From Candidatus Nomurabacteria bacterium (GTDB lineage: Bacteria > Patescibacteriota > Minisyncoccia > Phycocordibacterales > SBAW01): a stretch of 64,000 nucleotides of DNA. The notes under the pieces are model-generated. The model was not told the DNA's origin and ran no database searches. It saw only the letters and a program-made list of their open reading frames with translations. Shown here one piece after another: positions 1-64,000 of this stretch. Positions within the stretch are counted from its first letter, which is position 1. Each line of letters starts with the position of its first letter. Location: contig JADZGF010000016.1 of assembly GCA_020854065.1 (NCBI GenBank), forward strand, positions 20,784 to 84,783, read 5' to 3'. Position numbers and translations under genes: made by a program.

Positions 1-88
1 GATAGGTCGGAAAAAGTTATCCACACCCCATCTTTTAAGCCTGTCAAATCAGGGTTGACTCCCCTCGCCTTGTGTATTGTGTGTATCT

Positions 89-406
89 CTACGCAAAGCG
101 GCGCGGAGAGTAAGAGAGTCGTGCAAGATCCCGCGAGACCCACGCACCCGCAATAACGAGCGCAGCAAAAGCGATTTGAACTGGCAATTCGGTATTCAGT
201 ACTGCTGACGCTATAAAGTTGTGCGCGTTCCCTACCCCACTTTGCATAAAATTCTCGACTACGCGCTCAACCCATACCAACCGGGCAAGTAAACCCAGGG
301 CGATAAGGCATACGTAGATACGCAGTGCCGTCCCGCTTACGAGTTGCCGAGCGATATATATAGTGCCGACACTCGCCATTACCTGTTGCTCAATCTTAGA
401 TGCCAT
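89..406 (-). CDS. small membrane protein with 2 predicted TM helices, immediately downstream of the ECF sigma factor (possible anti-sigma partner)
   Basis: 105-aa ORF; two hydrophobic helices; co-directional with and 15 nt downstream of sigma gene; no recognisable family. Confidence 0.3.
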   Translation of the reverse strand: MASKIEQQVMASVGTIYIARQLVSGTALRIYVCLIALGLLARLVWVERVVENFMQSGVGNAHNFIASAVLNTELPVQIAFAALVIAGAWVSRDLARLSYSPRRFA

Positions 407-420
407 ATATCAATACATAA

Positions 421-999
421 CTATCGACGAGGATTAATGGTTTCATAAATCTTCTTAAACTCCTGTTTCGCACGATGTACCCGGGTCTTTATCGCCCCTA
501 CACTCATATTCTCCTCTTGCGCAATCTCCTCTTGAGATTTTCCTTCCAAAAAGAAGCCTGAAAGAGCCTTCGCAAGAGTCTCCGGCATACGAGTAAGCAC
601 AGACGCCACAACGTCTTCAAGCTCTTTACGCTCGAATTGGCGCAGGTTCTTATCCGGAATAAGCGCCCAGATTTCATCATCAAGCTCAACGGTCATCTCT
701 CCCCTACGCTTACGCTTTGCATAGTGCGTAAGAGCAGTATTGATAAGGATGCGGTACCCCCATGAGGAAAAACTTGCACCTTCTTGTTTTTGAAACTTCC
801 TTGCGTTGAGGTATATCTTTGTAAAAGCTTCTTGAACGATATCTTCCGCCCCTTCCCGCTCGCGCACGATACTCATAGCCTTACGCAAAAAGGGCTCCTC
901 ATACTTTCGTACGAGTATCGCAAAAAGCGACGGGTGTTCGACTGAGAGCGCAAGCACCTCTTCGTCGCTTCGGTTGGAGTCTTCGTCTAAATAGCCCAT
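421..999 (-). CDS. ECF-type RNA polymerase sigma-70 family factor
   Basis: Region 2 (EDIVQEAFTKIYLNARKF...SSWGYRILIN) and region 4 HTH (SQEEIAQEENMSVGAIKTRVHRAKQEFKK); start moved to Met41 of the track ORF (MGYLDED) to remove overlap with divergent efp. Confidence 0.75.
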   Translation of the reverse strand: MGYLDEDSNRSDEEVLALSVEHPSLFAILVRKYEEPFLRKAMSIVREREGAEDIVQEAFTKIYLNARKFQKQEGASFSSWGYRILINTALTHYAKRKRRGEMTVELDDEIWALIPDKNLRQFERKELEDVVASVLTRMPETLAKALSGFFLEGKSQEEIAQEENMSVGAIKTRVHRAKQEFKKIYETINPRR

Positions 1000-1043
1000 G
1001 AGCTCATATTGATATAACTCGGGTTTTATGTAAAATGTCTCCA

Positions 1044-1613
1044 ATGCTTGAATATAATGAGATTTTGCCCAAGAAGGTAATCCTCTTGGATGGAGAGCCG
1101 TATGAGGTTCTAGATGCACACGTATTCCGTAAACAACAGCGTAAGCCCGTAAACCAGACCAAACTGCGCCATCTTATCACCGGTAAGGTGACTGAACAGG
1201 CCTTCCATGTGTCCGAGAAGGTCGCGGAAGCTGATCTTTCAACCAAGACTGTTAAGTTCCTCTTTAGCAACCGTGGTGAAAACTGGTTTTGTACTGAGAA
1301 TAACCCTGGGGACCGTTTCAAACTTTCAGACGAAACCCTCGGTAGTGGTCGAAGCTTTATGAAAGCAAACATGACGCTTGAGGCTCTGGTTTTTAACGAC
1401 GACATCATTGGCGTTAAACTCCCCATCAAAATGGACCTCATCGTGAAGGAGGCACCACCCGCAGTGAAAGGCAACACTGCACAAGGAGGCTCTAAACAGA
1501 TTACGCTCGAAACAGGTGCCACCATTAACGCTCCCCTCTTTATTAACGAAGGCGACGTAGTGCGTATCAATACCGAAACCGGCGAATACGTCGAACGGGC
1601 AGACAAGCGATAA
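1044..1613 (+). CDS. efp: elongation factor P
   Basis: Full-length EF-P-like sequence (KPVNQTKLRHLITGKV..., C-terminal OB domains); start at 4th codon Met. Confidence 0.9.
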   Translation: MLEYNEILPKKVILLDGEPYEVLDAHVFRKQQRKPVNQTKLRHLITGKVTEQAFHVSEKVAEADLSTKTVKFLFSNRGENWFCTENNPGDRFKLSDETLGSGRSFMKANMTLEALVFNDDIIGVKLPIKMDLIVKEAPPAVKGNTAQGGSKQITLETGATINAPLFINEGDVVRINTETGEYVERADKR

Positions 1614-1615
1614 TC

Positions 1616-1646
1616 AAAAATCCCCTCCGAATGGAGGGGATTTTTT
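1616..1646. terminator. bidirectional rho-independent terminator between efp and rpsR
   Basis: aaaaa-TCCCCTCC-gaat-GGAGGGGA-tttttt hairpin flanked by A and T runs. Confidence 0.6.
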
Positions 1647-1647
1647 G

Positions 1648-1845
1648 TTAACGGACGATGTATGGAACGAGTGCCATGAAGCGCGCACGCTTTACTGCTT
1701 CAGAGAGCGCTCGCTGGTTCGCAGCTGAGAGTCCTGTGCGACGACGTGCCATGATTTTGCCATGGGGGTTGAGAAATTTCTTGATCATCTCAACGTCCTT
1801 GTAGTCGATGCGACTGAACTGCGGAATGTAGTTATCTTTTGCCAT
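1648..1845 (-). CDS. rpsR: 30S ribosomal protein S18
   Basis: 65 aa, RRRTGLSAANQRALSEAVKRARFMALVPY signature; rpsF-ssb-rpsR order. Confidence 0.9.
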   Translation of the reverse strand: MAKDNYIPQFSRIDYKDVEMIKKFLNPHGKIMARRRTGLSAANQRALSEAVKRARFMALVPYIVR

Positions 1846-1854
1846 AGTATTGGT

Positions 1855-2292
1855 TTAAAACGGAATGTCGTCAGGGTTAATGTCCTCCTCAGGATAATCA
1901 ATTGCATCATCCTTTGGTGCTGCTTGAGGCGCCGCATCGCTATTACGAGCCGGCGCAGAAGCACCCCCTGCCCCACCAGCGCGGCCAAAGGTCACACGCT
2001 CGGCAACAATCTCAGTGCGGTACTGCTTACCCTTCTCTGGAGAATCCCATGAGCGGGTTTGAATGCGGCCTTCGATGAGAGCCTGGCTTCCCTTTTTAAG
2101 GTATTGCGCAGTCGTCTCAGCTTGGCGACCAAAGACCACCACGTTGTGGAACTCTGGCACGTCAGTCCATTGCTCATCCTTCTTAACCCGGCGATTAGTG
2201 GCCATGCCAAAACTTGTGACATTAAAACCACTAGGAAGCGCTTTAAGCTCAGGATCGCGGGTAAGATTGCCGAAGAGGATTACTTTGTTCAT
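1855..2292 (-). CDS. ssb: single-stranded DNA-binding protein
   Basis: OB fold, Gly-rich linker, acidic tail ending DDIPF. Confidence 0.9.
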   Translation of the reverse strand: MNKVILFGNLTRDPELKALPSGFNVTSFGMATNRRVKKDEQWTDVPEFHNVVVFGRQAETTAQYLKKGSQALIEGRIQTRSWDSPEKGKQYRTEIVAERVTFGRAGGAGGASAPARNSDAAPQAAPKDDAIDYPEEDINPDDIPF

Positions 2293-2306
2293 ACGCCTAG
2301 TATAGC

Positions 2307-2816
2307 CTAGCCAGTCAACGCATCGATCGACTTGTTGAGGTCAGTCTCAGAGACTTCACCCCCCTCCTCTTTCGCACGCGCAGGAGCTTTAATAGTCTCG
2401 CCTTCGAGACGATCTGAAGCAAATACTGCACGACGTGGCTGTGTCGAGATATCCTCACGAACAGTGTTAATAACGATTGAACGGAGTACCTCTTTCGTGT
2501 TGCGAAGCATTTCCTCAAGCGCAGCAATATTCTCGCGCTCGGTAGCAAACTTGATCCACCCGAAATAGGCTTCACTAAATTTCTCGCGCTTGCCTTGTGT
2601 GGCACGCTCGATAGTGTACGCGAGGCTCATTTTTGCTGGAACCCCTTCAGCGATTATCTCTGCATTACCAATAACTTTGCGGATCTTATCCACGACTGCT
2701 TGCACCCCGTCATCACCCACTGCAGGCACAATATGAAAACCCACCTCATAGATAGGGGTTTTAACTGCGGCTGGCGCTTGGGATGAGGGCTCGGTGCCCT
2801 GCGCTTTTTCTGCCAT
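2307..2816 (-). CDS. rpsF: 30S ribosomal protein S6 with long acidic C-terminal tail
   Basis: YEVGFHIVP...LAYTIE...FGWIKF core matches S6; position upstream of ssb-rpsR. Confidence 0.8.
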   Translation of the reverse strand: MAEKAQGTEPSSQAPAAVKTPIYEVGFHIVPAVGDDGVQAVVDKIRKVIGNAEIIAEGVPAKMSLAYTIERATQGKREKFSEAYFGWIKFATERENIAALEEMLRNTKEVLRSIVINTVREDISTQPRRAVFASDRLEGETIKAPARAKEEGGEVSETDLNKSIDALTG

Positions 2817-2839
2817 GTCAGTACCCTACCAGAGGTGTA

Positions 2840-3592
2840 CTAGTTTGGCAAGGTAAAGACTTTTTGGGCATTTTTAACCGTTGCCTCTGCCACTTCATTG
2901 GTCGATATTCCTTTTATCGCAGCAATCTTTGCCACTACATCTGCCACAAAGACCGGTTCGTTGCGCTTGCCACGGTTCGGTACCGGGGCTGCAAATGGTG
3001 CGTCTGTCTCAACCAACATCTTTTCGAGCGGACATACACGAATAGAATCGTCGTACATGTCGGTATAGGTAATGGGACCTGGAAACGACAGATAGCACCC
3101 TAAATCTAGATACTTCTCGGCCAACTCTCCTGATCCGGTAAAGAAATGGATGATAACGGGAACCGTTGGAGTATGCGCGCTTAGTATCGCAATCATGTCA
3201 TCATGTGCGTCTCTGCAATGTATGACAAGCGCTTTGCCTACACGCTCTGCCAGTTCTATCTGTGTCATGAGGCGTTCCTTTTGTCCTTCCTTGCTGCTGC
3301 GGAAGTAGTCGAGACCACACTCACCTATCGCAACGACCTTAGGATCCTGCGCAAGCACTTCGTACTGCGACATATCGCTCTGCTCCTCCTCATTGGGATG
3401 AAGTCCAACAGAAGCCCAAAGAAAGTCATGTTGTTTTGCCAAGGCAAGCGCCTGGTTGCTTTCGGCAAGGTTAGTACCAATGATTACCGCCCCAACCTTT
3501 TTTTCTTGCATACGCGCAAGCACCGCATCGCGGTCGGCATCAAACTGCGACATGTATAAGTGGCAATGTGAGTCGAACAAGGTGAACGCCAT
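2840..3592 (-). CDS. tatD: TatD family metal-dependent hydrolase/DNase
   Basis: FDSHCHL...GECGLDY...ETDAPF motifs; classic position downstream of metG. Confidence 0.8.
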   Translation of the reverse strand: MAFTLFDSHCHLYMSQFDADRDAVLARMQEKKVGAVIIGTNLAESNQALALAKQHDFLWASVGLHPNEEEQSDMSQYEVLAQDPKVVAIGECGLDYFRSSKEGQKERLMTQIELAERVGKALVIHCRDAHDDMIAILSAHTPTVPVIIHFFTGSGELAEKYLDLGCYLSFPGPITYTDMYDDSIRVCPLEKMLVETDAPFAAPVPNRGKRNEPVFVADVVAKIAAIKGISTNEVAEATVKNAQKVFTLPN

Positions 3593-3594
3593 AC

Positions 3595-5028
3595 CTAGTC
3601 TTTGCGTGGGAAGAGATTCTCAGGCTTTTTGTTTGCCATAATCGCCTCGATAATCTTCTTGCTCGTCTCGGGAATAATTGGCTCGAGCATAAGGTCGATA
3701 GCGGCAAGTTCTTTCACAAGCTCGGTGATGATTGCTTTCCCTCTCTCTGCATCGTCTTTAATCACTTTAAATGGTGCAGTCTCGGTAATCTTCTGGTCGA
3801 GCACTGCTATGCGCTGCCAGACATACTCAGCTGCTTTGTTGATCTCGAAACGATCGAGCGCGTCGGTAAACTCCTGAGGATACGGTACAAACTCGACCGC
3901 CACTGGCTCAGCAAGATGCGTCTGCGCGAGTTGCATAATACGCGACGCCAAGTTGCCAATACCGTTTGCTAAGTCAGCATTGTAGGCATCTTTCAAACGC
4001 TCCATAGTAAAATCGGAGTCCTCAAACGGATGTACATGTCGTGCTAAAAAGTATCGCAACGCGTCGGTGCCATATTCAGTCGCTAGAGCTATAGGCTCAA
4101 TGACGTTACCCAGCGACTTAGACATCTTTTGCCCACCACTCGTAATAAAGCCGTGGTACACCACCGTGTCAGTATTTTTTACCTCCCCCGACATGAGCAT
4201 TGCCTGCCACATGATGGATTGGAAGCGAACTTGATCCTTTCCTGCCATTTGTACCACCTCGCCCTTTTTCCAAAAGGTTTCGAAATTACCACCTTCGTTT
4301 GGCCAACCAGTGGTCGATATGTAATTTGTGAGTGCATCAAACCACACATACATCACCTGCGTGTCATCATCGGGCACGGGTACACCCCAACTCATGCGAG
4401 CCTTTTCGCGCGAGATACTAAAATCTTCCAAGCCTGACTCAACAAATTTAATTGCTTCTTCTCGACGCCAATCAGGCAAAATAGCTTTAGGACTTTTAAG
4501 ATAGGTAAGCAATTTATCTTGATATGCACTGAGGCGAAAGAAATAGTTTTCCTCCTCTATTTCTTGCGGCTGCATACTCGGATGGTTTGGACATTTTCCA
4601 TCCACCAAGTCCGTCTCTTTTATAAACGCTTCGTCACCCACGCAATACAGACCTTTGTACTTCTTTTTGTAAATGTCGCCTTTTGCTAAACATCGGCGCC
4701 ACAACTCTTGCGCAGCCGCCTTGTGCGCAGGGTCGGTAGTGCGGATAAACGCATCGTAGGAGAGACCGAGCCCTTCCTTTAATTTGCTAAATTGGCCAGC
4801 AAAATGATCGACGTATTCTTTCACATCTCTTCCCTCCTCTTGTGCCTTTTGGAATATTTTCTGTCCGTGCTCGTCGGTACCGGTGGTAAAAAATACCTCT
4901 CTACCCATAAGGCGCTGGTATCGGGCAATAATGTCGGCATGCACAATCTCTAACGCAAACCCAATATGGGGATCAGCGTTTACATACGGCAGGGTCGTCG
5001 TGAGGTAATATGGTTTCTTGTCAGACAT
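3595..5028 (-). CDS. metG: methionyl-tRNA synthetase
   Basis: HIGH region (PYVNADPHIGFA), KMSKSLGN, anticodon-binding domain. Confidence 0.9.
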   Translation of the reverse strand: MSDKKPYYLTTTLPYVNADPHIGFALEIVHADIIARYQRLMGREVFFTTGTDEHGQKIFQKAQEEGRDVKEYVDHFAGQFSKLKEGLGLSYDAFIRTTDPAHKAAAQELWRRCLAKGDIYKKKYKGLYCVGDEAFIKETDLVDGKCPNHPSMQPQEIEEENYFFRLSAYQDKLLTYLKSPKAILPDWRREEAIKFVESGLEDFSISREKARMSWGVPVPDDDTQVMYVWFDALTNYISTTGWPNEGGNFETFWKKGEVVQMAGKDQVRFQSIMWQAMLMSGEVKNTDTVVYHGFITSGGQKMSKSLGNVIEPIALATEYGTDALRYFLARHVHPFEDSDFTMERLKDAYNADLANGIGNLASRIMQLAQTHLAEPVAVEFVPYPQEFTDALDRFEINKAAEYVWQRIAVLDQKITETAPFKVIKDDAERGKAIITELVKELAAIDLMLEPIIPETSKKIIEAIMANKKPENLFPRKD

Positions 5029-5037
5029 TGCTCTAGC

Positions 5038-6114
5038 CTACTTGGGGTCACCCTCAGGAGTCAAACCCTCTTTTGCAAGCGCTTTGGTCTTTGCGCGATC
5101 AATGTCAGCCACGAGCTCTTGTATCGCAGCTGCAATAGGTACCGAAAGAAGGATACCCAAGAACCCTGCCACCTTAGCCCCCACCAGAAGCGCCAAGATA
5201 ACTAAGAGCGGAGGCACGCCCACCACCTTCTTCACCACCACCGGATAGATGAGATGTGCTTCAAACTGCTGCACCAACAGATAAAGTCCTAAGACCCAGA
5301 GGGATGCGGGGACGCCTCCATGAGCAAACGCGATAGCGATCGCAGGTATTGCTGCCAAAATCTGTCCAAAGACCGGGATAAGTTCAAATACGCCGGCCAA
5401 CACTGCAAGCAACAAGGCGTTTGGTACACCTAAAATAGTGAGACCTAAATAGAGCAATACGCCCACTATCACCCCTAGCACCACTTGGCCTTGCATCCAC
5501 TTCCCTATTTTGTCCTGTGAACGCTTCCAGAGCCCCAGGATGTATGCCTGATGCGACGTTGGAGTCACCACTCGCAGGAAGTCATCAACGCCAGTTTCTT
5601 GCACTGAAAAGTAGAAGGAAAACACGATGATAAGCACAAACGCAGTAATGCCACCAAAGATAGCTGAGAGGCCAGTAAAGATACCGCCGCCCGCCTGACC
5701 CAAGGTAAACGAAATGTCGTTTAAGAATGCTGCCGAATCTGCGGTATTAATGTTTGGAATAAGCCCATTGGTAGCCTCGGAGATATTAAACGATGCAAGT
5801 GTTGCGGGAAGCCTATCAAGGAAATTTGCTGCGTCATCGAGGACAGGTGGGATAAAAAGGATAAGGAGCCCTGCAAAAAGCGAACCAGCAAGAACATACA
5901 TGAGTATGACCGAGAGAACTCGGTGCAACCCATACCGCATAAAGAAGCGTATTGCTGGCTCCATGGCCGATGCAATAACCACTGCAGTAAGGAGAATAAG
6001 GACGAGGTCACGCAGGAACCAGAGTACTGCCACCAACAGCACCAGCAGTATGCCGGTCACCATTGAGCCCGCAGTGACATTAACTTGAACGTCCCGGAGT
6101 TTATCCATGCTCAC
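5038..6114 (-). CDS. AI-2E (PerM/YhhT) family transporter
   Basis: 8-TM architecture with conserved ELIPVFGQILAAIPAIAIAF segment. Confidence 0.6.
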   Translation of the reverse strand: MSMDKLRDVQVNVTAGSMVTGILLVLLVAVLWFLRDLVLILLTAVVIASAMEPAIRFFMRYGLHRVLSVILMYVLAGSLFAGLLILFIPPVLDDAANFLDRLPATLASFNISEATNGLIPNINTADSAAFLNDISFTLGQAGGGIFTGLSAIFGGITAFVLIIVFSFYFSVQETGVDDFLRVVTPTSHQAYILGLWKRSQDKIGKWMQGQVVLGVIVGVLLYLGLTILGVPNALLLAVLAGVFELIPVFGQILAAIPAIAIAFAHGGVPASLWVLGLYLLVQQFEAHLIYPVVVKKVVGVPPLLVILALLVGAKVAGFLGILLSVPIAAAIQELVADIDRAKTKALAKEGLTPEGDPK

Positions 6115-6141
6115 ACTCTAGCACATTGCCCTAGTTTGGGC

Positions 6142-7539
6142 CTACGCGCGGATTTTAGATTGGAGGAAGGTAACCAACTCCCCTATTGGCATGCGAGTCT
6201 GCTCACCAGTATCTCGATCACGCACCGTTACTGTGTCTTTGTGCTCAGGAGTCTCACCCAACGTATCGAAGTCGATTGTGATGCAGTACGGCGTACCCAC
6301 TTCGTCTTGGCGGCGGTAACGCTTCCCAATGTTGCCATTATCGTCCCATGCAACCTGAGGGATTTCTTTTTTAATCGTTGTGTACACTTCGCGCGCTTTT
6401 GCAACCAACTCTGGTTTGTTTTTAAGGAGTGGGAAGATTGCTGCCTTAAGGGGCGCAAGGTGTGGTGCAAGACGAAGAACAACACGCGTCTCGCCATCCA
6501 TTTCATCCTCGTAATAAGCGTCTGCGAGTACCGCGAGGAACACGCGGCCCATGCCCATTGATGTTTCGAGTATCCAAGGGATATATTTCTCCCCTGTCTC
6601 CGGATCTGTGTACCGCAAGTCAACACCAGAAAACTTTTGATGTTGCGACAAGTCGTAATCGGTTCGATCGTGAATACCCTCGACTTCATCAAACCCATGG
6701 GGAAACTCGTATTCAATATCCCACGCATCTTTTGCGTAAAAGACTAAATTTTCATGTTGTTTAAAACGCAGCTTTTTTTCGTTAATACCGAGAGATACAT
6801 ACCAATCCCATCGGTCTTTTTTAAGCGCCTCATATGCATCTTTGTTCTCGTTAGGACGAATAAAGAGCTGCGTATCGGCCTGCTCAAACTCTCGTGTGCG
6901 GAAGAGAAAGTTTCTTGGAGAAATCTCATTGCGGAACGCCTTACCTATTTGTGCAACACCAAAAGGAATTTTTGGCTGCATGGTGTCAACAATATTTTTG
7001 TAGTCAAGATAAATACCTTGGCATGCTTCCCCGGGCAAATAGACAGGTTCATTTCCCTCTGACGTAAAATCGCCAAGGTTTGTTTTTACCAACAAATTAA
7101 AAGCTTTTACTTGTGTAAATTCTTTTTTGCCGCATTTAGGACATTTAATCTTGTCACGATGCTGATCAAAAAGTTCATTAATAGCCTGTTCCGACATTTT
7201 CTCATCTGCAGTGATACCAATTGCCGCAAGTTCTTTATCAACACGAATGCGTGTGTTGCAGTTTTTACATTCAGCAAGCGGATCAGAAAAACCACCCACG
7301 TGGCCAGACGCCTCCCACGTGCGAGGATGTTTAAACATACCTGCATCAAGGCCATAGTAGTTTTCCTTATTGTAGACATTAGCCTTCCACCAAGAAGCCT
7401 TGATGTTATTGAGGAGCTCTACCCCTCGGGGACCAAAGTCATATACTCCTGAGAGGCCGCCATAAATTTCAGAACCTTGGTACACAAAACCGCGGCGTTT
7501 TGCGAGCGATACTAGTTTTTCCATCAAATCAGACGACAT
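6142..7539 (-). CDS. glyQS: glycyl-tRNA synthetase (dimeric class II type)
   Basis: Class II motifs and anticodon-binding domain; RGFVYQGSEIYGG N-terminus. Confidence 0.9.
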   Translation of the reverse strand: MSSDLMEKLVSLAKRRGFVYQGSEIYGGLSGVYDFGPRGVELLNNIKASWWKANVYNKENYYGLDAGMFKHPRTWEASGHVGGFSDPLAECKNCNTRIRVDKELAAIGITADEKMSEQAINELFDQHRDKIKCPKCGKKEFTQVKAFNLLVKTNLGDFTSEGNEPVYLPGEACQGIYLDYKNIVDTMQPKIPFGVAQIGKAFRNEISPRNFLFRTREFEQADTQLFIRPNENKDAYEALKKDRWDWYVSLGINEKKLRFKQHENLVFYAKDAWDIEYEFPHGFDEVEGIHDRTDYDLSQHQKFSGVDLRYTDPETGEKYIPWILETSMGMGRVFLAVLADAYYEDEMDGETRVVLRLAPHLAPLKAAIFPLLKNKPELVAKAREVYTTIKKEIPQVAWDDNGNIGKRYRRQDEVGTPYCITIDFDTLGETPEHKDTVTVRDRDTGEQTRMPIGELVTFLQSKIRA

Positions 7540-7574
7540 ACAGACGCCACTATATCGTAAATCACTACAACAGA

Positions 7575-9449
7575 CTAATCACGGACCTGGGTCCCCGTGG
7601 TCACGGGTTGTGCGGTCGCAGAGACCTGTATTTGTGCAAATCGATCAGTCCCCTGCAACACCGAAGAGCCGGTGAGTGTTGCAGCCCCACCTACATGTGT
7701 TGCTGATGCATTAAACCGAACTTCAAATGAGGTCCCGACCGATTCTTCGGTATACCCCGCACCTCCTGCAAGTTCCCCTATCGCCCACCGAACCGTGCGC
7801 GACCCTGCGTCATACGTGGTGCCCGTACCGCTTAAGTAGTCGACATACGGCGGCAAAATAGTCGAGACATTTGTATTTGCAACCGCGTTCGATGAATTGC
7901 GCGCAGTCCATGTTATCCGATACGTAGACTGCTCATTTGCCTCAGGTGGATTAGGGCCGCCTGTGTGGTTAACGGACGCCGAGAGTGCGAGTGCTGAAGC
8001 AAGTTGTACGTTAGTCGTTGCTGCGGCAACCACCTCTTCCGGCACCCCGACGCTATTTTGACGTGAACCACGTACGCTTAACGTAACGCCAACAGTAGGG
8101 TTCGAGTACACAACTCCACCTGTCCCTGGCACAAGCGTGGCAAAACTAAACTGCACAGAACTTTCAGCGCCAGGTGCAACAGACGCTAATGCCGGATCCT
8201 GTTGCTTGGTCCAAATGATAGTTGAGTTGGAGGATTGATAAAAACCACTACCGCTTGAGATACGGTTTTTATCGAGCATAGGACCGCTTAAGGTCACAAC
8301 GATCTCAACATCTTGAATAGGCTCAGAGAGATTGTTGCGCCAGGTGACCACACCCGCAAGCGGCTCCCCTGCTGGTGCCGCTACCGTGCTTCCGGTCTTG
8401 CCGTTGATACTGATGGTGCCGCCAATGAACGGCTTCTCTACCGTAAGAGAATGTGGAACAGATATAAACGGTACCGCTACCGCCGTGTCAGTATCATCAT
8501 CATTTTGCCCTGCCAAGAAGGTAAAGACTTTCTCATCACCATCGCTGCCTGTCATAACTCCCCGCAAGGTGAGCACGTACGTTTCGTTCGGGTCCATGTC
8601 TCCCACTTGCCAGAGCGCCCCTGCTGCCGGACGCGGATTTGCAGTGCGCACCGAGTAGCCAAATGGATATCGAGCTTCAAGCACTACATTATCAACCGGT
8701 GATGTTGAGTTGCTACGCAACGTTATCGTGGTCGTAAACTCCTCTCCCGTCACTGTCTCCGTTGGCATATCAACCTCGATCGAAATAGGCGAAGAACCGA
8801 GTGTGATCATCGAACTTGAACGTTTTTCAAACACCGCATTGGAGTTTGGCACACTATACTCGAGTCGAACCTCAATAGGTTGCGGCAATCCTTCTTGACC
8901 GAAGAATATTGCACTTGAGGTCCGCTTCACTTGTACTCCTGGCGCAACCGCACCAATAGACTGACGCTCATGAAGTTTCTCGCGCTCAGGATTCTCTGGG
9001 TCTCGGGTCCCTGGCGGATATTCAATAACAAGATCAGCGAGCAACAATGGTGACGCATTGCGGTTCGTAACGATGTATTGCATTTGCGTAACCGAACCAC
9101 TGTCGACAAGTGATGGCGCCACTATCTGTATATCGATATTTTGAGAAGATATAAAATTGCCTCCCCCAAAGAAGTAGTAGACCGAAAACGCAGCTGCGGC
9201 AACAAAGAAGATAAATGAGCCAAATAGAAATTTAGTTGCTATAGACATACCAGTTACTTGCGGTATACCAAAGCGCAGTGCCGACTGTGGAGTCTCGCGC
9301 GGCACCCCTGCCTGCCGTGGCTCCCATGCCACCGGCACTTCGCTATCTTCAGGGGTAAGTTTGGAGCGCTCGTGCTCCCCTATCTCTTCACCCCGTGAGT
9401 AGAGTTTTTTACGAAGTCCGTCGACTCCGCCCTTGTCATCCATCTGCAC
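7575..9449 (-). CDS. large membrane-anchored extracellular protein of unknown function
   Basis: 624 aa; ~70-aa cytoplasmic N-terminus, one TM, then long beta-rich Thr/Ser/Val-rich ectodomain; no catalytic motif seen. Confidence 0.4.
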   Translation of the reverse strand: MQMDDKGGVDGLRKKLYSRGEEIGEHERSKLTPEDSEVPVAWEPRQAGVPRETPQSALRFGIPQVTGMSIATKFLFGSFIFFVAAAAFSVYYFFGGGNFISSQNIDIQIVAPSLVDSGSVTQMQYIVTNRNASPLLLADLVIEYPPGTRDPENPEREKLHERQSIGAVAPGVQVKRTSSAIFFGQEGLPQPIEVRLEYSVPNSNAVFEKRSSSMITLGSSPISIEVDMPTETVTGEEFTTTITLRSNSTSPVDNVVLEARYPFGYSVRTANPRPAAGALWQVGDMDPNETYVLTLRGVMTGSDGDEKVFTFLAGQNDDDTDTAVAVPFISVPHSLTVEKPFIGGTISINGKTGSTVAAPAGEPLAGVVTWRNNLSEPIQDVEIVVTLSGPMLDKNRISSGSGFYQSSNSTIIWTKQQDPALASVAPGAESSVQFSFATLVPGTGGVVYSNPTVGVTLSVRGSRQNSVGVPEEVVAAATTNVQLASALALSASVNHTGGPNPPEANEQSTYRITWTARNSSNAVANTNVSTILPPYVDYLSGTGTTYDAGSRTVRWAIGELAGGAGYTEESVGTSFEVRFNASATHVGGAATLTGSSVLQGTDRFAQIQVSATAQPVTTGTQVRD

Positions 9450-9461
9450 AGTATACCAAGC

Positions 9462-10019
9462 TTACAGTCCAGTTGCAGAAAGAGATTCATTTATCGTCCT
9501 TATGAGCATGTTGCGAGACTGCAGCGCTTTGGCTGACAGCTCCAGAGAAATACCACCTTCTACAAACTGCGCGAGCGTGGGGGTCTCAGGAAGATAGCCG
9601 AGATGCGAGAGTATCCGCAGCACTAATACCGTCTCAAGTGCATCACTATGAACGGCATCTGCTTCTGCAAGAAGTGAAAAACCTTCCATGACGCTTTTAT
9701 ACAAATCCGGATGAGCCTCTTCACCGTTCACTAACCGCAACAAAAGTGCCGTCACCCGGCCAAGAGCTGCGGTAGGACGAAGTCGCTGGTAGGCCTCTGC
9801 CCCCGTGAGACGCCACTCATGTTTACCCTGTACAAGCGCGTACCGCCCTTCTGTAAGCGCCTCTATTCCATAGCGCAGCTTAGACTGCACTACTCGGGTG
9901 GAACGAGCCTGTGCACGTATCAACCCAAACTCTGGGGTGAGGATCCACACCAAGGTGTTTGCTTCGTTTACACCGCGTTTGCGCAATACGAGCCCCTCAG
10001 TGATATGGATCTTATGCAT
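9462..10019 (-). CDS. recO: DNA repair protein RecO (short form)
   Basis: ITEGLVLRKR...LVWILTPEFGLIRAQARS N-terminal OB and LRILSHLGYLPE helical domain; start at Met31 of track ORF. Confidence 0.7.
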   Translation of the reverse strand: MHKIHITEGLVLRKRGVNEANTLVWILTPEFGLIRAQARSTRVVQSKLRYGIEALTEGRYALVQGKHEWRLTGAEAYQRLRPTAALGRVTALLLRLVNGEEAHPDLYKSVMEGFSLLAEADAVHSDALETVLVLRILSHLGYLPETPTLAQFVEGGISLELSAKALQSRNMLIRTINESLSATGL

Positions 10020-13000
10020 CCTTCTTTTCTTTTCGAACGTCGAGCGACTTGAGTCCCGCTGCTGCCATAATCTCTTTCTGATATTTCTTAGCAACCTCCG
10101 CCAACTCATGAGGGACCACCAACTCGTATACTGGACGATCGGTAATGGTGAGTTTCATCGATTTACGCCATTCTTGTATGGCACGCACGAGCTCGCGCAC
10201 TTGTCCTTCTTCTTTTAACTCTTGGGTTAGCTCAGTATCGAGCACCACTTCGCTTCCCTCTTTTATTTCCTTTACATTGAGTTCTTCTGCCAAGATTGCG
10301 CGCAAATCAGGATCTGCAGGAATGTTTGGTGCACTAAAGCTCGCAAGCGGTTGGCGCACTTTAATATTTGCACGCTCACGCAGTTCAAGTCCTGCACTCG
10401 CAAGATCACGAATAGCTTGCATGTCAGTTAACAATTGCTCGTCAATAATGCCGCTCTCAGGCCACTCCGTAAGATGTACACTTTCTGCGTCATCGGCATT
10501 TTTAACTCGACGATATAGATCGTCAGCAAAGAATGGCATCACGGGCGCCATAGCTTTCGCTACGGTTATCAATACATGTCGCAAGGTTGCAACCGCATCG
10601 GTATTTTCTTTTTCTTTAAAACGATCACGTGAACGGCGCACATACCAGTTGGAAAGGTCTTCAATAAAGTCTAGAAGTGGTCGTGTTGCATTATCAAGTT
10701 CATACGCCTCATAGCCCAGAGTGGTGTCTTTAATAAATTGATTGAGTCGAGCGAGTATCCACCGATCAAGTGGGTGGACACTGTTCGTAGCAGCTTCGGT
10801 GCCATCGGCATAGAGATCATAAAAACTACGCACGTTATCAAGGCGCATCAGTACTTTTTTACTAACTTCATCCACTCCCTGCTCTTTGAAGCGAAGGTCC
10901 TCGCCTCGAATTACTGACGATGAAAGAAGGTAGTATCGCAATGCATCGGCACCATACTTATCAACCACATCCATAGGGTCGGGATAATTGCGTAAGCGTT
11001 TACTCATCTTTTGACCATCCGAGGCCAAGACCAGACCATTTACGATTACATTTTTATACGGTGTGCGATTAAAGAGCGCCGTTCCTAACACAATAAGTGA
11101 GTAGAACCACCCACGAGTTTGATCGAGTCCTTCGGCGATAAAGTCTGCGGGATACCCTTTGGCGCCAAATCCAAAGAAACGCTTCGGATTGAACGTATCT
11201 TTAACAAATGGGTAGTGGTTACTTGCAAACGGCATTGAGCCAGATTCGAACCAACAATCAAACACATCAGGAATGCGTTTCCACTCACCATCAAGCGAGT
11301 TGCCGGTGGGCACTTCATCAATGTATGGTCGATGCAGATCAAGATCATAGTCGCGATTATGCGGAAATAGCACAAATACCAATTCTTTTGGTTCGGCATT
11401 TCTGCGCAATACAAGTTTGTCTGCACTGCGATGTGGTATGCGCGCAGCAATTAAATCCATCATCCACAATGGATATCCATGACTTACGATCAAAATATTT
11501 TTACCCACATAACGACGCTCGATGTCGAACATAAACTCCCCTACTCGTCTGCGCACTTCAAGGCGGGCGCTGTCATCCTCTTTGTCGGTCTCACAAATAC
11601 GCTCATCCACCATTAGTGCCGAGTCGGATAACCCCAGTTCATTTTGGACAATACGCGCAGTTTCTTGGGCACGCACAAAAGGCGACGTGATGACAAGATC
11701 AATGTTTTCTTTTCTGAGATCTGCTGCTGCATGCGCCGCTTGTTTGCGCCCCCTTTCCGTCAAATGATTATCTGGGTCGCCCGTTAAATCGAGAACATTC
11801 GCAACATTATTTTGCGATTCTCCGTGCCGCATCACAAAGTAGCGATTGCCACTTCGGCGCACCATTGCGAGCAATTCGTTGACCGAGCCCACCACTCGCA
11901 CCTCTTTACTCTTGCTATGGCGCCATACTGGCAGTGGTGCACCCCAATAGCGACTGCGCGATATCGCCCAGTCGGGAGCAGATTCAAGTCCATTATTAAA
12001 ACGTCCTTTGCCTACATGCTCAGGCACCCATGTAATCGTGTTGTTTTGAGCAAGGAGTTTATCTTTAAGCGCAGAGACCTTCACAAACCAAGACGTTGCT
12101 GCCCAGTTGAGAAGCGGTGTATCGCACCGCCAACAATGCGGATAGCTGTGCGTGATTTTTTCTTTCTTAAACAAAAGACCACGCTCTTCAAGGTTTGCTG
12201 CGACCTTTTCATCAGTCTCGCGCGGATTACCTTTAGGCTTAACGGCAAGACCTTCAAAATCGGTAACGGTAGAGACAAACTTCCCCTCCTCATTTACATG
12301 ATGAACGAGTGGAATTTTGTGTGCCTGCGCAAGCGCAAGGTCATCAGCGCCAAAGGCCGGTGCAATATGCACGATGCCCGTGCCACTATCTAAAGTAACA
12401 AAGTCAGCCGCATAGATTTTCCATGCATGCGTCTTGTGCTTATGGAGTTCCCCTACAAAGTAATCAAAGGGTGGCAGATATTTTTTACCTACCAACTTTT
12501 TACCCTCAAACTCTTCAACTATCTCGCCATCGGGTGCAAGCGCCTTAGCGGCAATTACCATTCCTTGCGAGGTCTTAATTTTGACATACGTTGCATCAGC
12601 TTTTACTGCTGCAGCCGCGTTCCCTGGTAGGGTCCATGGTGTCGTGGTCCAGATAAGGAGCGATGTGTCAGGATCATCAACAAGCGGGAGTTTAACGGTG
12701 ACCGCTATATCATCGATATCTTTATAACCCTGAGCCACCTCAAAGTTTGAAAGTGTCGTGCCGCAGCGTGGACACAGATGCATAGCTTTGAAGCCTTCGT
12801 ATATAAGACTTTTCTCGTACAGACTCTTAAATGCCCACCATACGCTCTCGGTGTATGGCGTATCCATGGTCTTGTAGTCGTTATCCATGTCTGCCCAACG
12901 ACCAAGACGCGGAATGATGCGCTTCCAATCTGCGACATCTTTCATGATCGAGACACGGGCTGCCTCGTTAAACTTCTCTATGCCGTACTGCTCAATATCA

Positions 13001-13356
13001 CGTTTGCTCTTAAACCCAAGTTCTTTTTCAACCAAGTTTTCAACCGGAAGTCCGTGACAGTCCCATCCCCACTGTCGCGCAACATGATATCCCTGCATGG
13101 TTCGATACCGCGGAATCGCATCTTTAATAGTCGAAGCAAGAATGTGGCCGTAGTGTGGCAAACCGTTTGCAAACGGTGGGCCGTCATAAAAAACATACTC
13201 TCCTTTGGGTGATTCTTTCTGGAGAGACTTCTCAAAAATCCCCTCATTGTTCCAAAACGTTAAAATCCCCTCTTCGCGCTCTGCGAGGGGGCCTTTGGGC
13301 TTGTGTGTTTGAGCATGATGGAGCTCCTCTCCGCCCTGTTTCGGATCATCAACCAT
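10012..13356 (-). CDS. ileS: isoleucyl-tRNA synthetase, type 2, with an embedded histidine-phosphatase (PGAM-like) domain
   Basis: PPFANGLPHYGH HIGH motif (type-2 IleRS, not ValRS), CP1 editing domain, KMSKRL; about 150 aa RHGESQNN...TERGRKQA...ITSPFVRAQETA...IVSHGYPLW inserted between WGAPLPVW and RIPDVFDCWFESG. Confidence 0.85.
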   Translation of the reverse strand: MVDDPKQGGEELHHAQTHKPKGPLAEREEGILTFWNNEGIFEKSLQKESPKGEYVFYDGPPFANGLPHYGHILASTIKDAIPRYRTMQGYHVARQWGWDCHGLPVENLVEKELGFKSKRDIEQYGIEKFNEAARVSIMKDVADWKRIIPRLGRWADMDNDYKTMDTPYTESVWWAFKSLYEKSLIYEGFKAMHLCPRCGTTLSNFEVAQGYKDIDDIAVTVKLPLVDDPDTSLLIWTTTPWTLPGNAAAAVKADATYVKIKTSQGMVIAAKALAPDGEIVEEFEGKKLVGKKYLPPFDYFVGELHKHKTHAWKIYAADFVTLDSGTGIVHIAPAFGADDLALAQAHKIPLVHHVNEEGKFVSTVTDFEGLAVKPKGNPRETDEKVAANLEERGLLFKKEKITHSYPHCWRCDTPLLNWAATSWFVKVSALKDKLLAQNNTITWVPEHVGKGRFNNGLESAPDWAISRSRYWGAPLPVWRHSKSKEVRVVGSVNELLAMVRRSGNRYFVMRHGESQNNVANVLDLTGDPDNHLTERGRKQAAHAAADLRKENIDLVITSPFVRAQETARIVQNELGLSDSALMVDERICETDKEDDSARLEVRRRVGEFMFDIERRYVGKNILIVSHGYPLWMMDLIAARIPHRSADKLVLRRNAEPKELVFVLFPHNRDYDLDLHRPYIDEVPTGNSLDGEWKRIPDVFDCWFESGSMPFASNHYPFVKDTFNPKRFFGFGAKGYPADFIAEGLDQTRGWFYSLIVLGTALFNRTPYKNVIVNGLVLASDGQKMSKRLRNYPDPMDVVDKYGADALRYYLLSSSVIRGEDLRFKEQGVDEVSKKVLMRLDNVRSFYDLYADGTEAATNSVHPLDRWILARLNQFIKDTTLGYEAYELDNATRPLLDFIEDLSNWYVRRSRDRFKEKENTDAVATLRHVLITVAKAMAPVMPFFADDLYRRVKNADDAESVHLTEWPESGIIDEQLLTDMQAIRDLASAGLELRERANIKVRQPLASFSAPNIPADPDLRAILAEELNVKEIKEGSEVVLDTELTQELKEEGQVRELVRAIQEWRKSMKLTITDRPVYELVVPHELAEVAKKYQKEIMAAAGLKSLDVRKEKKDA

Positions 13357-13392
13357 ATTGAAAAACTATAACAAAATTAAGGCGATATTGCC

Positions 13393-13932
13393 TTATGGTC
13401 GTTCAGCTATAAATTGCGATACTTTTTCAAGCGCAATTTTGCGCATAGAAGTTGCGTGTTTATCATCGTCAGACATCTCGGCCCAGGTTTTTTCATACCC
13501 GTCCGGAATAAAAATCGGATCCCACCCAAAACCCATCTCACCACGAGGCGACGGAGCAATAGTGCCCTTTTTCGAGCCGCTAAACGTATGAACGCCTGTT
13601 TCATCACAGATAGCAAACATCACTTCAGCATGGGCCACTCGATTTTCTTTAACTAATTTACAAAGCCCTTCATTCCCAAGAGTCTCTAAAAACCATTTAA
13701 TAAGCGGTCCCGGTAGCGCTTTGAGTTCTTCAAAAACAAGCGAAACATCTTCCACCAACACAGGGGTCTTTACTATCTCATATGCTCGACGCGCTTTGTC
13801 TTCAACTACCTCCTTAAGATCGAGAGATTGAATTTCAATAAGATCGAGCTTTTTGTGCTCGACCGGCATATGAAAGTAGTCGCTTAAATATTTTGCCTTT
13901 CCCGCATTACCTGTAATGAAAGTTAATTTCAT
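13393..13932 (-). CDS. rdgB: non-canonical purine NTP pyrophosphatase (RdgB/HAM1)
   Basis: ITGNAGK...FGWDPIFIP motifs. Confidence 0.85.
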   Translation of the reverse strand: MKLTFITGNAGKAKYLSDYFHMPVEHKKLDLIEIQSLDLKEVVEDKARRAYEIVKTPVLVEDVSLVFEELKALPGPLIKWFLETLGNEGLCKLVKENRVAHAEVMFAICDETGVHTFSGSKKGTIAPSPRGEMGFGWDPIFIPDGYEKTWAEMSDDDKHATSMRKIALEKVSQFIAERP

Positions 13933-14345
13933 AACTCTTTTTTAATATTTATAAAAAAATCTTTATCCTTGTTATGCGTAAGTGGGCCTTCTACTTCTTC
14001 GACATTTACCCAACGGGCTTCTGGATTATGAACATCAACAGGCGCGAGCGTTTCCTCTTTTGTGCGAAAGAGAAACATCGTCATATTTTTTAGTTCTGTA
14101 AGATCGTCCTTTCCATCAAGACCAATCCGGTACCGCGAGTATGTGCCTAGATCTTTAACATACTCAAGATTACTGATTCCTGATTCTTCATATATCTCGC
14201 GTTTTGCCGCTGTTAACGCATCCTCTCCCTCGTCTATGTGTCCTTTTGGTAATGACCACGACCTTCCACCCTGACTCACAACCAACACTTCTCCTTGTTT
14301 GTTGAGAACTACTCCACCAGCACTGTTAGTCTTGCGAGTCTCCAT
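13929..14345 (-). CDS. NUDIX hydrolase
   Basis: Nudix box GHIDEGEDALTAAKREIYEESG; start at METRKT, which gives a 5-nt gap to the end of argS (14350). Confidence 0.7.
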   Translation of the reverse strand: METRKTNSAGGVVLNKQGEVLVVSQGGRSWSLPKGHIDEGEDALTAAKREIYEESGISNLEYVKDLGTYSRYRIGLDGKDDLTELKNMTMFLFRTKEETLAPVDVHNPEARWVNVEEVEGPLTHNKDKDFFINIKKEL

Positions 14346-14349
14346 TAGA

Positions 14350-15903
14350 TTACATCTCCTTGGGCACCGGAATACCCAAAACAGTGAGGCCATCGTGCAA
14401 GGTTTTGATAGTGGCGTATGCGAGCCACACGCCATAGCGCGGATTCGCCCCACCAATAACACGGTTGGCGGCATACCAGGAGTTAAATGCGCCTGCGAGC
14501 TCGGTTAAATAGGTGGTGATGTAGTGTGGTTCCATCTCACGAGCAGCACGCGCCACCACGTCAGGATAGTGAATAAGTACGCGCTCGAGTACACTGGCAT
14601 GTTCGGGTATATCATCGGTACTTGGCTCAATACCTGCCTCTTTTGCTGCCTGCACTAAAGAATGTGCGCGGGTATGTGCATATTGCAGATACGGACCAGA
14701 ATCACCTTCAAGTGAAAGAGATTTTTCTGGATCAAAGATAATATCTTTGCTACTCCCTTGTTTGAGTACCGCATACTTAATTGCACCAACTGCAATCATC
14801 TCGGCAGTTTTCTCTGCCTCCGCAAGTTCTCGACCCTGCATTTTTTCTTTTGCAGCAGCGATGAGGTCATTAAGCAATGACTCTCCGGTGATAACATTGC
14901 CGGTACGCGAGGACATTTTCCCTTCTGCAAACCGCATCATGCCGTGCGAGCGATGCGTCAGCTTACCCGAAAGCTCAGGAAATACTTTCTGTATCGCATC
15001 AAAGACCACATCGAAAAAGCCGTTTTGCTCGTTGGCGGTCACCGTGAGATAGATATCAGACGGTACTTTTTCTTTTTTCAGCTTGGCTAACCCGAGCTCT
15101 TTTGCCTCATATGTCGGCAACTTTTTCTGAGTTACAAACACACGAGTATGAGCACCGTGGTATACGAGCGCTCCTTCGCTCTCTTGGAAAAGCTCGGGAT
15201 GCGCGCTGACTATTTCAAGTCCAATGAGGCCCGATTCGCTTTCAAAAAAGTAATGGTCGAATGTGGTACCTAGTTTTTTGTAGATTTCCTCAAAATGCGC
15301 AAGTGATTCTGCCCGCCCTTGGTCATACAGTGTGTTAACGGCGACATCAGAGCGCTCATACACTTTTTTATTAATCTCGTCTATCTCATCTTTATGTGCA
15401 TCGTATTGTGCAGCACCGTACACATACGCTTCGCCCCAAGAGCTTTCTGGCTTTTGCATCTTCCCCCAGATAGCCTTTGCAACATGGGGGCCAACATCGC
15501 CTTGATAGTTAGCACGTACAACGGTAGCTCCTGACACCTCAAGAACACGAGCAATCGCCTCGCCCACCGCATTACTCATGAGGTGTCCAATATGGAATTC
15601 TTTAAACGGATTAGGGTCAGTGTACTCAGCAAGTATTTTCTTACCTGCGTACTGTGCGGGTATTTCTGCCGGTTGTGGCACCAAACTCTTACGCGACACG
15701 TGGAAGTTAATAAACTTCCCTACCACTTCTATCTTTTCAATCCCTTCAATGGAGAGTTTTGCGGCAAGTTCCTGTGCATCGAGTTTGTTCACGAGTGCAG
15801 CGTTGGTCGAATAGTCGCCATGACTTAAATCGCGTGGGCGCTCAACTACAAAGTTGGCTGCTCCTGCATCACGCAACGCCTGCTCTATCCTCTCTCGAAT
15901 CAT
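14350..15903 (-). CDS. argS: arginyl-tRNA synthetase
   Basis: HIGH (FHIGHLMSNAVGE), class I fold, DALR anticodon-binding domain. Confidence 0.9.
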   Translation of the reverse strand: MIRERIEQALRDAGAANFVVERPRDLSHGDYSTNAALVNKLDAQELAAKLSIEGIEKIEVVGKFINFHVSRKSLVPQPAEIPAQYAGKKILAEYTDPNPFKEFHIGHLMSNAVGEAIARVLEVSGATVVRANYQGDVGPHVAKAIWGKMQKPESSWGEAYVYGAAQYDAHKDEIDEINKKVYERSDVAVNTLYDQGRAESLAHFEEIYKKLGTTFDHYFFESESGLIGLEIVSAHPELFQESEGALVYHGAHTRVFVTQKKLPTYEAKELGLAKLKKEKVPSDIYLTVTANEQNGFFDVVFDAIQKVFPELSGKLTHRSHGMMRFAEGKMSSRTGNVITGESLLNDLIAAAKEKMQGRELAEAEKTAEMIAVGAIKYAVLKQGSSKDIIFDPEKSLSLEGDSGPYLQYAHTRAHSLVQAAKEAGIEPSTDDIPEHASVLERVLIHYPDVVARAAREMEPHYITTYLTELAGAFNSWYAANRVIGGANPRYGVWLAYATIKTLHDGLTVLGIPVPKEM

Positions 15904-15920
15904 GAATTTTAGACTACCAC

Positions 15921-17015
15921 TTAGAGCGTCTTCTGGCTAAGTGGCGCTGTGACTGAAGCAGGAGTGGCGGTAAAGCCAACACGGCCAATGAGTTGACCTT
16001 GTGCGGTCTCAACCGAGCAGCGCCACTCTCCTGGGGTAAGCAGAGAGACACGGCTAAAACCGCGGTACCCACCGTCACGCCCTCCTGCTATAGGGAACGA
16101 TATACGTGACTGGGTGCGCCACTCTCGTGTACTTTCGTCATACTTCTCCCACTTGTGATAAATAGGGGCTTCGAGATTAGTCGGTGCAAAGACCGAAGAG
16201 AAACAAAATGCTTCCCTCCCCCCTGCCCCATCACCAATGGTGTAGGTACTTGCAGAGCTTCGATAGAATTCCCACCACGGCTCTCTTTCATAGAGCACCA
16301 CATAATCTCCATCTGAACGTTTCAATACCGAATGATAGACACCGATCGTTTTAAGCGAGAGCGGTACCGGCGGAATAACGTTAATGAAATACAGTAAGTT
16401 AAAACAGATAAAGATAAGCCCCACGATACCGCTCACTATCTGGAGACCTTCAAAGTCTTTGCCGCGGAACACGAGGAAAAAAAGTGCGGTAAGGAAGATG
16501 GCGATAAACACCAAGCTTGTGAGCCCCGAGAGTATAAAGGGCCACAGTCCGATCGATTTGGTGATAAACGTCGGGACCGCAATAACGCAATACGATAAAA
16601 GCAAAAAGTAATACACGCCCACATTAAACCGAAGCAGTGAGTACCGATTGCGCAGATATTCATTTCCCAAAATAAGTGCGACCAGCATCGCGAGAAACAC
16701 TGCACTTCCCGCCAAGGTACCCGAGCGCCCATAGAGCACCAACAAGTTACTTGCCAGACCACCGAAACAGAATTGCAAAATAAGGAGCATAAAGAACGGC
16801 TCCACGTCTTGTCGGCGACGTTTTTGGATGTTGAGAAGAATGATGAACGCTCCTGCAACAATGAGATAAAAGAGGAGAAGGAGATTATTAAAAACGCTAT
16901 CAGGTCGGTCAGCAATTATAAGGTCAAAGAAAAAGCCGGCAGCTAATGCGCCAAGACCGATATGGTGCTCGTAGCGCTCCCAGAATTTGAAGAGCTTGGT
17001 GGAGCGGATATCCAT
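15921..17015 (-). CDS. polytopic membrane protein with C-terminal soluble domain, unknown function
   Basis: 364 aa; 6-7 TM helices then ~150-aa hydrophilic domain. Confidence 0.4.
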   Translation of the reverse strand: MDIRSTKLFKFWERYEHHIGLGALAAGFFFDLIIADRPDSVFNNLLLLFYLIVAGAFIILLNIQKRRRQDVEPFFMLLILQFCFGGLASNLLVLYGRSGTLAGSAVFLAMLVALILGNEYLRNRYSLLRFNVGVYYFLLLSYCVIAVPTFITKSIGLWPFILSGLTSLVFIAIFLTALFFLVFRGKDFEGLQIVSGIVGLIFICFNLLYFINVIPPVPLSLKTIGVYHSVLKRSDGDYVVLYEREPWWEFYRSSASTYTIGDGAGGREAFCFSSVFAPTNLEAPIYHKWEKYDESTREWRTQSRISFPIAGGRDGGYRGFSRVSLLTPGEWRCSVETAQGQLIGRVGFTATPASVTAPLSQKTL

Positions 17016-17022
17016 ACCTCTA

Positions 17023-18315
17023 TTATACGAAGCTCTCAGGGATAGGATGTGCTACAGCAATTTCCTTCACCTCTTTTGCAATAGCCTCGAGCCGACTGAG
17101 ATCTTGTCGATATTCAAGTGCATCGAGCATGAGTGTTGCAACACGCGCACATTCTGGCTCTTTGAGACCTCGTGTAGTCATCGCAGGCGTACCAAAACGG
17201 ATACCAGAGGGATCCATGGGAGAGCGCTCATCGTCAGCGATGACATTTTTATTGAGCGTAATCCCTACCCTATCCAAAATCTCCTCAGCCTCTTTACCAC
17301 TAACACCAAATTGCGTTACATCTGCAAGAATTAAGTGATTGCTTGTACCGCCACCGATCATGCGCACCTTGCGCTCTGCAAACACTTCTTCCATCGACTT
17401 TGCGTTTTTAAGTATCTGCGCCGCATAGGTTTTAAAGTTTGGATGGAGTGCTTCGCCAAACGCAACCGCTTTCGCAGCAATCGTATGCATTAAGGGGCCA
17501 CCCTGAAGTCCTGGGAACACACTTTTATCTATTTTCTTCGCAATTTCCTCACTCTCACGCACAAGAATCAGTCCCCCACGTGGACCGCGCAATGTCTTAT
17601 GCGTCGTGCTCGTCATCACATCAAAACCAACATCGAAAGGGTTTTTATGCACGCCACCTGCGATAAGGCCAGCAATGTGTGCAATATCGGCTACCGCGTA
17701 TGCCCCCACCTCTTTAGCAATCGCAACAAACTTTTCATAGTCGAGTTCGCGGCTGTACGCGGAGAAACCAGCAAGAATAATTTTTGGTTTGTGTTCTCGT
17801 GCTAAAGCAGCCAGGGCATCGTAGTCAATTTCGCCAGTAGCACTGTCTTTCATTTTGTAGCGAACAAAGTTAAACAACTTCGCAACATGCGTAACCGGGT
17901 GCCCGTGCGTTAAGTGCCCCCCATGAGAGAGATCCATTCCGAGCACCGTGTCGCCTGGATGGAGCAGTGCAAAGTAAAGTGCAACATTGGCATCTGCACC
18001 TGAGTGCGGCTGTACATTGGCATACTGGGCATTAAAAAGTTTCTTCGCACGCTCACGTGCCAACTCCTCCACTGCGTCGGTGTACTCTTGCCCGCCGTAG
18101 TAGCGGTTGCCGGGGTAGCCTTCGGCATACTTATTCGTAAGGACGCTGGATTGTGCTTCGCGCACCGCGTGACTTACATAGTTCTCGCTTGGAATAAGCT
18201 CAAGGCCTTGGGCCTGTCGTGCCTCCTCCCCTACGAGCGTGTCGTATACCTCTTTGTCTTGTCTTTGCACAAATTCGTACATATCAGTAGGATGGGCCAA
18301 GACTCGCACAAACAC
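17023..18315 (-). CDS. glyA: serine hydroxymethyltransferase
   Basis: LELIPSENYVS, TSTTHKTLRGPRGG PLP-lysine motif; true start may be an internal Met (MYEFVQ). Confidence 0.9.
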   Translation of the reverse strand: MFVRVLAHPTDMYEFVQRQDKEVYDTLVGEEARQAQGLELIPSENYVSHAVREAQSSVLTNKYAEGYPGNRYYGGQEYTDAVEELARERAKKLFNAQYANVQPHSGADANVALYFALLHPGDTVLGMDLSHGGHLTHGHPVTHVAKLFNFVRYKMKDSATGEIDYDALAALAREHKPKIILAGFSAYSRELDYEKFVAIAKEVGAYAVADIAHIAGLIAGGVHKNPFDVGFDVMTSTTHKTLRGPRGGLILVRESEEIAKKIDKSVFPGLQGGPLMHTIAAKAVAFGEALHPNFKTYAAQILKNAKSMEEVFAERKVRMIGGGTSNHLILADVTQFGVSGKEAEEILDRVGITLNKNVIADDERSPMDPSGIRFGTPAMTTRGLKEPECARVATLMLDALEYRQDLSRLEAIAKEVKEIAVAHPIPESFV

Positions 18316-18328
18316 AAGGGAGATACCC

Positions 18329-19213
18329 GTGCAGAATTTCTACAGACCGCTCTCCGAACGGACACCCGATACACAATACAGGGATAACCTGCAGCAAATT
18401 CTGACGAGCGGCAGGTTCATCAAGGAGACGCAACAAGGCAAAGGCGCTCTCACCTGTTTCGGCACCACACAGAGAATGGTCTTCGATCTGCGCAACGGCT
18501 TTCCTCTTATCACAAGTCGAAAGCTGGGGTTTCGGATGCCCATTCGCGAGATAACCGCATTCATGAACGGTGTGCGTGATATCGACGAACTGAGTAATGT
18601 TTGGGGCTGCAAGTTCTGGGACGACTACAAAGGCCGGGGCAAAGAGTTCGATATGGAACCGAACGATCTTGGCCCTGGTTCCTACGGAGCTGCATTCGCG
18701 GCATATCCTATGCCTGGCGGTGGTACCTGGAACCAGTTCGAGCATGTGGTGCGGCAAGTGCGCGAATTCCCATATTTGCGGACTATCCGTGTCACACCCT
18801 GGATCCCCTTCTACACTGCGCGCGGGCATCGCAAGGTAATCGTGGCTCCGTGCCACGGCGACCTGTTTTTCCGTGTGATCGACAACGAACTGCATATGGA
18901 GATGATTCAGCGGTCCTCCGACATGGCACTTGGCGTACCCAACAATACGGTGCAGTATGCAGCACTCCTTCTCATGCTCTGCCAAGTCACCGGACGAGAT
19001 CCTGGTTTGTTCATTCACACGCTCGTCGATGCTCATATCTACGAGGACCAGGTGCCGTACATGGAGGAGCTGGTGAAGCGCACGCCGCTGCCTTTCCCGA
19101 GCATGAAGGTCGATCCAAGTGTGACCGATCTTTTCAAGTTCCGGGCGGAACATTTTACTCTCTATGAGTATGAGGCCCATCCGGCGATGCCGGACATCCC
19201 TTACTCGCCCTAG
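18329..19213 (+). CDS. thyA: thymidylate synthase (ThyA) family enzyme, divergent
   Basis: PCH nucleophile motif (APCHGDLFF), QRSSDMALGVPNNTVQYAALL and DAHIY motifs; GTG start 7 nt after GGAGAT, chosen to avoid 77-nt overlap with glyA. Confidence 0.75.
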   Translation: MQNFYRPLSERTPDTQYRDNLQQILTSGRFIKETQQGKGALTCFGTTQRMVFDLRNGFPLITSRKLGFRMPIREITAFMNGVRDIDELSNVWGCKFWDDYKGRGKEFDMEPNDLGPGSYGAAFAAYPMPGGGTWNQFEHVVRQVREFPYLRTIRVTPWIPFYTARGHRKVIVAPCHGDLFFRVIDNELHMEMIQRSSDMALGVPNNTVQYAALLLMLCQVTGRDPGLFIHTLVDAHIYEDQVPYMEELVKRTPLPFPSMKVDPSVTDLFKFRAEHFTLYEYEAHPAMPDIPYSP

Positions 19214-19229
19214 CACTTCCTACACCTTC

Positions 19230-19260
19230 GAGCCGCCCCATAAGGGCGGCTCTTGTTTTT
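19230..19260. terminator. rho-independent terminator after thyA
   Basis: GAGCCGCCC-cataa-GGGCGGCTC followed by ttgttttt. Confidence 0.6.
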
Positions 19261-19306
19261 ATGCACAACTTTAAGATATGGTTTCTACGGAAAAGGAGCT
19301 TCAGAT

Positions 19307-19774
19307 ATGGCAGAGAAGAAAGTCGATACCGCGAACGCCGGTATGGTCGACCGAGATGGGTATAACAAGGTGCTGGAGAATATCGCAGAAGCTGGGTACT
19401 GCCCTTTCTGCGAAGAACACTTCCTCAAAAACCATACCCAACCGATCCTCCGTAAAGGAGAACATTGGCTGGTGACGGAAAACTTCCGACCATACGAAGG
19501 AAGTACCCACCACTTCCTGGTCGTGTGTCTCACTCATATCGAGCATATCGAAGACATGACCGCAGGGATGGTGCTCGAGGTATTCGAGCACTACAACTGG
19601 TTGTGCAAGGAGTACGGACTGACCGGAGCAACCTTACTCTTCCGTTCAGGAGACACCGATATGACTGGCGCCACTGTGAGACATCTGCACTATCAGGTCA
19701 TCGTCGGCATCAAGCGTCGCAGAAATGACAGCGAGGTTATTAAAGCAGTTGTTGGCTTTAAAGCCGACCGTTAA
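19307..19774 (+). CDS. HIT-superfamily protein of the GalT/Ap4A-phosphorylase branch (HxHxQ motif)
   Basis: CPFCEEH...VRHLHYQVIVG (H-x-H-x-Q); start at Met19 with AAAGGAG RBS, downstream of thyA terminator. Confidence 0.55.
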   Translation: MAEKKVDTANAGMVDRDGYNKVLENIAEAGYCPFCEEHFLKNHTQPILRKGEHWLVTENFRPYEGSTHHFLVVCLTHIEHIEDMTAGMVLEVFEHYNWLCKEYGLTGATLLFRSGDTDMTGATVRHLHYQVIVGIKRRRNDSEVIKAVVGFKADR

Positions 19775-19781
19775 TATAGGA

Positions 19782-19812
19782 ATCCCCCGGCCTCGTCATG
19801 AGGTCGGGGGAT
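19782..19812. terminator. bidirectional 13-bp hairpin between HIT-like gene and deaminase gene
   Basis: ATCCCCCGGCCTC-gtcat-GAGGTCGGGGGAT. Confidence 0.5.
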
Positions 19813-20650
19813 TATTCATTTGTACTCGTATCACTTCGACATTGAAGGCCTTGAGCGTCTCAAGAGCCGCAACAAGTGAGTACCCTTCTGCGAAGTAGAG
19901 CCGACGCAAGCCCGCGCTGATGCATGCACTCGCACACGGCGGACACGGAAAGGTGGTGACATAGAGGTCACAGCCCTCTGTCTTGATGCCACGACGAGCC
20001 GCCGCAGTGAGCACAGCGACTTCCGAATGCAATGCAAGCGAAAAGTCGATATGCTGTCCAGCATCAAAGTTGCTGCGTGGATCACCAAAGAGGTAGGCCG
20101 TCTGTTCGGAAGGAAGGTGTTGATTGAAGGAAACCAGCAACGGTTTCCCATCCCGCACAAGCACCGAACCAACCTGTCTCCACCAGTCAGGACTCCGCTG
20201 AGCCGTCTCGGACGCCGATCGCATGAAAGTGCGGTCGAACTCCGTAAACGACACCTCGGTGTCTACATCAGGCACTTGCTTGTTGAGCGTTGCAGTACGA
20301 TCGTACCGAAGTCGCCACCGACCATCAAACGTCACCTGCGCGTTGGGGAAATATGCATCCGCCAAAACTCGAGAGACATCTTCATCCGGCATCACGATAT
20401 CGGAATGAACCACGAAGGAGAGCTTATCCTTCGTCAGAACGCTCACCTGATCAAATATCCCAAGGGATCTGATCATGGTTGCAGTCTCTTCGGGTGTCGG
20501 CGCGGGTAAGTTTCTGGTAAGCGAGGAGAACTCGCTCACAAGATCCGCACCGAGCACCCAAAGCGTACCTCCTGGATACGCGCGGAAGAATTTGAGATAT
20601 CCTCCGTGCGGTGCCGCTACATACGCGACAAGGGTTTTACACCCTTCCAT
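19796..20650 (-). CDS. cytidine/deoxycytidylate deaminase-fold protein with ~190-aa N-terminal domain of unknown function
   Basis: C-terminal HSEVAVL...DLYVTTFPCPPCASACISAG zinc-deaminase motif (H[AS]E...PCxxC); N-terminal half unrecognised. Confidence 0.6.
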   Translation of the reverse strand: MEGCKTLVAYVAAPHGGYLKFFRAYPGGTLWVLGADLVSEFSSLTRNLPAPTPEETATMIRSLGIFDQVSVLTKDKLSFVVHSDIVMPDEDVSRVLADAYFPNAQVTFDGRWRLRYDRTATLNKQVPDVDTEVSFTEFDRTFMRSASETAQRSPDWWRQVGSVLVRDGKPLLVSFNQHLPSEQTAYLFGDPRSNFDAGQHIDFSLALHSEVAVLTAAARRGIKTEGCDLYVTTFPCPPCASACISAGLRRLYFAEGYSLVAALETLKAFNVEVIRVQMNNPPTS

Positions 20651-21326
20651 TTTTGATCTCCTTCAAAACCTTGAGCATCGCAGACTCGACCATGTCTGCA
20701 GCTTGAGCCATGCCCTCCAATGTGAGACGGCTAAGCCGTGCTGAAGAGTTGTCATTGAGTTGCTGCTGAAGGTTAACGATCTGCCCACAATATATTCCTT
20801 GGGCTTTGAGTTTCTTCTCGTCGTTGGTGGATTCCGATATGACGCGTACGTCATGCGGCAGAATTTTGGGCAGTTCCGCGAGCTTGCGTTCGATCGTAAC
20901 GATGTCGGTGCTCCGCGTATGCGCGATCTGTCTCGCCCGTTCCATTTCTGGAACAAAGGGACGTTTCGGTCCCTTGCGAGCACGAGTCAACTCATCGGAA
21001 TCGACTGCAACAACAGTGATCACATGCTCGGCTTTGGGAAATTTTTCTCCTGCCTTGTCCTTCCCAAGTTCGATGTAGTTTTCGTGACCAAGATGTTTGA
21101 GATCCCACGTGCCCATAATGAGCACGATCACGCATCCCATGGAGCGCAAGATATCGACGAGCTTAATCAGTTCGTCGTGATTTTCCATGAAGCGGTCGTC
21201 AAACCGAGCCGTCCCCGAAATGATCCGTTGAGCACGGAGCATCAGAGGATCGGGCTTTCGAGGACGATACTTGGAGCGCCCGGTACCATTGCCAGGTTTT
21301 CCATTCACGTGCCTTTTTACCATCAC
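20637..21326 (-). CDS. HxGH-type nucleotidyltransferase-fold protein (cytidylyl/adenylyl-transferase-like)
   Basis: GTWDLKHLGHENYIELGK resembles the (T/H)xGH signature of class I nucleotidyltransferases; rest unknown. Confidence 0.5.
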   Translation of the reverse strand: MMVKRHVNGKPGNGTGRSKYRPRKPDPLMLRAQRIISGTARFDDRFMENHDELIKLVDILRSMGCVIVLIMGTWDLKHLGHENYIELGKDKAGEKFPKAEHVITVVAVDSDELTRARKGPKRPFVPEMERARQIAHTRSTDIVTIERKLAELPKILPHDVRVISESTNDEKKLKAQGIYCGQIVNLQQQLNDNSSARLSRLTLEGMAQAADMVESAMLKVLKEIKNGRV

Positions 21327-21441
21327 TCACCTCTCAAAGGACAGAGTTATTCCGTAAAAACCTTACCAATACGCAGATGGGTTGTGCAAAGGGATTTTGA
21401 TAGGTATAGTTTTGCCGGAAATCATTCCAGAGGAGCGGCAT

Positions 21442-21978
21442 ATGACAGAGAAACCTGTCCGCCTTGATATCTGCATCATTGCCGCTATGACACCAAGCGG
21501 TGTTATTGGGAGATCCGGCACCTTGCCGTGGCGTATGCCAAGCGATCTGCAACGGTTTCGGCACCTCACACTGGGGCACAGTGTGGTTATGGGGTACAAG
21601 ACCTTTGCCGAGATTATTGCTCGCAGAGGCGCTCCACTTACGGAGCGCATAAACTATGTAGTGACAAACCACCATGTGGATCAAGTGCGTCAAAGTGGGG
21701 CTACGCCACTGCGCACTCTCTACGGAGGTGTTGCTGACACATGGCTCAACGCAAAGGAATATTACATTATTGGTGGCCGAAGTCTCTACGAAGAGGCATT
21801 AAGCCGAGCAGACCGGATGTTGCTGACCATAATCGAAGCTGATGTTGTAGGAGATGTCTACTTCCCCACCATCGATTACTCTCAATGGCATCTCGTTCGT
21901 GAGACAGAAATTACTCGTTTTGATCCACGAGACGAACATCCAAGCCGCTTCAAAGAATACGAGCGTATTAAGCGCTAG
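21442..21978 (+). CDS. folA: dihydrofolate reductase
   Basis: ICIIAAM...GVIGRSGTLPW...VVMGYKTF DHFR motifs; start at MTEKP. Confidence 0.85.
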   Translation: MTEKPVRLDICIIAAMTPSGVIGRSGTLPWRMPSDLQRFRHLTLGHSVVMGYKTFAEIIARRGAPLTERINYVVTNHHVDQVRQSGATPLRTLYGGVADTWLNAKEYYIIGGRSLYEEALSRADRMLLTIIEADVVGDVYFPTIDYSQWHLVRETEITRFDPRDEHPSRFKEYERIKR

Positions 21979-21985
21979 CAACAAA

Positions 21986-22022
21986 GACCCGTCCGGAATT
22001 TCCGGACGGGTCATTTCTTTTT
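21986..22022. terminator. bidirectional terminator after folA
   Basis: GACCCGTCCGGAA-a-TTCCGGACGGGTC then atttcttttt. Confidence 0.6.
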
Positions 22023-22028
22023 ACGCAC

Positions 22029-22325
22029 TCAAAGCGCATCTTCTTTCTGTCGCAGATGCACCGTGGCGCACTTGCGATCCATCTCATCGCGAAGTGCGGT
22101 GAGCACTTCTCCAACCGAATAGTCGCCATCATTGCACATCTGGAGAGCTGAAAACATTTTCCGCCCCACATCCTGCAAGCTTGGCTTGGGGAGTTCAACC
22201 CCTTCGATCCTAAGTGGCTTTGTCCGCTCCTTCACATGCGCGAGAAGCGCGCGAAGTTCCGCCGGCGGCACACGAGACATGAGTGGCACTCCTCTTTCTA
22301 TACTGGCCAAACGCCAGCCTACCAT
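22029..22325 (-). CDS. hypothetical protein
   Basis: 98-aa ORF between terminators; no family recognised. Confidence 0.3.
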   Translation of the reverse strand: MVGWRLASIERGVPLMSRVPPAELRALLAHVKERTKPLRIEGVELPKPSLQDVGRKMFSALQMCNDGDYSVGEVLTALRDEMDRKCATVHLRQKEDAL

Positions 22326-22360
22326 GAAAAACCGCCCGGAGGGCCGGGCGGTTTCAAAAC

Positions 22361-22783
22361 TTATTTAATCTCTACTCCCATCGAACGGGCAGAACCCGCG
22401 ATGATCTTGAATGCTGCCTCAGGATCATTTGCCGAGAGGTCAGGCATTTTCTTTGCTGCAATGTCAGCAACTTGTGCTTTGGTGAGAGTGCCGATTTTAG
22501 AGGTATTCGGCTTGCCGCTTCCCTTCTCTTTGCCGAGTGCTTTGAGGATCAAAGACGATGCAGGAGGAGTTTTGAGGACGAAATCATAGGTGCGGTCTTC
22601 ATAGACCGAGATTTCTGCAGGAACCAAGTCACCGCGCATGTCTTTCGAGGCGTCGTTGAACTTCTTCAGAAACTCGCCAATGTTAATACCAGCAGGGCCA
22701 AGCACCTGACCCATAGCAGGAGTCATAGCGGCTGCGCCACCCTGGGCAATAATTTTGATTTTTTTAACTACCTTTTTTGCCAT
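22361..22783 (-). CDS. rplK: 50S ribosomal protein L11
   Basis: AGINIGEFLKKFN...PPASSLILKA signature; followed by a CCGCCCGG/CCGGGCGG hairpin rather than rplA. Confidence 0.9.
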   Translation of the reverse strand: MAKKVVKKIKIIAQGGAAAMTPAMGQVLGPAGINIGEFLKKFNDASKDMRGDLVPAEISVYEDRTYDFVLKTPPASSLILKALGKEKGSGKPNTSKIGTLTKAQVADIAAKKMPDLSANDPEAAFKIIAGSARSMGVEIK

Positions 22784-22802
22784 AAAGCTTTAAGAGAATA
22801 CG

Positions 22803-23354
22803 TTAGATACGCTTGATTTGCAAGAAATCGAGTTCAACTGGGGTTTCGCGACCAAACATGGCAACCAGCACCTTTACCTTGCCACGGGCCTCATCAACCT
22901 CCCCTACTTTGCCATCAAGATCCTTAAATGGACCATCAACGATAACGACTGAGTCGCCAACCGTGACATCAATCGCGTGGCGGGTAGTACCTTCAGTTGC
23001 CTGCATGCGACCCAAAAGGGTGTTTACCTCATCTGGGCGGAGTGGAACTGGGTTTACACCACTTCCAACGAAGCCTGTTACGCGCGGCGTGTTGCGCACT
23101 ACATACCAAGACTGGTCATCCACGATCATATCGACGAGCACGTAGCCGGGATACACTTTCTCCTCTTCCTCAACACGGCGGCCACCTTTAATCTTGATTG
23201 TTTTCTCGGTAGGGACAATAACCTGGAAAATCTTTTCCGAGAGACCGAGAGACTCAATGCGCTGGCGCAAGTTACGCGCTACGGCATTTTCATAACCGGC
23301 ATATGTGTGAATGGCGTACCATGCGCGCCCAACGCTTGTATCTTGTTTAGACAT
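22803..23354 (-). CDS. nusG: transcription antitermination factor NusG
   Basis: NGN domain (WYAIHTYAGYE) and KOW (GDSVVIVDGPFKDLDGKV). Confidence 0.9.
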   Translation of the reverse strand: MSKQDTSVGRAWYAIHTYAGYENAVARNLRQRIESLGLSEKIFQVIVPTEKTIKIKGGRRVEEEEKVYPGYVLVDMIVDDQSWYVVRNTPRVTGFVGSGVNPVPLRPDEVNTLLGRMQATEGTTRHAIDVTVGDSVVIVDGPFKDLDGKVGEVDEARGKVKVLVAMFGRETPVELDFLQIKRI

Positions 23355-23359
23355 GGCAG

Positions 23360-23530
23360 TTAGACAATACGGGTAATGAGGGTGGAAAATATATAGTCGA
23401 GCGCACCCAAATAGAGTGCGGTTGCAATAGAGACCGCCAACACCACAATGGTGTACATAATAGTAGTCCGGCGTGATGGCCAGCTGACGTGATTGAGCTC
23501 TGCACGAACGTCTTTAAAGTAGGTAAACAT
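23360..23530 (-). CDS. secE: preprotein translocase subunit SecE (56 aa, absent from ORF track)
   Basis: Hand translation: MFTYFKDVRAELNHVSWPSRRTTIMYTIVVLAVSIATALYLGALDYIFSTLITRIV; matches SecE (E.RAEL.KV.WP...TT..T..V) and lies directly upstream of nusG. Confidence 0.6.
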   Translation of the reverse strand: MFTYFKDVRAELNHVSWPSRRTTIMYTIVVLAVSIATALYLGALDYIFSTLITRIV

Positions 23531-23614
23531 AGTGTCTATAAGAGATTCTCTTAAGAAAAAACCCCCTGCTGGGGTCTTTTCTGAAGAGTACTCCTTTTAC
23601 GCCCTCTCGTCAAG

Positions 23615-24421
23615 TTAGCGAATTTCGTAGGTAACTGAGACGTTTGAGACGACTTTATTCTCCCCGGTTGAGATCTCTGGCGCCTTGTTAGAGGCATCCT
23701 GAGCCATGGTTTCCATGCCGCCGCGACCATATGCCACTGGGTACGGATAGCCGCCGTTTGATTCAGTAAAGGAGACTACACGGACCAGAGATACACCGAG
23801 CTCTCGTGCGAGCTTCTCTGCCTGAGATTTTGCATCAGCAATAGCTGCTCCACGTGCCTCATCCTCGCCCTGATGTGGATCATCAAAGGTAAAGTTAAGA
23901 CCCGAGACCTCGGTTGCACCGCGGGTCCCTACCCCTGCGAGAAGATCCCCTGCCTGGGCAATGTCACGCACCTTAACTGTGGTTGATTGACGTACCTCAT
24001 AGCCGCGCAACACCTGGCGACCTGATGGGCAGCTGCCATTGAGGCAGGCCTCTTGCACCCAGTCATATTGCGGGTAGATCGAGTAATTGCTGGTCTGAAT
24101 ATCACGTTCAGCGACACCCACCTCTTTGAGGTACGCGACCGTAGCGTTGCTCTTAGTAGTAGCTTCTGTTTGTGCGGCTTCGACAGTCGGTTTTAGAGAA
24201 ACGACTGAGTACGTAAAAGTTGCAAGGTCAGGCACACCACTTGCCTCTCCATATCCAGAGACGGTGATTGTGTTAGCGGGCATAACTCCGGCGCCGATGT
24301 AGCGCATAGCCATAACCTCGCTAAATGCCTTAAGACCCAAAAAGACCGCTAACAGAATCACGACAACAAATACCGCTGTACGTGTTCGATCGCCCAAAGG
24401 ACCGTTAAATAATGCGTCCAT
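23615..24421 (-). CDS. SIMPL (DUF541) domain protein
   Basis: N-terminal TM, LRGYEVRQSTTVKVRD...ARGAAIADAKSQAEKLARELG. Confidence 0.7.
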   Translation of the reverse strand: MDALFNGPLGDRTRTAVFVVVILLAVFLGLKAFSEVMAMRYIGAGVMPANTITVSGYGEASGVPDLATFTYSVVSLKPTVEAAQTEATTKSNATVAYLKEVGVAERDIQTSNYSIYPQYDWVQEACLNGSCPSGRQVLRGYEVRQSTTVKVRDIAQAGDLLAGVGTRGATEVSGLNFTFDDPHQGEDEARGAAIADAKSQAEKLARELGVSLVRVVSFTESNGGYPYPVAYGRGGMETMAQDASNKAPEISTGENKVVSNVSVTYEIR

Positions 24422-24452
24422 GAAATTAGGATAAACGAATAATGCTTCGTAC

Positions 24453-25139
24453 CTATTGACGAGCCCCGAGCGCAGTTATTACCGCCTTAAATTGCTCGTA
24501 TGGCAGCGCACCCGAAACGGGCACTTGCGCACCGTAGCCATACACCACAGTATACGGCGTCCCGGTACCGCCCGATGCATATGCTTCACCAGCGTGGCGA
24601 TCAATCAATTCATCATATACACCAGACGCAACACATGTGTTGTACGTTATCGGATTAACACCCAGACTGTTTCCAACCGATGCATACAACCCTGCGCCCA
24701 TAGCCTGCTGATTGGCAAACACTTCGTCGAGGAAGGTCCAAAAACCACTATCACCTAACTGTGCAGCAATACACTCGCTCGCAATCGCTGCAGGGCGCGC
24801 CTCAGGATGAATACTCTCAAGTGGGAAATGTCTGTAGATCCACGCAATCTCTCCGTCACTTTCATCAACTAACCGTTTCAGTGTTGGATTTACCCGGTCA
24901 CAAAATGGGCACTGGAAGTCCGAATACTCAATTAAAAATACACTTGCTGTGCGGGAACCATATACATGGTCTTCCGTAGTCGGCGCAGGAACGTTCGCTT
25001 GTGCATAGCCACTATTCTCTTGCGGCACCGCAGCAGCGGCAGGACCAGGATAGCGGTTCACAAATACAATAGCTGCAGCAATAATGACGCCGCAGATGAT
25101 GATCGCGACGGGTGGTGTTATCTCTATCTTTTTAGGCAT
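24453..25139 (-). CDS. DsbA-like thioredoxin-fold thiol:disulfide oxidoreductase, membrane-anchored
   Basis: CPFC active site (YSDFQCPFCDR); start at MPKKIEI to abut mscL. Confidence 0.7.
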   Translation of the reverse strand: MPKKIEITPPVAIIICGVIIAAAIVFVNRYPGPAAAAVPQENSGYAQANVPAPTTEDHVYGSRTASVFLIEYSDFQCPFCDRVNPTLKRLVDESDGEIAWIYRHFPLESIHPEARPAAIASECIAAQLGDSGFWTFLDEVFANQQAMGAGLYASVGNSLGVNPITYNTCVASGVYDELIDRHAGEAYASGGTGTPYTVVYGYGAQVPVSGALPYEQFKAVITALGARQ

Positions 25140-25146
25140 GAAGGTA

Positions 25147-25539
25147 CTATACCACCTCCCCCTTCTCTTTTTTAAGTAAATCGCGGATTTCCTCGAGCAA
25201 ACGCACGTCATCCGGCTTGGCCGAAGGCGGTATGTCATCATTTCGGAAGAGTCTCTCGCGTGCTGCAGCAAGCAGTTTAAAGACGGCGAAGATCGCAAGC
25301 GATATAACGATAAAGTTAAAGATCACTTGGAGAAACGCACCGTAGCGGACCACTACATCGGGACGTACTGCCACAGAAAGCGTTTTGAAATCGACATTGT
25401 TCGTGAGCAAGCCAAGGAGCGGCGTGATAATGTCGCCCACTAACGAGTTAACCACTGCGGTAAACGCGTTGCCCACGACGACTGCAATCGCAAGCTCAAA
25501 TGCATTGCCTTTAATGGCAAAACGTTTGAACTCACTCAT
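25147..25539 (-). CDS. mscL: large-conductance mechanosensitive channel
   Basis: FKRFAIKGNAFELAIAVVVGNAF...GDIITPLLG signature. Confidence 0.85.
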   Translation of the reverse strand: MSEFKRFAIKGNAFELAIAVVVGNAFTAVVNSLVGDIITPLLGLLTNNVDFKTLSVAVRPDVVVRYGAFLQVIFNFIVISLAIFAVFKLLAAARERLFRNDDIPPSAKPDDVRLLEEIRDLLKKEKGEVV

Positions 25540-25570
25540 AAAACCTCCTGCTTTTTTTAGAATCACCATA

Positions 25571-26011
25571 TTACTTTTGTTGGAGCTTTTCTACGCGCTC
25601 TATAAGTTGTGTAAGGCCTGCACGAAGTTCCTCAAGCGTTTTATGCTCCGCGGCATCACGTGCAACCTCCTCTTCCTCGCTTTCGAGAACCTCCTCAACG
25701 TCTTCCTGCATTTCCTCGACATCCTCCTGAATTTCATCGATATCCTCCTGGATTTCGTCGATGTCCTGCTCAACCTCTTCAATTGCCATCGTTTGCGCGT
25801 TCACGCTCATCTGGATAAAGATCGCCAAGTAGATAGCCTCAAGCGAAACAATGGTAGTGAGGATAAGCAGCATGCGATCGATAGGCAAAAAATGGAGCCA
25901 CACTGCAGCAAAGCTTGCCCCAAACACAAGCGTGTGCACGACAATAGATTGCGGGCTACCAACCCACCGCGTGACTTTAAGTGCAGTCTTTTCGATACGA
26001 TCTTTTTTCAT
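25571..26011 (-). CDS. membrane protein (DUF1003-like) with acidic EDIDEIQEDVEE repeat tail
   Basis: two TM helices then acidic coiled-coil tail. Confidence 0.45.
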   Translation of the reverse strand: MKKDRIEKTALKVTRWVGSPQSIVVHTLVFGASFAAVWLHFLPIDRMLLILTTIVSLEAIYLAIFIQMSVNAQTMAIEEVEQDIDEIQEDIDEIQEDVEEMQEDVEEVLESEEEEVARDAAEHKTLEELRAGLTQLIERVEKLQQK

Positions 26012-26018
26012 TTGAAAT

Positions 26019-26093
26019 TGGGGTGCCTACAGGGAATTGAACCCTGATCACCGCTGCCACAGAGCGGAGCTTTACCATTAAGCTATAGGCACC
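26019..26093 (-). tRNA. tRNA-His (GTG) with encoded G-1 and CCA
   Basis: Hand-folded cloverleaf: G-1 GTGCCTA..anticodon loop CTGTGGC..T-arm CAGGG TTCAATT CCCTG..TAGGCAC C CCA. Confidence 0.85.
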
Positions 26094-26611
26094 ATGAGCT
26101 TATCCCGCTCCACGGGGTAGCGATGGACAAGATGGTGGCAATTATGGCAGAGATACACGAGGTTTTCAACCTTATTATTCTTACGATTTTTATCAATATG
26201 ATGAACTGCGATAACACGCCTATCTTCAGTTTTGCAAAGTCGACAATATTTTTTCATTCCCGCCCTACTCAACACGCTTCTATAGGAAGATTTTCCATCC
26301 ACATAGTTGGAGTGTTTTTCTCCTATATACAATTGATTTCTCCAACGAGTCTGGCAACTTTTTGAACAGAAGTACTTTCCACTTTTTGAACGCTCAATCA
26401 TCCGAGGAGCGCGGTATATTTCCTTGTCGCACTCATGACACTGCCTGCTCTCTCCTTTCTTTACCCCTTGATACTGACACTTTTTAGAACAATAGCGCCC
26501 CCACCCTTGTCGCACAAAGAAAGGCTTCGTCTTGAATTGCGTGCTGCATACTTCACACGCGCGGACCATGCCTATATTTTCCCCCACACGAGAGAAAGAG
26601 TAAATACACAA
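26078..26611 (-). CDS. HNH endonuclease with tandem N-terminal zinc ribbons
   Basis: AVHHIDKNRKNNKVENLVYLCHNCHHLVH HNH motif; repeated C..C...YCSKKCQ units; AT-richer than surroundings; 3' end overlaps first 16 nt of tRNA-His. Confidence 0.7.
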   Translation of the reverse strand: MCIYSFSRVGENIGMVRACEVCSTQFKTKPFFVRQGWGRYCSKKCQYQGVKKGESRQCHECDKEIYRAPRMIERSKSGKYFCSKSCQTRWRNQLYIGEKHSNYVDGKSSYRSVLSRAGMKKYCRLCKTEDRRVIAVHHIDKNRKNNKVENLVYLCHNCHHLVHRYPVERDKLMVPIA

Positions 26612-26643
26612 GTTTGTGGATATACAGAAGCCTCTCTAAAACC

Positions 26644-27630
26644 CTATATTTTTGCGCGCACCATTTCACGGCGCGAGGATACGTACGCAAAGAGCACAAA
26701 CACTAATCCGATAAGGCCGGTGATAATTTCTGGCACATGGTACACGAGTCCAACTAACATCGATAAGGAAAGGCCGAGTATTGCCCAGTGTGCACCGTGT
26801 TCAAGGTACGGTAGATGCTCAAGTGTGCGCTTGCGAACCAGGTAGAGCGTAATGGCACGGACAAAGTAAGCGCCAATACCAAGACCGATAAAGATAATAA
26901 TGATCTGCGTGGTGATAGCGAAGGCTCCCACTACCCCATCGAGTGAGAATGCTGCGTCGAGTACGTTTAAGTACACGAACAGTGCTGCGGAACTGCGCGC
27001 AATATCGCCTCGATGCTGCCCGAGTGAGTTTGCCAACCCTTGTATGGCAATGAAAAGGACAATACCCACGACACCTGCAGCAAGTACAAGACCTTGCGGC
27101 GCGTGCGCAACATAGGAGAGTGCGAGTATGGCCATAAGCGCAAGTGCTATCTCAATAGCTTCGATACGTCCCCAGCGCTTCATGTGGCGCTCAACCGAGG
27201 CTATCCAGTCAACTTCTTTGGCAGTGTCGAAAAAATACTGGAGCGACACCATCAAAAGAAACACACCACCAAAAGCAAGAATTGCTGGCGATGCATGTTT
27301 AAGGAGTTCGCCATACGCAACGGGATCGTTAAACGCCAACAGTGTTGCGGCCCATGGAGACACCCATGCAGCGATAGCAACGATCAACACCGGCAAGACT
27401 AAGCGCGTACCAAACACTGCAACCAAGATTCCCCACGTCAAAAAGCGGCGACGCCACTTCTCTTCCATGTTTGCGAGCACTTTTGCATTCACCACTGCGT
27501 TATCGAAAGAAAGTGTCACCTCAAGTACCGACAATAATGCCGCAAGCCATAGTGCTGCAAAGCCTCCCCACAGATACGCACCAATAAGTGCTACGATCGA
27601 ACCCACTATCGGACCAATAAAAATATGCAT
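26644..27630 (-). CDS. TerC/DUF475-family integral membrane protein
   Basis: LSFDNAVVNA and SLDGVVGAFAIT paired motifs in polytopic protein. Confidence 0.5.
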   Translation of the reverse strand: MHIFIGPIVGSIVALIGAYLWGGFAALWLAALLSVLEVTLSFDNAVVNAKVLANMEEKWRRRFLTWGILVAVFGTRLVLPVLIVAIAAWVSPWAATLLAFNDPVAYGELLKHASPAILAFGGVFLLMVSLQYFFDTAKEVDWIASVERHMKRWGRIEAIEIALALMAILALSYVAHAPQGLVLAAGVVGIVLFIAIQGLANSLGQHRGDIARSSAALFVYLNVLDAAFSLDGVVGAFAITTQIIIIFIGLGIGAYFVRAITLYLVRKRTLEHLPYLEHGAHWAILGLSLSMLVGLVYHVPEIITGLIGLVFVLFAYVSSRREMVRAKI

Positions 27631-27693
27631 CGCATCATTGTATCAGTGCTGGTAAATTTCCCTAAAATCTCTATACTGAAGCGTGTTCGAAAT

Positions 27694-27778
27694 GCCCAGG
27701 TGGCGGAATTGGTATACGCGTATGCTTGAGGTGCATATGCCGCAAGGCTTGGAGGTTCGAGTCCTCTCCTGGGCACCA
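27694..27778 (+). tRNA. tRNA-Leu (GAG), class II long variable arm, CCA encoded
   Basis: GCCCAGG acceptor, anticodon loop TTGAGGT, variable arm TGCCGCAAGGCT, GGTTCGAGTCC T-loop; followed by GACGTCCCCG/CGGGGACGT hairpin. Confidence 0.85.
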
Positions 27779-27830
27779 CGGAAATAAAGACGTCCCCGCA
27801 CATGCGGGGACGTTTGCGTATATGCAAAGA

Positions 27831-28127
27831 TCACGGATATTTACTTATCTTTCTGTGATGCGCAAGCTTGCGAAGTCCGGCTCGCCGCTGGAGCATATGT
27901 ACAAAAGCTTCTGACTTCCCAAGCTCAGCGGCAAGGATCGCCGAATCGATCATATTGTTTTCGCGCAAAAACTGATCTCGTTCGGGATTCTTGTGACGAG
28001 ACTTTTTCTCATAGTCAAACAACTGCGGTGCATGCACTTTTGCCCGAGGAACACGGGTAATGACGTCATCTGTCATGACTCTCCCCATACTCACTTCACC
28101 AGCGCGCACAATACTCCAGGCATACAA
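27831..28127 (-). CDS. hypothetical small protein, possible HTH
   Basis: 98-aa ORF downstream of rplS; helix-turn-helix-like IDSAILAAELGKSEAFVHMLQRRAG. Confidence 0.3.
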   Translation of the reverse strand: MYAWSIVRAGEVSMGRVMTDDVITRVPRAKVHAPQLFDYEKKSRHKNPERDQFLRENNMIDSAILAAELGKSEAFVHMLQRRAGLRKLAHHRKISKYP

Positions 28128-28140
28128 ACGTTTGCAACTA

Positions 28141-28166
28141 AAAAAACCGGCGAGTGCCGGTTTTTA
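28141..28166. terminator. bidirectional terminator after rplS
   Basis: aaaaAACCGGC-gagt-GCCGGTTttt. Confidence 0.5.
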
Positions 28167-28167
28167 A

Positions 28168-28626
28168 TTACTCCTGGGTTGCTTCTGCTGCAACTTCTTC
28201 TGGAGTCTCTTCGACTGCAGCTGCACGTGGCTCGACTGCAAGCTGGCGACGCATTGCACGCTTCTGATCGCGGGCTGCTTTGTCGCGGATAAAGTAAAGT
28301 TTTGCACGGCGGGTGCGAGTGCGGCGCAACACTTCGACAGAGTCGATGTTTGGCGAGTAGAGAGGGAAAATCTTTTCTACTCCAACACCCGAGGAGACTT
28401 TGCGGACGGTAAAAGTACCACCTGACTCATTGCCGTGCTTAACGGCCAACACAAGTCCCTCAAACGCCTGCTTGCGGACGTTCTTGGTAGTAACCTCTTT
28501 TTTGTTTGCAGCCTTGCCCTTCTTAAGCTCAACAATGTTTTGCCAGACACGAACAACATCGCCCGCGCGCAAACCAAGTGCTGCGCGGTCTTTCATGTTG
28601 ACTGGAGTGATGGTGACCTTGGATTC
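28168..28626 (-). CDS. rplS: 50S ribosomal protein L19 with C-terminal extension
   Basis: [12 protein letters not shown]...GLVLAVKHG...[19 protein letters not shown]. Confidence 0.9.
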
Positions 28627-28652
28627 CATGACCAAAAGAATGTACCACACCC

Positions 28653-29315
28653 CTACCCTTTTCGCAATTCCCCTTCAGCGGCCACAAAATCGGCAGGGAG
28701 TGGGGCCTCAAACCGCATAAGCTTGCCCGACGGGTGGGTTAATTCGAGCGAAAGCGCATGGAGTGCAAGGCGCGTAAACCCTAACAAAAGAGGCCTCCCT
28801 GGCGCATAGAGTACATCCCCGATAATAGGGTGCTGCACTGAGGCCATATGCACGCGTATTTGGTGTGTGCGGCCTGTTTTAGGAAACACCTCAAGGTAAC
28901 TTGCACCTGCTCCTTGTGCTTCTACGCGGTAGTGCGTCAGTGCATCGCGCTGGGTCCCGTACGGAGCACGAGCGGAGCGGGGTCCCCGTCCGCCACGAGA
29001 GGAACCTATGGGCCTGTCGATAATTCCTCGTTCGTCTTTAAATCCACCATGCACAAACGTGCGGTATACCTTTTTGATTTCCCGATTCTTAAACTGCTCT
29101 TTCAAAAATGCCTGCGCTGCTTCAGTACGCGCAATCGCAAGTACGCCACTCGTCTCTCGGTCAATACGGTGCACAAAATAACACTCGCCGTATTTTGCTT
29201 TCAGCCAGCTTTCAAGATCCGGGTAGTCGTGTTTACCGTCTGGGTAGACAATCATACCCGACGGTTTATCAACAACGAGTATATCGTTGTCTTCGTGCAA
29301 AATAGTCGGCTCCAT
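28653..29315 (-). CDS. RluA-family pseudouridine synthase (catalytic domain only)
   Basis: [14 protein letters not shown] catalytic Asp motif; start codon 2 nt after tRNA-Val 3' end. Confidence 0.8.
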
Positions 29316-29316
29316 G

Positions 29317-29389
29317 TGCAGGCTGTAGGGCTCGAACCTACGACCATCCCGGTGTAAACGGGGCGCTCTACCAACTGAGCTAAGCCTGC
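29317..29389 (-). tRNA. tRNA-Val (TAC), CCA not encoded
   Basis: GCAGGCT acceptor, anticodon loop TTTACAC, GGTTCGAGCCC T-arm. Confidence 0.85.
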
Positions 29390-29419
29390 ATACTCTCTTA
29401 CTCTATCAAACCTCCGTAC

Positions 29420-29494
29420 TGGTGCCCCCGCGAGGAATCGAACCTCGAATAGCGGCTTAGAAGTCCGCAGTTATATCCATTTAACTACAGGGGC
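29420..29494 (-). tRNA. tRNA-Arg (TCT), CCA encoded
   Basis: GCCCCTG acceptor, D-arm GTTAAATGGATATAAC, anticodon loop CTTCTAA (A31-G39 mismatch), T-arm CGAGG TTCGATT CCTCG. Confidence 0.7.
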
Positions 29495-29506
29495 GATGCC
29501 CCTATC

Positions 29507-30124
29507 TTACCAAGGCCAGAGGTCAAAGCGTACGATAGCATACCCGGCAAAAACAGTCAGTATCAGCACACTTGCCCATACTGCGTACTTATCAACCGCT
29601 TCTAACACCTGTTCGCCAAACGCCCACACGATATACGTGACGATAGACATGCGAATACCGCGTCCCAACACAAATCCTGCGACAAACGGAGCAAAGGGCG
29701 ACCCTAAAATACCCGCGGCATAAATAAGTGCCTTGTCCGGAATGGGAGTAACTGATGCTAAAAGCATTGCCCAGAAAATACTGCCGGCAAGAACTGCTTG
29801 TGCGGTCGCATATGCATCGGTATAGCCCCATGATGCAAGTAGCGCCTCGCCATAGGCACGGTAAAGCCAAAACAAAATCCAATACCCTGCAATGGTGCCG
29901 AGCGTGGAAAAGGTTAACGCGACTGCTAAGTAGCGTTTCCAGCGGTCGCGATGCGCAAGCACCAACGCTGCCAAAAATGGTTCAGCGGTAATTGGTGAGA
30001 AGAGTGTGTCAGTAAACGCAATGAGTGCAAGCCACACGAGCGCAAAGCGACTCTTGGCGTGCTCAAGAAACCACTGCCATAGTCGGCCCTTGGTCGTAAT
30101 ATCGTCGAGCACTGGTGCATCCAT
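29507..30124 (-). CDS. DedA/YqaA-like (VTT-domain-like) membrane protein
   Basis: 4-5 TM helices with Gly-rich re-entrant segment; family assignment tentative. Confidence 0.4.
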   Translation of the reverse strand: MDAPVLDDITTKGRLWQWFLEHAKSRFALVWLALIAFTDTLFSPITAEPFLAALVLAHRDRWKRYLAVALTFSTLGTIAGYWILFWLYRAYGEALLASWGYTDAYATAQAVLAGSIFWAMLLASVTPIPDKALIYAAGILGSPFAPFVAGFVLGRGIRMSIVTYIVWAFGEQVLEAVDKYAVWASVLILTVFAGYAIVRFDLWPW

Positions 30125-30127
30125 ATA

Positions 30128-30451
30128 TTATTTAACGCGCTCTCCGGGATTCCCTTTCGTCTCAAAGAGTGCAAACGGTGTCTCTCCCCCTCCCACTGCA
30201 AGGATCATGGCCTGGCTCTCTAAACCCATCATGGTGCGCGGCGCTAAGTTTGTGACAAACGGAAATCGCTTCCCGACAATATCAGCCGGTGCAACATATG
30301 CTTTTATGCCCGAGAGTACTTGGCGTTCGTGATCACCAAAGTTGACCTTGAGTTTAAGGAGTTTATCGCTGCCTTCTATCTCCTCCGCGCTTACTACCTC
30401 ACCCACGCGGATCTCAACCTTTTTAAAATCATCAATACTAATTGGCTCCAT
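30128..30451 (-). CDS. csaA: tRNA-binding protein (CsaA/Trbp111 EMAP-like OB domain)
   Basis: DFKKVEIRVGEVVSAEEIEGSDKLLKLKVNFGDHERQVLSG pattern. Confidence 0.75.
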   Translation of the reverse strand: MEPISIDDFKKVEIRVGEVVSAEEIEGSDKLLKLKVNFGDHERQVLSGIKAYVAPADIVGKRFPFVTNLAPRTMMGLESQAMILAVGGGETPFALFETKGNPGERVK

Positions 30452-30863
30452 GGTTTTTCATTCTATCAAGATAACTTTGTAAAATAAGTGCTGCTGCGGA
30501 TGCGTCGAGATTCTCTTGTCCTGGATTTGCTTTGCGTGATTTTTCTTCGGGCGCAAATTGGCGTGCTGCCAATGCGCTCGTAAAAAACTCACGTTCGTAT
30601 GCCACCGAGAGACCCGTTAACTCTTCGATATCTTTTTTAAACTGCTCGATATCCTCCATGACGGGATTTGGTTTACCTGCAAAGTCGCGGGACTCACCCA
30701 TCACAACCCCTTCAACACTGTTCTCTTTCGCCAGTGCGGCGATCTCATCAAGTGCTTTAGGTCCTGCCTCTACCACTCCCAAAGGAAAAGCCACCCGACC
30801 ATCTTCGTCGCTTACCGCAATGCCAATGCGTCTGGTTCCATAATCAATACCAAGTAATCTCAT
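30438..30863 (-). CDS. ruvX: Holliday junction resolvase-like RuvX/YqgF
   Basis: MRLLGIDYGTRRIGIAVSD N-terminus and conserved acidic residues. Confidence 0.8.
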   Translation of the reverse strand: MRLLGIDYGTRRIGIAVSDEDGRVAFPLGVVEAGPKALDEIAALAKENSVEGVVMGESRDFAGKPNPVMEDIEQFKKDIEELTGLSVAYEREFFTSALAARQFAPEEKSRKANPGQENLDASAAALILQSYLDRMKNHGAN

Positions 30864-30879
30864 TGTGATCCAAAAATCT

Positions 30880-31206
30880 CTAATATTTATTAAGGAAATC
30901 AGAAAGAAGAGCCGAACCAAAAAATAATATAAAGGGCGATGCTACTAATAAAATTCCAATGAGCACCGTATCTCCAACTTTCCCCCAACGTACATTTTGA
31001 GATTGGGCTGGAGAGACATCGTTTGGTTTAAGAAAACGTCCTGTCAGATATGATACGAATGCAAAAATTATTGCTAGTTCCAACCCACCCAACAATAATT
31101 CTGTAAGTGCGTCAGCTTTTATAAACTCTTCAGTAAAAGCCCATGCCGCCCAACTAAGAAAAAGGAACAACCCTACCTGGATTATTTTTATTCCTATATC
31201 TTTCAT
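30880..31206 (-). CDS. hypothetical small membrane protein
   Basis: 108 aa, 3 hydrophobic helices. Confidence 0.35.
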   Translation of the reverse strand: MKDIGIKIIQVGLFLFLSWAAWAFTEEFIKADALTELLLGGLELAIIFAFVSYLTGRFLKPNDVSPAQSQNVRWGKVGDTVLIGILLVASPFILFFGSALLSDFLNKY

Positions 31207-31263
31207 AACTGTACTTTACAACACTCAGACTCTTCTTAGACAGAACAGCTGTACTTAATCTAG

Positions 31264-31348
31264 CGGTGGGGAGAGGATTCGAACCTCTGGTACCTTGCGG
31301 CACTCCTGTTTTCAAGACAGGTGCAATAGACCACTCTGCCACCCCACC
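31264..31348 (-). tRNA. tRNA-Ser (TGA), long variable arm, CCA not encoded
   Basis: GGTGGGG acceptor, anticodon loop CTTGAAA, variable arm AGTGCCGCAAGGTACC, GGTTCGAATCC T-loop. Confidence 0.85.
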
Positions 31349-31389
31349 CCAATGGACACACTATACTATTTTTCTTACCATTACAGCAG

Positions 31390-31932
31390 ATGAAGGAGTC
31401 TGTCATGGAACCCGAAAAAATTCTACTGCGTGCAACGCTCGCACTATTGTGTAAGGGAGCAACGGTAATTTTACCCATAAAAAAGCATAAAATTGGCGCT
31501 GGTCTGCGCAATGGGTATGGTGGTGGGATTGAAGCGGATGAAGATCCCACTACCGCCACAGCACGTGAACTATATGAAGAGTGTGGAGTAAATATTGGTC
31601 TCCGCGACATTACGCCTGCAGCAGTGATCGACTTTCATAACATGACGGCAGAGGGTAAAGAATTCACCTGCCGTGTCTATGTATCACTCGTCGATCTTTG
31701 GTTAGGTACACCGTATGAGAGCGAAGAGATGGGCCCGCCCGAACACTTCGCTCTCGATGAACCTCCTTTAGACGAGATGATGCTTGCAGACCGCGACTGG
31801 TTGCCACCGGTACTTGCCGGGAAACATATATACGCACAAGCGTGGTACACCTCACGACAAGCAGCACTACGACAACCAACGGTCGTTACAGAAATATCTC
31901 GGGATGAACTCGACCGCTTATGGAGTGCATAA
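31390..31932 (+). CDS. NUDIX-like hydrolase
   Basis: Nudix box GGGIEADEDPTTATARELYEECG. Confidence 0.6.
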   Translation: MKESVMEPEKILLRATLALLCKGATVILPIKKHKIGAGLRNGYGGGIEADEDPTTATARELYEECGVNIGLRDITPAAVIDFHNMTAEGKEFTCRVYVSLVDLWLGTPYESEEMGPPEHFALDEPPLDEMMLADRDWLPPVLAGKHIYAQAWYTSRQAALRQPTVVTEISRDELDRLWSA

Positions 31933-31962
31933 GCGGTCTTTTCCTTATCGTATACTTACACC

Positions 31963-32430
31963 ATGGCGCAAGATGGCATCGCGTGGATCGTGCATACACA
32001 CGAGCACCAAGACCGCTCGGTTGATTGGTACTGGACACTTGGTGGGCTGGCAATTGCCGGCGCAGTACTCTCGATTATCTTTAGCAACTTTCTGCTTGCG
32101 GTCATCATTCTTATCGGTGCAGGTTCTATTGGTACTCTTGCCGCGCGCGGACCCCGCACGCACTGGGTACGAGTTGATGGAAACGGCGTAACTATGGACG
32201 GCACCCTCTACCGCCACGATGCACTGCACTCTTTTTGGGTCGACGAAACAGATAAAGACGATCCCCTTCTCTTAGTGAGCACTCGCTCGATGCTTCATCC
32301 ACAGCTTGTCGTGCCCCTTATCGAGAGTTCGCGCGCAAGTGCCGTGCGTAGCTACTTAAAACGCTATCTTGAGGAAGAAGAACAGCACCCGCACTTGGGT
32401 GAACAGGTAGCACGGCTTATTGGTTTATAG
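31963..32430 (+). CDS. hypothetical membrane protein
   Basis: 155 aa, two TM helices. Confidence 0.35.
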   Translation: MAQDGIAWIVHTHEHQDRSVDWYWTLGGLAIAGAVLSIIFSNFLLAVIILIGAGSIGTLAARGPRTHWVRVDGNGVTMDGTLYRHDALHSFWVDETDKDDPLLLVSTRSMLHPQLVVPLIESSRASAVRSYLKRYLEEEEQHPHLGEQVARLIGL

Positions 32431-32482
32431 AATATAAACATAGGTACTTGTTTCTAGTTTTGAGTTTCTATATAATGAACTC

Positions 32483-33172
32483 ATGGCTGGGGTGCGTCAT
32501 GATTCATCCGTAAAATCTAAGGTCATGCGACTCCGACGTGCGGGTAAAACCTACGCCGAAATTCAAAAACGCTTCCCTATCCCCAAAAGTACTCTATCGG
32601 TCTGGCTAAACAAAAAGTTTCCAAGAACACGCACGGTACAATTAGAACACTTAAAACGAGCCCGAATACTCGCAGCCGCATCTATCACAAAAGCACGATT
32701 GGCCCGAGAAGCAATCATTGATTCAAAAAGTGCTTTAACGGCAATAGATTTACCTTTGCACAACATAGCACTCCGTAAAGCTCTGCTTGCTATGTTGTAT
32801 TGGGCAGAAGGTTCAAAACACAAAGGAGTAGGTGGCCTTATTTTTGTAAATACAGATCCGAAACTTGCAGAATTATATATTTCCCTCCTTCGTTCAAGTT
32901 TTACTGTAGAAGAAACCCGATTTCGTATACGGCTTCATTTGCATTATTATCACAAATCGAAAGAAGCGATCGACTTCTGGTCAAAACTGCTTGATGTGCC
33001 TAAAGCACAATTTGGAAAAATTTATTGGAAGGAGCGCAGTAAAACCAAAAAATTTAGACAAAATTTTATGGGAATTTGTTTTATCTATTACCCATCAGGT
33101 GATATCAGAAAAGAAATTCTCTCGCTTGGCCAAGCTATTCATGCTATACTGCCAAACCAATTGCTCCCGTAG
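32483..33172 (+). CDS. putative HTH + LAGLIDADG-like homing-endonuclease-family protein in an AT-rich islet
   Basis: N-terminal HTH (RLRRAGKTYAEIQKRFPIPKSTLSVWL); LLAMLYWAEGSKHK resembles LAGLIDADG (LAGFVDGDGS) with acidic E at the catalytic position; later helix SKEAIDFWSKLLD resembles I-CreI-type helix; TTGTTT-N17-TATAAT promoter upstream; last 10 nt overlap tRNA-Arg. Confidence 0.4.
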   Translation: MAGVRHDSSVKSKVMRLRRAGKTYAEIQKRFPIPKSTLSVWLNKKFPRTRTVQLEHLKRARILAAASITKARLAREAIIDSKSALTAIDLPLHNIALRKALLAMLYWAEGSKHKGVGGLIFVNTDPKLAELYISLLRSSFTVEETRFRIRLHLHYYHKSKEAIDFWSKLLDVPKAQFGKIYWKERSKTKKFRQNFMGICFIYYPSGDIRKEILSLGQAIHAILPNQLLP

Positions 33173-33237
33173 TTAAATGGATATAACGCGAGGTTGCGGA
33201 CTTCGTATTCTAGGTTCGATTCCTAGCGGGAGCACCA
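33163..33237 (+). tRNA. tRNA-Arg, anticodon read as GCG (loop TTGCGGA), CCA encoded
   Basis: GCTCCCG acceptor, D-arm identical to the other two Arg tRNAs, T-arm CTAGG TTCGATT CCTAG. Confidence 0.7.
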
Positions 33238-33264
33238 CATAGGAAATTACCACGAGTATTCAGA

Positions 33265-33339
33265 GCTCTCGTAGTTAAATGGATATAACACCTCCCTCCG
33301 AAGGAGGAAATCCAGGTTCGATTCCTGGCGAGAGCACCA
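33265..33339 (+). tRNA. tRNA-Arg (CCG), CCA encoded
   Basis: GCTCTCG acceptor, anticodon stem-loop CCTCC CTCCGAA GGAGG, T-arm CCAGG TTCGATT CCTGG. Confidence 0.8.
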
Positions 33340-33367
33340 GAAAGAAAAAGTTCGACTTCTGGCAGAC

Positions 33368-33610
33368 TTATGCCTTAAGAAGTTTTGCGACCGATGCCTT
33401 ACGGCGAGCTGCCGTGTTTTTGTGCATAAGGCCACGCTTAAGCGCCTTATCAATTGCTTGGTACGCTGCTGAGAGAGCTGCCGCATCACCCCCTTTTGCC
33501 AAACGAGCACCCTTAAGAGCACCGCGAAGTGCTTTACGGCGGACGTCGTTAAAAGCCTTCTTGCGGAGGCTTTGGCGGTGGGCTTTCTTGGCAGACTTGG
33601 TAATTGCCAT
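33368..33610 (-). CDS. rpsT: 30S ribosomal protein S20
   Basis: MAITKSAKKAHRQSLRKKAFNDVRRKAL... Confidence 0.9.
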   Translation of the reverse strand: MAITKSAKKAHRQSLRKKAFNDVRRKALRGALKGARLAKGGDAAALSAAYQAIDKALKRGLMHKNTAARRKASVAKLLKA

Positions 33611-33634
33611 GCGCGGAGTGTACTCTATATAGGC

Positions 33635-34189
33635 ATGATAGGCAAGCTCACAGGGGTAGTTGAGCTCGGATCTCCCGGGGAGGTCCTTATTGATGTAAAC
33701 GGGGTTGGGTACAGTGTCCGCGTGCCTCTTTCCGTTATACTCTCCCCAACTGAGCGTATTACCCTCTTTATTTACACAGCCGTGCGCGACGATGCGATCG
33801 ATCTATATGGCTTTACCTCTACTGCAGACATCGCTTTTTTCAAACAACTTATGACCGTCTCTTCTATTGGTCCGAAGACAGCACTTTCCATTATGGGCGT
33901 GTCTGACATTACAACGCTCAAGCGCCATATTGCTGCAGGTGATGCAGTGGCGCTCACCAAATTGTTTGGTATCGGCAAAAAGAGTGCTGAGCGTATTGTG
34001 GTTGAACTGAAAGACAAAGTTATACCTGACGCAACTGCGAACATGGGTGGCAGCGAAATTATGGATGCACTTATGTCGCTTGGCTACAGTGCTGAAGAAT
34101 CACGTCGCGCACTGAAACAACTTCCAGGTGGAGATACCAAAGAGCAATTGCAAGCTGCACTTAAATATTTAGGTGGCGCAAAAGTATGA
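33635..34189 (+). CDS. ruvA: Holliday junction DNA helicase RuvA
   Basis: MIGKLTGVVE...VNGVGYSV OB domain, two HhH motifs, C-terminal RuvB-binding domain; start at Met22. Confidence 0.85.
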   Translation: MIGKLTGVVELGSPGEVLIDVNGVGYSVRVPLSVILSPTERITLFIYTAVRDDAIDLYGFTSTADIAFFKQLMTVSSIGPKTALSIMGVSDITTLKRHIAAGDAVALTKLFGIGKKSAERIVVELKDKVIPDATANMGGSEIMDALMSLGYSAEESRRALKQLPGGDTKEQLQAALKYLGGAKV

Positions 34190-35430
34190 AAAACTTCTTT
34201 CGCACACTAATCCCCTCCTCTGTGCTCGACCTCTATCATGGCGCTTGGGCACATGGGAGTGCATGGTGGTTTGGATATCCATCCAAACAACTTGTGGTCA
34301 TTGGAGTCACGGGCACCAAGGGTAAATCGAGTGTAGCTGAAATGATGGCAACCATCTTGCGTGGTGCGGGTAAAAAAGTTGCACTCGCATCTACGATTCA
34401 TTTTGTGGTGAACGAGGACGAACGTCCCAACCTCTACAAAATGTCCATGCCGGGTCGTGGACGACTACAAAAGTTTTTGCGTGACGCACACGATGCAGGC
34501 TGTACACATGTAGTACTTGAGATGACCTCTGAAGGTGTATTGCAACATCGTCATGTTGGTATTGAACTTGATGCACTTATATTCACCAACCTCGCCCCTG
34601 AACACATTGAGCGACACGGCAGTTTTGAAAAGTATGCCGATGCAAAACTGGAGATTGCACGTTCGCTTGCACGCTCATCCAAACGTCCACGCATTATCGT
34701 TGCGAATACTGACGATGCATACGGAGAAAAGTTTTTGTCAGTTGGTGTCGATACAGCCTTGCCGTATAGCGCACATGACGCCGAGCCGTATAGCACCGAC
34801 GAAGCAAGCGCTCGGTTTGTCTGGCATGGCACTACCTTTGTGGTCCCCCTCCCCGGCATGTTTAACCTCTACAACGCACTTGCTGCACTCACCGCAGGAA
34901 AAGCACTCGGTATCGATATCGATGTCATGAAGCGCGCGCTTGAGCATATGCCGACCATCGCAGGTCGCGCTGAGCGTGTGGAAGCAGGTCAACCATTTAG
35001 CGTTGTAGTGGATTACGCGCACACTCCTGATTCACTCAAAGCATTGTATGAGACGTACAAAAATCACCGACTCATTTGTGTGTTGGGTGCAACTGGTGGC
35101 GGACGCGACATATGGAAGCGTCCCGAGATGGGTAAAGTTGCCGATGCATACTGTTCAGTTGCCATACTGACCGATGATGATCCATACAATGAGGATAGCG
35201 AATCGATTATTGCTGACATTGCAAAAGGATTTAGCACTCATACACCACTGCGTATTGTTGATCGTCGTGCTGCCATTGCTGCTGCGTTTTCCGAAGCAAA
35301 ACCAGGTGATGCAGTTCTTATCACCGGCAAAGGGACTGATCCCTATTTAATGCTCGCACATGGGAAGAAAATGCCGTGGAGTGACAAAAAAGTAGCTACC
35401 GAAGAGCTCGCGAAGTTGGGGTACAATTAA
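34186..35430 (+). CDS. murE: Mur ligase family protein (MurE-like), short N-terminus
   Basis: GVTGTKGKSS P-loop, DxxE, C-terminal Mur ligase domain. Confidence 0.65.
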   Translation: MKNFFRTLIPSSVLDLYHGAWAHGSAWWFGYPSKQLVVIGVTGTKGKSSVAEMMATILRGAGKKVALASTIHFVVNEDERPNLYKMSMPGRGRLQKFLRDAHDAGCTHVVLEMTSEGVLQHRHVGIELDALIFTNLAPEHIERHGSFEKYADAKLEIARSLARSSKRPRIIVANTDDAYGEKFLSVGVDTALPYSAHDAEPYSTDEASARFVWHGTTFVVPLPGMFNLYNALAALTAGKALGIDIDVMKRALEHMPTIAGRAERVEAGQPFSVVVDYAHTPDSLKALYETYKNHRLICVLGATGGGRDIWKRPEMGKVADAYCSVAILTDDDPYNEDSESIIADIAKGFSTHTPLRIVDRRAAIAAAFSEAKPGDAVLITGKGTDPYLMLAHGKKMPWSDKKVATEELAKLGYN

Positions 35431-35433
35431 TTT

Positions 35434-35667
35434 ATGGCCGACGAAAAAGGCGGAGAAGAAGGTCCTATGACGACCGTTTGGATTCTCGGTGCACTGCTTG
35501 GCGGACTCATTGTGCTCTGGTATGTAAATGGTGGTCCTGATCGTGCAGATTTGCGTGGTATCTTTTTAGCACCACCCGCACCCCTTGGTACCGGTGAAGC
35601 ATACGGTCCGCAAATTAATGCGCCGACCGAAACTGTGCCGCAAACCATTGATCAACCTGACTACTAA
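35434..35667 (+). CDS. hypothetical small membrane protein
   Basis: 77 aa, one TM. Confidence 0.3.
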   Translation: MADEKGGEEGPMTTVWILGALLGGLIVLWYVNGGPDRADLRGIFLAPPAPLGTGEAYGPQINAPTETVPQTIDQPDY

Positions 35668-35670
35668 CCT

Positions 35671-36069
35671 ATGCTTAATCCTTTCCCCGATCTTTTAACG
35701 TATTCGTTTTTTGCACCGACACTCTTACGTTTTGCCGCTGCATGTGCATTTGCATACGGCGCATACTTTTTGTGGCAGAATCAAAAACAAATTGGGCAGA
35801 AGCGCTTCCCTATCATTGGTCACGCTCCATGGCTTGGTGGTGCGGCAGCAGTTGCACACGGAATACTTGCTGCTGCACTCGCGTTTGGATACCACACACA
35901 AATTAGCGCGCTTGCCGGTGCACTTGGTGCATTGAAAGGAATATTCTTTGCTGAGCAATATCGCGAAGTCTTCCCTTTCTCAAAAAGCACTTACTTCCTC
36001 CTCCTTTTTGTACTCCTTTCACTCTTGCTCACTGGCGCTGGTGCGCTTGCAAAAGATCTCCCACTCTAG
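35671..36069 (+). CDS. hypothetical DoxX-like membrane protein
   Basis: 132 aa, 4 TM helices. Confidence 0.35.
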   Translation: MLNPFPDLLTYSFFAPTLLRFAAACAFAYGAYFLWQNQKQIGQKRFPIIGHAPWLGGAAAVAHGILAAALAFGYHTQISALAGALGALKGIFFAEQYREVFPFSKSTYFLLLFVLLSLLLTGAGALAKDLPL

Positions 36070-36082
36070 CTAGAGTGGTTCT

Positions 36083-36544
36083 GTGATACTCGTGCTCCAC
36101 AATATACGCAGCGCCCACAACGTGGGTAGCATGTTTCGTACCGCTGACGCAGCGGGTGTGAAGCGTATTATCCTTTCTGGATACACACCGGGACCCACTG
36201 ATCCACGCGGAGTGCCACGGAGGGATTTTATAAAAGTGTCGCTTGGTGCGGAGCATTTTATTCCTTGGGATCGAAGTTCTACACTTGCGACAGCGCTTAA
36301 GAAATTAAAGAAGGAAGGATACACCATCGTCGCGGTTGAGCAGACGAAAACTTCGATAAATCTTTTTGACTACAAGCCGAAGAATAAAAAGTTGGCAGTG
36401 GTGATGGGCAATGAAGTACGCGGCATTAATACCCAAAACCTTAAGTATTGCGATGCGGCAGTGGAGATACCCATGCAGGGAAAGAAAGAGTCTCTCAACG
36501 TAGCGGTCGCCTGTGGTATAGCCCTATTTACGCTTTTGCGCTAA
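36083..36544 (+). CDS. SpoU/TrmH-family RNA 2'-O-methyltransferase
   Basis: LVLHNIRSAHNVGSMFRTADAAG...GNEVRGI...ESLNVAVACGIALF SPOUT motifs. Confidence 0.8.
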   Translation: MILVLHNIRSAHNVGSMFRTADAAGVKRIILSGYTPGPTDPRGVPRRDFIKVSLGAEHFIPWDRSSTLATALKKLKKEGYTIVAVEQTKTSINLFDYKPKNKKLAVVMGNEVRGINTQNLKYCDAAVEIPMQGKKESLNVAVACGIALFTLLR

Positions 36545-36558
36545 AATGGTGCCGTATT

Positions 36559-36631
36559 GCGCCCATAGCTCAGTTGGTAGAGCGGCTCCCTTTTAAGGAG
36601 ATGGTCCTTGGTTCGAATCCAAGTGGGCGCA
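36559..36631 (+). tRNA. tRNA-Lys (TTT), CCA not encoded
   Basis: GCGCCCA acceptor, GCTCAGTTGGTAGAGC D-arm, anticodon loop CTTTTAA, GGTTCGAATCC T-loop. Confidence 0.75.
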
Positions 36632-37978
36632 CTAAGATTCAATGTTCCGCAAAAGCTTTCTAATGTTAGGAATATTGGGAATATAAATTTTCTTCCCTTT
36701 TGCTTGTTCTGTCTCAACAAGAAATCCTTTTTTGGTTAGCTGCATGAGATCTTGGCGAGCAGTTTCGTATACCACCCTGTGTTTAACTTGGTGATTCCGA
36801 ATATCTGTTATCTGGTCCCTCTTGTTTTTGAAGTGTCTCAATAATGCAAGCTGTCTATCATTTAGACCTGGCAATTCCTTAGCTGCCTTTTTTAGCTCCT
36901 CTGCCTCCTTAAGCTTTCTTTCGTAATACTGTTTCATCTCGTCTATTGCCTTGCAGGTAACCTCGGCAATATACAAAATGAAATATGTCAGATCGTTATC
37001 ATCTGTCTCCGTATTTAAGAAAGACTGATCGTAGCGTCTCTTGGAAGTTTTTATAATACGAGAAACAGAAAGATACTGGAAAAGCCAGTATCCTTTCTTT
37101 AGGAGGAACCAGTAGAATACTGCCCGCGCAGTACGCCCGTTACCATCCACGAAAGGGTGAAGATATGCAATCCAAAAATGCAGCATGGCGGCCTTAATAA
37201 AAGGATGTAGGAAGTACCCATCACTGTCATTATCTTTGTTGGCAAATTCAATCAGTCGCTTGAGCTCCCTTTTCATTTGTTCTTCTTTTGGAGGAATAAA
37301 AACTACCTCTCCAGTCGCATGGTCAACAACCGCAATTTCGTCTGCGTCGGTGCGGAAACGGCCACCGCCGTCTTTATTTTCTTCATCCAGGGTCTTACTC
37401 GTTATCTTTTTTTGAATATCAAGTAATATCTCCTCGGTAAGATCCAAGTCTTTTAGCTCGTCGAGCAGTTGCATAACCTGATAGTTATTTATGATCATTT
37501 GCTCGCTCTTAGTACGAGGTCTACGACCCGAGTAAAGCATCTCTTTTGCCACCTTCCTCGAGGTATTTGCACCTTCAATCTGACTTGAAGCAATTGCCTC
37601 TTCAATAAGACCGCTCATAATGAGCTGGTCTCTTTGGGCGGGAGTGGCTTCAGTAGAAAGAGTTTTTACCAAACCCGCTGTATGCGTATCAATGATAGAG
37701 AGGCGCCGGGAGAATCCGTTGGTCATGTTATAAGTGAACACTTCCCCATCAATATCCTTAATTGGACTCGATTCAGTGCCAGACCGTGCTCTTAATTTCA
37801 GATATGCCCAAGCTTCCTCAGGTTTAAAGTCCTTAGGAATTTTGTAGTGCCTAAACACATCATAAGTAACGTATTTTTCTTGGGCGTGCTGAATAAGCCC
37901 CTGGAGCTCAGTGGAAACTAAGAGCCTACTTAGGAGGTCTGCATTTAACTTACTTATCCATCTAGTCGGATGCTTCAT
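36632..37978 (-). CDS. fic: Fic/DOC family protein (AMPylator-type) with N-terminal inhibitory motif
   Basis: HPFVDGNGRTARAV Fic motif; SSQIEGANTS matches the [ST]xxxE[GN] inhibitory helix; AT-rich; stop codon abuts the 3' end of tRNA-Lys (convergent). Confidence 0.85.
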   Translation of the reverse strand: MKHPTRWISKLNADLLSRLLVSTELQGLIQHAQEKYVTYDVFRHYKIPKDFKPEEAWAYLKLRARSGTESSPIKDIDGEVFTYNMTNGFSRRLSIIDTHTAGLVKTLSTEATPAQRDQLIMSGLIEEAIASSQIEGANTSRKVAKEMLYSGRRPRTKSEQMIINNYQVMQLLDELKDLDLTEEILLDIQKKITSKTLDEENKDGGGRFRTDADEIAVVDHATGEVVFIPPKEEQMKRELKRLIEFANKDNDSDGYFLHPFIKAAMLHFWIAYLHPFVDGNGRTARAVFYWFLLKKGYWLFQYLSVSRIIKTSKRRYDQSFLNTETDDNDLTYFILYIAEVTCKAIDEMKQYYERKLKEAEELKKAAKELPGLNDRQLALLRHFKNKRDQITDIRNHQVKHRVVYETARQDLMQLTKKGFLVETEQAKGKKIYIPNIPNIRKLLRNIES

Positions 37979-37997
37979 AAAATAGGCTACTACCAGC

Positions 37998-38097
37998 CTT
38001 ACTACTAATTTACCATAAATTAGTAGGTATGCAAGTACTTACTAAATACACCTTAAATAGTAGGTAAAATGGTAGTTTACTTAAAACACTACCTACA
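37998..38097. promoter_or_regulatory. iterated TAGTAGGTA / TACTACTAA direct and inverted repeats in the fic 5' region
   Basis: palindrome TACTACTAATTTA-ccat-AAATTAGTAGGTA (38000-38029); further TAGTAGGTA (38058-38066) and CACTACCTACA (38087-38097) copies. Confidence 0.4.
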
Positions 38098-38626
38098 ATT
38101 TTAAAACAAAACGCTCCAAGAGAAGCTCGAGGTTACCCGCACCCCGATGCGAATCATGGTAGAGCCATGTAAGTTGTCTGGATAGTTTTACATCACGCAT
38201 CTGCCGCGCCTTCCAGCACATAAGACCGGCAACCGCCTCCTCCTTCTCCCCTGCAGCAAAAGACTGTATAAGCCCTAACCACAGTTTTTTACGATCCTTA
38301 GCACCAAGCGCCGCAGCAACACCAAAGTTATCAAACTTCCACTCTTTCTTAACCACCTTTGATTCTTCAATCTTGCCGCCAAGTTTCTCTACCTTGGCAC
38401 GCTCGGCCTTTAACAATTTCTCTTCTTCAAAAATAAAGGTGTGCGGTGATTCCGCGAGCGCATCGAGCATGTCACTGAGCGCCACCAGTGCCCCTGCAAG
38501 CACATACGTTTGATTGCCACCAAAGAGTGCTGGTGTTGATGCCATCGAGACTATTTCGTCATGACTAAGATCTTGCCACTTAAACTCCTCCCCTTTTCCT
38601 TTTTTATTTACAAGAACCTTAATCAT
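38093..38626 (-). CDS. hypothetical protein (weak resemblance to DNA polymerase III delta C-terminal region)
   Basis: 184-aa helical protein directly downstream of polA; assignment speculative. Confidence 0.3.
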   Translation of the reverse strand: MIKVLVNKKGKGEEFKWQDLSHDEIVSMASTPALFGGNQTYVLAGALVALSDMLDALAESPHTFIFEEEKLLKAERAKVEKLGGKIEESKVVKKEWKFDNFGVAAALGAKDRKKLWLGLIQSFAAGEKEEAVAGLMCWKARQMRDVKLSRQLTWLYHDSHRGAGNLELLLERFVLKL

Positions 38627-40980
38627 AGTTTTTGCATATCGCCCCAATCGTCTCCCACCTTACCCTCTACTGTTACTGGCACACCACGACTCTCTTTTTC
38701 AGGCATCACACTCTCCATGATTTTTTTAATACGTGGTGCATATTCGGAAACCTTGTCTTCAGGCATCTCAAACACCAAATCGTCGTGTACTTGCAACAGC
38801 AATATCCCTGGCATTTCTTTATCAACCTCAATCATCGCAAGCTTAATGATATCGGCCGAAGTGCCTTGTAGTGGTGCATTGATTGCCATACGCTCAGCTG
38901 CTGCGCGCACGTATGGTATCGGTGATTTAATGCCATCCATGTAGCGGCGGCGACCGAAGAGCGTTTGCGTATAACCTGTTCGTGCCGCATCTGCTTTTAC
39001 CTCATCGAGAAATGCGGCAAGCCGAGGAAAGGCTGCAAAATATTGGTTATAAAATTCTTGGGCTTCTTTGCGGTTCGTACCCAATGACTGCTGCAGTGAG
39101 GTAACTCCCATGCCATAGAGGATTCCGAAGTTAATAACTTTGGCACGACGACGCTGCTCGTACTCAGGAAGCGATGAGTCTTTCCCAAACACACGCGCCG
39201 CAACTTCGGTATGTACGTCACGACCATCTTTAAAAATCTGCACTAACGCTGGGTCATCTGAAAGTATTGCGGCTAAGCGCAGTTCAATCTGGCTATAGTC
39301 AAACGACACCAACTTATTCCCCTTCTCTGCCACAAACCCATGGCGGATCGCACGACCTAGTTCACTTTTGATAGGAATATTTTGGAGGTTTGGATCGACT
39401 GACGCCATACGCCCAGTTGCTGCACCGATTTGTACATAGCGTGTATGAATACGATCCTTGTTATCCGCAAGCGAAGGAAGTGCATCAATGTAGGTAGAGA
39501 GTAGTTTAGAGAGCTCACGATATGACAACACATCTTCAATGATGGGATGCTCGTCTTTAAGCTTCTGTAGTTCAGACTCCCGAGTTGAGCGCTGACCACC
39601 TGCGGTTTTCTTCTTCGTATCAAGCCCTAATTTGTCGAACAGTACTTCCCCAAGCTGTTTCGGTGATCCAATATTAAATTCCGTACCTGCATGTGCATAG
39701 ATACGTTTCGCTATTTTCTCGAGTTCTGTCGAATATTCTTTTGAGAGTTTCTTCAAAAACTCTTTATCAATCTTGATGCCGCGTGCTTCCATGCCACGCA
39801 ATACCGGAGAAAGTGGCAACTCAACCTTTTCATACACAAAGGTCATTCCCTCTGCTTCAATCTGCTTCTCGAGATTACTGAATGCTTCGGCAAAATCATC
39901 CGACTTACCCATACGCAACACATCTTCAAGCCCTGCTTCAGAAATAGTGCTGTCGAGTACAGACACTGCAACCTGCGCACGTAGAAACTGCTCTTGTGGG
40001 ACCGTGCTCGCAAAGAGCCCCTCCTTACTCTCAATTGCCGGTTCTGGAATATCAGTTGCACCGAGAATAGTTTTTACACGCGGCACCAGTGCTCGAAATT
40101 CAAACTCTGCCAACATATCCAGTGCGCGGCGTGCATCAGATCCTTCGCGCCATGTTTGTGTAGGGATTTCAAAATCAATCGGCACATCGCGGCGAATAGT
40201 CGCGAGCAATTTACTAAACTCAGCTTCTTCTTTGTGTTTGGCAACCAACTCTACAAAACGTTTTTGTACACCAGTCGCTGCGGACACACCCTCAACGCCT
40301 TCTTTTTTAATCGCTGCATACACCGCCTTCAGCGATCCATACTTTTGCAAAAGTTTTAACGCACTTCCCTCACCCACTCCTGGTACTCCTTTTATGTTGT
40401 CTGAAGGATCACCTGCAATACCTTTGAGGTCAGGTACACAGAGTGGACCGAAACCGTATCGCTCTTGTACACGCTCTTCGTCGTACATAACGGTGTCGTT
40501 AAGACCTTTGCCCATAGTGAAGACGCGCACCCGTGCTCCTTCAACCAACTGGAGCGCATCTTTATCGCCTGAGGCGATAATCATCTCGAGATCTTTTTTC
40601 TTTTTTACTTTCTCAACAACAGTGCCGATGACGTCGTCAGCTTCAAAAGTCTCTGCCGAGTACACCGGTACCCCAAACGCCCGAAGTACATCTGGCGCGC
40701 GTTTAAGCTGCTCTACGAGTGCATCATCAGTCTCAGCACGAGTACCTTTATAGTCTTTGTACACTGCATCGCGGAATGTCTCTCCCGGCAAATCTACCGC
40801 AGCCACAATATAGTCAGGGCGTAGATCATTAATGATTTTGATAAGCATTGAGAGAAGCCCATAGAGTCCGCCCGTCGGCATACCTTTACTCGAACTAAAA
40901 TCTGGCAACGCGTGATACGCCCGATGCAAAATGGCATGGGTATCTAAAATGACGAGCCGTTTTTTATCTTCCTTCGCCAT
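38623..40980 (-). CDS. polA: DNA polymerase I (5'-3' exonuclease + polymerase; 3'-5' exonuclease region reduced)
   Basis: N-terminal FEN domain (LVILDTHAILHRAYHA), polymerase motifs A/B/C (DYSQIELR, RRRAKVINFGILYG, VHDDLVFE); only 785 aa. Confidence 0.9.
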   Translation of the reverse strand: MAKEDKKRLVILDTHAILHRAYHALPDFSSSKGMPTGGLYGLLSMLIKIINDLRPDYIVAAVDLPGETFRDAVYKDYKGTRAETDDALVEQLKRAPDVLRAFGVPVYSAETFEADDVIGTVVEKVKKKKDLEMIIASGDKDALQLVEGARVRVFTMGKGLNDTVMYDEERVQERYGFGPLCVPDLKGIAGDPSDNIKGVPGVGEGSALKLLQKYGSLKAVYAAIKKEGVEGVSAATGVQKRFVELVAKHKEEAEFSKLLATIRRDVPIDFEIPTQTWREGSDARRALDMLAEFEFRALVPRVKTILGATDIPEPAIESKEGLFASTVPQEQFLRAQVAVSVLDSTISEAGLEDVLRMGKSDDFAEAFSNLEKQIEAEGMTFVYEKVELPLSPVLRGMEARGIKIDKEFLKKLSKEYSTELEKIAKRIYAHAGTEFNIGSPKQLGEVLFDKLGLDTKKKTAGGQRSTRESELQKLKDEHPIIEDVLSYRELSKLLSTYIDALPSLADNKDRIHTRYVQIGAATGRMASVDPNLQNIPIKSELGRAIRHGFVAEKGNKLVSFDYSQIELRLAAILSDDPALVQIFKDGRDVHTEVAARVFGKDSSLPEYEQRRRAKVINFGILYGMGVTSLQQSLGTNRKEAQEFYNQYFAAFPRLAAFLDEVKADAARTGYTQTLFGRRRYMDGIKSPIPYVRAAAERMAINAPLQGTSADIIKLAMIEVDKEMPGILLLQVHDDLVFEMPEDKVSEYAPRIKKIMESVMPEKESRGVPVTVEGKVGDDWGDMQKL

Positions 40981-40984
40981 ATAT

Positions 40985-41470
40985 CTATTGTTTCATATCG
41001 TCCCCCGTCTCCATATGTATCTCTCGCTCCATCTCCCCCACCCCTTCACCACTAAAGCGAAGAGTGATGTCTGCAGGCGGAAGCAATGTACCTGCCTTCT
41101 CTGGCCACTCTATCAACACCAACGCCTTAGGGTCGTTTAGAAACTCTTCGGGTCGAAGGGTCTTAAACTCCTCTGGAGTCTCAAGCCGGTATGCATCGAT
41201 ATGAATAAGTCGGTTATAGCGGCGTGGTCTGCCAAAGGAGGTTCGGTCCCCTTCAAATGGATAGGACTTCATCAGTACATAGGTCGGACTTTGCACCACA
41301 TCGTTAATCCCGAGCTTGCGTGCAAACTCCTGCACAAACGTTGTTTTGCCTGAGCCCAAGTCGCCAGAGAGCGTCACCAGCGTGGCCGAATCCTTCTCAG
41401 GGAGCAACGAAAGCGCCGCCAGGACATTCCCGACAAAGTACGATAGCTCATATATCGGTACGACAGTCAT
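40985..41470 (-). CDS. tsaE: tRNA t6A biosynthesis ATPase TsaE
   Basis: LSGDLGSGKTTFVQ Walker A, YjeE family length. Confidence 0.85.
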   Translation of the reverse strand: MTVVPIYELSYFVGNVLAALSLLPEKDSATLVTLSGDLGSGKTTFVQEFARKLGINDVVQSPTYVLMKSYPFEGDRTSFGRPRRYNRLIHIDAYRLETPEEFKTLRPEEFLNDPKALVLIEWPEKAGTLLPPADITLRFSGEGVGEMEREIHMETGDDMKQ

Positions 41471-41496
41471 GCCGGGCAGTATACAATATATACATT

Positions 41497-43176
41497 ATGG
41501 TGGTCTTTAATGACGCTGAACAGCAGAAGCGGATCGATTTTCTTAGACGACGCGAAGAGGAGGAGCTGGCACAAATGCTCTCGGTTAAATACGGCGTCGA
41601 ATATGTCGACCTCTCTTTGGTTGCCGTGAATACCGATGCCTTACGTGTTATTACCGAAGCCGAGGCAAAAGATGCCGAAGCGGCAGCGTTTGGCCGGGTT
41701 GCAAAACGTCTCAGTGTTGCCGTGCGTGCACCGGAGAATCCAAAAGTAAAAGCGTTGGTAGAAAAACTCACTGAGCAAGGATACGAAGTACAGCTCTATA
41801 TGTGCTCACAAGAAAGTTTGCGGCGTGCATACCAGCGCTACGCAGATCTCTCGTACGCTACCGAAACGAAAGCAGGTGTCTTTGAACTCTCCCCTCAAGA
41901 ATTGGAGCAGCTCATCGCAACCGTGCACAGCCTCGGCGACATCGGCAAACAAATTAGCGAAGCGATTGAACTGAAGCGTGCATACCGCATCACCCGCATA
42001 CTCGAAGTAGTACTTGCAGGCGGCATGGCAACCGGCGCTTCCGACATCCACATGGAGCCTGAAGAAACGAGTGTGCGGTTGCGATACCGTCTCGACGGCG
42101 TATTAACCGATGTCATCACACTAGATCACGAAACATATCGATTAATGCTCTCGCGCATTAAGCTCCTCTCGGGACTGAAACTCAACATCACTGACGAAGC
42201 ACAAGACGGCCGCTTCTCTATCAAAGTAAAAGGTGATGATATTGAAATTCGTACTTCTATACTGCCGGGCAACTATGCAGAGACGGTTGTAATGCGCTTA
42301 CTTAATCCTAAGTCAATTGGTGTACCACTTGAAGAACTCGGTATCGAGCCGAAACTCCTTGCACAAATTCTGAAACAGATCGAAAAACCAAACGGCATGA
42401 TACTTACCACCGGCCCTACCGGCTCGGGTAAGACCACGACACTGTATGCATTTTTACGAAAAGTAAATTCTTCCGGCAGTAAAATCATCACCATCGAAGA
42501 TCCAATCGAGTATCACCTGCCCGGTATCGTACAAACACAGATCGACAAAAAGACGTATACCTTCGCGAGCGGACTCCGTTCTGCGCTCCGGCAAGACCCA
42601 GACATCATTATGGTCGGCGAGATCCGTGACGGTGAAGTGGCGGAAGTCGCCATCAATGCCGCACTCACCGGTCACTTGGTATTTTCAACACTCCACACTA
42701 ACAACGCTCCCGGCTCCTTCCCTCGCCTCATTGATCTTGGTGTCGATGAGAAAGTTATCAGCTCGGCAGTATCAGTTGCACTTGCACAACGTTTGGTACG
42801 CAAACTCTGCCAACACTGCAAAGTCGAACGTGACCCTACCCCAGAAGAAAAAGCAGTAATCGACAAACATGTGGCGGCTATAACTGACAAATCGCTCGTC
42901 CCCACAGATGCTCACAAGGTATTTGATGCAAAAAAAGAAGGATGCCCTGAGTGTGGCAACCGTGGATACCGCGGACGCATCGGTGTATTCGAAGCAGTCT
43001 TCATGGATAGCGCCATTGAGACCGTATTGCGTAATAAACCTTCAGAACGTGAGATTGCAGCTGCAGCGCTTTCCCAGAACATCCCCACCATGCCTCAAGA
43101 CGGAATCCTAAAAGTATTGCGTGGTATCACTTCCCTAGAGGAATTGACTCGCGTTGTCGACTTGGACACGCAATAA
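41497..43176 (+). CDS. pilB: type IV pilus / type II secretion assembly ATPase (PilB/GspE family)
   Basis: N-terminal GspII_E domain, Walker A LTTGPTGSGKTT, Asp box, His box, C-terminal CxxC...CxxC zinc motif; start at Met60 of track ORF. Confidence 0.85.
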   Translation: MVVFNDAEQQKRIDFLRRREEEELAQMLSVKYGVEYVDLSLVAVNTDALRVITEAEAKDAEAAAFGRVAKRLSVAVRAPENPKVKALVEKLTEQGYEVQLYMCSQESLRRAYQRYADLSYATETKAGVFELSPQELEQLIATVHSLGDIGKQISEAIELKRAYRITRILEVVLAGGMATGASDIHMEPEETSVRLRYRLDGVLTDVITLDHETYRLMLSRIKLLSGLKLNITDEAQDGRFSIKVKGDDIEIRTSILPGNYAETVVMRLLNPKSIGVPLEELGIEPKLLAQILKQIEKPNGMILTTGPTGSGKTTTLYAFLRKVNSSGSKIITIEDPIEYHLPGIVQTQIDKKTYTFASGLRSALRQDPDIIMVGEIRDGEVAEVAINAALTGHLVFSTLHTNNAPGSFPRLIDLGVDEKVISSAVSVALAQRLVRKLCQHCKVERDPTPEEKAVIDKHVAAITDKSLVPTDAHKVFDAKKEGCPECGNRGYRGRIGVFEAVFMDSAIETVLRNKPSEREIAAAALSQNIPTMPQDGILKVLRGITSLEELTRVVDLDTQ

Positions 43177-43447
43177 GAAAATCCGCAACGTTGCGTTGCG
43201 GATTCTCCGGTGTAGAGTTGAAAAAGTTAGAGGGAGTATACCACCAAGCAATACGCACTATCGCAAGCGATAGAGTGGAGACGAAACCTAAGGATAGGAC
43301 CCGCGGATTTGCATAAAACAAACGCCAGTTCGTCCTCGACAAAGCTCCGACCGGTAAGGGTTGTATTGCTTGAGGGTATACTCTCCCCAACAAAAAGGCT
43401 CCCCTCAATGGGAGCAGCTAACAGTAGCCTAGCACAGCATTATTTAC
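43177..43447 (+). other. 270-nt hairpin-rich intergenic region (candidate structured RNA or terminator + ruvB leader)
   Basis: 10-bp perfect hairpin ATCCGCAACG/CGTTGCGGAT at 43181-43203; CACTATCG..CGATAGAGTG and GCTCCC..GGGAGC hairpins; 43232-43246 nearly complementary to 43371-43389. Confidence 0.25.
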
Positions 43448-44461
43448 ATGTCAAGCGACGCAGAAGCCCCTGGAGTAGAGCCCATCTTTTTAGATGTAAC
43501 CCTCCGCCCTGCGTCGTGGGATGAATATGTCGGGCAAGAAGCGGTTAAAAACAACCTCCATATCCTTATTAGCGCTGCAAAAGAGCGCTCTACCCCACCG
43601 GAACACATCCTCTTTTACGGCCCACCAGGTCTTGGTAAGACCACACTCGCTCATCTCATCGCACGAGAACTCGGAGGCGCTCTGCGTTCCACTTCAGGCC
43701 CTGCAATAGAACGCGTGGGCGATCTCGCAGCACTCCTTACCAACATGAGCGCGGGTGATATTTTGTTTATCGACGAAATTCATCGCCTCCCCCGCTCAAT
43801 AGAGGAAGTACTCTACCCCGCCATGGAGTCTGGGGTCCTTAACATCATCATCGGCAAAGGACCATCTGCACGCACCATCGAACTTCCTTTACCGCCGTTC
43901 ACCCTTGTTGCCGCAACTACTCGTGTCGCGGATCTCTCTGCCCCATTACGGAGTCGCTTTTCGGGCGGTGTATTTCGCCTCGAGTTTTATAGCGAAGATG
44001 ACATTGCAAAGATCGTAGATCGCTCTGCGAAGATTCTTGGTGTGGAAGTAGATAGCGGCGGTGTCCGCGAAATTGCAAAACGTTCACGCGCAACACCACG
44101 TACTGCAAACTATCTTCTTAAACGTGCGCGCGACTACGCGCAATTGAAGCGTGAGAAACTCTCAAGCAAAACAGTGAGCGAGTCCCTCGGCATGCTTGAG
44201 GTGGATGAGTTAGGACTTACGCCACTTGATCGCAAACTTCTTGCTGCGCTTATTGATCGCTTTAACGGTGGTCCTGCCGGCGTACAAGCACTTGCTGCGG
44301 CGCTCTCTGAAGAGCCTTCAACTGTCTCAGAAGTACATGAACCATTCCTTTTACAGCTCGGCCTTATCGAACGCACCCCTCGTGGCCGTATTGCCACCAA
44401 GAAAGCATACGAACATTTGGGCAAAACCCCACCAAAAGATTTGAACGAGCGGCTCCTTTAA
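43448..44461 (+). CDS. ruvB: Holliday junction DNA helicase RuvB
   Basis: GPPGLGKTTLAHLIA Walker A, DEIHRL, sensor motifs, winged-helix C-terminus. Confidence 0.9.
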   Translation: MSSDAEAPGVEPIFLDVTLRPASWDEYVGQEAVKNNLHILISAAKERSTPPEHILFYGPPGLGKTTLAHLIARELGGALRSTSGPAIERVGDLAALLTNMSAGDILFIDEIHRLPRSIEEVLYPAMESGVLNIIIGKGPSARTIELPLPPFTLVAATTRVADLSAPLRSRFSGGVFRLEFYSEDDIAKIVDRSAKILGVEVDSGGVREIAKRSRATPRTANYLLKRARDYAQLKREKLSSKTVSESLGMLEVDELGLTPLDRKLLAALIDRFNGGPAGVQALAAALSEEPSTVSEVHEPFLLQLGLIERTPRGRIATKKAYEHLGKTPPKDLNERLL

Positions 44462-44475
44462 GGTACAAAAGACAC

Positions 44476-45000
44476 ATGGCAGGACATAGCAAGTGGGCAA
44501 AACTTAAACACACCAAGGGCAAGACTGATGCACAAAAAGCAAAGCTTTTTAGTAAGTTGGTAAAGATAATTGGGATCGAGCTAAAAAAAGCCAAGGGAGA
44601 TAAGACTGCTCCTGGTGTACGCACGGCGATAGAAAAGGCTGCGGCAGCGAACATGCCGAAAGACAATATCGAGCGTGCACTTGCTAAGTCTGATGAAAAA
44701 GAACTCGAACATGTCGTGTACGAAGCATACGGCCCTGGCGGCTGCGCCCTCATCATCGAAGGCTACACCGACTCTCGTAACCGCACCTCTGCAGAACTGA
44801 AACATCTCTTGAGCGAATATGGTGGCTCACTCGCGACTCCTGGCGCTGCTATGTGGGCGTTTCAAAAAAATGCTGAAGGAGTACTTGAACCTATTTCCCC
44901 TCTCGAACTCTCGGATGAGGATGCACAGAAAATGGCGGAACTCTCTGACGCGCTTGAAGAACATGATGATGTGAGCGAGGTGTATACTTCTGCTGCATGA
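44476..45000 (+). CDS. yebC: YebC/PmpR family protein (short form)
   Basis: MAGHSKWAKLKHTKGKTDAQKAKLFSKL N-terminus. Confidence 0.8.
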   Translation: MAGHSKWAKLKHTKGKTDAQKAKLFSKLVKIIGIELKKAKGDKTAPGVRTAIEKAAAANMPKDNIERALAKSDEKELEHVVYEAYGPGGCALIIEGYTDSRNRTSAELKHLLSEYGGSLATPGAAMWAFQKNAEGVLEPISPLELSDEDAQKMAELSDALEEHDDVSEVYTSAA

Positions 45001-45467
45001 GAATACTGGCCTTCGATCCCGGCTACGAACGTCTTGGTGTAGCGGTGCTAGAAAAAGAAAACGGCAAAGAAATTCTTCTCCATTCAGCCTGCATACAAAC
45101 CTCGGCAAAACTCGACTTTCCTACACGCCTTAGTGAACTTGGTGCTGCAACCCTGCATCTCATCAAAGAATGGAGCCCTAATGGGGTTGCGCTTGAGAAA
45201 GTGTTCTTCACCAACAATAGTAAAACTGCTATGCAGATCGCTGAGGTGCGCGGCATGCTTATCTATCTCGCCGCAACACATCAACTCACGATCCACCAAT
45301 ACACCCCAAACGAGGTCAAAGTTGCGGTGACCGGCAGTGGCCGTGCGGACAAAACAGCAATCGCGCTCATGGTGCCCAAATTAGTGGCAATTTCTAGAGG
45401 GAAGCGCCTTGACGACGAGCTCGATGCTATTGCCGTGGGGATTACTTGTCTTGCAAGCGTGCGTTAA
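44997..45467 (+). CDS. ruvC: crossover junction endodeoxyribonuclease RuvC
   Basis: MRILAFDPGYERLGVAV and downstream catalytic acidic residues. Confidence 0.85.
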   Translation: MRILAFDPGYERLGVAVLEKENGKEILLHSACIQTSAKLDFPTRLSELGAATLHLIKEWSPNGVALEKVFFTNNSKTAMQIAEVRGMLIYLAATHQLTIHQYTPNEVKVAVTGSGRADKTAIALMVPKLVAISRGKRLDDELDAIAVGITCLASVR

Positions 45468-45514
45468 TTTGATACAAATCGGGGGTACGTTTTTACCAAA
45501 TAAAAAATTGACGT

Positions 45515-45643
45515 ATGAACGAAGAGTTCAAAGAAGAGTTCTTGCTCGATGATCCGGAGGCAGAGGGTATTGATGTTCCCGCAGACGACGAGTCGGATGA
45601 CGAGGACGAAGAGGCAGATCCTGCCGCCGACGAGACTATATAA
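45515..45643 (+). CDS. small highly acidic protein (42 aa), hypothetical
   Basis: MNEEFKEEFLLDDPEAEGIDVPADDESDDEDEEADPAADETI; followed immediately by a strong terminator; no clear RBS. Confidence 0.3.
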   Translation: MNEEFKEEFLLDDPEAEGIDVPADDESDDEDEEADPAADETI

Positions 45644-45645
45644 CT

Positions 45646-45674
45646 AAAAACCCCCGCCAACCGGCGGGGTTTTA
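45646..45674. terminator. bidirectional terminator shared by small acidic ORF and tyrS
   Basis: aaaaa-CCCCGCC-aacc-GGCGGGG-tttt. Confidence 0.6.
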
Positions 45675-46850
45675 GTTTGCCTTATAGAATTTACTGCGCC
45701 CAATGCGTACCGTGTCGCCTGAGGCAATTTCAGTATCAATACTTTCAATCTTTCCTAATTTTTCTGAAGATACCCCACCCTGCTCCACTAGCCGTCGCAG
45801 TTCACTGGTTGAAATATCTTTAATGATGTCGCGAATCTTGCCGGACGCTACTTCAGGAACACTCTTGAAGTCGCGCGCACTGTCAGCCTCTGTGCTGCCA
45901 TGCACTAACGTTGTTACTTCGTATGCAAGTTTCTTTTGTGCAGCACGTGCTGCTGGATTTTGTTTTTGTTCATCCATCACTGCATCAATCTCTTCTTTCG
46001 GCACGAGAGTCATTTTAAGCAAATACTCTTCAACATCTGCATCATCGGTGTTGAGCCAGAATTGATAAAACTCAAACGGCGATGTCTTTGCTGCATCAAG
46101 CCACACTGCGCCACCCTCACTCTTCCCAAACTTTTTCTTGGTCGACTTATTAATCAGAAGCGGCCAGCAAAATGCATGTGCCACCGATCCTGTTTTGCGA
46201 CGAATGAGATCTACTCCCGAGACAATGTTGCCCCACTGATCTGACGCTCCCACCTGGAGCGTGCAATCGTTGTGTTCGTGTAAATGGAGGTAGTCGTATG
46301 CTTGGAGGAGCATGTAGGAGAACTCGGTAAATGAAATACTTTGTTCAGGAGTCTCAATACGAGGGCGTACCGAATCACGTCTGATCATCTCATTGACGGT
46401 GAAGTGTTTGCCGACATCACGCAAAAACTCCATGAGATTCGCACGGCGAAGCCAATCTGCATTGTTGACCATCTCAAAACTCTCATCACTGAGGAGACGA
46501 GAAAATTGTGTCCGTAGTGCTTTTAGATTGGAATCGATCGTTTCGTCAGAGAGTAAATTACGCTCTTCGCTTTTGCCCGATGGATCACCCACCATGCCGG
46601 TGCCACCACCCACAATCACGATAAGTTTGTGACCCTGCTCAAGAAAGCGGCGAAGCACGAGTACTCCCATAAGCTGTCCGACGTGCAGTGAATCTGCACT
46701 TGGATCAACGCCCCAGTACAACGTACGCGGCGTATTTACCACCTCTTCAAGTTCTCCAGTGTGCTGATGAATGTATCCACGCTCTTTGAGTACGTCCGAG
46801 AGTGGTCGATCGCTCCGAGGAGCAGGTTTGGAGCGGCTAAAAAATCCCAT
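45672..46850 (-). CDS. tyrS: tyrosyl-tRNA synthetase
   Basis: HVGQLMG HIGH-type motif, KFGKSEGG KMSKS-type motif, C-terminal S4 domain. Confidence 0.9.
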   Translation of the reverse strand: MGFFSRSKPAPRSDRPLSDVLKERGYIHQHTGELEEVVNTPRTLYWGVDPSADSLHVGQLMGVLVLRRFLEQGHKLIVIVGGGTGMVGDPSGKSEERNLLSDETIDSNLKALRTQFSRLLSDESFEMVNNADWLRRANLMEFLRDVGKHFTVNEMIRRDSVRPRIETPEQSISFTEFSYMLLQAYDYLHLHEHNDCTLQVGASDQWGNIVSGVDLIRRKTGSVAHAFCWPLLINKSTKKKFGKSEGGAVWLDAAKTSPFEFYQFWLNTDDADVEEYLLKMTLVPKEEIDAVMDEQKQNPAARAAQKKLAYEVTTLVHGSTEADSARDFKSVPEVASGKIRDIIKDISTSELRRLVEQGGVSSEKLGKIESIDTEIASGDTVRIGRSKFYKAN

Positions 46851-46894
46851 ATCAAGACTCTATCACAATCCTAAATCGATGGTAGAATACACAC

Positions 46895-49186
46895 ATGCGC
46901 GAGTGGCGGAACGCCCGCAAAAAACTCGACCCCCTCTTCCGTAAGGCAGACGATCATTTTGACCGCGGTGTTTCTTATACCCGGCGTCATTGGCGTGAGA
47001 TCTTGGTATATGGCACTGGTGCAGGCTTCTTTCTCGGCGGCGTGCTTTTTTTATGGGCAGGAACACTCCAGCTTCCTGACCTCTCAACACTTCAGGAAAT
47101 AAAGACCGAGCAGTCGGTTAAGCTCTACGATCGCACGGGCGAGGTCTTACTCTTTGATCTTAATAGCGACGCACGCCGAACCCTTATTCCCCTCTCAGCT
47201 GTTTCGCCCTACGTTCAACAAGCAGTTGTTGCAATTGAAGATCCAGAATTCTATACACACAAAGGTATTAAACCAACCGCAATCTTGCGCGCAGTCTTCA
47301 CCAACCTCATCCAAAGCGAGTTGTTAAGCGGCCAAGGTGGTTCCACCATCACACAGCAGGTCATTAAACTTTCCGTACTTACTTCGGACAAAACAATTAC
47401 CCGCAAACTCAAAGAGTGGGTGTTGGCAATGAAACTTGAGGGTGCGATGGAGAAAGACCAAATACTCGAGCTCTATCTCAATCAGGCACCCTATGGCGGT
47501 GTGATCTACGGCGTCGAAGAGGCGTCTATGGTCTTTTTTGGTAAACACGCCTCTGACGCTACTTTGCTCGAGGCGGCATACCTCGCAGCAGTACTCCCTG
47601 CCCCAAGCCGCCTTTCCCCATACAAAACCGATGCAGAGACGGGACGCAATCAACGGCTTGAAGCACGCAAAAATCTCGTGCTCGACAAAATGTATGAGCA
47701 TGGATACATCACCGTTGAACAGCGTGATGAAGCGAAAGCGGCACAAATAGAGTTTCTTCCCCCACGTGACACCTCAATCATTGCTGCCCACTTCGTCTTT
47801 TACGTAGAAGAATACTTGGAAGAAAAATACGGCGAAGAGGCACTGCAGCGTGGCGGGTGGCGCGTCATCACTACACTCGATGCCGAACTCCAGGCTGAGG
47901 CGGAAAAGATTGTATTCAAGCACGCCATGAATAACGTGGAATCCTTTAATGCAACAAACATGGCGTTAGTGGGTGTTGATCCACAAAATGGCCAAATTCT
48001 CACCATGGTTGGATCGCGTAACTATTTCGACGATGTAATACCGGGGGCGTATAACGTTGCGGCTGCAAGTCCTGGACGACAACCAGGTTCCGCATTTAAA
48101 CCATTTGCATATGCCGAAGCATTGCGTAAAGGCTACACTCCTGAAACGGTTGTGTTTGACGTACGTACCCAGTTCTCTACTGCGTGCGAGCCTACCAACA
48201 TGACGAGTGAGGGTAACTGCTACTCCCCTGGCAACTATGATGACAACTTCCGCGGCCCCATGACACTGCGTAACGCACTCGCACAATCAATCAACGTACC
48301 TGCGGTAAAAGTACTGTATCTTGCAGGTCTCTCTGATGTGCTGCGGCTTGCAAAGGCAATGGGTATCACTACCCTCGCTGACCCTGCACGATACGGCCTC
48401 ACGTTGGTACTCGGCGGTGGCGAAGTAACTCCCCTTGATCTCACGAGTGCATATGGTGTCTTTGCGAACAACGGTGTGCGATATGAACCAAGCGCTATCT
48501 TGCGCGTTGAAGACCCAACAGGTCGTGTGATCGAGGATAATAGCCAGCCAGTGGGCTCCCAGGTACTTGATCAGCATGTGGCCGAGCAGATTAACGACAT
48601 GCTCTCCGATACAGTAGCTTCAGCACCATTAGGTCTGGGTAATTTCCGTACTTTTTCTCAAGACGTTGCCCTAAAAACTGGTACCACCAACGACTATAGG
48701 GATGCCTGGATCGTAGGCTACACTCCGAACATTGCAGTTGGCGTATGGGCAGGTAATAACGACAACTCTGCAATGGAACGTCGCACTGGTGGATTAATTG
48801 TTGCTCCGGCATGGAGTGAATTCATGCGTTTTGCACTGTCTAAACGCCCCGTCAGCGCGTTTACACGTTCGGAATGGCCCAACCCCAACAAACCAGTATT
48901 ACAAGGCAACTGGAGCAATCCAGGCCGTGATGGATTGGTGCACGAAATTCTCTATTGGGTAGATAAAAACAATCCAACAGGTCCAGAACCATTTAATCCT
49001 GCGAGTGATCCACAGTTTGAATACTGGGATCTCCCGGTACGGAATGTATATGGCGCTGCAGTTGGTTCTGGTTCCTCATCAGGAGGTTCAAATCAATCAG
49101 AGGGTCCCCTTCAGGAAATAATTCCACCAGAGTATTTCGAATCTCAAAATCAGGCACCGTCAGGAACGCCGATTATAGAAAACTAG
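46895..49186 (+). CDS. class A penicillin-binding protein (glycosyltransferase + transpeptidase)
   Basis: GT51 motifs (AVVAIEDPEFYTHKGI, GGSTITQQ); transpeptidase SxxK, SxN (SINV), KTGT. Confidence 0.85.
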   Translation: MREWRNARKKLDPLFRKADDHFDRGVSYTRRHWREILVYGTGAGFFLGGVLFLWAGTLQLPDLSTLQEIKTEQSVKLYDRTGEVLLFDLNSDARRTLIPLSAVSPYVQQAVVAIEDPEFYTHKGIKPTAILRAVFTNLIQSELLSGQGGSTITQQVIKLSVLTSDKTITRKLKEWVLAMKLEGAMEKDQILELYLNQAPYGGVIYGVEEASMVFFGKHASDATLLEAAYLAAVLPAPSRLSPYKTDAETGRNQRLEARKNLVLDKMYEHGYITVEQRDEAKAAQIEFLPPRDTSIIAAHFVFYVEEYLEEKYGEEALQRGGWRVITTLDAELQAEAEKIVFKHAMNNVESFNATNMALVGVDPQNGQILTMVGSRNYFDDVIPGAYNVAAASPGRQPGSAFKPFAYAEALRKGYTPETVVFDVRTQFSTACEPTNMTSEGNCYSPGNYDDNFRGPMTLRNALAQSINVPAVKVLYLAGLSDVLRLAKAMGITTLADPARYGLTLVLGGGEVTPLDLTSAYGVFANNGVRYEPSAILRVEDPTGRVIEDNSQPVGSQVLDQHVAEQINDMLSDTVASAPLGLGNFRTFSQDVALKTGTTNDYRDAWIVGYTPNIAVGVWAGNNDNSAMERRTGGLIVAPAWSEFMRFALSKRPVSAFTRSEWPNPNKPVLQGNWSNPGRDGLVHEILYWVDKNNPTGPEPFNPASDPQFEYWDLPVRNVYGAAVGSGSSSGGSNQSEGPLQEIIPPEYFESQNQAPSGTPIIEN

Positions 49187-50277
49187 CGATTCATTGGCAT
49201 CGCCAAATAGAGGAATGACGAATCCGATGCATCTTTTATGAGCATCGCTTTTCCAGGACCATTCGAAGAAAGCCGTACTGAATCTCCACCAATAGACTGG
49301 AGGCTATCCATGAGGTAGCGGCCATTGAACGACATAGTGACTGGCTCCCCTTCTATCGTCGCTTTGATAGTTGATACTTGCTCACCTACATCAGGATTAC
49401 GCGAAGAAAGCACCACTGCTTTTTTAGATGGTTCGATTGAGAGTGATACTTGCGCAAACTTATCTGCAAACACTGAGAGTCCTTTGAGGATATTTGCAAA
49501 CTCTTCTCGAAGCACTACTGCTTCAGTACTAAAAGATTTTGGAATAATTTGTTTGTAGTTTGGAAACGTTCCGTCCAAGAGTCGGCTGGTGTAATACAAC
49601 CCGTCAGTTTGAAGAGAAATCTGATGATCATTGTAGTAGACCTCAATGTCGCCTTTTGCCGATTCAATCACTCGAAGAAGTTCTGATGCATTTCGTGCAG
49701 GAATAAGTATTTGTGGAACTCCCCCACCTTTCAGTGGTACCACCTTCTCTGCAAGACGGAATGAGTCAGTAGCTGCGGTTGTTAACATACCACCCTCAGC
49801 GCTAATCATTACACTCTGAAGTTCTGGTTTTACTGCAGATACTGAGGCGCAATAGACCACTGATTGAATTGCTTTTATAAACTCATCTACTTTTACGGTA
49901 AAAGATTTCTCTGCAGATACCCGAGGAAGAATTGGAAAATCCTCATGTGGAATTGTTTTTATAGACGCACTTACTTGCTCAGTCTCAACCTTTAACACTT
50001 CTCCGACTATGTGCGCACTAAAATTCTTTCCTTTCGTATTCTGGAGAAAACCTGCCAATACACCTCCAGGCACTGCAACCGTTCCTGCAACTGATACTTT
50101 TGCTGGTACCACTACCTCCACACCACACTCAAGGTTAGTTGCACGTAAGGTGACTCGACTCCCCTCTGCAACAATTAAGATTGCTGCTAACACCGGAAGG
50201 TTCGGTCTCTTCTCAGTAAAACGAGCAACAACTGAAACCGCGGTGATCAGTTCTGTGAGTGTGGTTTCAAATTTCAT
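49183..50277 (-). CDS. dnaN: DNA polymerase III beta sliding clamp
   Basis: three-domain clamp of ~364 aa directly downstream of dnaA. Confidence 0.85.
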   Translation of the reverse strand: MKFETTLTELITAVSVVARFTEKRPNLPVLAAILIVAEGSRVTLRATNLECGVEVVVPAKVSVAGTVAVPGGVLAGFLQNTKGKNFSAHIVGEVLKVETEQVSASIKTIPHEDFPILPRVSAEKSFTVKVDEFIKAIQSVVYCASVSAVKPELQSVMISAEGGMLTTAATDSFRLAEKVVPLKGGGVPQILIPARNASELLRVIESAKGDIEVYYNDHQISLQTDGLYYTSRLLDGTFPNYKQIIPKSFSTEAVVLREEFANILKGLSVFADKFAQVSLSIEPSKKAVVLSSRNPDVGEQVSTIKATIEGEPVTMSFNGRYLMDSLQSIGGDSVRLSSNGPGKAMLIKDASDSSFLYLAMPMNR

Positions 50278-50398
50278 AACTTGTTATATATAAACCTATT
50301 ACTACTATTAGCGCTGTGGATAGTGGAGAAGTCGATTTTATCTTTACCAAATAACGTATTTTTATACAACCGATATCCACAAGTGTTCTAACAACAAT
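50278..50398. promoter_or_regulatory. oriC segment with DnaA boxes and AT-rich unwinding element between dnaA and dnaN
   Basis: TGTGGATAG (50315-50323) and ATATCCACA (50373-50381), each one mismatch from the TTATCCACA consensus; flanking AT-rich runs. Confidence 0.5.
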
Positions 50399-51733
50399 TC
50401 ATTTCAACATCATGCGGATCTGATTGAGCTCGTTATTCAACACGCTATCCACACGAAGATCATTCTTTATTTTCTCGCAAGAATGTATCACAGTGGTGTG
50501 GTCACGACCACCTAGTTTTTCTCCAATAGTTGGAAATGAGATACGAAAATCTTCTCGCAAAAGGAACATAATGACTTGTCGGGGACGAACCACTTCCTTC
50601 CGACGAGTCTTTTCGTAGATACTCCCCTCCTCTACTCCATAGAAGCTCGCAATAGTCTTTACTACATCCTGCACAGAGATAGCCTTTTTAACCGTCCCAG
50701 CGCCTCGTAGAAGAAGTTTTGCGTCATTAATGGTCAGTGGGTCCTGACGCATCTCAAGTTGGATAAGAAGCGTGTTTAGGGCGCCTTCCAGCTCACGTAC
50801 ATTTCCCTCTATTGCGGTTGCTAAGTAGTCGAGTACTTCGTCAGGGAGAATAACGTTATGCGCGACTGCTTTAGAGCGCACAATAGCGAGGCGTGATTGA
50901 TGATCTGGTGGAGTAACAGAGACCACCATACCTGCAGAGAGTCGTGATTTAAGACGATCTTCGAGATTTTGGATGATATTAGGGTGTTGATCTGATGAAA
51001 ACACTAATTGTTTGTTTCCATCATGGAGGTAGTTAAAAAGATGGAAGAATTCCTCTTTAATTTTGTCTCTTCCTGCAAGAAACTGGATGTCGTCCATGAT
51101 TAAGAGATCATATTGGCGGTATTTCTCCTTAAAACTCTGTACCTTGCCCGCTTGGAGTGAAGATACGTAATCCATAGAAAAACGCTCAGAGGTTACGTAG
51201 TAGACCTTCCGCTCTGGCGCCTGCATACGGAAGTGGTTCCCTACAGCCTGGATAAGGTGGGTTTTTCCTAAACCAGTCGGTCCATAGACCAGAAGTGGGT
51301 TATACGCTATGCCTGGCTTACGAATAACTGCCTGGGCAGCAGCATGGGCAAGCTCGTTAAAGGGCCCAACCACAAAGGAATTAAAGGTAAACCGAGGGTT
51401 AAGGTTGGTCTTTTGGTGCACTGCCTCGAGAGGGAGTTCTGAGGGAGCAGGTGTCATTCGTACCTCTTCAGGTACCTTTTTAGGTCCACGAGATATAACG
51501 TACTCAACTGAACGTACGCTTTCCTCGAGTGAGCGGAGGCTCCGAAGGATATCTTTGTGGAACTTAGTTGAAAGCCAGTCACGAGCGAACTGTGAGGGAA
51601 CGCCAAGGTATACGACACCCTCTTCAACGCGAACAATATGGGTATCTTTAAACCACGTATTAAAATTAGGTTTCGATATTGTGAGCTCAAGCTCGACCAA
51701 AGCGTTTTCCCATAGTTCTTTCGTCGTTGTCAT
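50399..51733 (-). CDS. dnaA: chromosomal replication initiator protein DnaA
   Basis: domain I starts MTTTKELWENALVELEL; Walker A GPTGLGKTHL; C-terminal DNA-binding domain (HTTVIHSCEKI); upstream in-frame extension to 52126 rejected because it runs antisense through rpmH. Confidence 0.9.
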   Translation of the reverse strand: MTTTKELWENALVELELTISKPNFNTWFKDTHIVRVEEGVVYLGVPSQFARDWLSTKFHKDILRSLRSLEESVRSVEYVISRGPKKVPEEVRMTPAPSELPLEAVHQKTNLNPRFTFNSFVVGPFNELAHAAAQAVIRKPGIAYNPLLVYGPTGLGKTHLIQAVGNHFRMQAPERKVYYVTSERFSMDYVSSLQAGKVQSFKEKYRQYDLLIMDDIQFLAGRDKIKEEFFHLFNYLHDGNKQLVFSSDQHPNIIQNLEDRLKSRLSAGMVVSVTPPDHQSRLAIVRSKAVAHNVILPDEVLDYLATAIEGNVRELEGALNTLLIQLEMRQDPLTINDAKLLLRGAGTVKKAISVQDVVKTIASFYGVEEGSIYEKTRRKEVVRPRQVIMFLLREDFRISFPTIGEKLGGRDHTTVIHSCEKIKNDLRVDSVLNNELNQIRMMLK

Positions 51734-51838
51734 GAGCAAAAAAGTAATATCAGGATACGCGAGCAATCCAGATGCGTCAAAATGGTCAGGCTTGTGTATA
51801 TGTTGTGGATTATTTGTGTATAGGGTAGTATTGACCTC
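51734..51838. promoter_or_regulatory. dnaA/rpmH divergent promoter region with DnaA-box-like sites
   Basis: TGTGGATTA at 51804-51812 and nearby TGTGTATAT/TGTGTATAG. Confidence 0.4.
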
Positions 51839-51973
51839 ATGTCGCAAACGTACCAACCAAAAAAGCGCAAACGCGCTCGCGCCCACGGCTTCCTTTCGCG
51901 TAAAGCGTCGCCTGGTGGTCGCAAGACGGTGCTTCGCCGCCGCCGCAAAGGACGCAGCCGCCTCAGCGCCTAA
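51839..51973 (+). CDS. rpmH: 50S ribosomal protein L34 (44 aa, absent from ORF track)
   Basis: Hand translation MSQTYQPKKRKRARAHGFLSRKASPGGRKTVLRRRRKGRSRLSA matches L34 (TFQPS..KR.R.HGFR.RM.T..GR.VL..RR.KGR..L). Confidence 0.8.
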   Translation: MSQTYQPKKRKRARAHGFLSRKASPGGRKTVLRRRRKGRSRLSA

Positions 51974-51986
51974 CGCGTAGGTATCC

Positions 51987-52283
51987 ATGTTGCCTAAAAA
52001 GAACCGCCTCACCGCTCGTGAGGTCCGTGCAACCCTTAAAGAGGGTAAAAGTGTTCGAAAAAGCAGTGTTTCTGCTCGTTTTGTGTCTACAGCAAAGGCA
52101 GGCAAGGCTGCCATAGTGGTTTCCACTAAAGTTGCCCGTAAGGCTACGGATCGTAACCGCTTGCGTCGTATGGGCTACGCCGCCCTCCCTACTCCCCTCC
52201 CGAAAGGAAACCTGGTGCTTTTTATTCAAACGCCTGAATTTAAAACTGCGGATATACTGTCCCTATGTTCAACACTTTCTTAG
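51987..52283 (+). CDS. rnpA: ribonuclease P protein component
   Basis: KKNRLTAREVRATLKEGKSV...ATDRNRLRRMG; rpmH-rnpA-yidC-jag order. Confidence 0.8.
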   Translation: MLPKKNRLTAREVRATLKEGKSVRKSSVSARFVSTAKAGKAAIVVSTKVARKATDRNRLRRMGYAALPTPLPKGNLVLFIQTPEFKTADILSLCSTLS

Positions 52284-52972
52284 TCCAGCCGATCTATAAC
52301 GCGTTCATTTTCTTAACCGGTGTTATGCCAGGCGCTGATGCAGGCCTTGCAATTATCGCCATAACCATTGTCATGCGGGTACTGCTCTATCCGCTCTATA
52401 CCTCCCAGATCCGCACACAGATCGGTATGTCGGCACTGCAGCCAGAACTTGAGGTACTGAAGGAGAAGCATAAAAACGATCGGGAGAAGATGGCCCGAGA
52501 GCAAATGGCGCTGTTTAAGAAGTACAAAGTAAACCCACTTGCTACTATTTTTGTGCTTATTATCCAGTTGGTGGTTATGCTCGCGCTCTATTTTGCGCTC
52601 TTCCATGAACAACTCCCTACAGTAGACACAGACTTCCTCTACTCGTTTGTCGAAGCACCAGCGCACATATCGACCTCATTCTTTGGTCTCCTCAATCTCC
52701 TTACCCCGCACCACATTATCCTGGCTGCACTCGTAGCGCTCTCCCAATACATCGCTATTTCCCTTACCTTGCGCCGTACCCCCGTTCCTGCCAATCTCCC
52801 TCCTGAGAAGGCGCAGGTTCAGCGGATGCAGCAAGGTCTCATGCTCTACTTCATGCCTGCCCTTATGGGTATATTCTCGTATTTCTTCCCAGGAGGCGTC
52901 GGTCTCTACTTCCTTGCAGGAAATGTGCTCTCTATAGGTCAGGAGTGGCTTATAAAACATAAATTCGCCTAA
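52265..52972 (+). CDS. yidC: membrane protein insertase YidC (short Oxa1-type)
   Basis: 5-TM core, conserved helices, C-terminal basic tail. Confidence 0.85.
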   Translation: MFNTFLVQPIYNAFIFLTGVMPGADAGLAIIAITIVMRVLLYPLYTSQIRTQIGMSALQPELEVLKEKHKNDREKMAREQMALFKKYKVNPLATIFVLIIQLVVMLALYFALFHEQLPTVDTDFLYSFVEAPAHISTSFFGLLNLLTPHHIILAALVALSQYIAISLTLRRTPVPANLPPEKAQVQRMQQGLMLYFMPALMGIFSYFFPGGVGLYFLAGNVLSIGQEWLIKHKFA

Positions 52973-52997
52973 CGGAACTTGTCTCCCCTCACCCCTT

Positions 52998-53468
52998 TTG
53001 TGTATCGTGGGGTGTATGGATACTGCAGCTCTCTCAGCATTCTCCCGGAAACTTATTGAGCAGCTCGGGTGCACCATAGAGGCGCTTGAAGTTGAGACGG
53101 GGCATCGAACTACCGTCCGCGTTACCACTCCTGATTCTAAAGAACTTATCGGTCCTGGTGGTGAACATTTGCGCGCATTAAATGCGATTGCAAAGCGCAT
53201 GGTCGAGCATGCTCATGGAGAAGAGGCTTCCTCCTTTTTTATCGACGTAAATAACTATCGAGAGCAGGAGCTTGAGGGTGTGCGTCAAAATGCACGTATG
53301 TTTGCACAGCGTGCGCGTCTTTTTAAACACGATGTTGAATTACCTCCACAAAGTGCATACGAGCGTTTAGTGGTTCACGAACTGTTTGCTGAGGATCCTG
53401 AGATAGCAACAGAATCTGCTGGCGAGGGTAAGTTTCGCCATATCGTACTTAAGTACAAAACAAACTAG
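52998..53468 (+). CDS. Jag/KhpB-like RNA-binding protein (KH + R3H domains)
   Basis: IGPGGEHLRALNAIAKRM KH-like segment and R3H (PPQSAYERLVVHELFAE). Confidence 0.7.
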   Translation: MCIVGCMDTAALSAFSRKLIEQLGCTIEALEVETGHRTTVRVTTPDSKELIGPGGEHLRALNAIAKRMVEHAHGEEASSFFIDVNNYREQELEGVRQNARMFAQRARLFKHDVELPPQSAYERLVVHELFAEDPEIATESAGEGKFRHIVLKYKTN

Positions 53469-54676
53469 AAGAGTCGTACGCCCCAGAGGCTGCGTTCACC
53501 TTTTTTAATGTAGAGGAGATATCGCTCGTCAGGTGAGAGCGCCATGTCATCTATTTCTGAGGTAATACCACCATCAGCGCTTCCAGGAATAGCGATGAGT
53601 GTCGCGTAGTTGTTGCTGTCATATGAGACGATCTGTTGCCCTACTCCCCCAGTGCCGAGATGGTATAGGTCGATGTAGTTCTCCGGAACGTATGTAGCAG
53701 CGGTGGCGCAATACGAGACGATAAATGTTCGGCTCCATATACACTGCTCAGGGAGTGGATCAAAAGAGATTGCCGCATTGGTACCACTTTGCATATTTCG
53801 TGCGTAGGTGATGCGGCCTGCGGTGCCGCCGGTCGTGTGATATACCACCCGATCTAGTCCCCAACTTGCGCTCAGTGATAGTCCTGCAGCTGAGAGGAGT
53901 GGTGTTACTACTCCACTTTCCACTTCGATAGTGAATGCCATACCCATAACCCCGTATGCAGGAGCGGTGTAGGCAAGGACGGTGTTCTGTGTGGGCCATA
54001 CAAGCTGTATTTGTGCGAATGGAAGGCTAAAAGCTTTGCGTGCCTGGGTTCCGTCGGGGTTAGCGATGTACCCGTCACTTCCTGTGGTTGTTTGCAGAAG
54101 GTATACGACCTTTGTCGCATCAGGTGAAACTGCAATGCTCTTTATATCGTTTGCCAAAAATTGGATACGTACCGGAGCTGATTGTGTTGAAGTGGTTGCT
54201 GCAGGCAGGTTAAGTAAGAGTGTTTTGAGGGCATTTTGGTTTACATACTGCAGAATTCCAGCAGGACCAACCCAGGTTACTTCTGCGACGCCAGGGATGG
54301 TGGTGTTAGAAACAACACGAGGCACCGCTCCTGGTACATCTACGGGAAGATCAAATGAGCGACCGTTATCTGCCATGACAAAGCGCGCAATGGTTGTGGT
54401 GGGGTTTAAGGTCTGTACAAACGTTGCCCCTGCAACCGGTCCGTCAGATATTTTAAATATGCGTAAGTTGCTGCCATTTTGAGCATTATTAGTGTTTGTG
54501 TTTTGGGATTGCTCTTCCCCGCTGCTGAGACTTACATCGGTTTGAGTGTTTAAGCTTCCAAAATTTTCTGGTGGGGTTTGTGGTGTTTCTTGTCTGCCAA
54601 ACAAAAACCATGACACAAGCACCAACAGTGCTGTTGTGCCGATGAGGATACCGATGAGTTTCCAGTTGAGGTTCAT
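53465..54676 (-). CDS. secreted beta-propeller (TolB/PD40-like) protein
   Basis: N-terminal signal/TM; repeated SPD..K/YL..YI blade motifs (SPDATKVVYLL, SPDERYLLYIKK). Confidence 0.4.
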   Translation of the reverse strand: MNLNWKLIGILIGTTALLVLVSWFLFGRQETPQTPPENFGSLNTQTDVSLSSGEEQSQNTNTNNAQNGSNLRIFKISDGPVAGATFVQTLNPTTTIARFVMADNGRSFDLPVDVPGAVPRVVSNTTIPGVAEVTWVGPAGILQYVNQNALKTLLLNLPAATTSTQSAPVRIQFLANDIKSIAVSPDATKVVYLLQTTTGSDGYIANPDGTQARKAFSLPFAQIQLVWPTQNTVLAYTAPAYGVMGMAFTIEVESGVVTPLLSAAGLSLSASWGLDRVVYHTTGGTAGRITYARNMQSGTNAAISFDPLPEQCIWSRTFIVSYCATAATYVPENYIDLYHLGTGGVGQQIVSYDSNNYATLIAIPGSADGGITSEIDDMALSPDERYLLYIKKGERSLWGVRLF

Positions 54677-54679
54677 ATG

Positions 54680-55249
54680 TTATCGAGGTACGCACTGCCA
54701 ACCACCTGGTACGTAGTTTATTCGTCCAGGCGGTTGACCTGACTGGCATGCGCGGATTTCATCTCCGGCGGGTTGACTATTTTGGACAGATACTCCCGAT
54801 ACAGGAGCACTGGTAGAGGTTCCTCTACTTAGTTGTTCGAGAGCGGTGTCGAATCGATCCAAACTTATCAACTGGGGGTTTATGGTGTACAGGAGTACGT
54901 ATGAACCGAGTAGTACAACAAGGCCGTACACTGCCCGTTGCATCTGCTTTCTTCCTAAATCCTTTGATTTGGCAACATCCGATACCATATACATAATGCC
55001 GCCCCATACAAATGTTGCTACGGCAAACATGCCACCAATGACGATAAAGAGTGTAAAGGCATAGTTGAGGTACGATCCAAAATCAACACCTTGTGATCCA
55101 ATTTGTTGTCCAGGGAGTGGCTCAAGTGGTATGTAACTACATCGAGTTCCTGTGCAAAACTCCGTCTGGGTTGTGGGAGTTGTTTGCGCCTGCAGAGAAA
55201 GCGGCAAGAATACAAACAGCAGAGCGATGGTAAGGATTAGTCTTTTCAT
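54680..55249 (-). CDS. candidate VirB2/TrbC-like pilin (signal peptide + TM hairpin)
   Basis: Signal peptide ending SLQA/QT; two TM helices separated by basic loop KSKDLGRKQMQRA; position in T4SS-like cluster. Confidence 0.35.
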   Translation of the reverse strand: MKRLILTIALLFVFLPLSLQAQTTPTTQTEFCTGTRCSYIPLEPLPGQQIGSQGVDFGSYLNYAFTLFIVIGGMFAVATFVWGGIMYMVSDVAKSKDLGRKQMQRAVYGLVVLLGSYVLLYTINPQLISLDRFDTALEQLSRGTSTSAPVSGVSVQNSQPAGDEIRACQSGQPPGRINYVPGGWQCVPR

Positions 55250-56289
55250 AGATTAAATAAATTGAAAGGCGATCCGGATCCTTGGCCAAAGAGTATACGT
55301 ACTGCATTTTCTGCAGCTTGCACAAACTCTGCAGGGTTATTGTTTTGAAGAGAGACACTCAATAAAGATTCACCTTCCCCTGTTCCTGTTTGTCGCAGTG
55401 TAAGGATACCCTGCGCGGCATCAGGGCCGGTTGCTTCGGCGCCATCCAACCGCCATGCATAACTTAGTGCCCCACCTTTTTTACTCGGATTGGAATAATA
55501 AAATGGTTCGGCTTTTATTGAAATCTCGCTATCGATGAGTGAAATACCGTTAGTGAGTGCCTGATCGTATATAGGGCCCCGTAATGCATCGTGTTGGTAA
55601 AGAATGACAAGTGGTTCGGTTGTAGGAATAGAGACATACCCCACCCCTACTTTTACAGTACCTGCATATACGTCAACTTGTATATCTTCTGACGTCTTAA
55701 GTTGGTCACCGGAAAAGCGGAATGTGGTACGGCCCAAGCCTGATGCGGCTGGTACAGGTTCACCACCACGCTGCCACTGATAGGACAGGACATTAGGAGA
55801 TACACGCGATGTTCCTTGGTACACCGTTGGGAGCGCAACGACAGTGAGGGGTGAACCAGCACTATAAAGTGCTTTCCCGCGGTAAAGGGGCGGTATTGAG
55901 GTGTCCGCTTCCCACAAAAGGGTAACAGTCGAGGGACTGAAGTTAAACGTTTTATTGAAATTGCCCGCAGTTGACTCAATTGTTACTCGTATAGTTGTCG
56001 TTTTGCCAAATGCTCCGGTTGTAAAAGAGTACTGTCTCTCCCCAACCCCGCTTTTTACTACACTTCCGTCCTGGGACCAGGTTATCTTTGATTCCCCAAT
56101 AAAGCTCCCAGTCCCTTCTATGTCGATAGTTACCACCTGGTTTGCTCCTGGTGTATCGGGAGAGACAACGTAGCGCACAGGGTCTGGTACCGCTGTTTGC
56201 GCAAACAGTATCGCTGGGGCAAAGAGCCCAAGTGTTATAGCTATGTTACGCAGCTGTCGCATATGATTGATTGTTAACCCGTACTCCAT
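55246..56289 (-). CDS. secreted protein of unknown function in T4SS-like cluster
   Basis: Signal peptide, beta-rich 347-aa protein. Confidence 0.35.
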   Translation of the reverse strand: MEYGLTINHMRQLRNIAITLGLFAPAILFAQTAVPDPVRYVVSPDTPGANQVVTIDIEGTGSFIGESKITWSQDGSVVKSGVGERQYSFTTGAFGKTTTIRVTIESTAGNFNKTFNFSPSTVTLLWEADTSIPPLYRGKALYSAGSPLTVVALPTVYQGTSRVSPNVLSYQWQRGGEPVPAASGLGRTTFRFSGDQLKTSEDIQVDVYAGTVKVGVGYVSIPTTEPLVILYQHDALRGPIYDQALTNGISLIDSEISIKAEPFYYSNPSKKGGALSYAWRLDGAEATGPDAAQGILTLRQTGTGEGESLLSVSLQNNNPAEFVQAAENAVRILFGQGSGSPFNLFNL

Positions 56290-56749
56290 CGATATTTACC
56301 CGTGAGTTTTCTGCAGGTTGAGTTTCGGCACGCTCCTCGGCCTCGTCGGCCGCTTTTCGCTCCTCTTTATGGATGCTTCGAATAGTGAGTATTGTGGCAA
56401 TAGTCCACCATGGAAGGTTATTTACGCCAGGGATTATTTCTCCAAAAAGTGCAATAAAAATGCGGCGCAAGATAATAGCCTCGATTCTCGTTTTTAAGCG
56501 GTGAGAATTGCTGTTAAAGGTTATGTACATACCAAACATGTGTCCTACGCCAGCCGTAAGGCTTATTGAACCGTTTATAGCCACCCCCATAGCAATACCA
56601 AGTGGCATACTCGCCGCACTGGTGATTTGCCCCAAAATTGGAATTGCATTAACTCCTGCGAGTAACCCAATGATTGAGAGGGAGATTCCTGCCTGGAGTA
56701 TGTCTATAAATAGGGCAAAAACTATAAACGGCATGCCTTTAAGCCACAT
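56246..56749 (-). CDS. 4-TM membrane protein of unknown function in T4SS-like cluster
   Basis: 167 aa, hydrophobic core, charged C-terminal tail. Confidence 0.35.
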   Translation of the reverse strand: MWLKGMPFIVFALFIDILQAGISLSIIGLLAGVNAIPILGQITSAASMPLGIAMGVAINGSISLTAGVGHMFGMYITFNSNSHRLKTRIEAIILRRIFIALFGEIIPGVNNLPWWTIATILTIRSIHKEERKAADEAEERAETQPAENSRVNIDGVRVNNQSYATAA

Positions 56750-56753
56750 GGCT

Positions 56754-58565
56754 TTATTGTACCGCCACTTCAGCGCGCTTCTTGCGCAATGCCAACACCT
56801 GGCTTGGGTCCGAAGTAATGATCTGATCTTCGGTATATGAGGCGATCACCTTAATAGCAACGTGTTTTAAGCCTGCAAAGAAGATTCCCTCCCCTACATC
56901 TGACTCTAGGAGCAAGAATTTCTCCTCGTCCGAGAGGTTAAATGTCTTTTGCAGGGTATCAATAGTGGTCGGTGACTGTTTTAGCAGTATTTGGATGGAT
57001 GAGTTGGTGATCATCGGCAATCCATACGGTGACTTCAAGAAGTCATCAACGTCTTGGGTGATGGTGGCAAGGCCCAAGTAGTATTTACGGCCGCGCTTTG
57101 CCATACCGTAGAGGAAGCTCGCGGTGTCATCACTCTTCATCATCCACCATGCCTCATCGATAACAAGTAGGCGCTTTTTTAGGTTTTTACGCACTGCATT
57201 CCAAATGTAGTGGGTAATGAGGTACATGGCGACGGGTTTAAGGTCATCTTCCATGTCTCGAACTGAGAACACTACAAAACGCTTGTTAAGGTCGACGTTG
57301 GTTGGTTGGTTGATAAACCCTGACCACGTACCTTTGGTGTATTTAGAAAGTCTTTGCACCAAAGACTCTGACCCTTCCATTCCCGCTAACACCAATTCAA
57401 AGTCGGAAAGGAGCGGTGGCTCTATTTCTGCGAAGTTACTATCGACGGTGATGTCTTTCAGAGCGTAGGTTTCAGTAATTGCTTTATCGATGATTGCATC
57501 TTCTTCAGGGGTAAGACCGCCGAGCATGATGCGGAACATGCCGACTAGCGCCACAATGTTGCTGCGCAAAACATCTGCGGGTGACTCATCCTCACGTGGA
57601 GGTGCCAAGTCGAACGGATTGATGTGGTGCTCGGAGTTAAGCGAGATGTTGAAGTAACGTCCCCCTACTGCTTGGGAGAGGAACTCATATTCACGCTCAG
57701 GGTCGATAACAATAACTTCGGTATCAAACATGAGTGTACGCAAAATCTCAAGTTTGGTTGCATAACTTTTACCTGAACCTGATTTTGCGAAAATAACTGA
57801 GTTGTAGTTTTCAAGACTAAAACGGTCGAAGAGGACTAACGAAGCGTTGTGTCGGTTAACTCCGTAGAGAATACCTTTGTCGGAAGTAAGGTCAAACGAT
57901 ACGAATGGGAATATTGAAGAGAGAGGGCTTGAGTTGAGTTTAGAGTGGACTCCCAATTCGTCGCGTCCAAGTGGAATTACCGATTTAAATCCCTGCTCTT
58001 GTTGGAATAGTGCCGGTTTTACATATACCAAACGGCTCTCGAGCATAGACTTAATCTCGCTCTCAGACTTATCAAGTTCTTCCGCTGTGGTTCCGTATAT
58101 GGTGATGTATACGCCTACATCAAAGAGTTTCTCTTGCGCCTGCTGCAATTGATCACGGAGGGATTCAAGGTCTTGATATGCGGTGTCTAAGACTGGGTCG
58201 CGAACCAAGCCTTTCTCCTCGCGGGACATAATCTGGCTTTGCACTTCAGCCACTTTCTTTTGGAACTTCTTCAGTATCTCCCCCGAGTCGATGGGATGAA
58301 TATAAATAGATATATCGAGTACTTTGTCGAGGTTGATGATGGGAGCAAACCATGAGTCCGTAAGTGTGCGCGGGTATGACATGACAAAGAAGGTTCGAGC
58401 AATTTTGTCTCCGAGGTTTATTTCGCGCGGCGTAATCTTCAGTGCAGAAGGGGCAATAACGTCTTGAAGCTCAAGGACACCCTCCTTGTATATCTGCTCG
58501 GGCAAGATCGGCGCAATAGGCGCTTGCGAATCTCTTTGTTTTTTTAAGAAGTCAAGAAATGCCAT
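56754..58565 (-). CDS. VirB4/TrbE/CagE-family type IV secretion ATPase (C-terminal ATPase portion)
   Basis: Walker A IFAKSGSGKSYATK, Walker B LLVIDEAWWMM, motif C-like GLATITQ; start at MAFLDF. Confidence 0.8.
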   Translation of the reverse strand: MAFLDFLKKQRDSQAPIAPILPEQIYKEGVLELQDVIAPSALKITPREINLGDKIARTFFVMSYPRTLTDSWFAPIINLDKVLDISIYIHPIDSGEILKKFQKKVAEVQSQIMSREEKGLVRDPVLDTAYQDLESLRDQLQQAQEKLFDVGVYITIYGTTAEELDKSESEIKSMLESRLVYVKPALFQQEQGFKSVIPLGRDELGVHSKLNSSPLSSIFPFVSFDLTSDKGILYGVNRHNASLVLFDRFSLENYNSVIFAKSGSGKSYATKLEILRTLMFDTEVIVIDPEREYEFLSQAVGGRYFNISLNSEHHINPFDLAPPREDESPADVLRSNIVALVGMFRIMLGGLTPEEDAIIDKAITETYALKDITVDSNFAEIEPPLLSDFELVLAGMEGSESLVQRLSKYTKGTWSGFINQPTNVDLNKRFVVFSVRDMEDDLKPVAMYLITHYIWNAVRKNLKKRLLVIDEAWWMMKSDDTASFLYGMAKRGRKYYLGLATITQDVDDFLKSPYGLPMITNSSIQILLKQSPTTIDTLQKTFNLSDEEKFLLLESDVGEGIFFAGLKHVAIKVIASYTEDQIITSDPSQVLALRKKRAEVAVQ

Positions 58566-58566
58566 A

Positions 58567-59226
58567 TTATTTAACGAGTTGAATTGGTTTTTCGAGCTCG
58601 CCAGGATTGAAAAGCTTATAGAAGAGTTCGATAACCTCTTCAGTGCCAAGTGTTACCACCCGTACACCGGTGCGCACTAAGCCTTGCTCGATAACACTGA
58701 TGCGCTGTTCAATCTGGGTTCGGTATTGTTCGAACTGCTCATCGGTAAGTATGGCAGAAGTGCTCGGGCCAGTTGAAAGAAGATTTGAAAGTGCGCCACC
58801 CACTCCCCCGCCTCGCGCAACAAGTGCAGGATCATACGGCACCACGATAAAGAAGTTTTTACTCATGATGTTCGCGCGCTCGGTGAAGTCTTTGATGAAA
58901 GCAATATATTCACGGATCTGTATTTTCATAAGATCGTCGAGTTCTTTAACGTAGCGGTCTTCCAGGAGTGCAATGTATGGGCGGATATCGAGTTCTCTAC
59001 TCTCGACAAAAAACTGTACGCTAAATTCTAGTGAGTTAAGAAAGTTTTGAAATTGTCCAATAACTGCCTGTTGTTCATCTTGCGATTTAAGCGCGAGGTT
59101 AATGGAGGATGCCATAAGTACCGCACGCAGACTTCCGTCCTTGAGCACCACAATACCGTCGCGTACCTCTTTAAGTGGTACGAAATCCTGCGTTGCTTGT
59201 GATTTAACTTTAGTGTTGGTAGGCAT
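58567..59226 (-). CDS. VirB4 N-terminal-domain-like protein (separate ORF; possible split VirB4)
   Basis: DGIVVLKDGSLRAVLMASSINL...IRPYIALLEDRY resembles the VirB4 N-terminal region; its stop codon is 1 nt from the ATG of the VirB4 ATPase ORF, in a different frame. Confidence 0.45.
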   Translation of the reverse strand: MPTNTKVKSQATQDFVPLKEVRDGIVVLKDGSLRAVLMASSINLALKSQDEQQAVIGQFQNFLNSLEFSVQFFVESRELDIRPYIALLEDRYVKELDDLMKIQIREYIAFIKDFTERANIMSKNFFIVVPYDPALVARGGGVGGALSNLLSTGPSTSAILTDEQFEQYRTQIEQRISVIEQGLVRTGVRVVTLGTEEVIELFYKLFNPGELEKPIQLVK

Positions 59227-59231
59227 GGGTA

Positions 59232-59684
59232 TTAAATTTGGAAACCTGCTCTGGGCTGTTGAGGCTCTTCTTGTGCCCTGTCTTTGATATTAAGCGACCA
59301 AGAGAGGTCTCGGAGTTTGCTTTCGGAGAGTTTGGGGACAGGGAGCGCCTCGGTTGGTTTCTGGCCAGGAGCCACCGCCTCTGTTGGTGCAGATTTTTGG
59401 GGAGTGCGCGGTGCCCAAAGGTAGAGCTTGCTCCCTATGTAATAGCTAAATGCGTGTTCCATAGCGACGATGAAAGGTCTGTCGTTGATTTCGTAAAATG
59501 CGAGCGCGAGAGAAAGTGCAAGAGGCGGAAGCATAAGCGGTATAGAGAGCCATAGTGGTAATACCGTAAAGAGCGCCAAGCATATACCTCCACCTCCTGC
59601 GACATAAATAAACTGCTTGAGCGTGAGTGGCCCAAAGATCTTGTCCTCGACCTCAATGAATTGGGGCACCTGGTACTGCGCCAT
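59232..59684 (-). CDS. PrgI/TcpE/VirB3-like small membrane protein
   Basis: FGPLTLKQFIYVAGGGGICLALFTVLP two-TM signature, immediately upstream of VirB4 ORFs. Confidence 0.45.
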   Translation of the reverse strand: MAQYQVPQFIEVEDKIFGPLTLKQFIYVAGGGGICLALFTVLPLWLSIPLMLPPLALSLALAFYEINDRPFIVAMEHAFSYYIGSKLYLWAPRTPQKSAPTEAVAPGQKPTEALPVPKLSESKLRDLSWSLNIKDRAQEEPQQPRAGFQI

Positions 59685-59700
59685 TACCCTTAGTATAGCG

Positions 59701-60240
59701 CTATTCTGCTGGCTCTCGGTATGGGTCGACCTTAACAATAGGTTTTTCTTGCGGTTTTGGTGCAGGAGCTACACTTGCAGTGGGTTGTGTCAGTATAGTT
59801 TCGGCGTGTACGTCGACTGGTTTTTCAACTCTCTGTACTGCTGAAGGTTGAATTGGGGTCGTTTCTGGTGGTTGAGGAGCGGAAACATCAGGGGTAACTG
59901 CAGGTTGTTCAGGATGTCGCTCTTCCATGAAGCGCTTCATAGACTCACGGATAGGTAAAAAGATTTCAGTATTTACTTCGGCTGCAAGTACTTGAGCTTT
60001 CTCGGGTGGGATATGCAATTGCTCGGCAATTTGCGGCGCAAATTCGTCTGTTCCTGCAAAACCGAGCATGACGAGGAGTGTCTCGTCTTCGAGCAAACCC
60101 ATTTGATCAATATGGAGCGCGTGTCGCTGCCCTATCTCACGGATCTTAGGTTCCCATGAGGCCGACTCTATGGCGTGCCGAACATCTGGAGGGAGTTCGG
60201 CGAGTCGCTGAGCTATTTTTGCTTGAATATCTTGTTCCAT
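59701..60240 (-). CDS. hypothetical protein with Pro-rich C-terminus
   Basis: 179 aa, helical N-half, PQPPETTPIQP tail. Confidence 0.3.
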   Translation of the reverse strand: MEQDIQAKIAQRLAELPPDVRHAIESASWEPKIREIGQRHALHIDQMGLLEDETLLVMLGFAGTDEFAPQIAEQLHIPPEKAQVLAAEVNTEIFLPIRESMKRFMEERHPEQPAVTPDVSAPQPPETTPIQPSAVQRVEKPVDVHAETILTQPTASVAPAPKPQEKPIVKVDPYREPAE

Positions 60241-60257
60241 ATCATTCTCTATTGTAC

Positions 60258-62993
60258 CTAAGCAACATTCCGATCTTCACTTGGCGGGACATTGTCGTTA
60301 GCTGCGTTGTTTAACTGATTTTGGTCGACTCCTATATTTCCCTGTTCTGGGAGTTTTTGAGCTTTCGGTATCGTTTGTTGAGGAGTTGAAGCTAAATGCT
60401 GTGCCGTCTTTTCAGTACTTTTTACCACCTCTTTTAGTCCGCTTTGAAGTCCACGAAGTGTGTCGAGCGATTTATCATCAAGCGCAACCTTCGGCGTATC
60501 GGTCAGGCCCGGAGTGCTTGGTTTGTTATCTACATAGGATTTAACCTCAGGAGTACTTGGACGTGATACGACTTCGTTAAGGGGTAGCGGTGCTGAACGA
60601 TCGGATGATGTCACTTCTGTGCGCATTTCATCAAGTACTCGACGCACGGCCGTTTCTCCACTTATAGTGCTAGCGGCATGAGTAGTGGCGCCACTTGGGG
60701 TACTAGAAGGGACTGCGGTTCCAGCTATTGCTGGAGTTGGTGTGGTGGGGGGTGTTGGGGGCGCAGAAGCAGGAGATCCAGAGGGAGATGGTCCGCCGCC
60801 TGGGCCTCTACCCGGGCCTCCACCACCGCCTGGGCCTCCACCACCACCTCCTGGCCCACCGCTTGGTCCCCCGCCAGATAGGGGTGGGGTGGTGGCATTT
60901 TTTATGAGGCTTCTCAAACGATCCGCCTCTTCTTTAGGTGCACGAAGTTGTGCAGCGGCTTCAGCGTCCGCTGCAGATATCCAACCAGGGACTGGAAAAT
61001 GGCCTGTTGCGCCGTAGAGATTCTGCTTCGACATTATGTCAATTGAGTTTGCATAATTGCTGACGTTTCCGGAACCAGCGAGTTTTTTAGCATTATCGAG
61101 CAGAGGTTTTAGCTCGTCATCGTAGCGTTTCTTGGCTTTTTTGAGGTCACGTTCGGATATTTCACCTGAATCAAAACGAGCTTGGTCACGAGCGTAATTT
61201 TCTTCAGCAGCTTGGAGATGCATTTTGTCCACCGGCGCCATCTGTTTCAACGCTTCTTCTTGCGCTTTTTGTGTTTGTCGGTCAGTTGGCTTGAGTTTGT
61301 TTGCTTCACTAACACGTTTTGTTATACGGTCGCTGTATGATTTGACGTAACCACCAGTTGCGCCTGCGGTAGTATCAACACCAATCTTTCCAAGTCCTTT
61401 GCGAGCGCTTTCAATATTACGTACATCGAAACTCTTTTTACTCAAAGCGCCAGCCCCTCGCCACAAGCCGCCACCAATAAAACGATTTCTTGAAGCTAAT
61501 TCTTTAAGTCCTCTGCTGTTGTAGGCTGAGTTTGCAGCTGCCCCAATACTGTTGCGCATAGCCCATGCGCTGCCGCCAAAGAAAGCGCCGGTGCCTTTGC
61601 GGCTGACCCAATTGGTAAAGGTGCCTGCTGCTGTTGCACCCATTACTCCTACTTTGTCGGCGGCGCGCATACCAATATAGAGCATGGCAACCACAAAGCC
61701 GAGACGTATAGCAACGTTGGCGATACTAGCAGCGATGATTGATATAGCTGACGCAGTGTTTCCTGTATTTAAATCGCTTAAATCGCTAATAATGGACTGT
61801 GTTAGACCTCCTGCTGCTCCGGTAGGATTGAGATCCTTCATCACGAGTGAGATGAAGAGAAAGATAAAGAGGAATATGACTGGATAAAAGGTGTGGGTAA
61901 TAAGATATCTCTGCCACAAATCATAGTATTTACTCGACAAGGAAGTTGTTTTTGCGAGGAATGCCAGTGGTGATGCAACGATAAGGAACCACAGCACCAC
62001 GATGCGTGCTAAGAATTTAATTCCCGCTGCCAAAAACATTACAGCCAGGATAAAGTACATTGCGCCAACAGCAATATAAATAAACGAGAGTGTAAGAAAT
62101 ACATTGATTCCACCACCCACTCCTCTGTTTTGGTCCTTGTACCACTTGTCGAAAATGGCCGTACTAAAGAGTCCTTGCATGTTGAGTCCGTTCATAATCG
62201 GATGCGTAAGGTCTTTGGTGCGCTCGAAAGTTTTATTATTGCTTGTGAGAAATTGGGATGTGCTATTTATCGTACTTCCACCACGCGTATCTCCTAAAGT
62301 GTCCGCCAATGTCCTGCCGTCTGTTGGTACGGCGTTATAAAACTGCACCGCCAAAATGTTTCCCGCATCAATTACGAGACGAGTGAAGAAGAAGGAGAAA
62401 TTAATAATGAGCGCCATTACGATAACCCATGCAAGCATGCGCATGGTGCCACCTGACTCAGCTCTAAGTAATACGGTGTAGGCGATATAGACTAGCGCCA
62501 AAATAAAACCCATATTGGCAAGGTCGCGTGCCATAGTCCACCCTTGTGAGATAAAGCCCTGTGCATACGCTAAGCTGTTTAGTGCAAGACTCACTGCAAT
62601 ATTGAAGAAGTAGGCACCAATAAAAGCGAAAGTTGAACCTATGCCAACGGTAAATACGTAAATAACATTAGAGAGACAGAGGTCCCATGTTGAAGGACTG
62701 AATGAACAGCCGGTAGTGCCGTTTCGAGTAGCGGATACCGCGTCTCGTGTTCTCTGGGCAACCGCTTCTCTTAAGGCGGTTTGTGATTCAACGGTATCCA
62801 ACGAACTCAGGTAAGCGTTTTCTTCTGCGGTGCACGCCGACCCGCCTGAAGAGTTAACACACGCATCTGAGAGCTGCGATGAGCTTGTGATAGCAGCTAA
62901 AGTCGAGGATGGAGAACTTAATAGGATTATAAATCCCAACACAAATCCACCCACAAGGCTTATTATGAGTTTTTTTGTTACAAAGTTTGGCAT
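60258..62993 (-). CDS. VirB6/TrbL-like polytopic membrane protein with long C-terminal extension
   Basis: 911 aa; signal/TM, extracellular segment, at least 8 TM helices, then ~450-aa hydrophilic tail with Gly/Pro-rich tract. Confidence 0.45.
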   Translation of the reverse strand: MPNFVTKKLIISLVGGFVLGFIILLSSPSSTLAAITSSSQLSDACVNSSGGSACTAEENAYLSSLDTVESQTALREAVAQRTRDAVSATRNGTTGCSFSPSTWDLCLSNVIYVFTVGIGSTFAFIGAYFFNIAVSLALNSLAYAQGFISQGWTMARDLANMGFILALVYIAYTVLLRAESGGTMRMLAWVIVMALIINFSFFFTRLVIDAGNILAVQFYNAVPTDGRTLADTLGDTRGGSTINSTSQFLTSNNKTFERTKDLTHPIMNGLNMQGLFSTAIFDKWYKDQNRGVGGGINVFLTLSFIYIAVGAMYFILAVMFLAAGIKFLARIVVLWFLIVASPLAFLAKTTSLSSKYYDLWQRYLITHTFYPVIFLFIFLFISLVMKDLNPTGAAGGLTQSIISDLSDLNTGNTASAISIIAASIANVAIRLGFVVAMLYIGMRAADKVGVMGATAAGTFTNWVSRKGTGAFFGGSAWAMRNSIGAAANSAYNSRGLKELASRNRFIGGGLWRGAGALSKKSFDVRNIESARKGLGKIGVDTTAGATGGYVKSYSDRITKRVSEANKLKPTDRQTQKAQEEALKQMAPVDKMHLQAAEENYARDQARFDSGEISERDLKKAKKRYDDELKPLLDNAKKLAGSGNVSNYANSIDIMSKQNLYGATGHFPVPGWISAADAEAAAQLRAPKEEADRLRSLIKNATTPPLSGGGPSGGPGGGGGGPGGGGGPGRGPGGGPSPSGSPASAPPTPPTTPTPAIAGTAVPSSTPSGATTHAASTISGETAVRRVLDEMRTEVTSSDRSAPLPLNEVVSRPSTPEVKSYVDNKPSTPGLTDTPKVALDDKSLDTLRGLQSGLKEVVKSTEKTAQHLASTPQQTIPKAQKLPEQGNIGVDQNQLNNAANDNVPPSEDRNVA
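60770..60900. repeat. Gly/Pro-rich low-complexity tandem repeat inside the VirB6-like gene
   Basis: cctgggcctccaccacc repeated; encodes GGGPSGGPGGGGGGPGGGGGPG. Confidence 0.5.
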
Positions 62994-63994
62994 TGTTGTA
63001 GTGCGGTCTGTGTTTGTTGGTTTTGTGCGGCAAGCTCTGCCTGAAGGGTGGTACGGTCTTGTTGTGCGGTAGTGACCTGAGCTGCTGAAATAAGGGTGCC
63101 GTTAGCAACAGCTGCGTCTAGATCGTTTTTTACTGACGTTATTTGGTTTGGCGAGGTCGCTTGCAATAGACGACTCTGAAAGGCTTGAAGTGTTGCGATG
63201 ACTGTATTTGCTTCCGTAATTCGGCTGTTATAAAACGCCACACGCTGCTCGAGTGCTGTAATGCGGGCTGTTGTTGCGGCTGCTTGTGTGCTGTCATTTT
63301 TAAACTCATGACAGTTAACCAACTCTTGTATACGCTGTTGCGTTAATTGTATGTCGGTAATGGCACCTTGCGCCACGGCGCCATACTGGCTTGCGGTGTT
63401 TGATATGCCGCTGAGTGTAGTGAGAAGAGTGTTGCCTTGTGCTTGTGCCTGCTGCTGCTCCGGGGTAAGAAAATTTCCTTCGTACCCACCCAAGCCCCCG
63501 CTACCCGAAAGATTGGCAACACCACCTTGAAGTGCACGTAGCATTAATTGCTGTAGAAGCGCCGAGATTATGGTGTCGAAACTGCCAGCGACACCTGCTA
63601 ACTCAAGTGTTTTTTGCGAAACACCCAAGTTTTGCTCGAGTGCAGTTTCTATTGTTTTACCAGGCGTTACTATTTTACAGACCCGCACTGGATATGGGGT
63701 GCACTCCTCCATACTTAAAAATCCGCCAGGTGATATCTTTCGCTGCGCATCTAATTGCGCTCGGGCTTGTGTGTTACTTAACTCTACTTGGGCAAATGTG
63801 TAGGCGCCAAATGGGTTATTGGTGGGTACGGTCGTAAACTGTAATAAACCCGCCCACCCACCGCTGTTAAAGTTTCCATCCATAAAGTTTTGGATGTTGG
63901 AAGATACGCGCGACAGTGTGCATGATGCGGCATTACGTTTGGCATAACTCTGCGCAAGCGCAATACGTACTTTTAGCTGTATAGGGCTGCACAA
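62978..63994 (-). CDS. Gln-rich coiled-coil protein, 5' end probably beyond window edge
   Basis: 338+ aa, QQ-rich heptad-like repeats; ORF open to the window boundary. Confidence 0.3.
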   Translation of the reverse strand: MCSPIQLKVRIALAQSYAKRNAASCTLSRVSSNIQNFMDGNFNSGGWAGLLQFTTVPTNNPFGAYTFAQVELSNTQARAQLDAQRKISPGGFLSMEECTPYPVRVCKIVTPGKTIETALEQNLGVSQKTLELAGVAGSFDTIISALLQQLMLRALQGGVANLSGSGGLGGYEGNFLTPEQQQAQAQGNTLLTTLSGISNTASQYGAVAQGAITDIQLTQQRIQELVNCHEFKNDSTQAAATTARITALEQRVAFYNSRITEANTVIATLQAFQSRLLQATSPNQITSVKNDLDAAVANGTLISAAQVTTAQQDRTTLQAELAAQNQQTQTALQQCQTL

Positions 63995-64000
63995 AAATGA

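Follow-up and report, generated by a model that had tools for sequence, protein, structure and literature searches.

Introduction

The T4SS ATPase VirB4 is, in its canonical VirB4/TrwK/TraC form, a single chain (R388 TrwK, PDB 7O41/8RTB; TIGR00929). Quiñonero-Coronel et al. (2025, Microb Genom, PMC12102498) describe a separate protein of Patescibacteria, TrsD, that is distantly homologous to the N-terminal part of VirB4. No other T4SS component is as abundant in that group; 1,664 of the 2,272 TrsD homologues adjoin virB4, and the T4SS are often close to dnaA (PMC12102498). The homologues in Gracilibacteria are not adjacent to virB4, and no VirB3–VirB4 fusions were found in Patescibacteria by the same authors. 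The Patescibacteria VirB4 proteins form a monophyletic clade, whose T4SS clusters contain neither relaxase nor coupling protein (PMC12102498). A TrsD homologue is essential in S. epibionticum ML1 according to PMC12102498; the main text of Wang et al. 2023 (PMC10633639) names neither VirB4 nor TrsD, and the essentiality claim rests on PMC12102498.

In the chromosomal T4SS of Patescibacteria (PMC12102498; Ca. Southlakia epibionticum SEML1_0006-0019, PMC10633639) virB4 is immediately preceded by a trsD-like gene, genes for a PrgI/VirB3-like protein and a VirB2-like pilin belong to the cluster, and dnaA, dnaN and yidC adjoin it. A related layout is found in staphylococcal plasmids of the pGO1/pSK41 type (MPF_FATA pGO1 subclass, NF041427), where TrsD/TraD, a VirB4-N homologue of ~200 aa, is encoded immediately upstream of TrsE/TraE, an N-terminally short VirB4-like ATPase. 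The VirB3–VirB4 fusions of some conjugative systems also show that domain boundaries in the VirB3/VirB4 inner-membrane module are fluid; these run in the opposite direction, being fusion rather than fission.

Here we report on a window of 64,000 nucleotides from a Candidatus Nomurabacteria bacterium (contig JADZGF010000016.1), in which an open reading frame of 219 aa (A) is followed by one of 603 aa (B). The gene order, cluster members and dnaA neighbourhood given above for the chromosomal T4SS of Patescibacteria recur in the window, which shows no substantive difference from them and constitutes one further instance. The TrsD plus VirB4 arrangement is thus ordinary for Patescibacteria and already described (PMC12102498). 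We conclude, with a probability of about 0.93, that the pair is a natural and ancient two-gene form of VirB4.

Results and discussion

Both genes lie on the reverse strand, A at 58567..59226 and B at 56754..58565. On the coding strand the junction (58563..58569) reads GTT AAA TAA t ATG GCA, so that a single base separates the TAA stop of A from the ATG of B and B is in the +1 frame relative to A. A previous sequence-only reading of the window gave the same coordinates, lengths and junction, and sequence and translation reproduce them exactly. The frame of B is open further upstream, as far as a TTG at 58649 (631 aa, with an 83 nt overlap with A). We rejected this TTG as the start; the extension is unconserved, and in relatives the frame often opens only 1–3 codons before the ATG. 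The start of B is therefore placed at the ATG at 58565. Shine–Dalgarno-like motifs are nearly absent at the related loci (before A in 4 of 79, before B in 2 of 80), and since they are rare before both genes their absence at B is uninformative on coupling.

Gene B carries the ATPase core, as the earlier reading had proposed. The Walker A motif GSGKS (B residues 263–267) is located at 57765..57779 and the Walker B region VIDEAW (residues 468–473) at 57147..57164, both on the reverse strand. Pfam matches are to P-loop_TraG (3.5e-27) and also AAA_10; the NCBIfam profile CD1110 scores 391 bits (cut-off 325) over profile positions 185–733 of 752, and PDB 4ag5, the VirB4 CTD, is matched at 4.4e-42. 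Residues 286–734 of TrwK align with residues 111–550 of B. The product of B is the remainder of the VirB4 N-terminal domain together with the C-terminal P-loop ATPase domain.

The assignment of A draws on profiles and on fold. Among NCBIfam profiles A matches TrsD (1.3e-10), VirB4_plasma (positions 98–233 of 894) and CD1110 (positions 2–116 of 752). Its score against the TrsD/TraD model NF041427 is 41.5 bits; because this is far under the curated cut-off of 200 bits, A is, judged by sequence, a remote relative of staphylococcal TrsD and not a strict member of that family. Across 83 diverse members of the A family the VirB4_plasma N-terminus is matched by all 83, TrsD by 71 at E ≤ 1e-3 (best 8.5e-13) and TIGR00929 by 29. 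There are more than 7700 homologues of A, the best 120 of which all measure 218–227 aa. A Pfam scan of A gave nothing useful at E ≤ 0.01 or E ≤ 10. This is not evidence against homology, because the same scan (hmmscan, E ≤ 10) also missed PF26593 (‘TraC-like’), which is present in the precomputed annotations of a 100%-identical protein (P0001) and of the best 120 homologues. A has no TM-like segment. The sequence-only reading had also cited a motif DGSL..I.L.G as typical of VirB4/TrbE proteins; A matches it only loosely, since DGSL is present at residues 30–33 but the following RAVLMAS has V, M and S where the motif calls for I, L and G.

An AlphaFold (AF2) model of A, built on the diverse 83-sequence alignment, has a pLDDT of 89.4; a shallow alignment (16 sequences, 80–90% identity) gave only 42.8. 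In a Foldseek search of the PDB with this model, R388 TrwK/VirB4 accounts for every one of the top 14 matches (E 1e-4 to 5e-3, TMq 0.51–0.59), and the next match appears at E 0.2. Within the PDB the connection between A and TrwK came only from fold comparison; an A-family profile search against PDB sequences found none, its best hit being an unrelated reductase at E 0.96. A is a soluble TrsD/TraD-like protein, the counterpart of the first ~175–190 residues of canonical VirB4. The earlier identification of the 219-aa frame with the VirB4 N-terminal region is upheld by the NCBIfam matches, the TrwK fold match and the colinearity described below; its proposed refutation, profile searches showing A to be unrelated to VirB4 N-domains, did not materialise, as VirB4_plasma, TrsD and CD1110 were all matched.

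When A is joined to B, residues 8–771 align in a single colinear stretch to positions 4–724 of 792 of TIGR00929. The CD1110 profile is likewise shared out, A covering positions 2–116 and B everything from 185 on. The VirB4 N-terminal domain is present in the pair, but divided between A and B. By extrapolation, the break falls within the TrwK N-terminal domain, at about TrwK residue 175–190, and not at the NTD/CTD boundary. The pair therefore shares with R388 TrwK-type proteins the fold of A, the ATPase core of B and the colinear order, and differs in being two polypeptides rather than one chain. One natural A–B fusion is known, a 797-aa protein in a single MAG (P0208).

Two adjacent frames, 1 nt out of register and summing to the size of VirB4, have the local appearance of a continuous ~822-aa virB4 broken at 58566, either a frameshifted pseudogene or an assembly or sequencing indel, and the fused homologue P0208 is in keeping with such an origin. 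The comparison with relatives, which the earlier reading had proposed as a check, speaks strongly against it. The sample comprised the window and 79 species-representative Patescibacteria loci (GTDB); 80 loci were fetched and one, running off its contig, was left out. The VirB4 proteins of these 79 genomes are 71–94% identical to B. The two genes are adjacent and split in all 80 genomes, and no A–B fusion was seen among them. A ends in a stop in every genome (TAA in 59, TAG in 15, TGA in 6) and is 209–228 aa long, with a C-terminus of variable length. B is 599–682 aa long and starts with ATG throughout; this ATG aligns to residue 1 of the window's B in nearly all cases, the alignment beginning at residue 6 or 20 only at a handful of the most distant loci. 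A single polypeptide of ~800 aa is thus not what these genomes encode. Spacer length varies between 1 and 400 nt (median 4), and 18 of the 80 genomes have the 1 nt of the window. Relative to A, the frame of B is identical in 21 genomes, +1 in 40 and +2 in 19. An in-frame stop, as in the 21, is inexplicable by any indel. In independent assemblies with A at 90–100% identity, A is always 219 aa. The ratio pN/pS is 0.175 for A (pN 0.14) and 0.107 for B (pN 0.085), with pS (~0.8) saturated, and both genes are under strong purifying selection. A broken gene, whether by mutation or by sequencing error, consequently has next to no chance of being the explanation.

The same figures bear on programmed recoding, in which a +1/−1 ribosomal frameshift or stop read-through would turn A and B into one full-length VirB4. 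Such a mechanism might exploit the A/T-rich junction, AAATAATATG, and its 1-nt offset. Recoding needs a conserved frame relation and a slippery sequence, whereas all three frames occur, spacers reach 400 nt and B possesses its own ATG, at a homologous position in nearly all of the genomes; we consider it scarcely credible. The earlier reading had left four explanations standing side by side. The genuine two-polypeptide VirB4 is retained, whilst the pseudogene, programmed recoding and the sequencing indel fall with the uniform split and the varied spacers and frames. Its framing of the junction as a lesion, in which a stop and a 1-nt offset cut VirB4 in two, does not survive the range of spacings and frames in relatives.

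A and B sit inside a T4SS gene cluster. The gene for a PrgI-family (VirB3-like) membrane protein (59232..59738, reverse strand; Pfam PrgI 2e-09, two TM-like segments) ends 5 nt upstream of A and is separate from virB4, unlike in the VirB3–VirB4 fusions. Its frame is listed from a TTG; the real start is likely the ATG at about 59684 (MAQYQ...). Further upstream, a 911-aa polytopic membrane protein (60258..62993, reverse strand) has ~9 hydrophobic segments and no family match in Pfam or NCBIfam; it is a candidate VirB6-like channel by position only. Directly downstream of B is a gene for a 167-aa small membrane protein (56246..56749, reverse strand), also without a Pfam or NCBIfam match. At one related locus (L083) the order PrgI then VirB4 is as in the window and a 163-aa gene takes the place of the 167-aa gene. 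The same cluster contains a VirB2-like T4SS pilin (54680..55249, reverse strand; Pfam T4SS_pilin 4.8e-08, above its cut-off). Profile matches identify dnaA (50399–52126), dnaN (49183–50277), and yidC and R3H (52265–53468), and the cumulative GC-skew of the window has its minimum at about 52–54 kb. The cluster is accordingly placed near dnaA and the origin, as is often the case for the T4SS of the Patescibacteria clade.

The same A–B pair also occurs on Bacillota plasmids, including those of Pontibacillus and Mesobacillus, where several are annotated TrsD/TraD. The similarity of the window to the pGO1/pSK41-type systems is remote, as the NF041427 score and a tblastn identity of 25–33% indicate. 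Unlike those plasmids, the system in the window is chromosomal and origin-proximal and has pilin genes, and Pfam and NCBIfam scans of 15 neighbouring ORFs turned up no relaxase. A coupling protein was not found among these ORFs either.

On this reading A encodes, as a separate polypeptide, the opening module of the VirB4 N-terminal domain, and B encodes the rest of that domain with the P-loop ATPase domain. The two are translated independently, A terminating at its TAA and B initiating from its own conserved ATG, and their tight spacing would favour co-expression off one transcript. We propose that the polypeptides would then bind each other non-covalently and so reconstitute a protomer resembling VirB4. 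Within it the A module would take the role of the R388 VirB4 N-terminus, docking to VirB3/PrgI and the membrane complex. As a member of the VirB4 family, such a protein would be expected to hydrolyse ATP and to form a hexamer or dimer of hexamers at the base of the channel.

An alternative is that A is an autonomous accessory protein resembling the VirB4 N-domain, for example a T4SS adaptor or regulator, and not a stoichiometric part of a composite protomer. The Gracilibacteria TrsD homologues unlinked to virB4 (PMC12102498) are consistent with this, as is the acquisition by 35 of 150 A-family representatives of long disordered C-terminal tails (60–230 aa, Pro/Gln/Thr-rich). We also considered whether the representatives of 261–450 aa are truncated fusions to B and rejected the idea, as they end in low-complexity tails that do not resemble B. 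Against full autonomy, the segment missing from B is exactly what A supplies and the pair is colinear with full-length VirB4, the natural fusion P0208 exists, and adjacency to B is invariant in the genomes examined; we judge it very unlikely that A stands outside the protomer. Given the disordered tails of these representatives, the A module of the two-gene VirB4 may nevertheless have some functional autonomy.

Conclusions

For annotation, neither a pseudogene nor a frameshift should be marked at the junction, and the 219-aa ‘hypothetical protein’ can be called a TrsD-like VirB4 N-terminal module. The work makes a modest addition to what was known, namely explicit evidence that a TrsD-like protein and a short VirB4 equal one canonical VirB4: the TrwK fold match, the end-to-end colinearity, the rare natural fusion and the statistics of spacing and frame. 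The pair is well suited to structural studies of the assembly of a split VirB4 N-terminal domain.

For the biology, the locus adds a further instance of the origin-proximal T4SS of Patescibacteria, essential in the one species tested. We also offer, as speculation that we think will probably prove wrong, that the separate N-terminal module is functionally exploited in Patescibacteria, that it could assemble with PrgI and the membrane complex at another stoichiometry or time than the ATPase, and that it could also serve as a docking platform. The latter idea arises because the disordered tails could be added only to a free C-terminus. If the module is indeed exploited separately, the essential T4SS of these epibionts would be mechanistically unlike machines built on single-chain VirB4.

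Results and discussion

The TrsD/TraD-like ORF A (58567-59226, minus strand, 219 aa) ends in PIQLVK followed by a TAA stop. A single base, t, separates this stop from the ATG of ORF B (56754-58565, minus strand, 603 aa), a VirB4-like ATPase beginning MAFLDFLKK, which places B in the +1 frame relative to A. The coordinates, ORF sizes and frame offset reported in the sequence-only reading, which described a split VirB4, are thus borne out. An in-frame TTG at 58649 marks the 5′ limit of the open frame of B; among relatives this frame is often closed within 1-3 codons 5′ of the ATG, and the ATG was therefore taken as the start and the TTG discarded. B contains a Walker A motif (GSGKS, residues 263-267) and a Walker B motif (VIDEAW, residues 468-473), in keeping with the ATPase core proposed for it. 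The motif DGSL..I.L.G proposed for A is found in part: DGSL is located at residues 30-33, and the remainder (RAVLMAS) fits only loosely.

Four origins had been put forward for the split: a genuine two-polypeptide VirB4, a frameshifted pseudogene, programmed recoding or a sequencing indel. Species-representative genomes of Adlerbacteria, Nomurabacteria, Paceibacterota, Parcubacteria and others supplied 80 loci; one runs off its contig and was left out, hence junction counts refer to the window and 79 loci. The suggested comparison of relatives for split or fused genes gave a separate A stop (TAA 59, TAG 15, TGA 6) and B ATG throughout. In almost every locus this ATG corresponds to residue 1 of B in the window; for a handful of loci among the most divergent, the alignment starts at residue 6 or 20. 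Between A and B lie 1 to 400 nt (median 4), with the 1-nt spacer of the window present in 18 genomes. Relative to A, B shares the frame in 21 cases and is in +1 in 40 and in +2 in 19. A frameshift cannot produce such spacers together with all three frame relations. The same variety, with a same-frame stop in 21 genomes, rules out an indel, and the frame distribution and spacers reaching 400 nt rule out a recoding signal. Only the two-polypeptide VirB4 survives this comparison; the split is not a lesion.

More than 7,700 homologues of A are detectable, the best 120 all being 218-227 aa long with 80-100% identity. One, a 219-aa protein of a Candidatus Nomurabacteria MAG, is 100% identical, and the 90-99% identical variants from independent assemblies are all 219 aa. 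Comparing the window with relatives at saturated synonymous sites (pS ~0.8), pN was 0.14 for A and 0.085 for B. The resulting pN/pS values of 0.175 and 0.107 indicate that both are kept by selection. GGAG, GAGG or AGGA occurs at -18 to -4 upstream of A in 4/79 and upstream of B in 2/80 cases (79 related loci and the window), which suggests little Shine-Dalgarno initiation in this lineage, at least for A and B. Since such motifs are almost absent for both genes, their lack upstream of B is not special. A and B are separate genes, each with its own start and stop and each under selection.

B matches P-loop_TraG and AAA_10 in Pfam and scores 391 bits (cut-off 325) against the NCBIfam model "VirB4-like conjugal transfer ATPase, CD1110 family", covering only positions 185-733 of 752. 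Among solved structures, 4AG5, the C-terminal domain of VirB4, is matched by residues 229-585 (4e-42), and residues 111-550 match residues 286-734 of TrwK, the canonical single-chain VirB4 of R388. By these matches B is a VirB4-type ATPase from which an N-terminal piece is missing. A matches the N-terminus of both the CD1110 model (positions 2-116) and the mycoplasma ICE VirB4 model (positions 98-233); its match to the stand-alone TrsD/TraD family (E 1.3e-10) is well below the NCBI cut-off. Among 83 diverse A-family members, all 83 match the VirB4_plasma N-terminus, 71 TrsD, 60 CD1110 and 29 the classical VirB4_CagE; unrelatedness of A to VirB4 N-domains was not seen. A Pfam scan of A was silent on PF26593 (TraC-like), which precomputed annotations assign to its protein family, so "no Pfam hit" would be misleading. 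An AlphaFold model of A, built on the diverse 83-member alignment, was confident (pLDDT 89.4). Searched against the PDB with Foldseek, the model had only R388 TrwK/VirB4 chains among its best 14 matches (E 1e-4 to 5e-3, TMq 0.51-0.59), with nothing else below E 0.2. As modelled, A carries the VirB4 N-terminal fold, in agreement with the sequence-only reading. When A and B are joined, residues 8-771 align in one stretch to VirB4_CagE positions 4-724 of 792; the two thus complement each other colinearly to make up one VirB4. The segment missing from B is exactly that of A, and the division lies within the canonical N-terminal domain rather than at the N-domain/ATPase boundary.

When 1.84 billion cluster representatives were searched with a profile of the A family, 2,570 matched at E<=1e-3, of which 270 reached E<=1e-30. 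The best 150 comprise 18 of under 190 aa, 96 of 190-260 aa, 35 of 261-450 aa and one of 797 aa (P0208). The 35 of 261-450 aa (within P0155-P0269) consist of the A domain and a Pro/Gln/Thr/Ala-rich C-terminal tail of 60-230 aa, absent from the window's A; as the tails are of low complexity, these proteins were dismissed as carriers of pieces of B. P0208 (544-2937 of locus L083; MAG GCA_964615945.1, contig CAZTUR010000004.1) joins A and B in frame through a short linker, without the initial ~28 residues of B; over its B part it shares 57% identity with the B of the window. It lies in the same origin-proximal setting (PrgI-VirB4-...-yidC-rnpA-dnaA). P0208 looks like a genuine natural fusion; coming from one MAG and one contig, it may instead be an assembly artefact. 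In both cases it is consistent with A and B forming one functional unit.

The R388 structures 7O41 and 8RTB, with general T4SS knowledge, suggest how this unit might work. A and B would associate non-covalently into a VirB4-like protomer, in which the A module may provide the contact surface for VirB3/PrgI and the membrane complex. The tight PrgI-A-B spacing would favour co-translation from one mRNA in balanced amounts.

The T4SS cluster right of the origin region (53465-64000) is entirely on the minus strand. It comprises a 911-aa polytopic membrane protein (60258-62993), a 179-aa protein (59701-60240), a PrgI/VirB3-like protein (59232-59738, ending 5 nt before A), A, B, a 167-aa membrane protein (56246-56749), a 347-aa protein (55246-56289), a T4SS pilin (54680-55249) and a 403-aa protein (53465-54676). 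Adjoining it on the plus strand are R3H/Jag and YidC, followed by the minus-strand genes dnaA and dnaN (49183-53468). With the cumulative GC skew lowest at ~52-54 kb, this is a classical origin region; the skew signal is based on only ~10 kb at the window end. With the origin at that position, transcription of the cluster would run towards it, head-on to the rightward fork; L083 has the same convergent layout. The listed dnaA ORF (50399-52126, minus strand, 575 aa, GTG start) is probably over-extended, since DnaA profiles start only at residue ~137. From L083 synteny, rpmH/rnpA are expected in the space freed, which includes a plus-strand ORF (51987-52283, 98 aa). DnaA-box-like 9-mers (one mismatch to TTATCCACA) number 26 in the window against 13.7 expected; three cluster at 50315-50453, around the 3′ end of dnaA and the gap between it and dnaN. 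Eight tRNA genes (Rfam gathering) occupy ~10.6 kb on both strands (26022-36631); no other Rfam family reached threshold in the window.

Quiñonero-Coronel et al. (2025) catalogued 2,272 TrsD homologues, 1,664 of them adjoining virB4, found TrsD among the MPF_FATA prototypes in the pGO1 subclass only, noted that Patescibacteria T4SS are often close to dnaA and reported the TrsD homologue of Ca. S. epibionticum ML1 as essential (PMC12102498). Wang et al. (2023) described an essential T4SS cluster (SEML1_0006-0019) that includes pilins and in which no relaxase or coupling protein is recognisable (PMC10633639). Given these descriptions, the A-B pair is one more example of a known arrangement.

By tblastn, A-like genes also occur on 203 Bacillota plasmids, 130 predicted conjugative, and several are annotated TrsD/TraD. 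The gene layout was inspected on two, from Pontibacillus and Mesobacillus. As in the window, a small A-like gene immediately precedes that of a VirB4-like ATPase of 620-657 aa, with an 11-nt overlap in the former and a 22-nt gap in the latter. On the Pontibacillus megaplasmid (NZ_CP062975.1, locus L081, 1249-7563) the cluster order is strikingly like that of the window: an Mbov_0395-family pilin-like protein, a 779-aa protein, a small protein, the TrsD-like protein (274 aa), a CD1110-family VirB4 and a peptidoglycan endopeptidase. For tracing where the Patescibacteria system came from, this locus may serve as a useful comparison outside the CPR.
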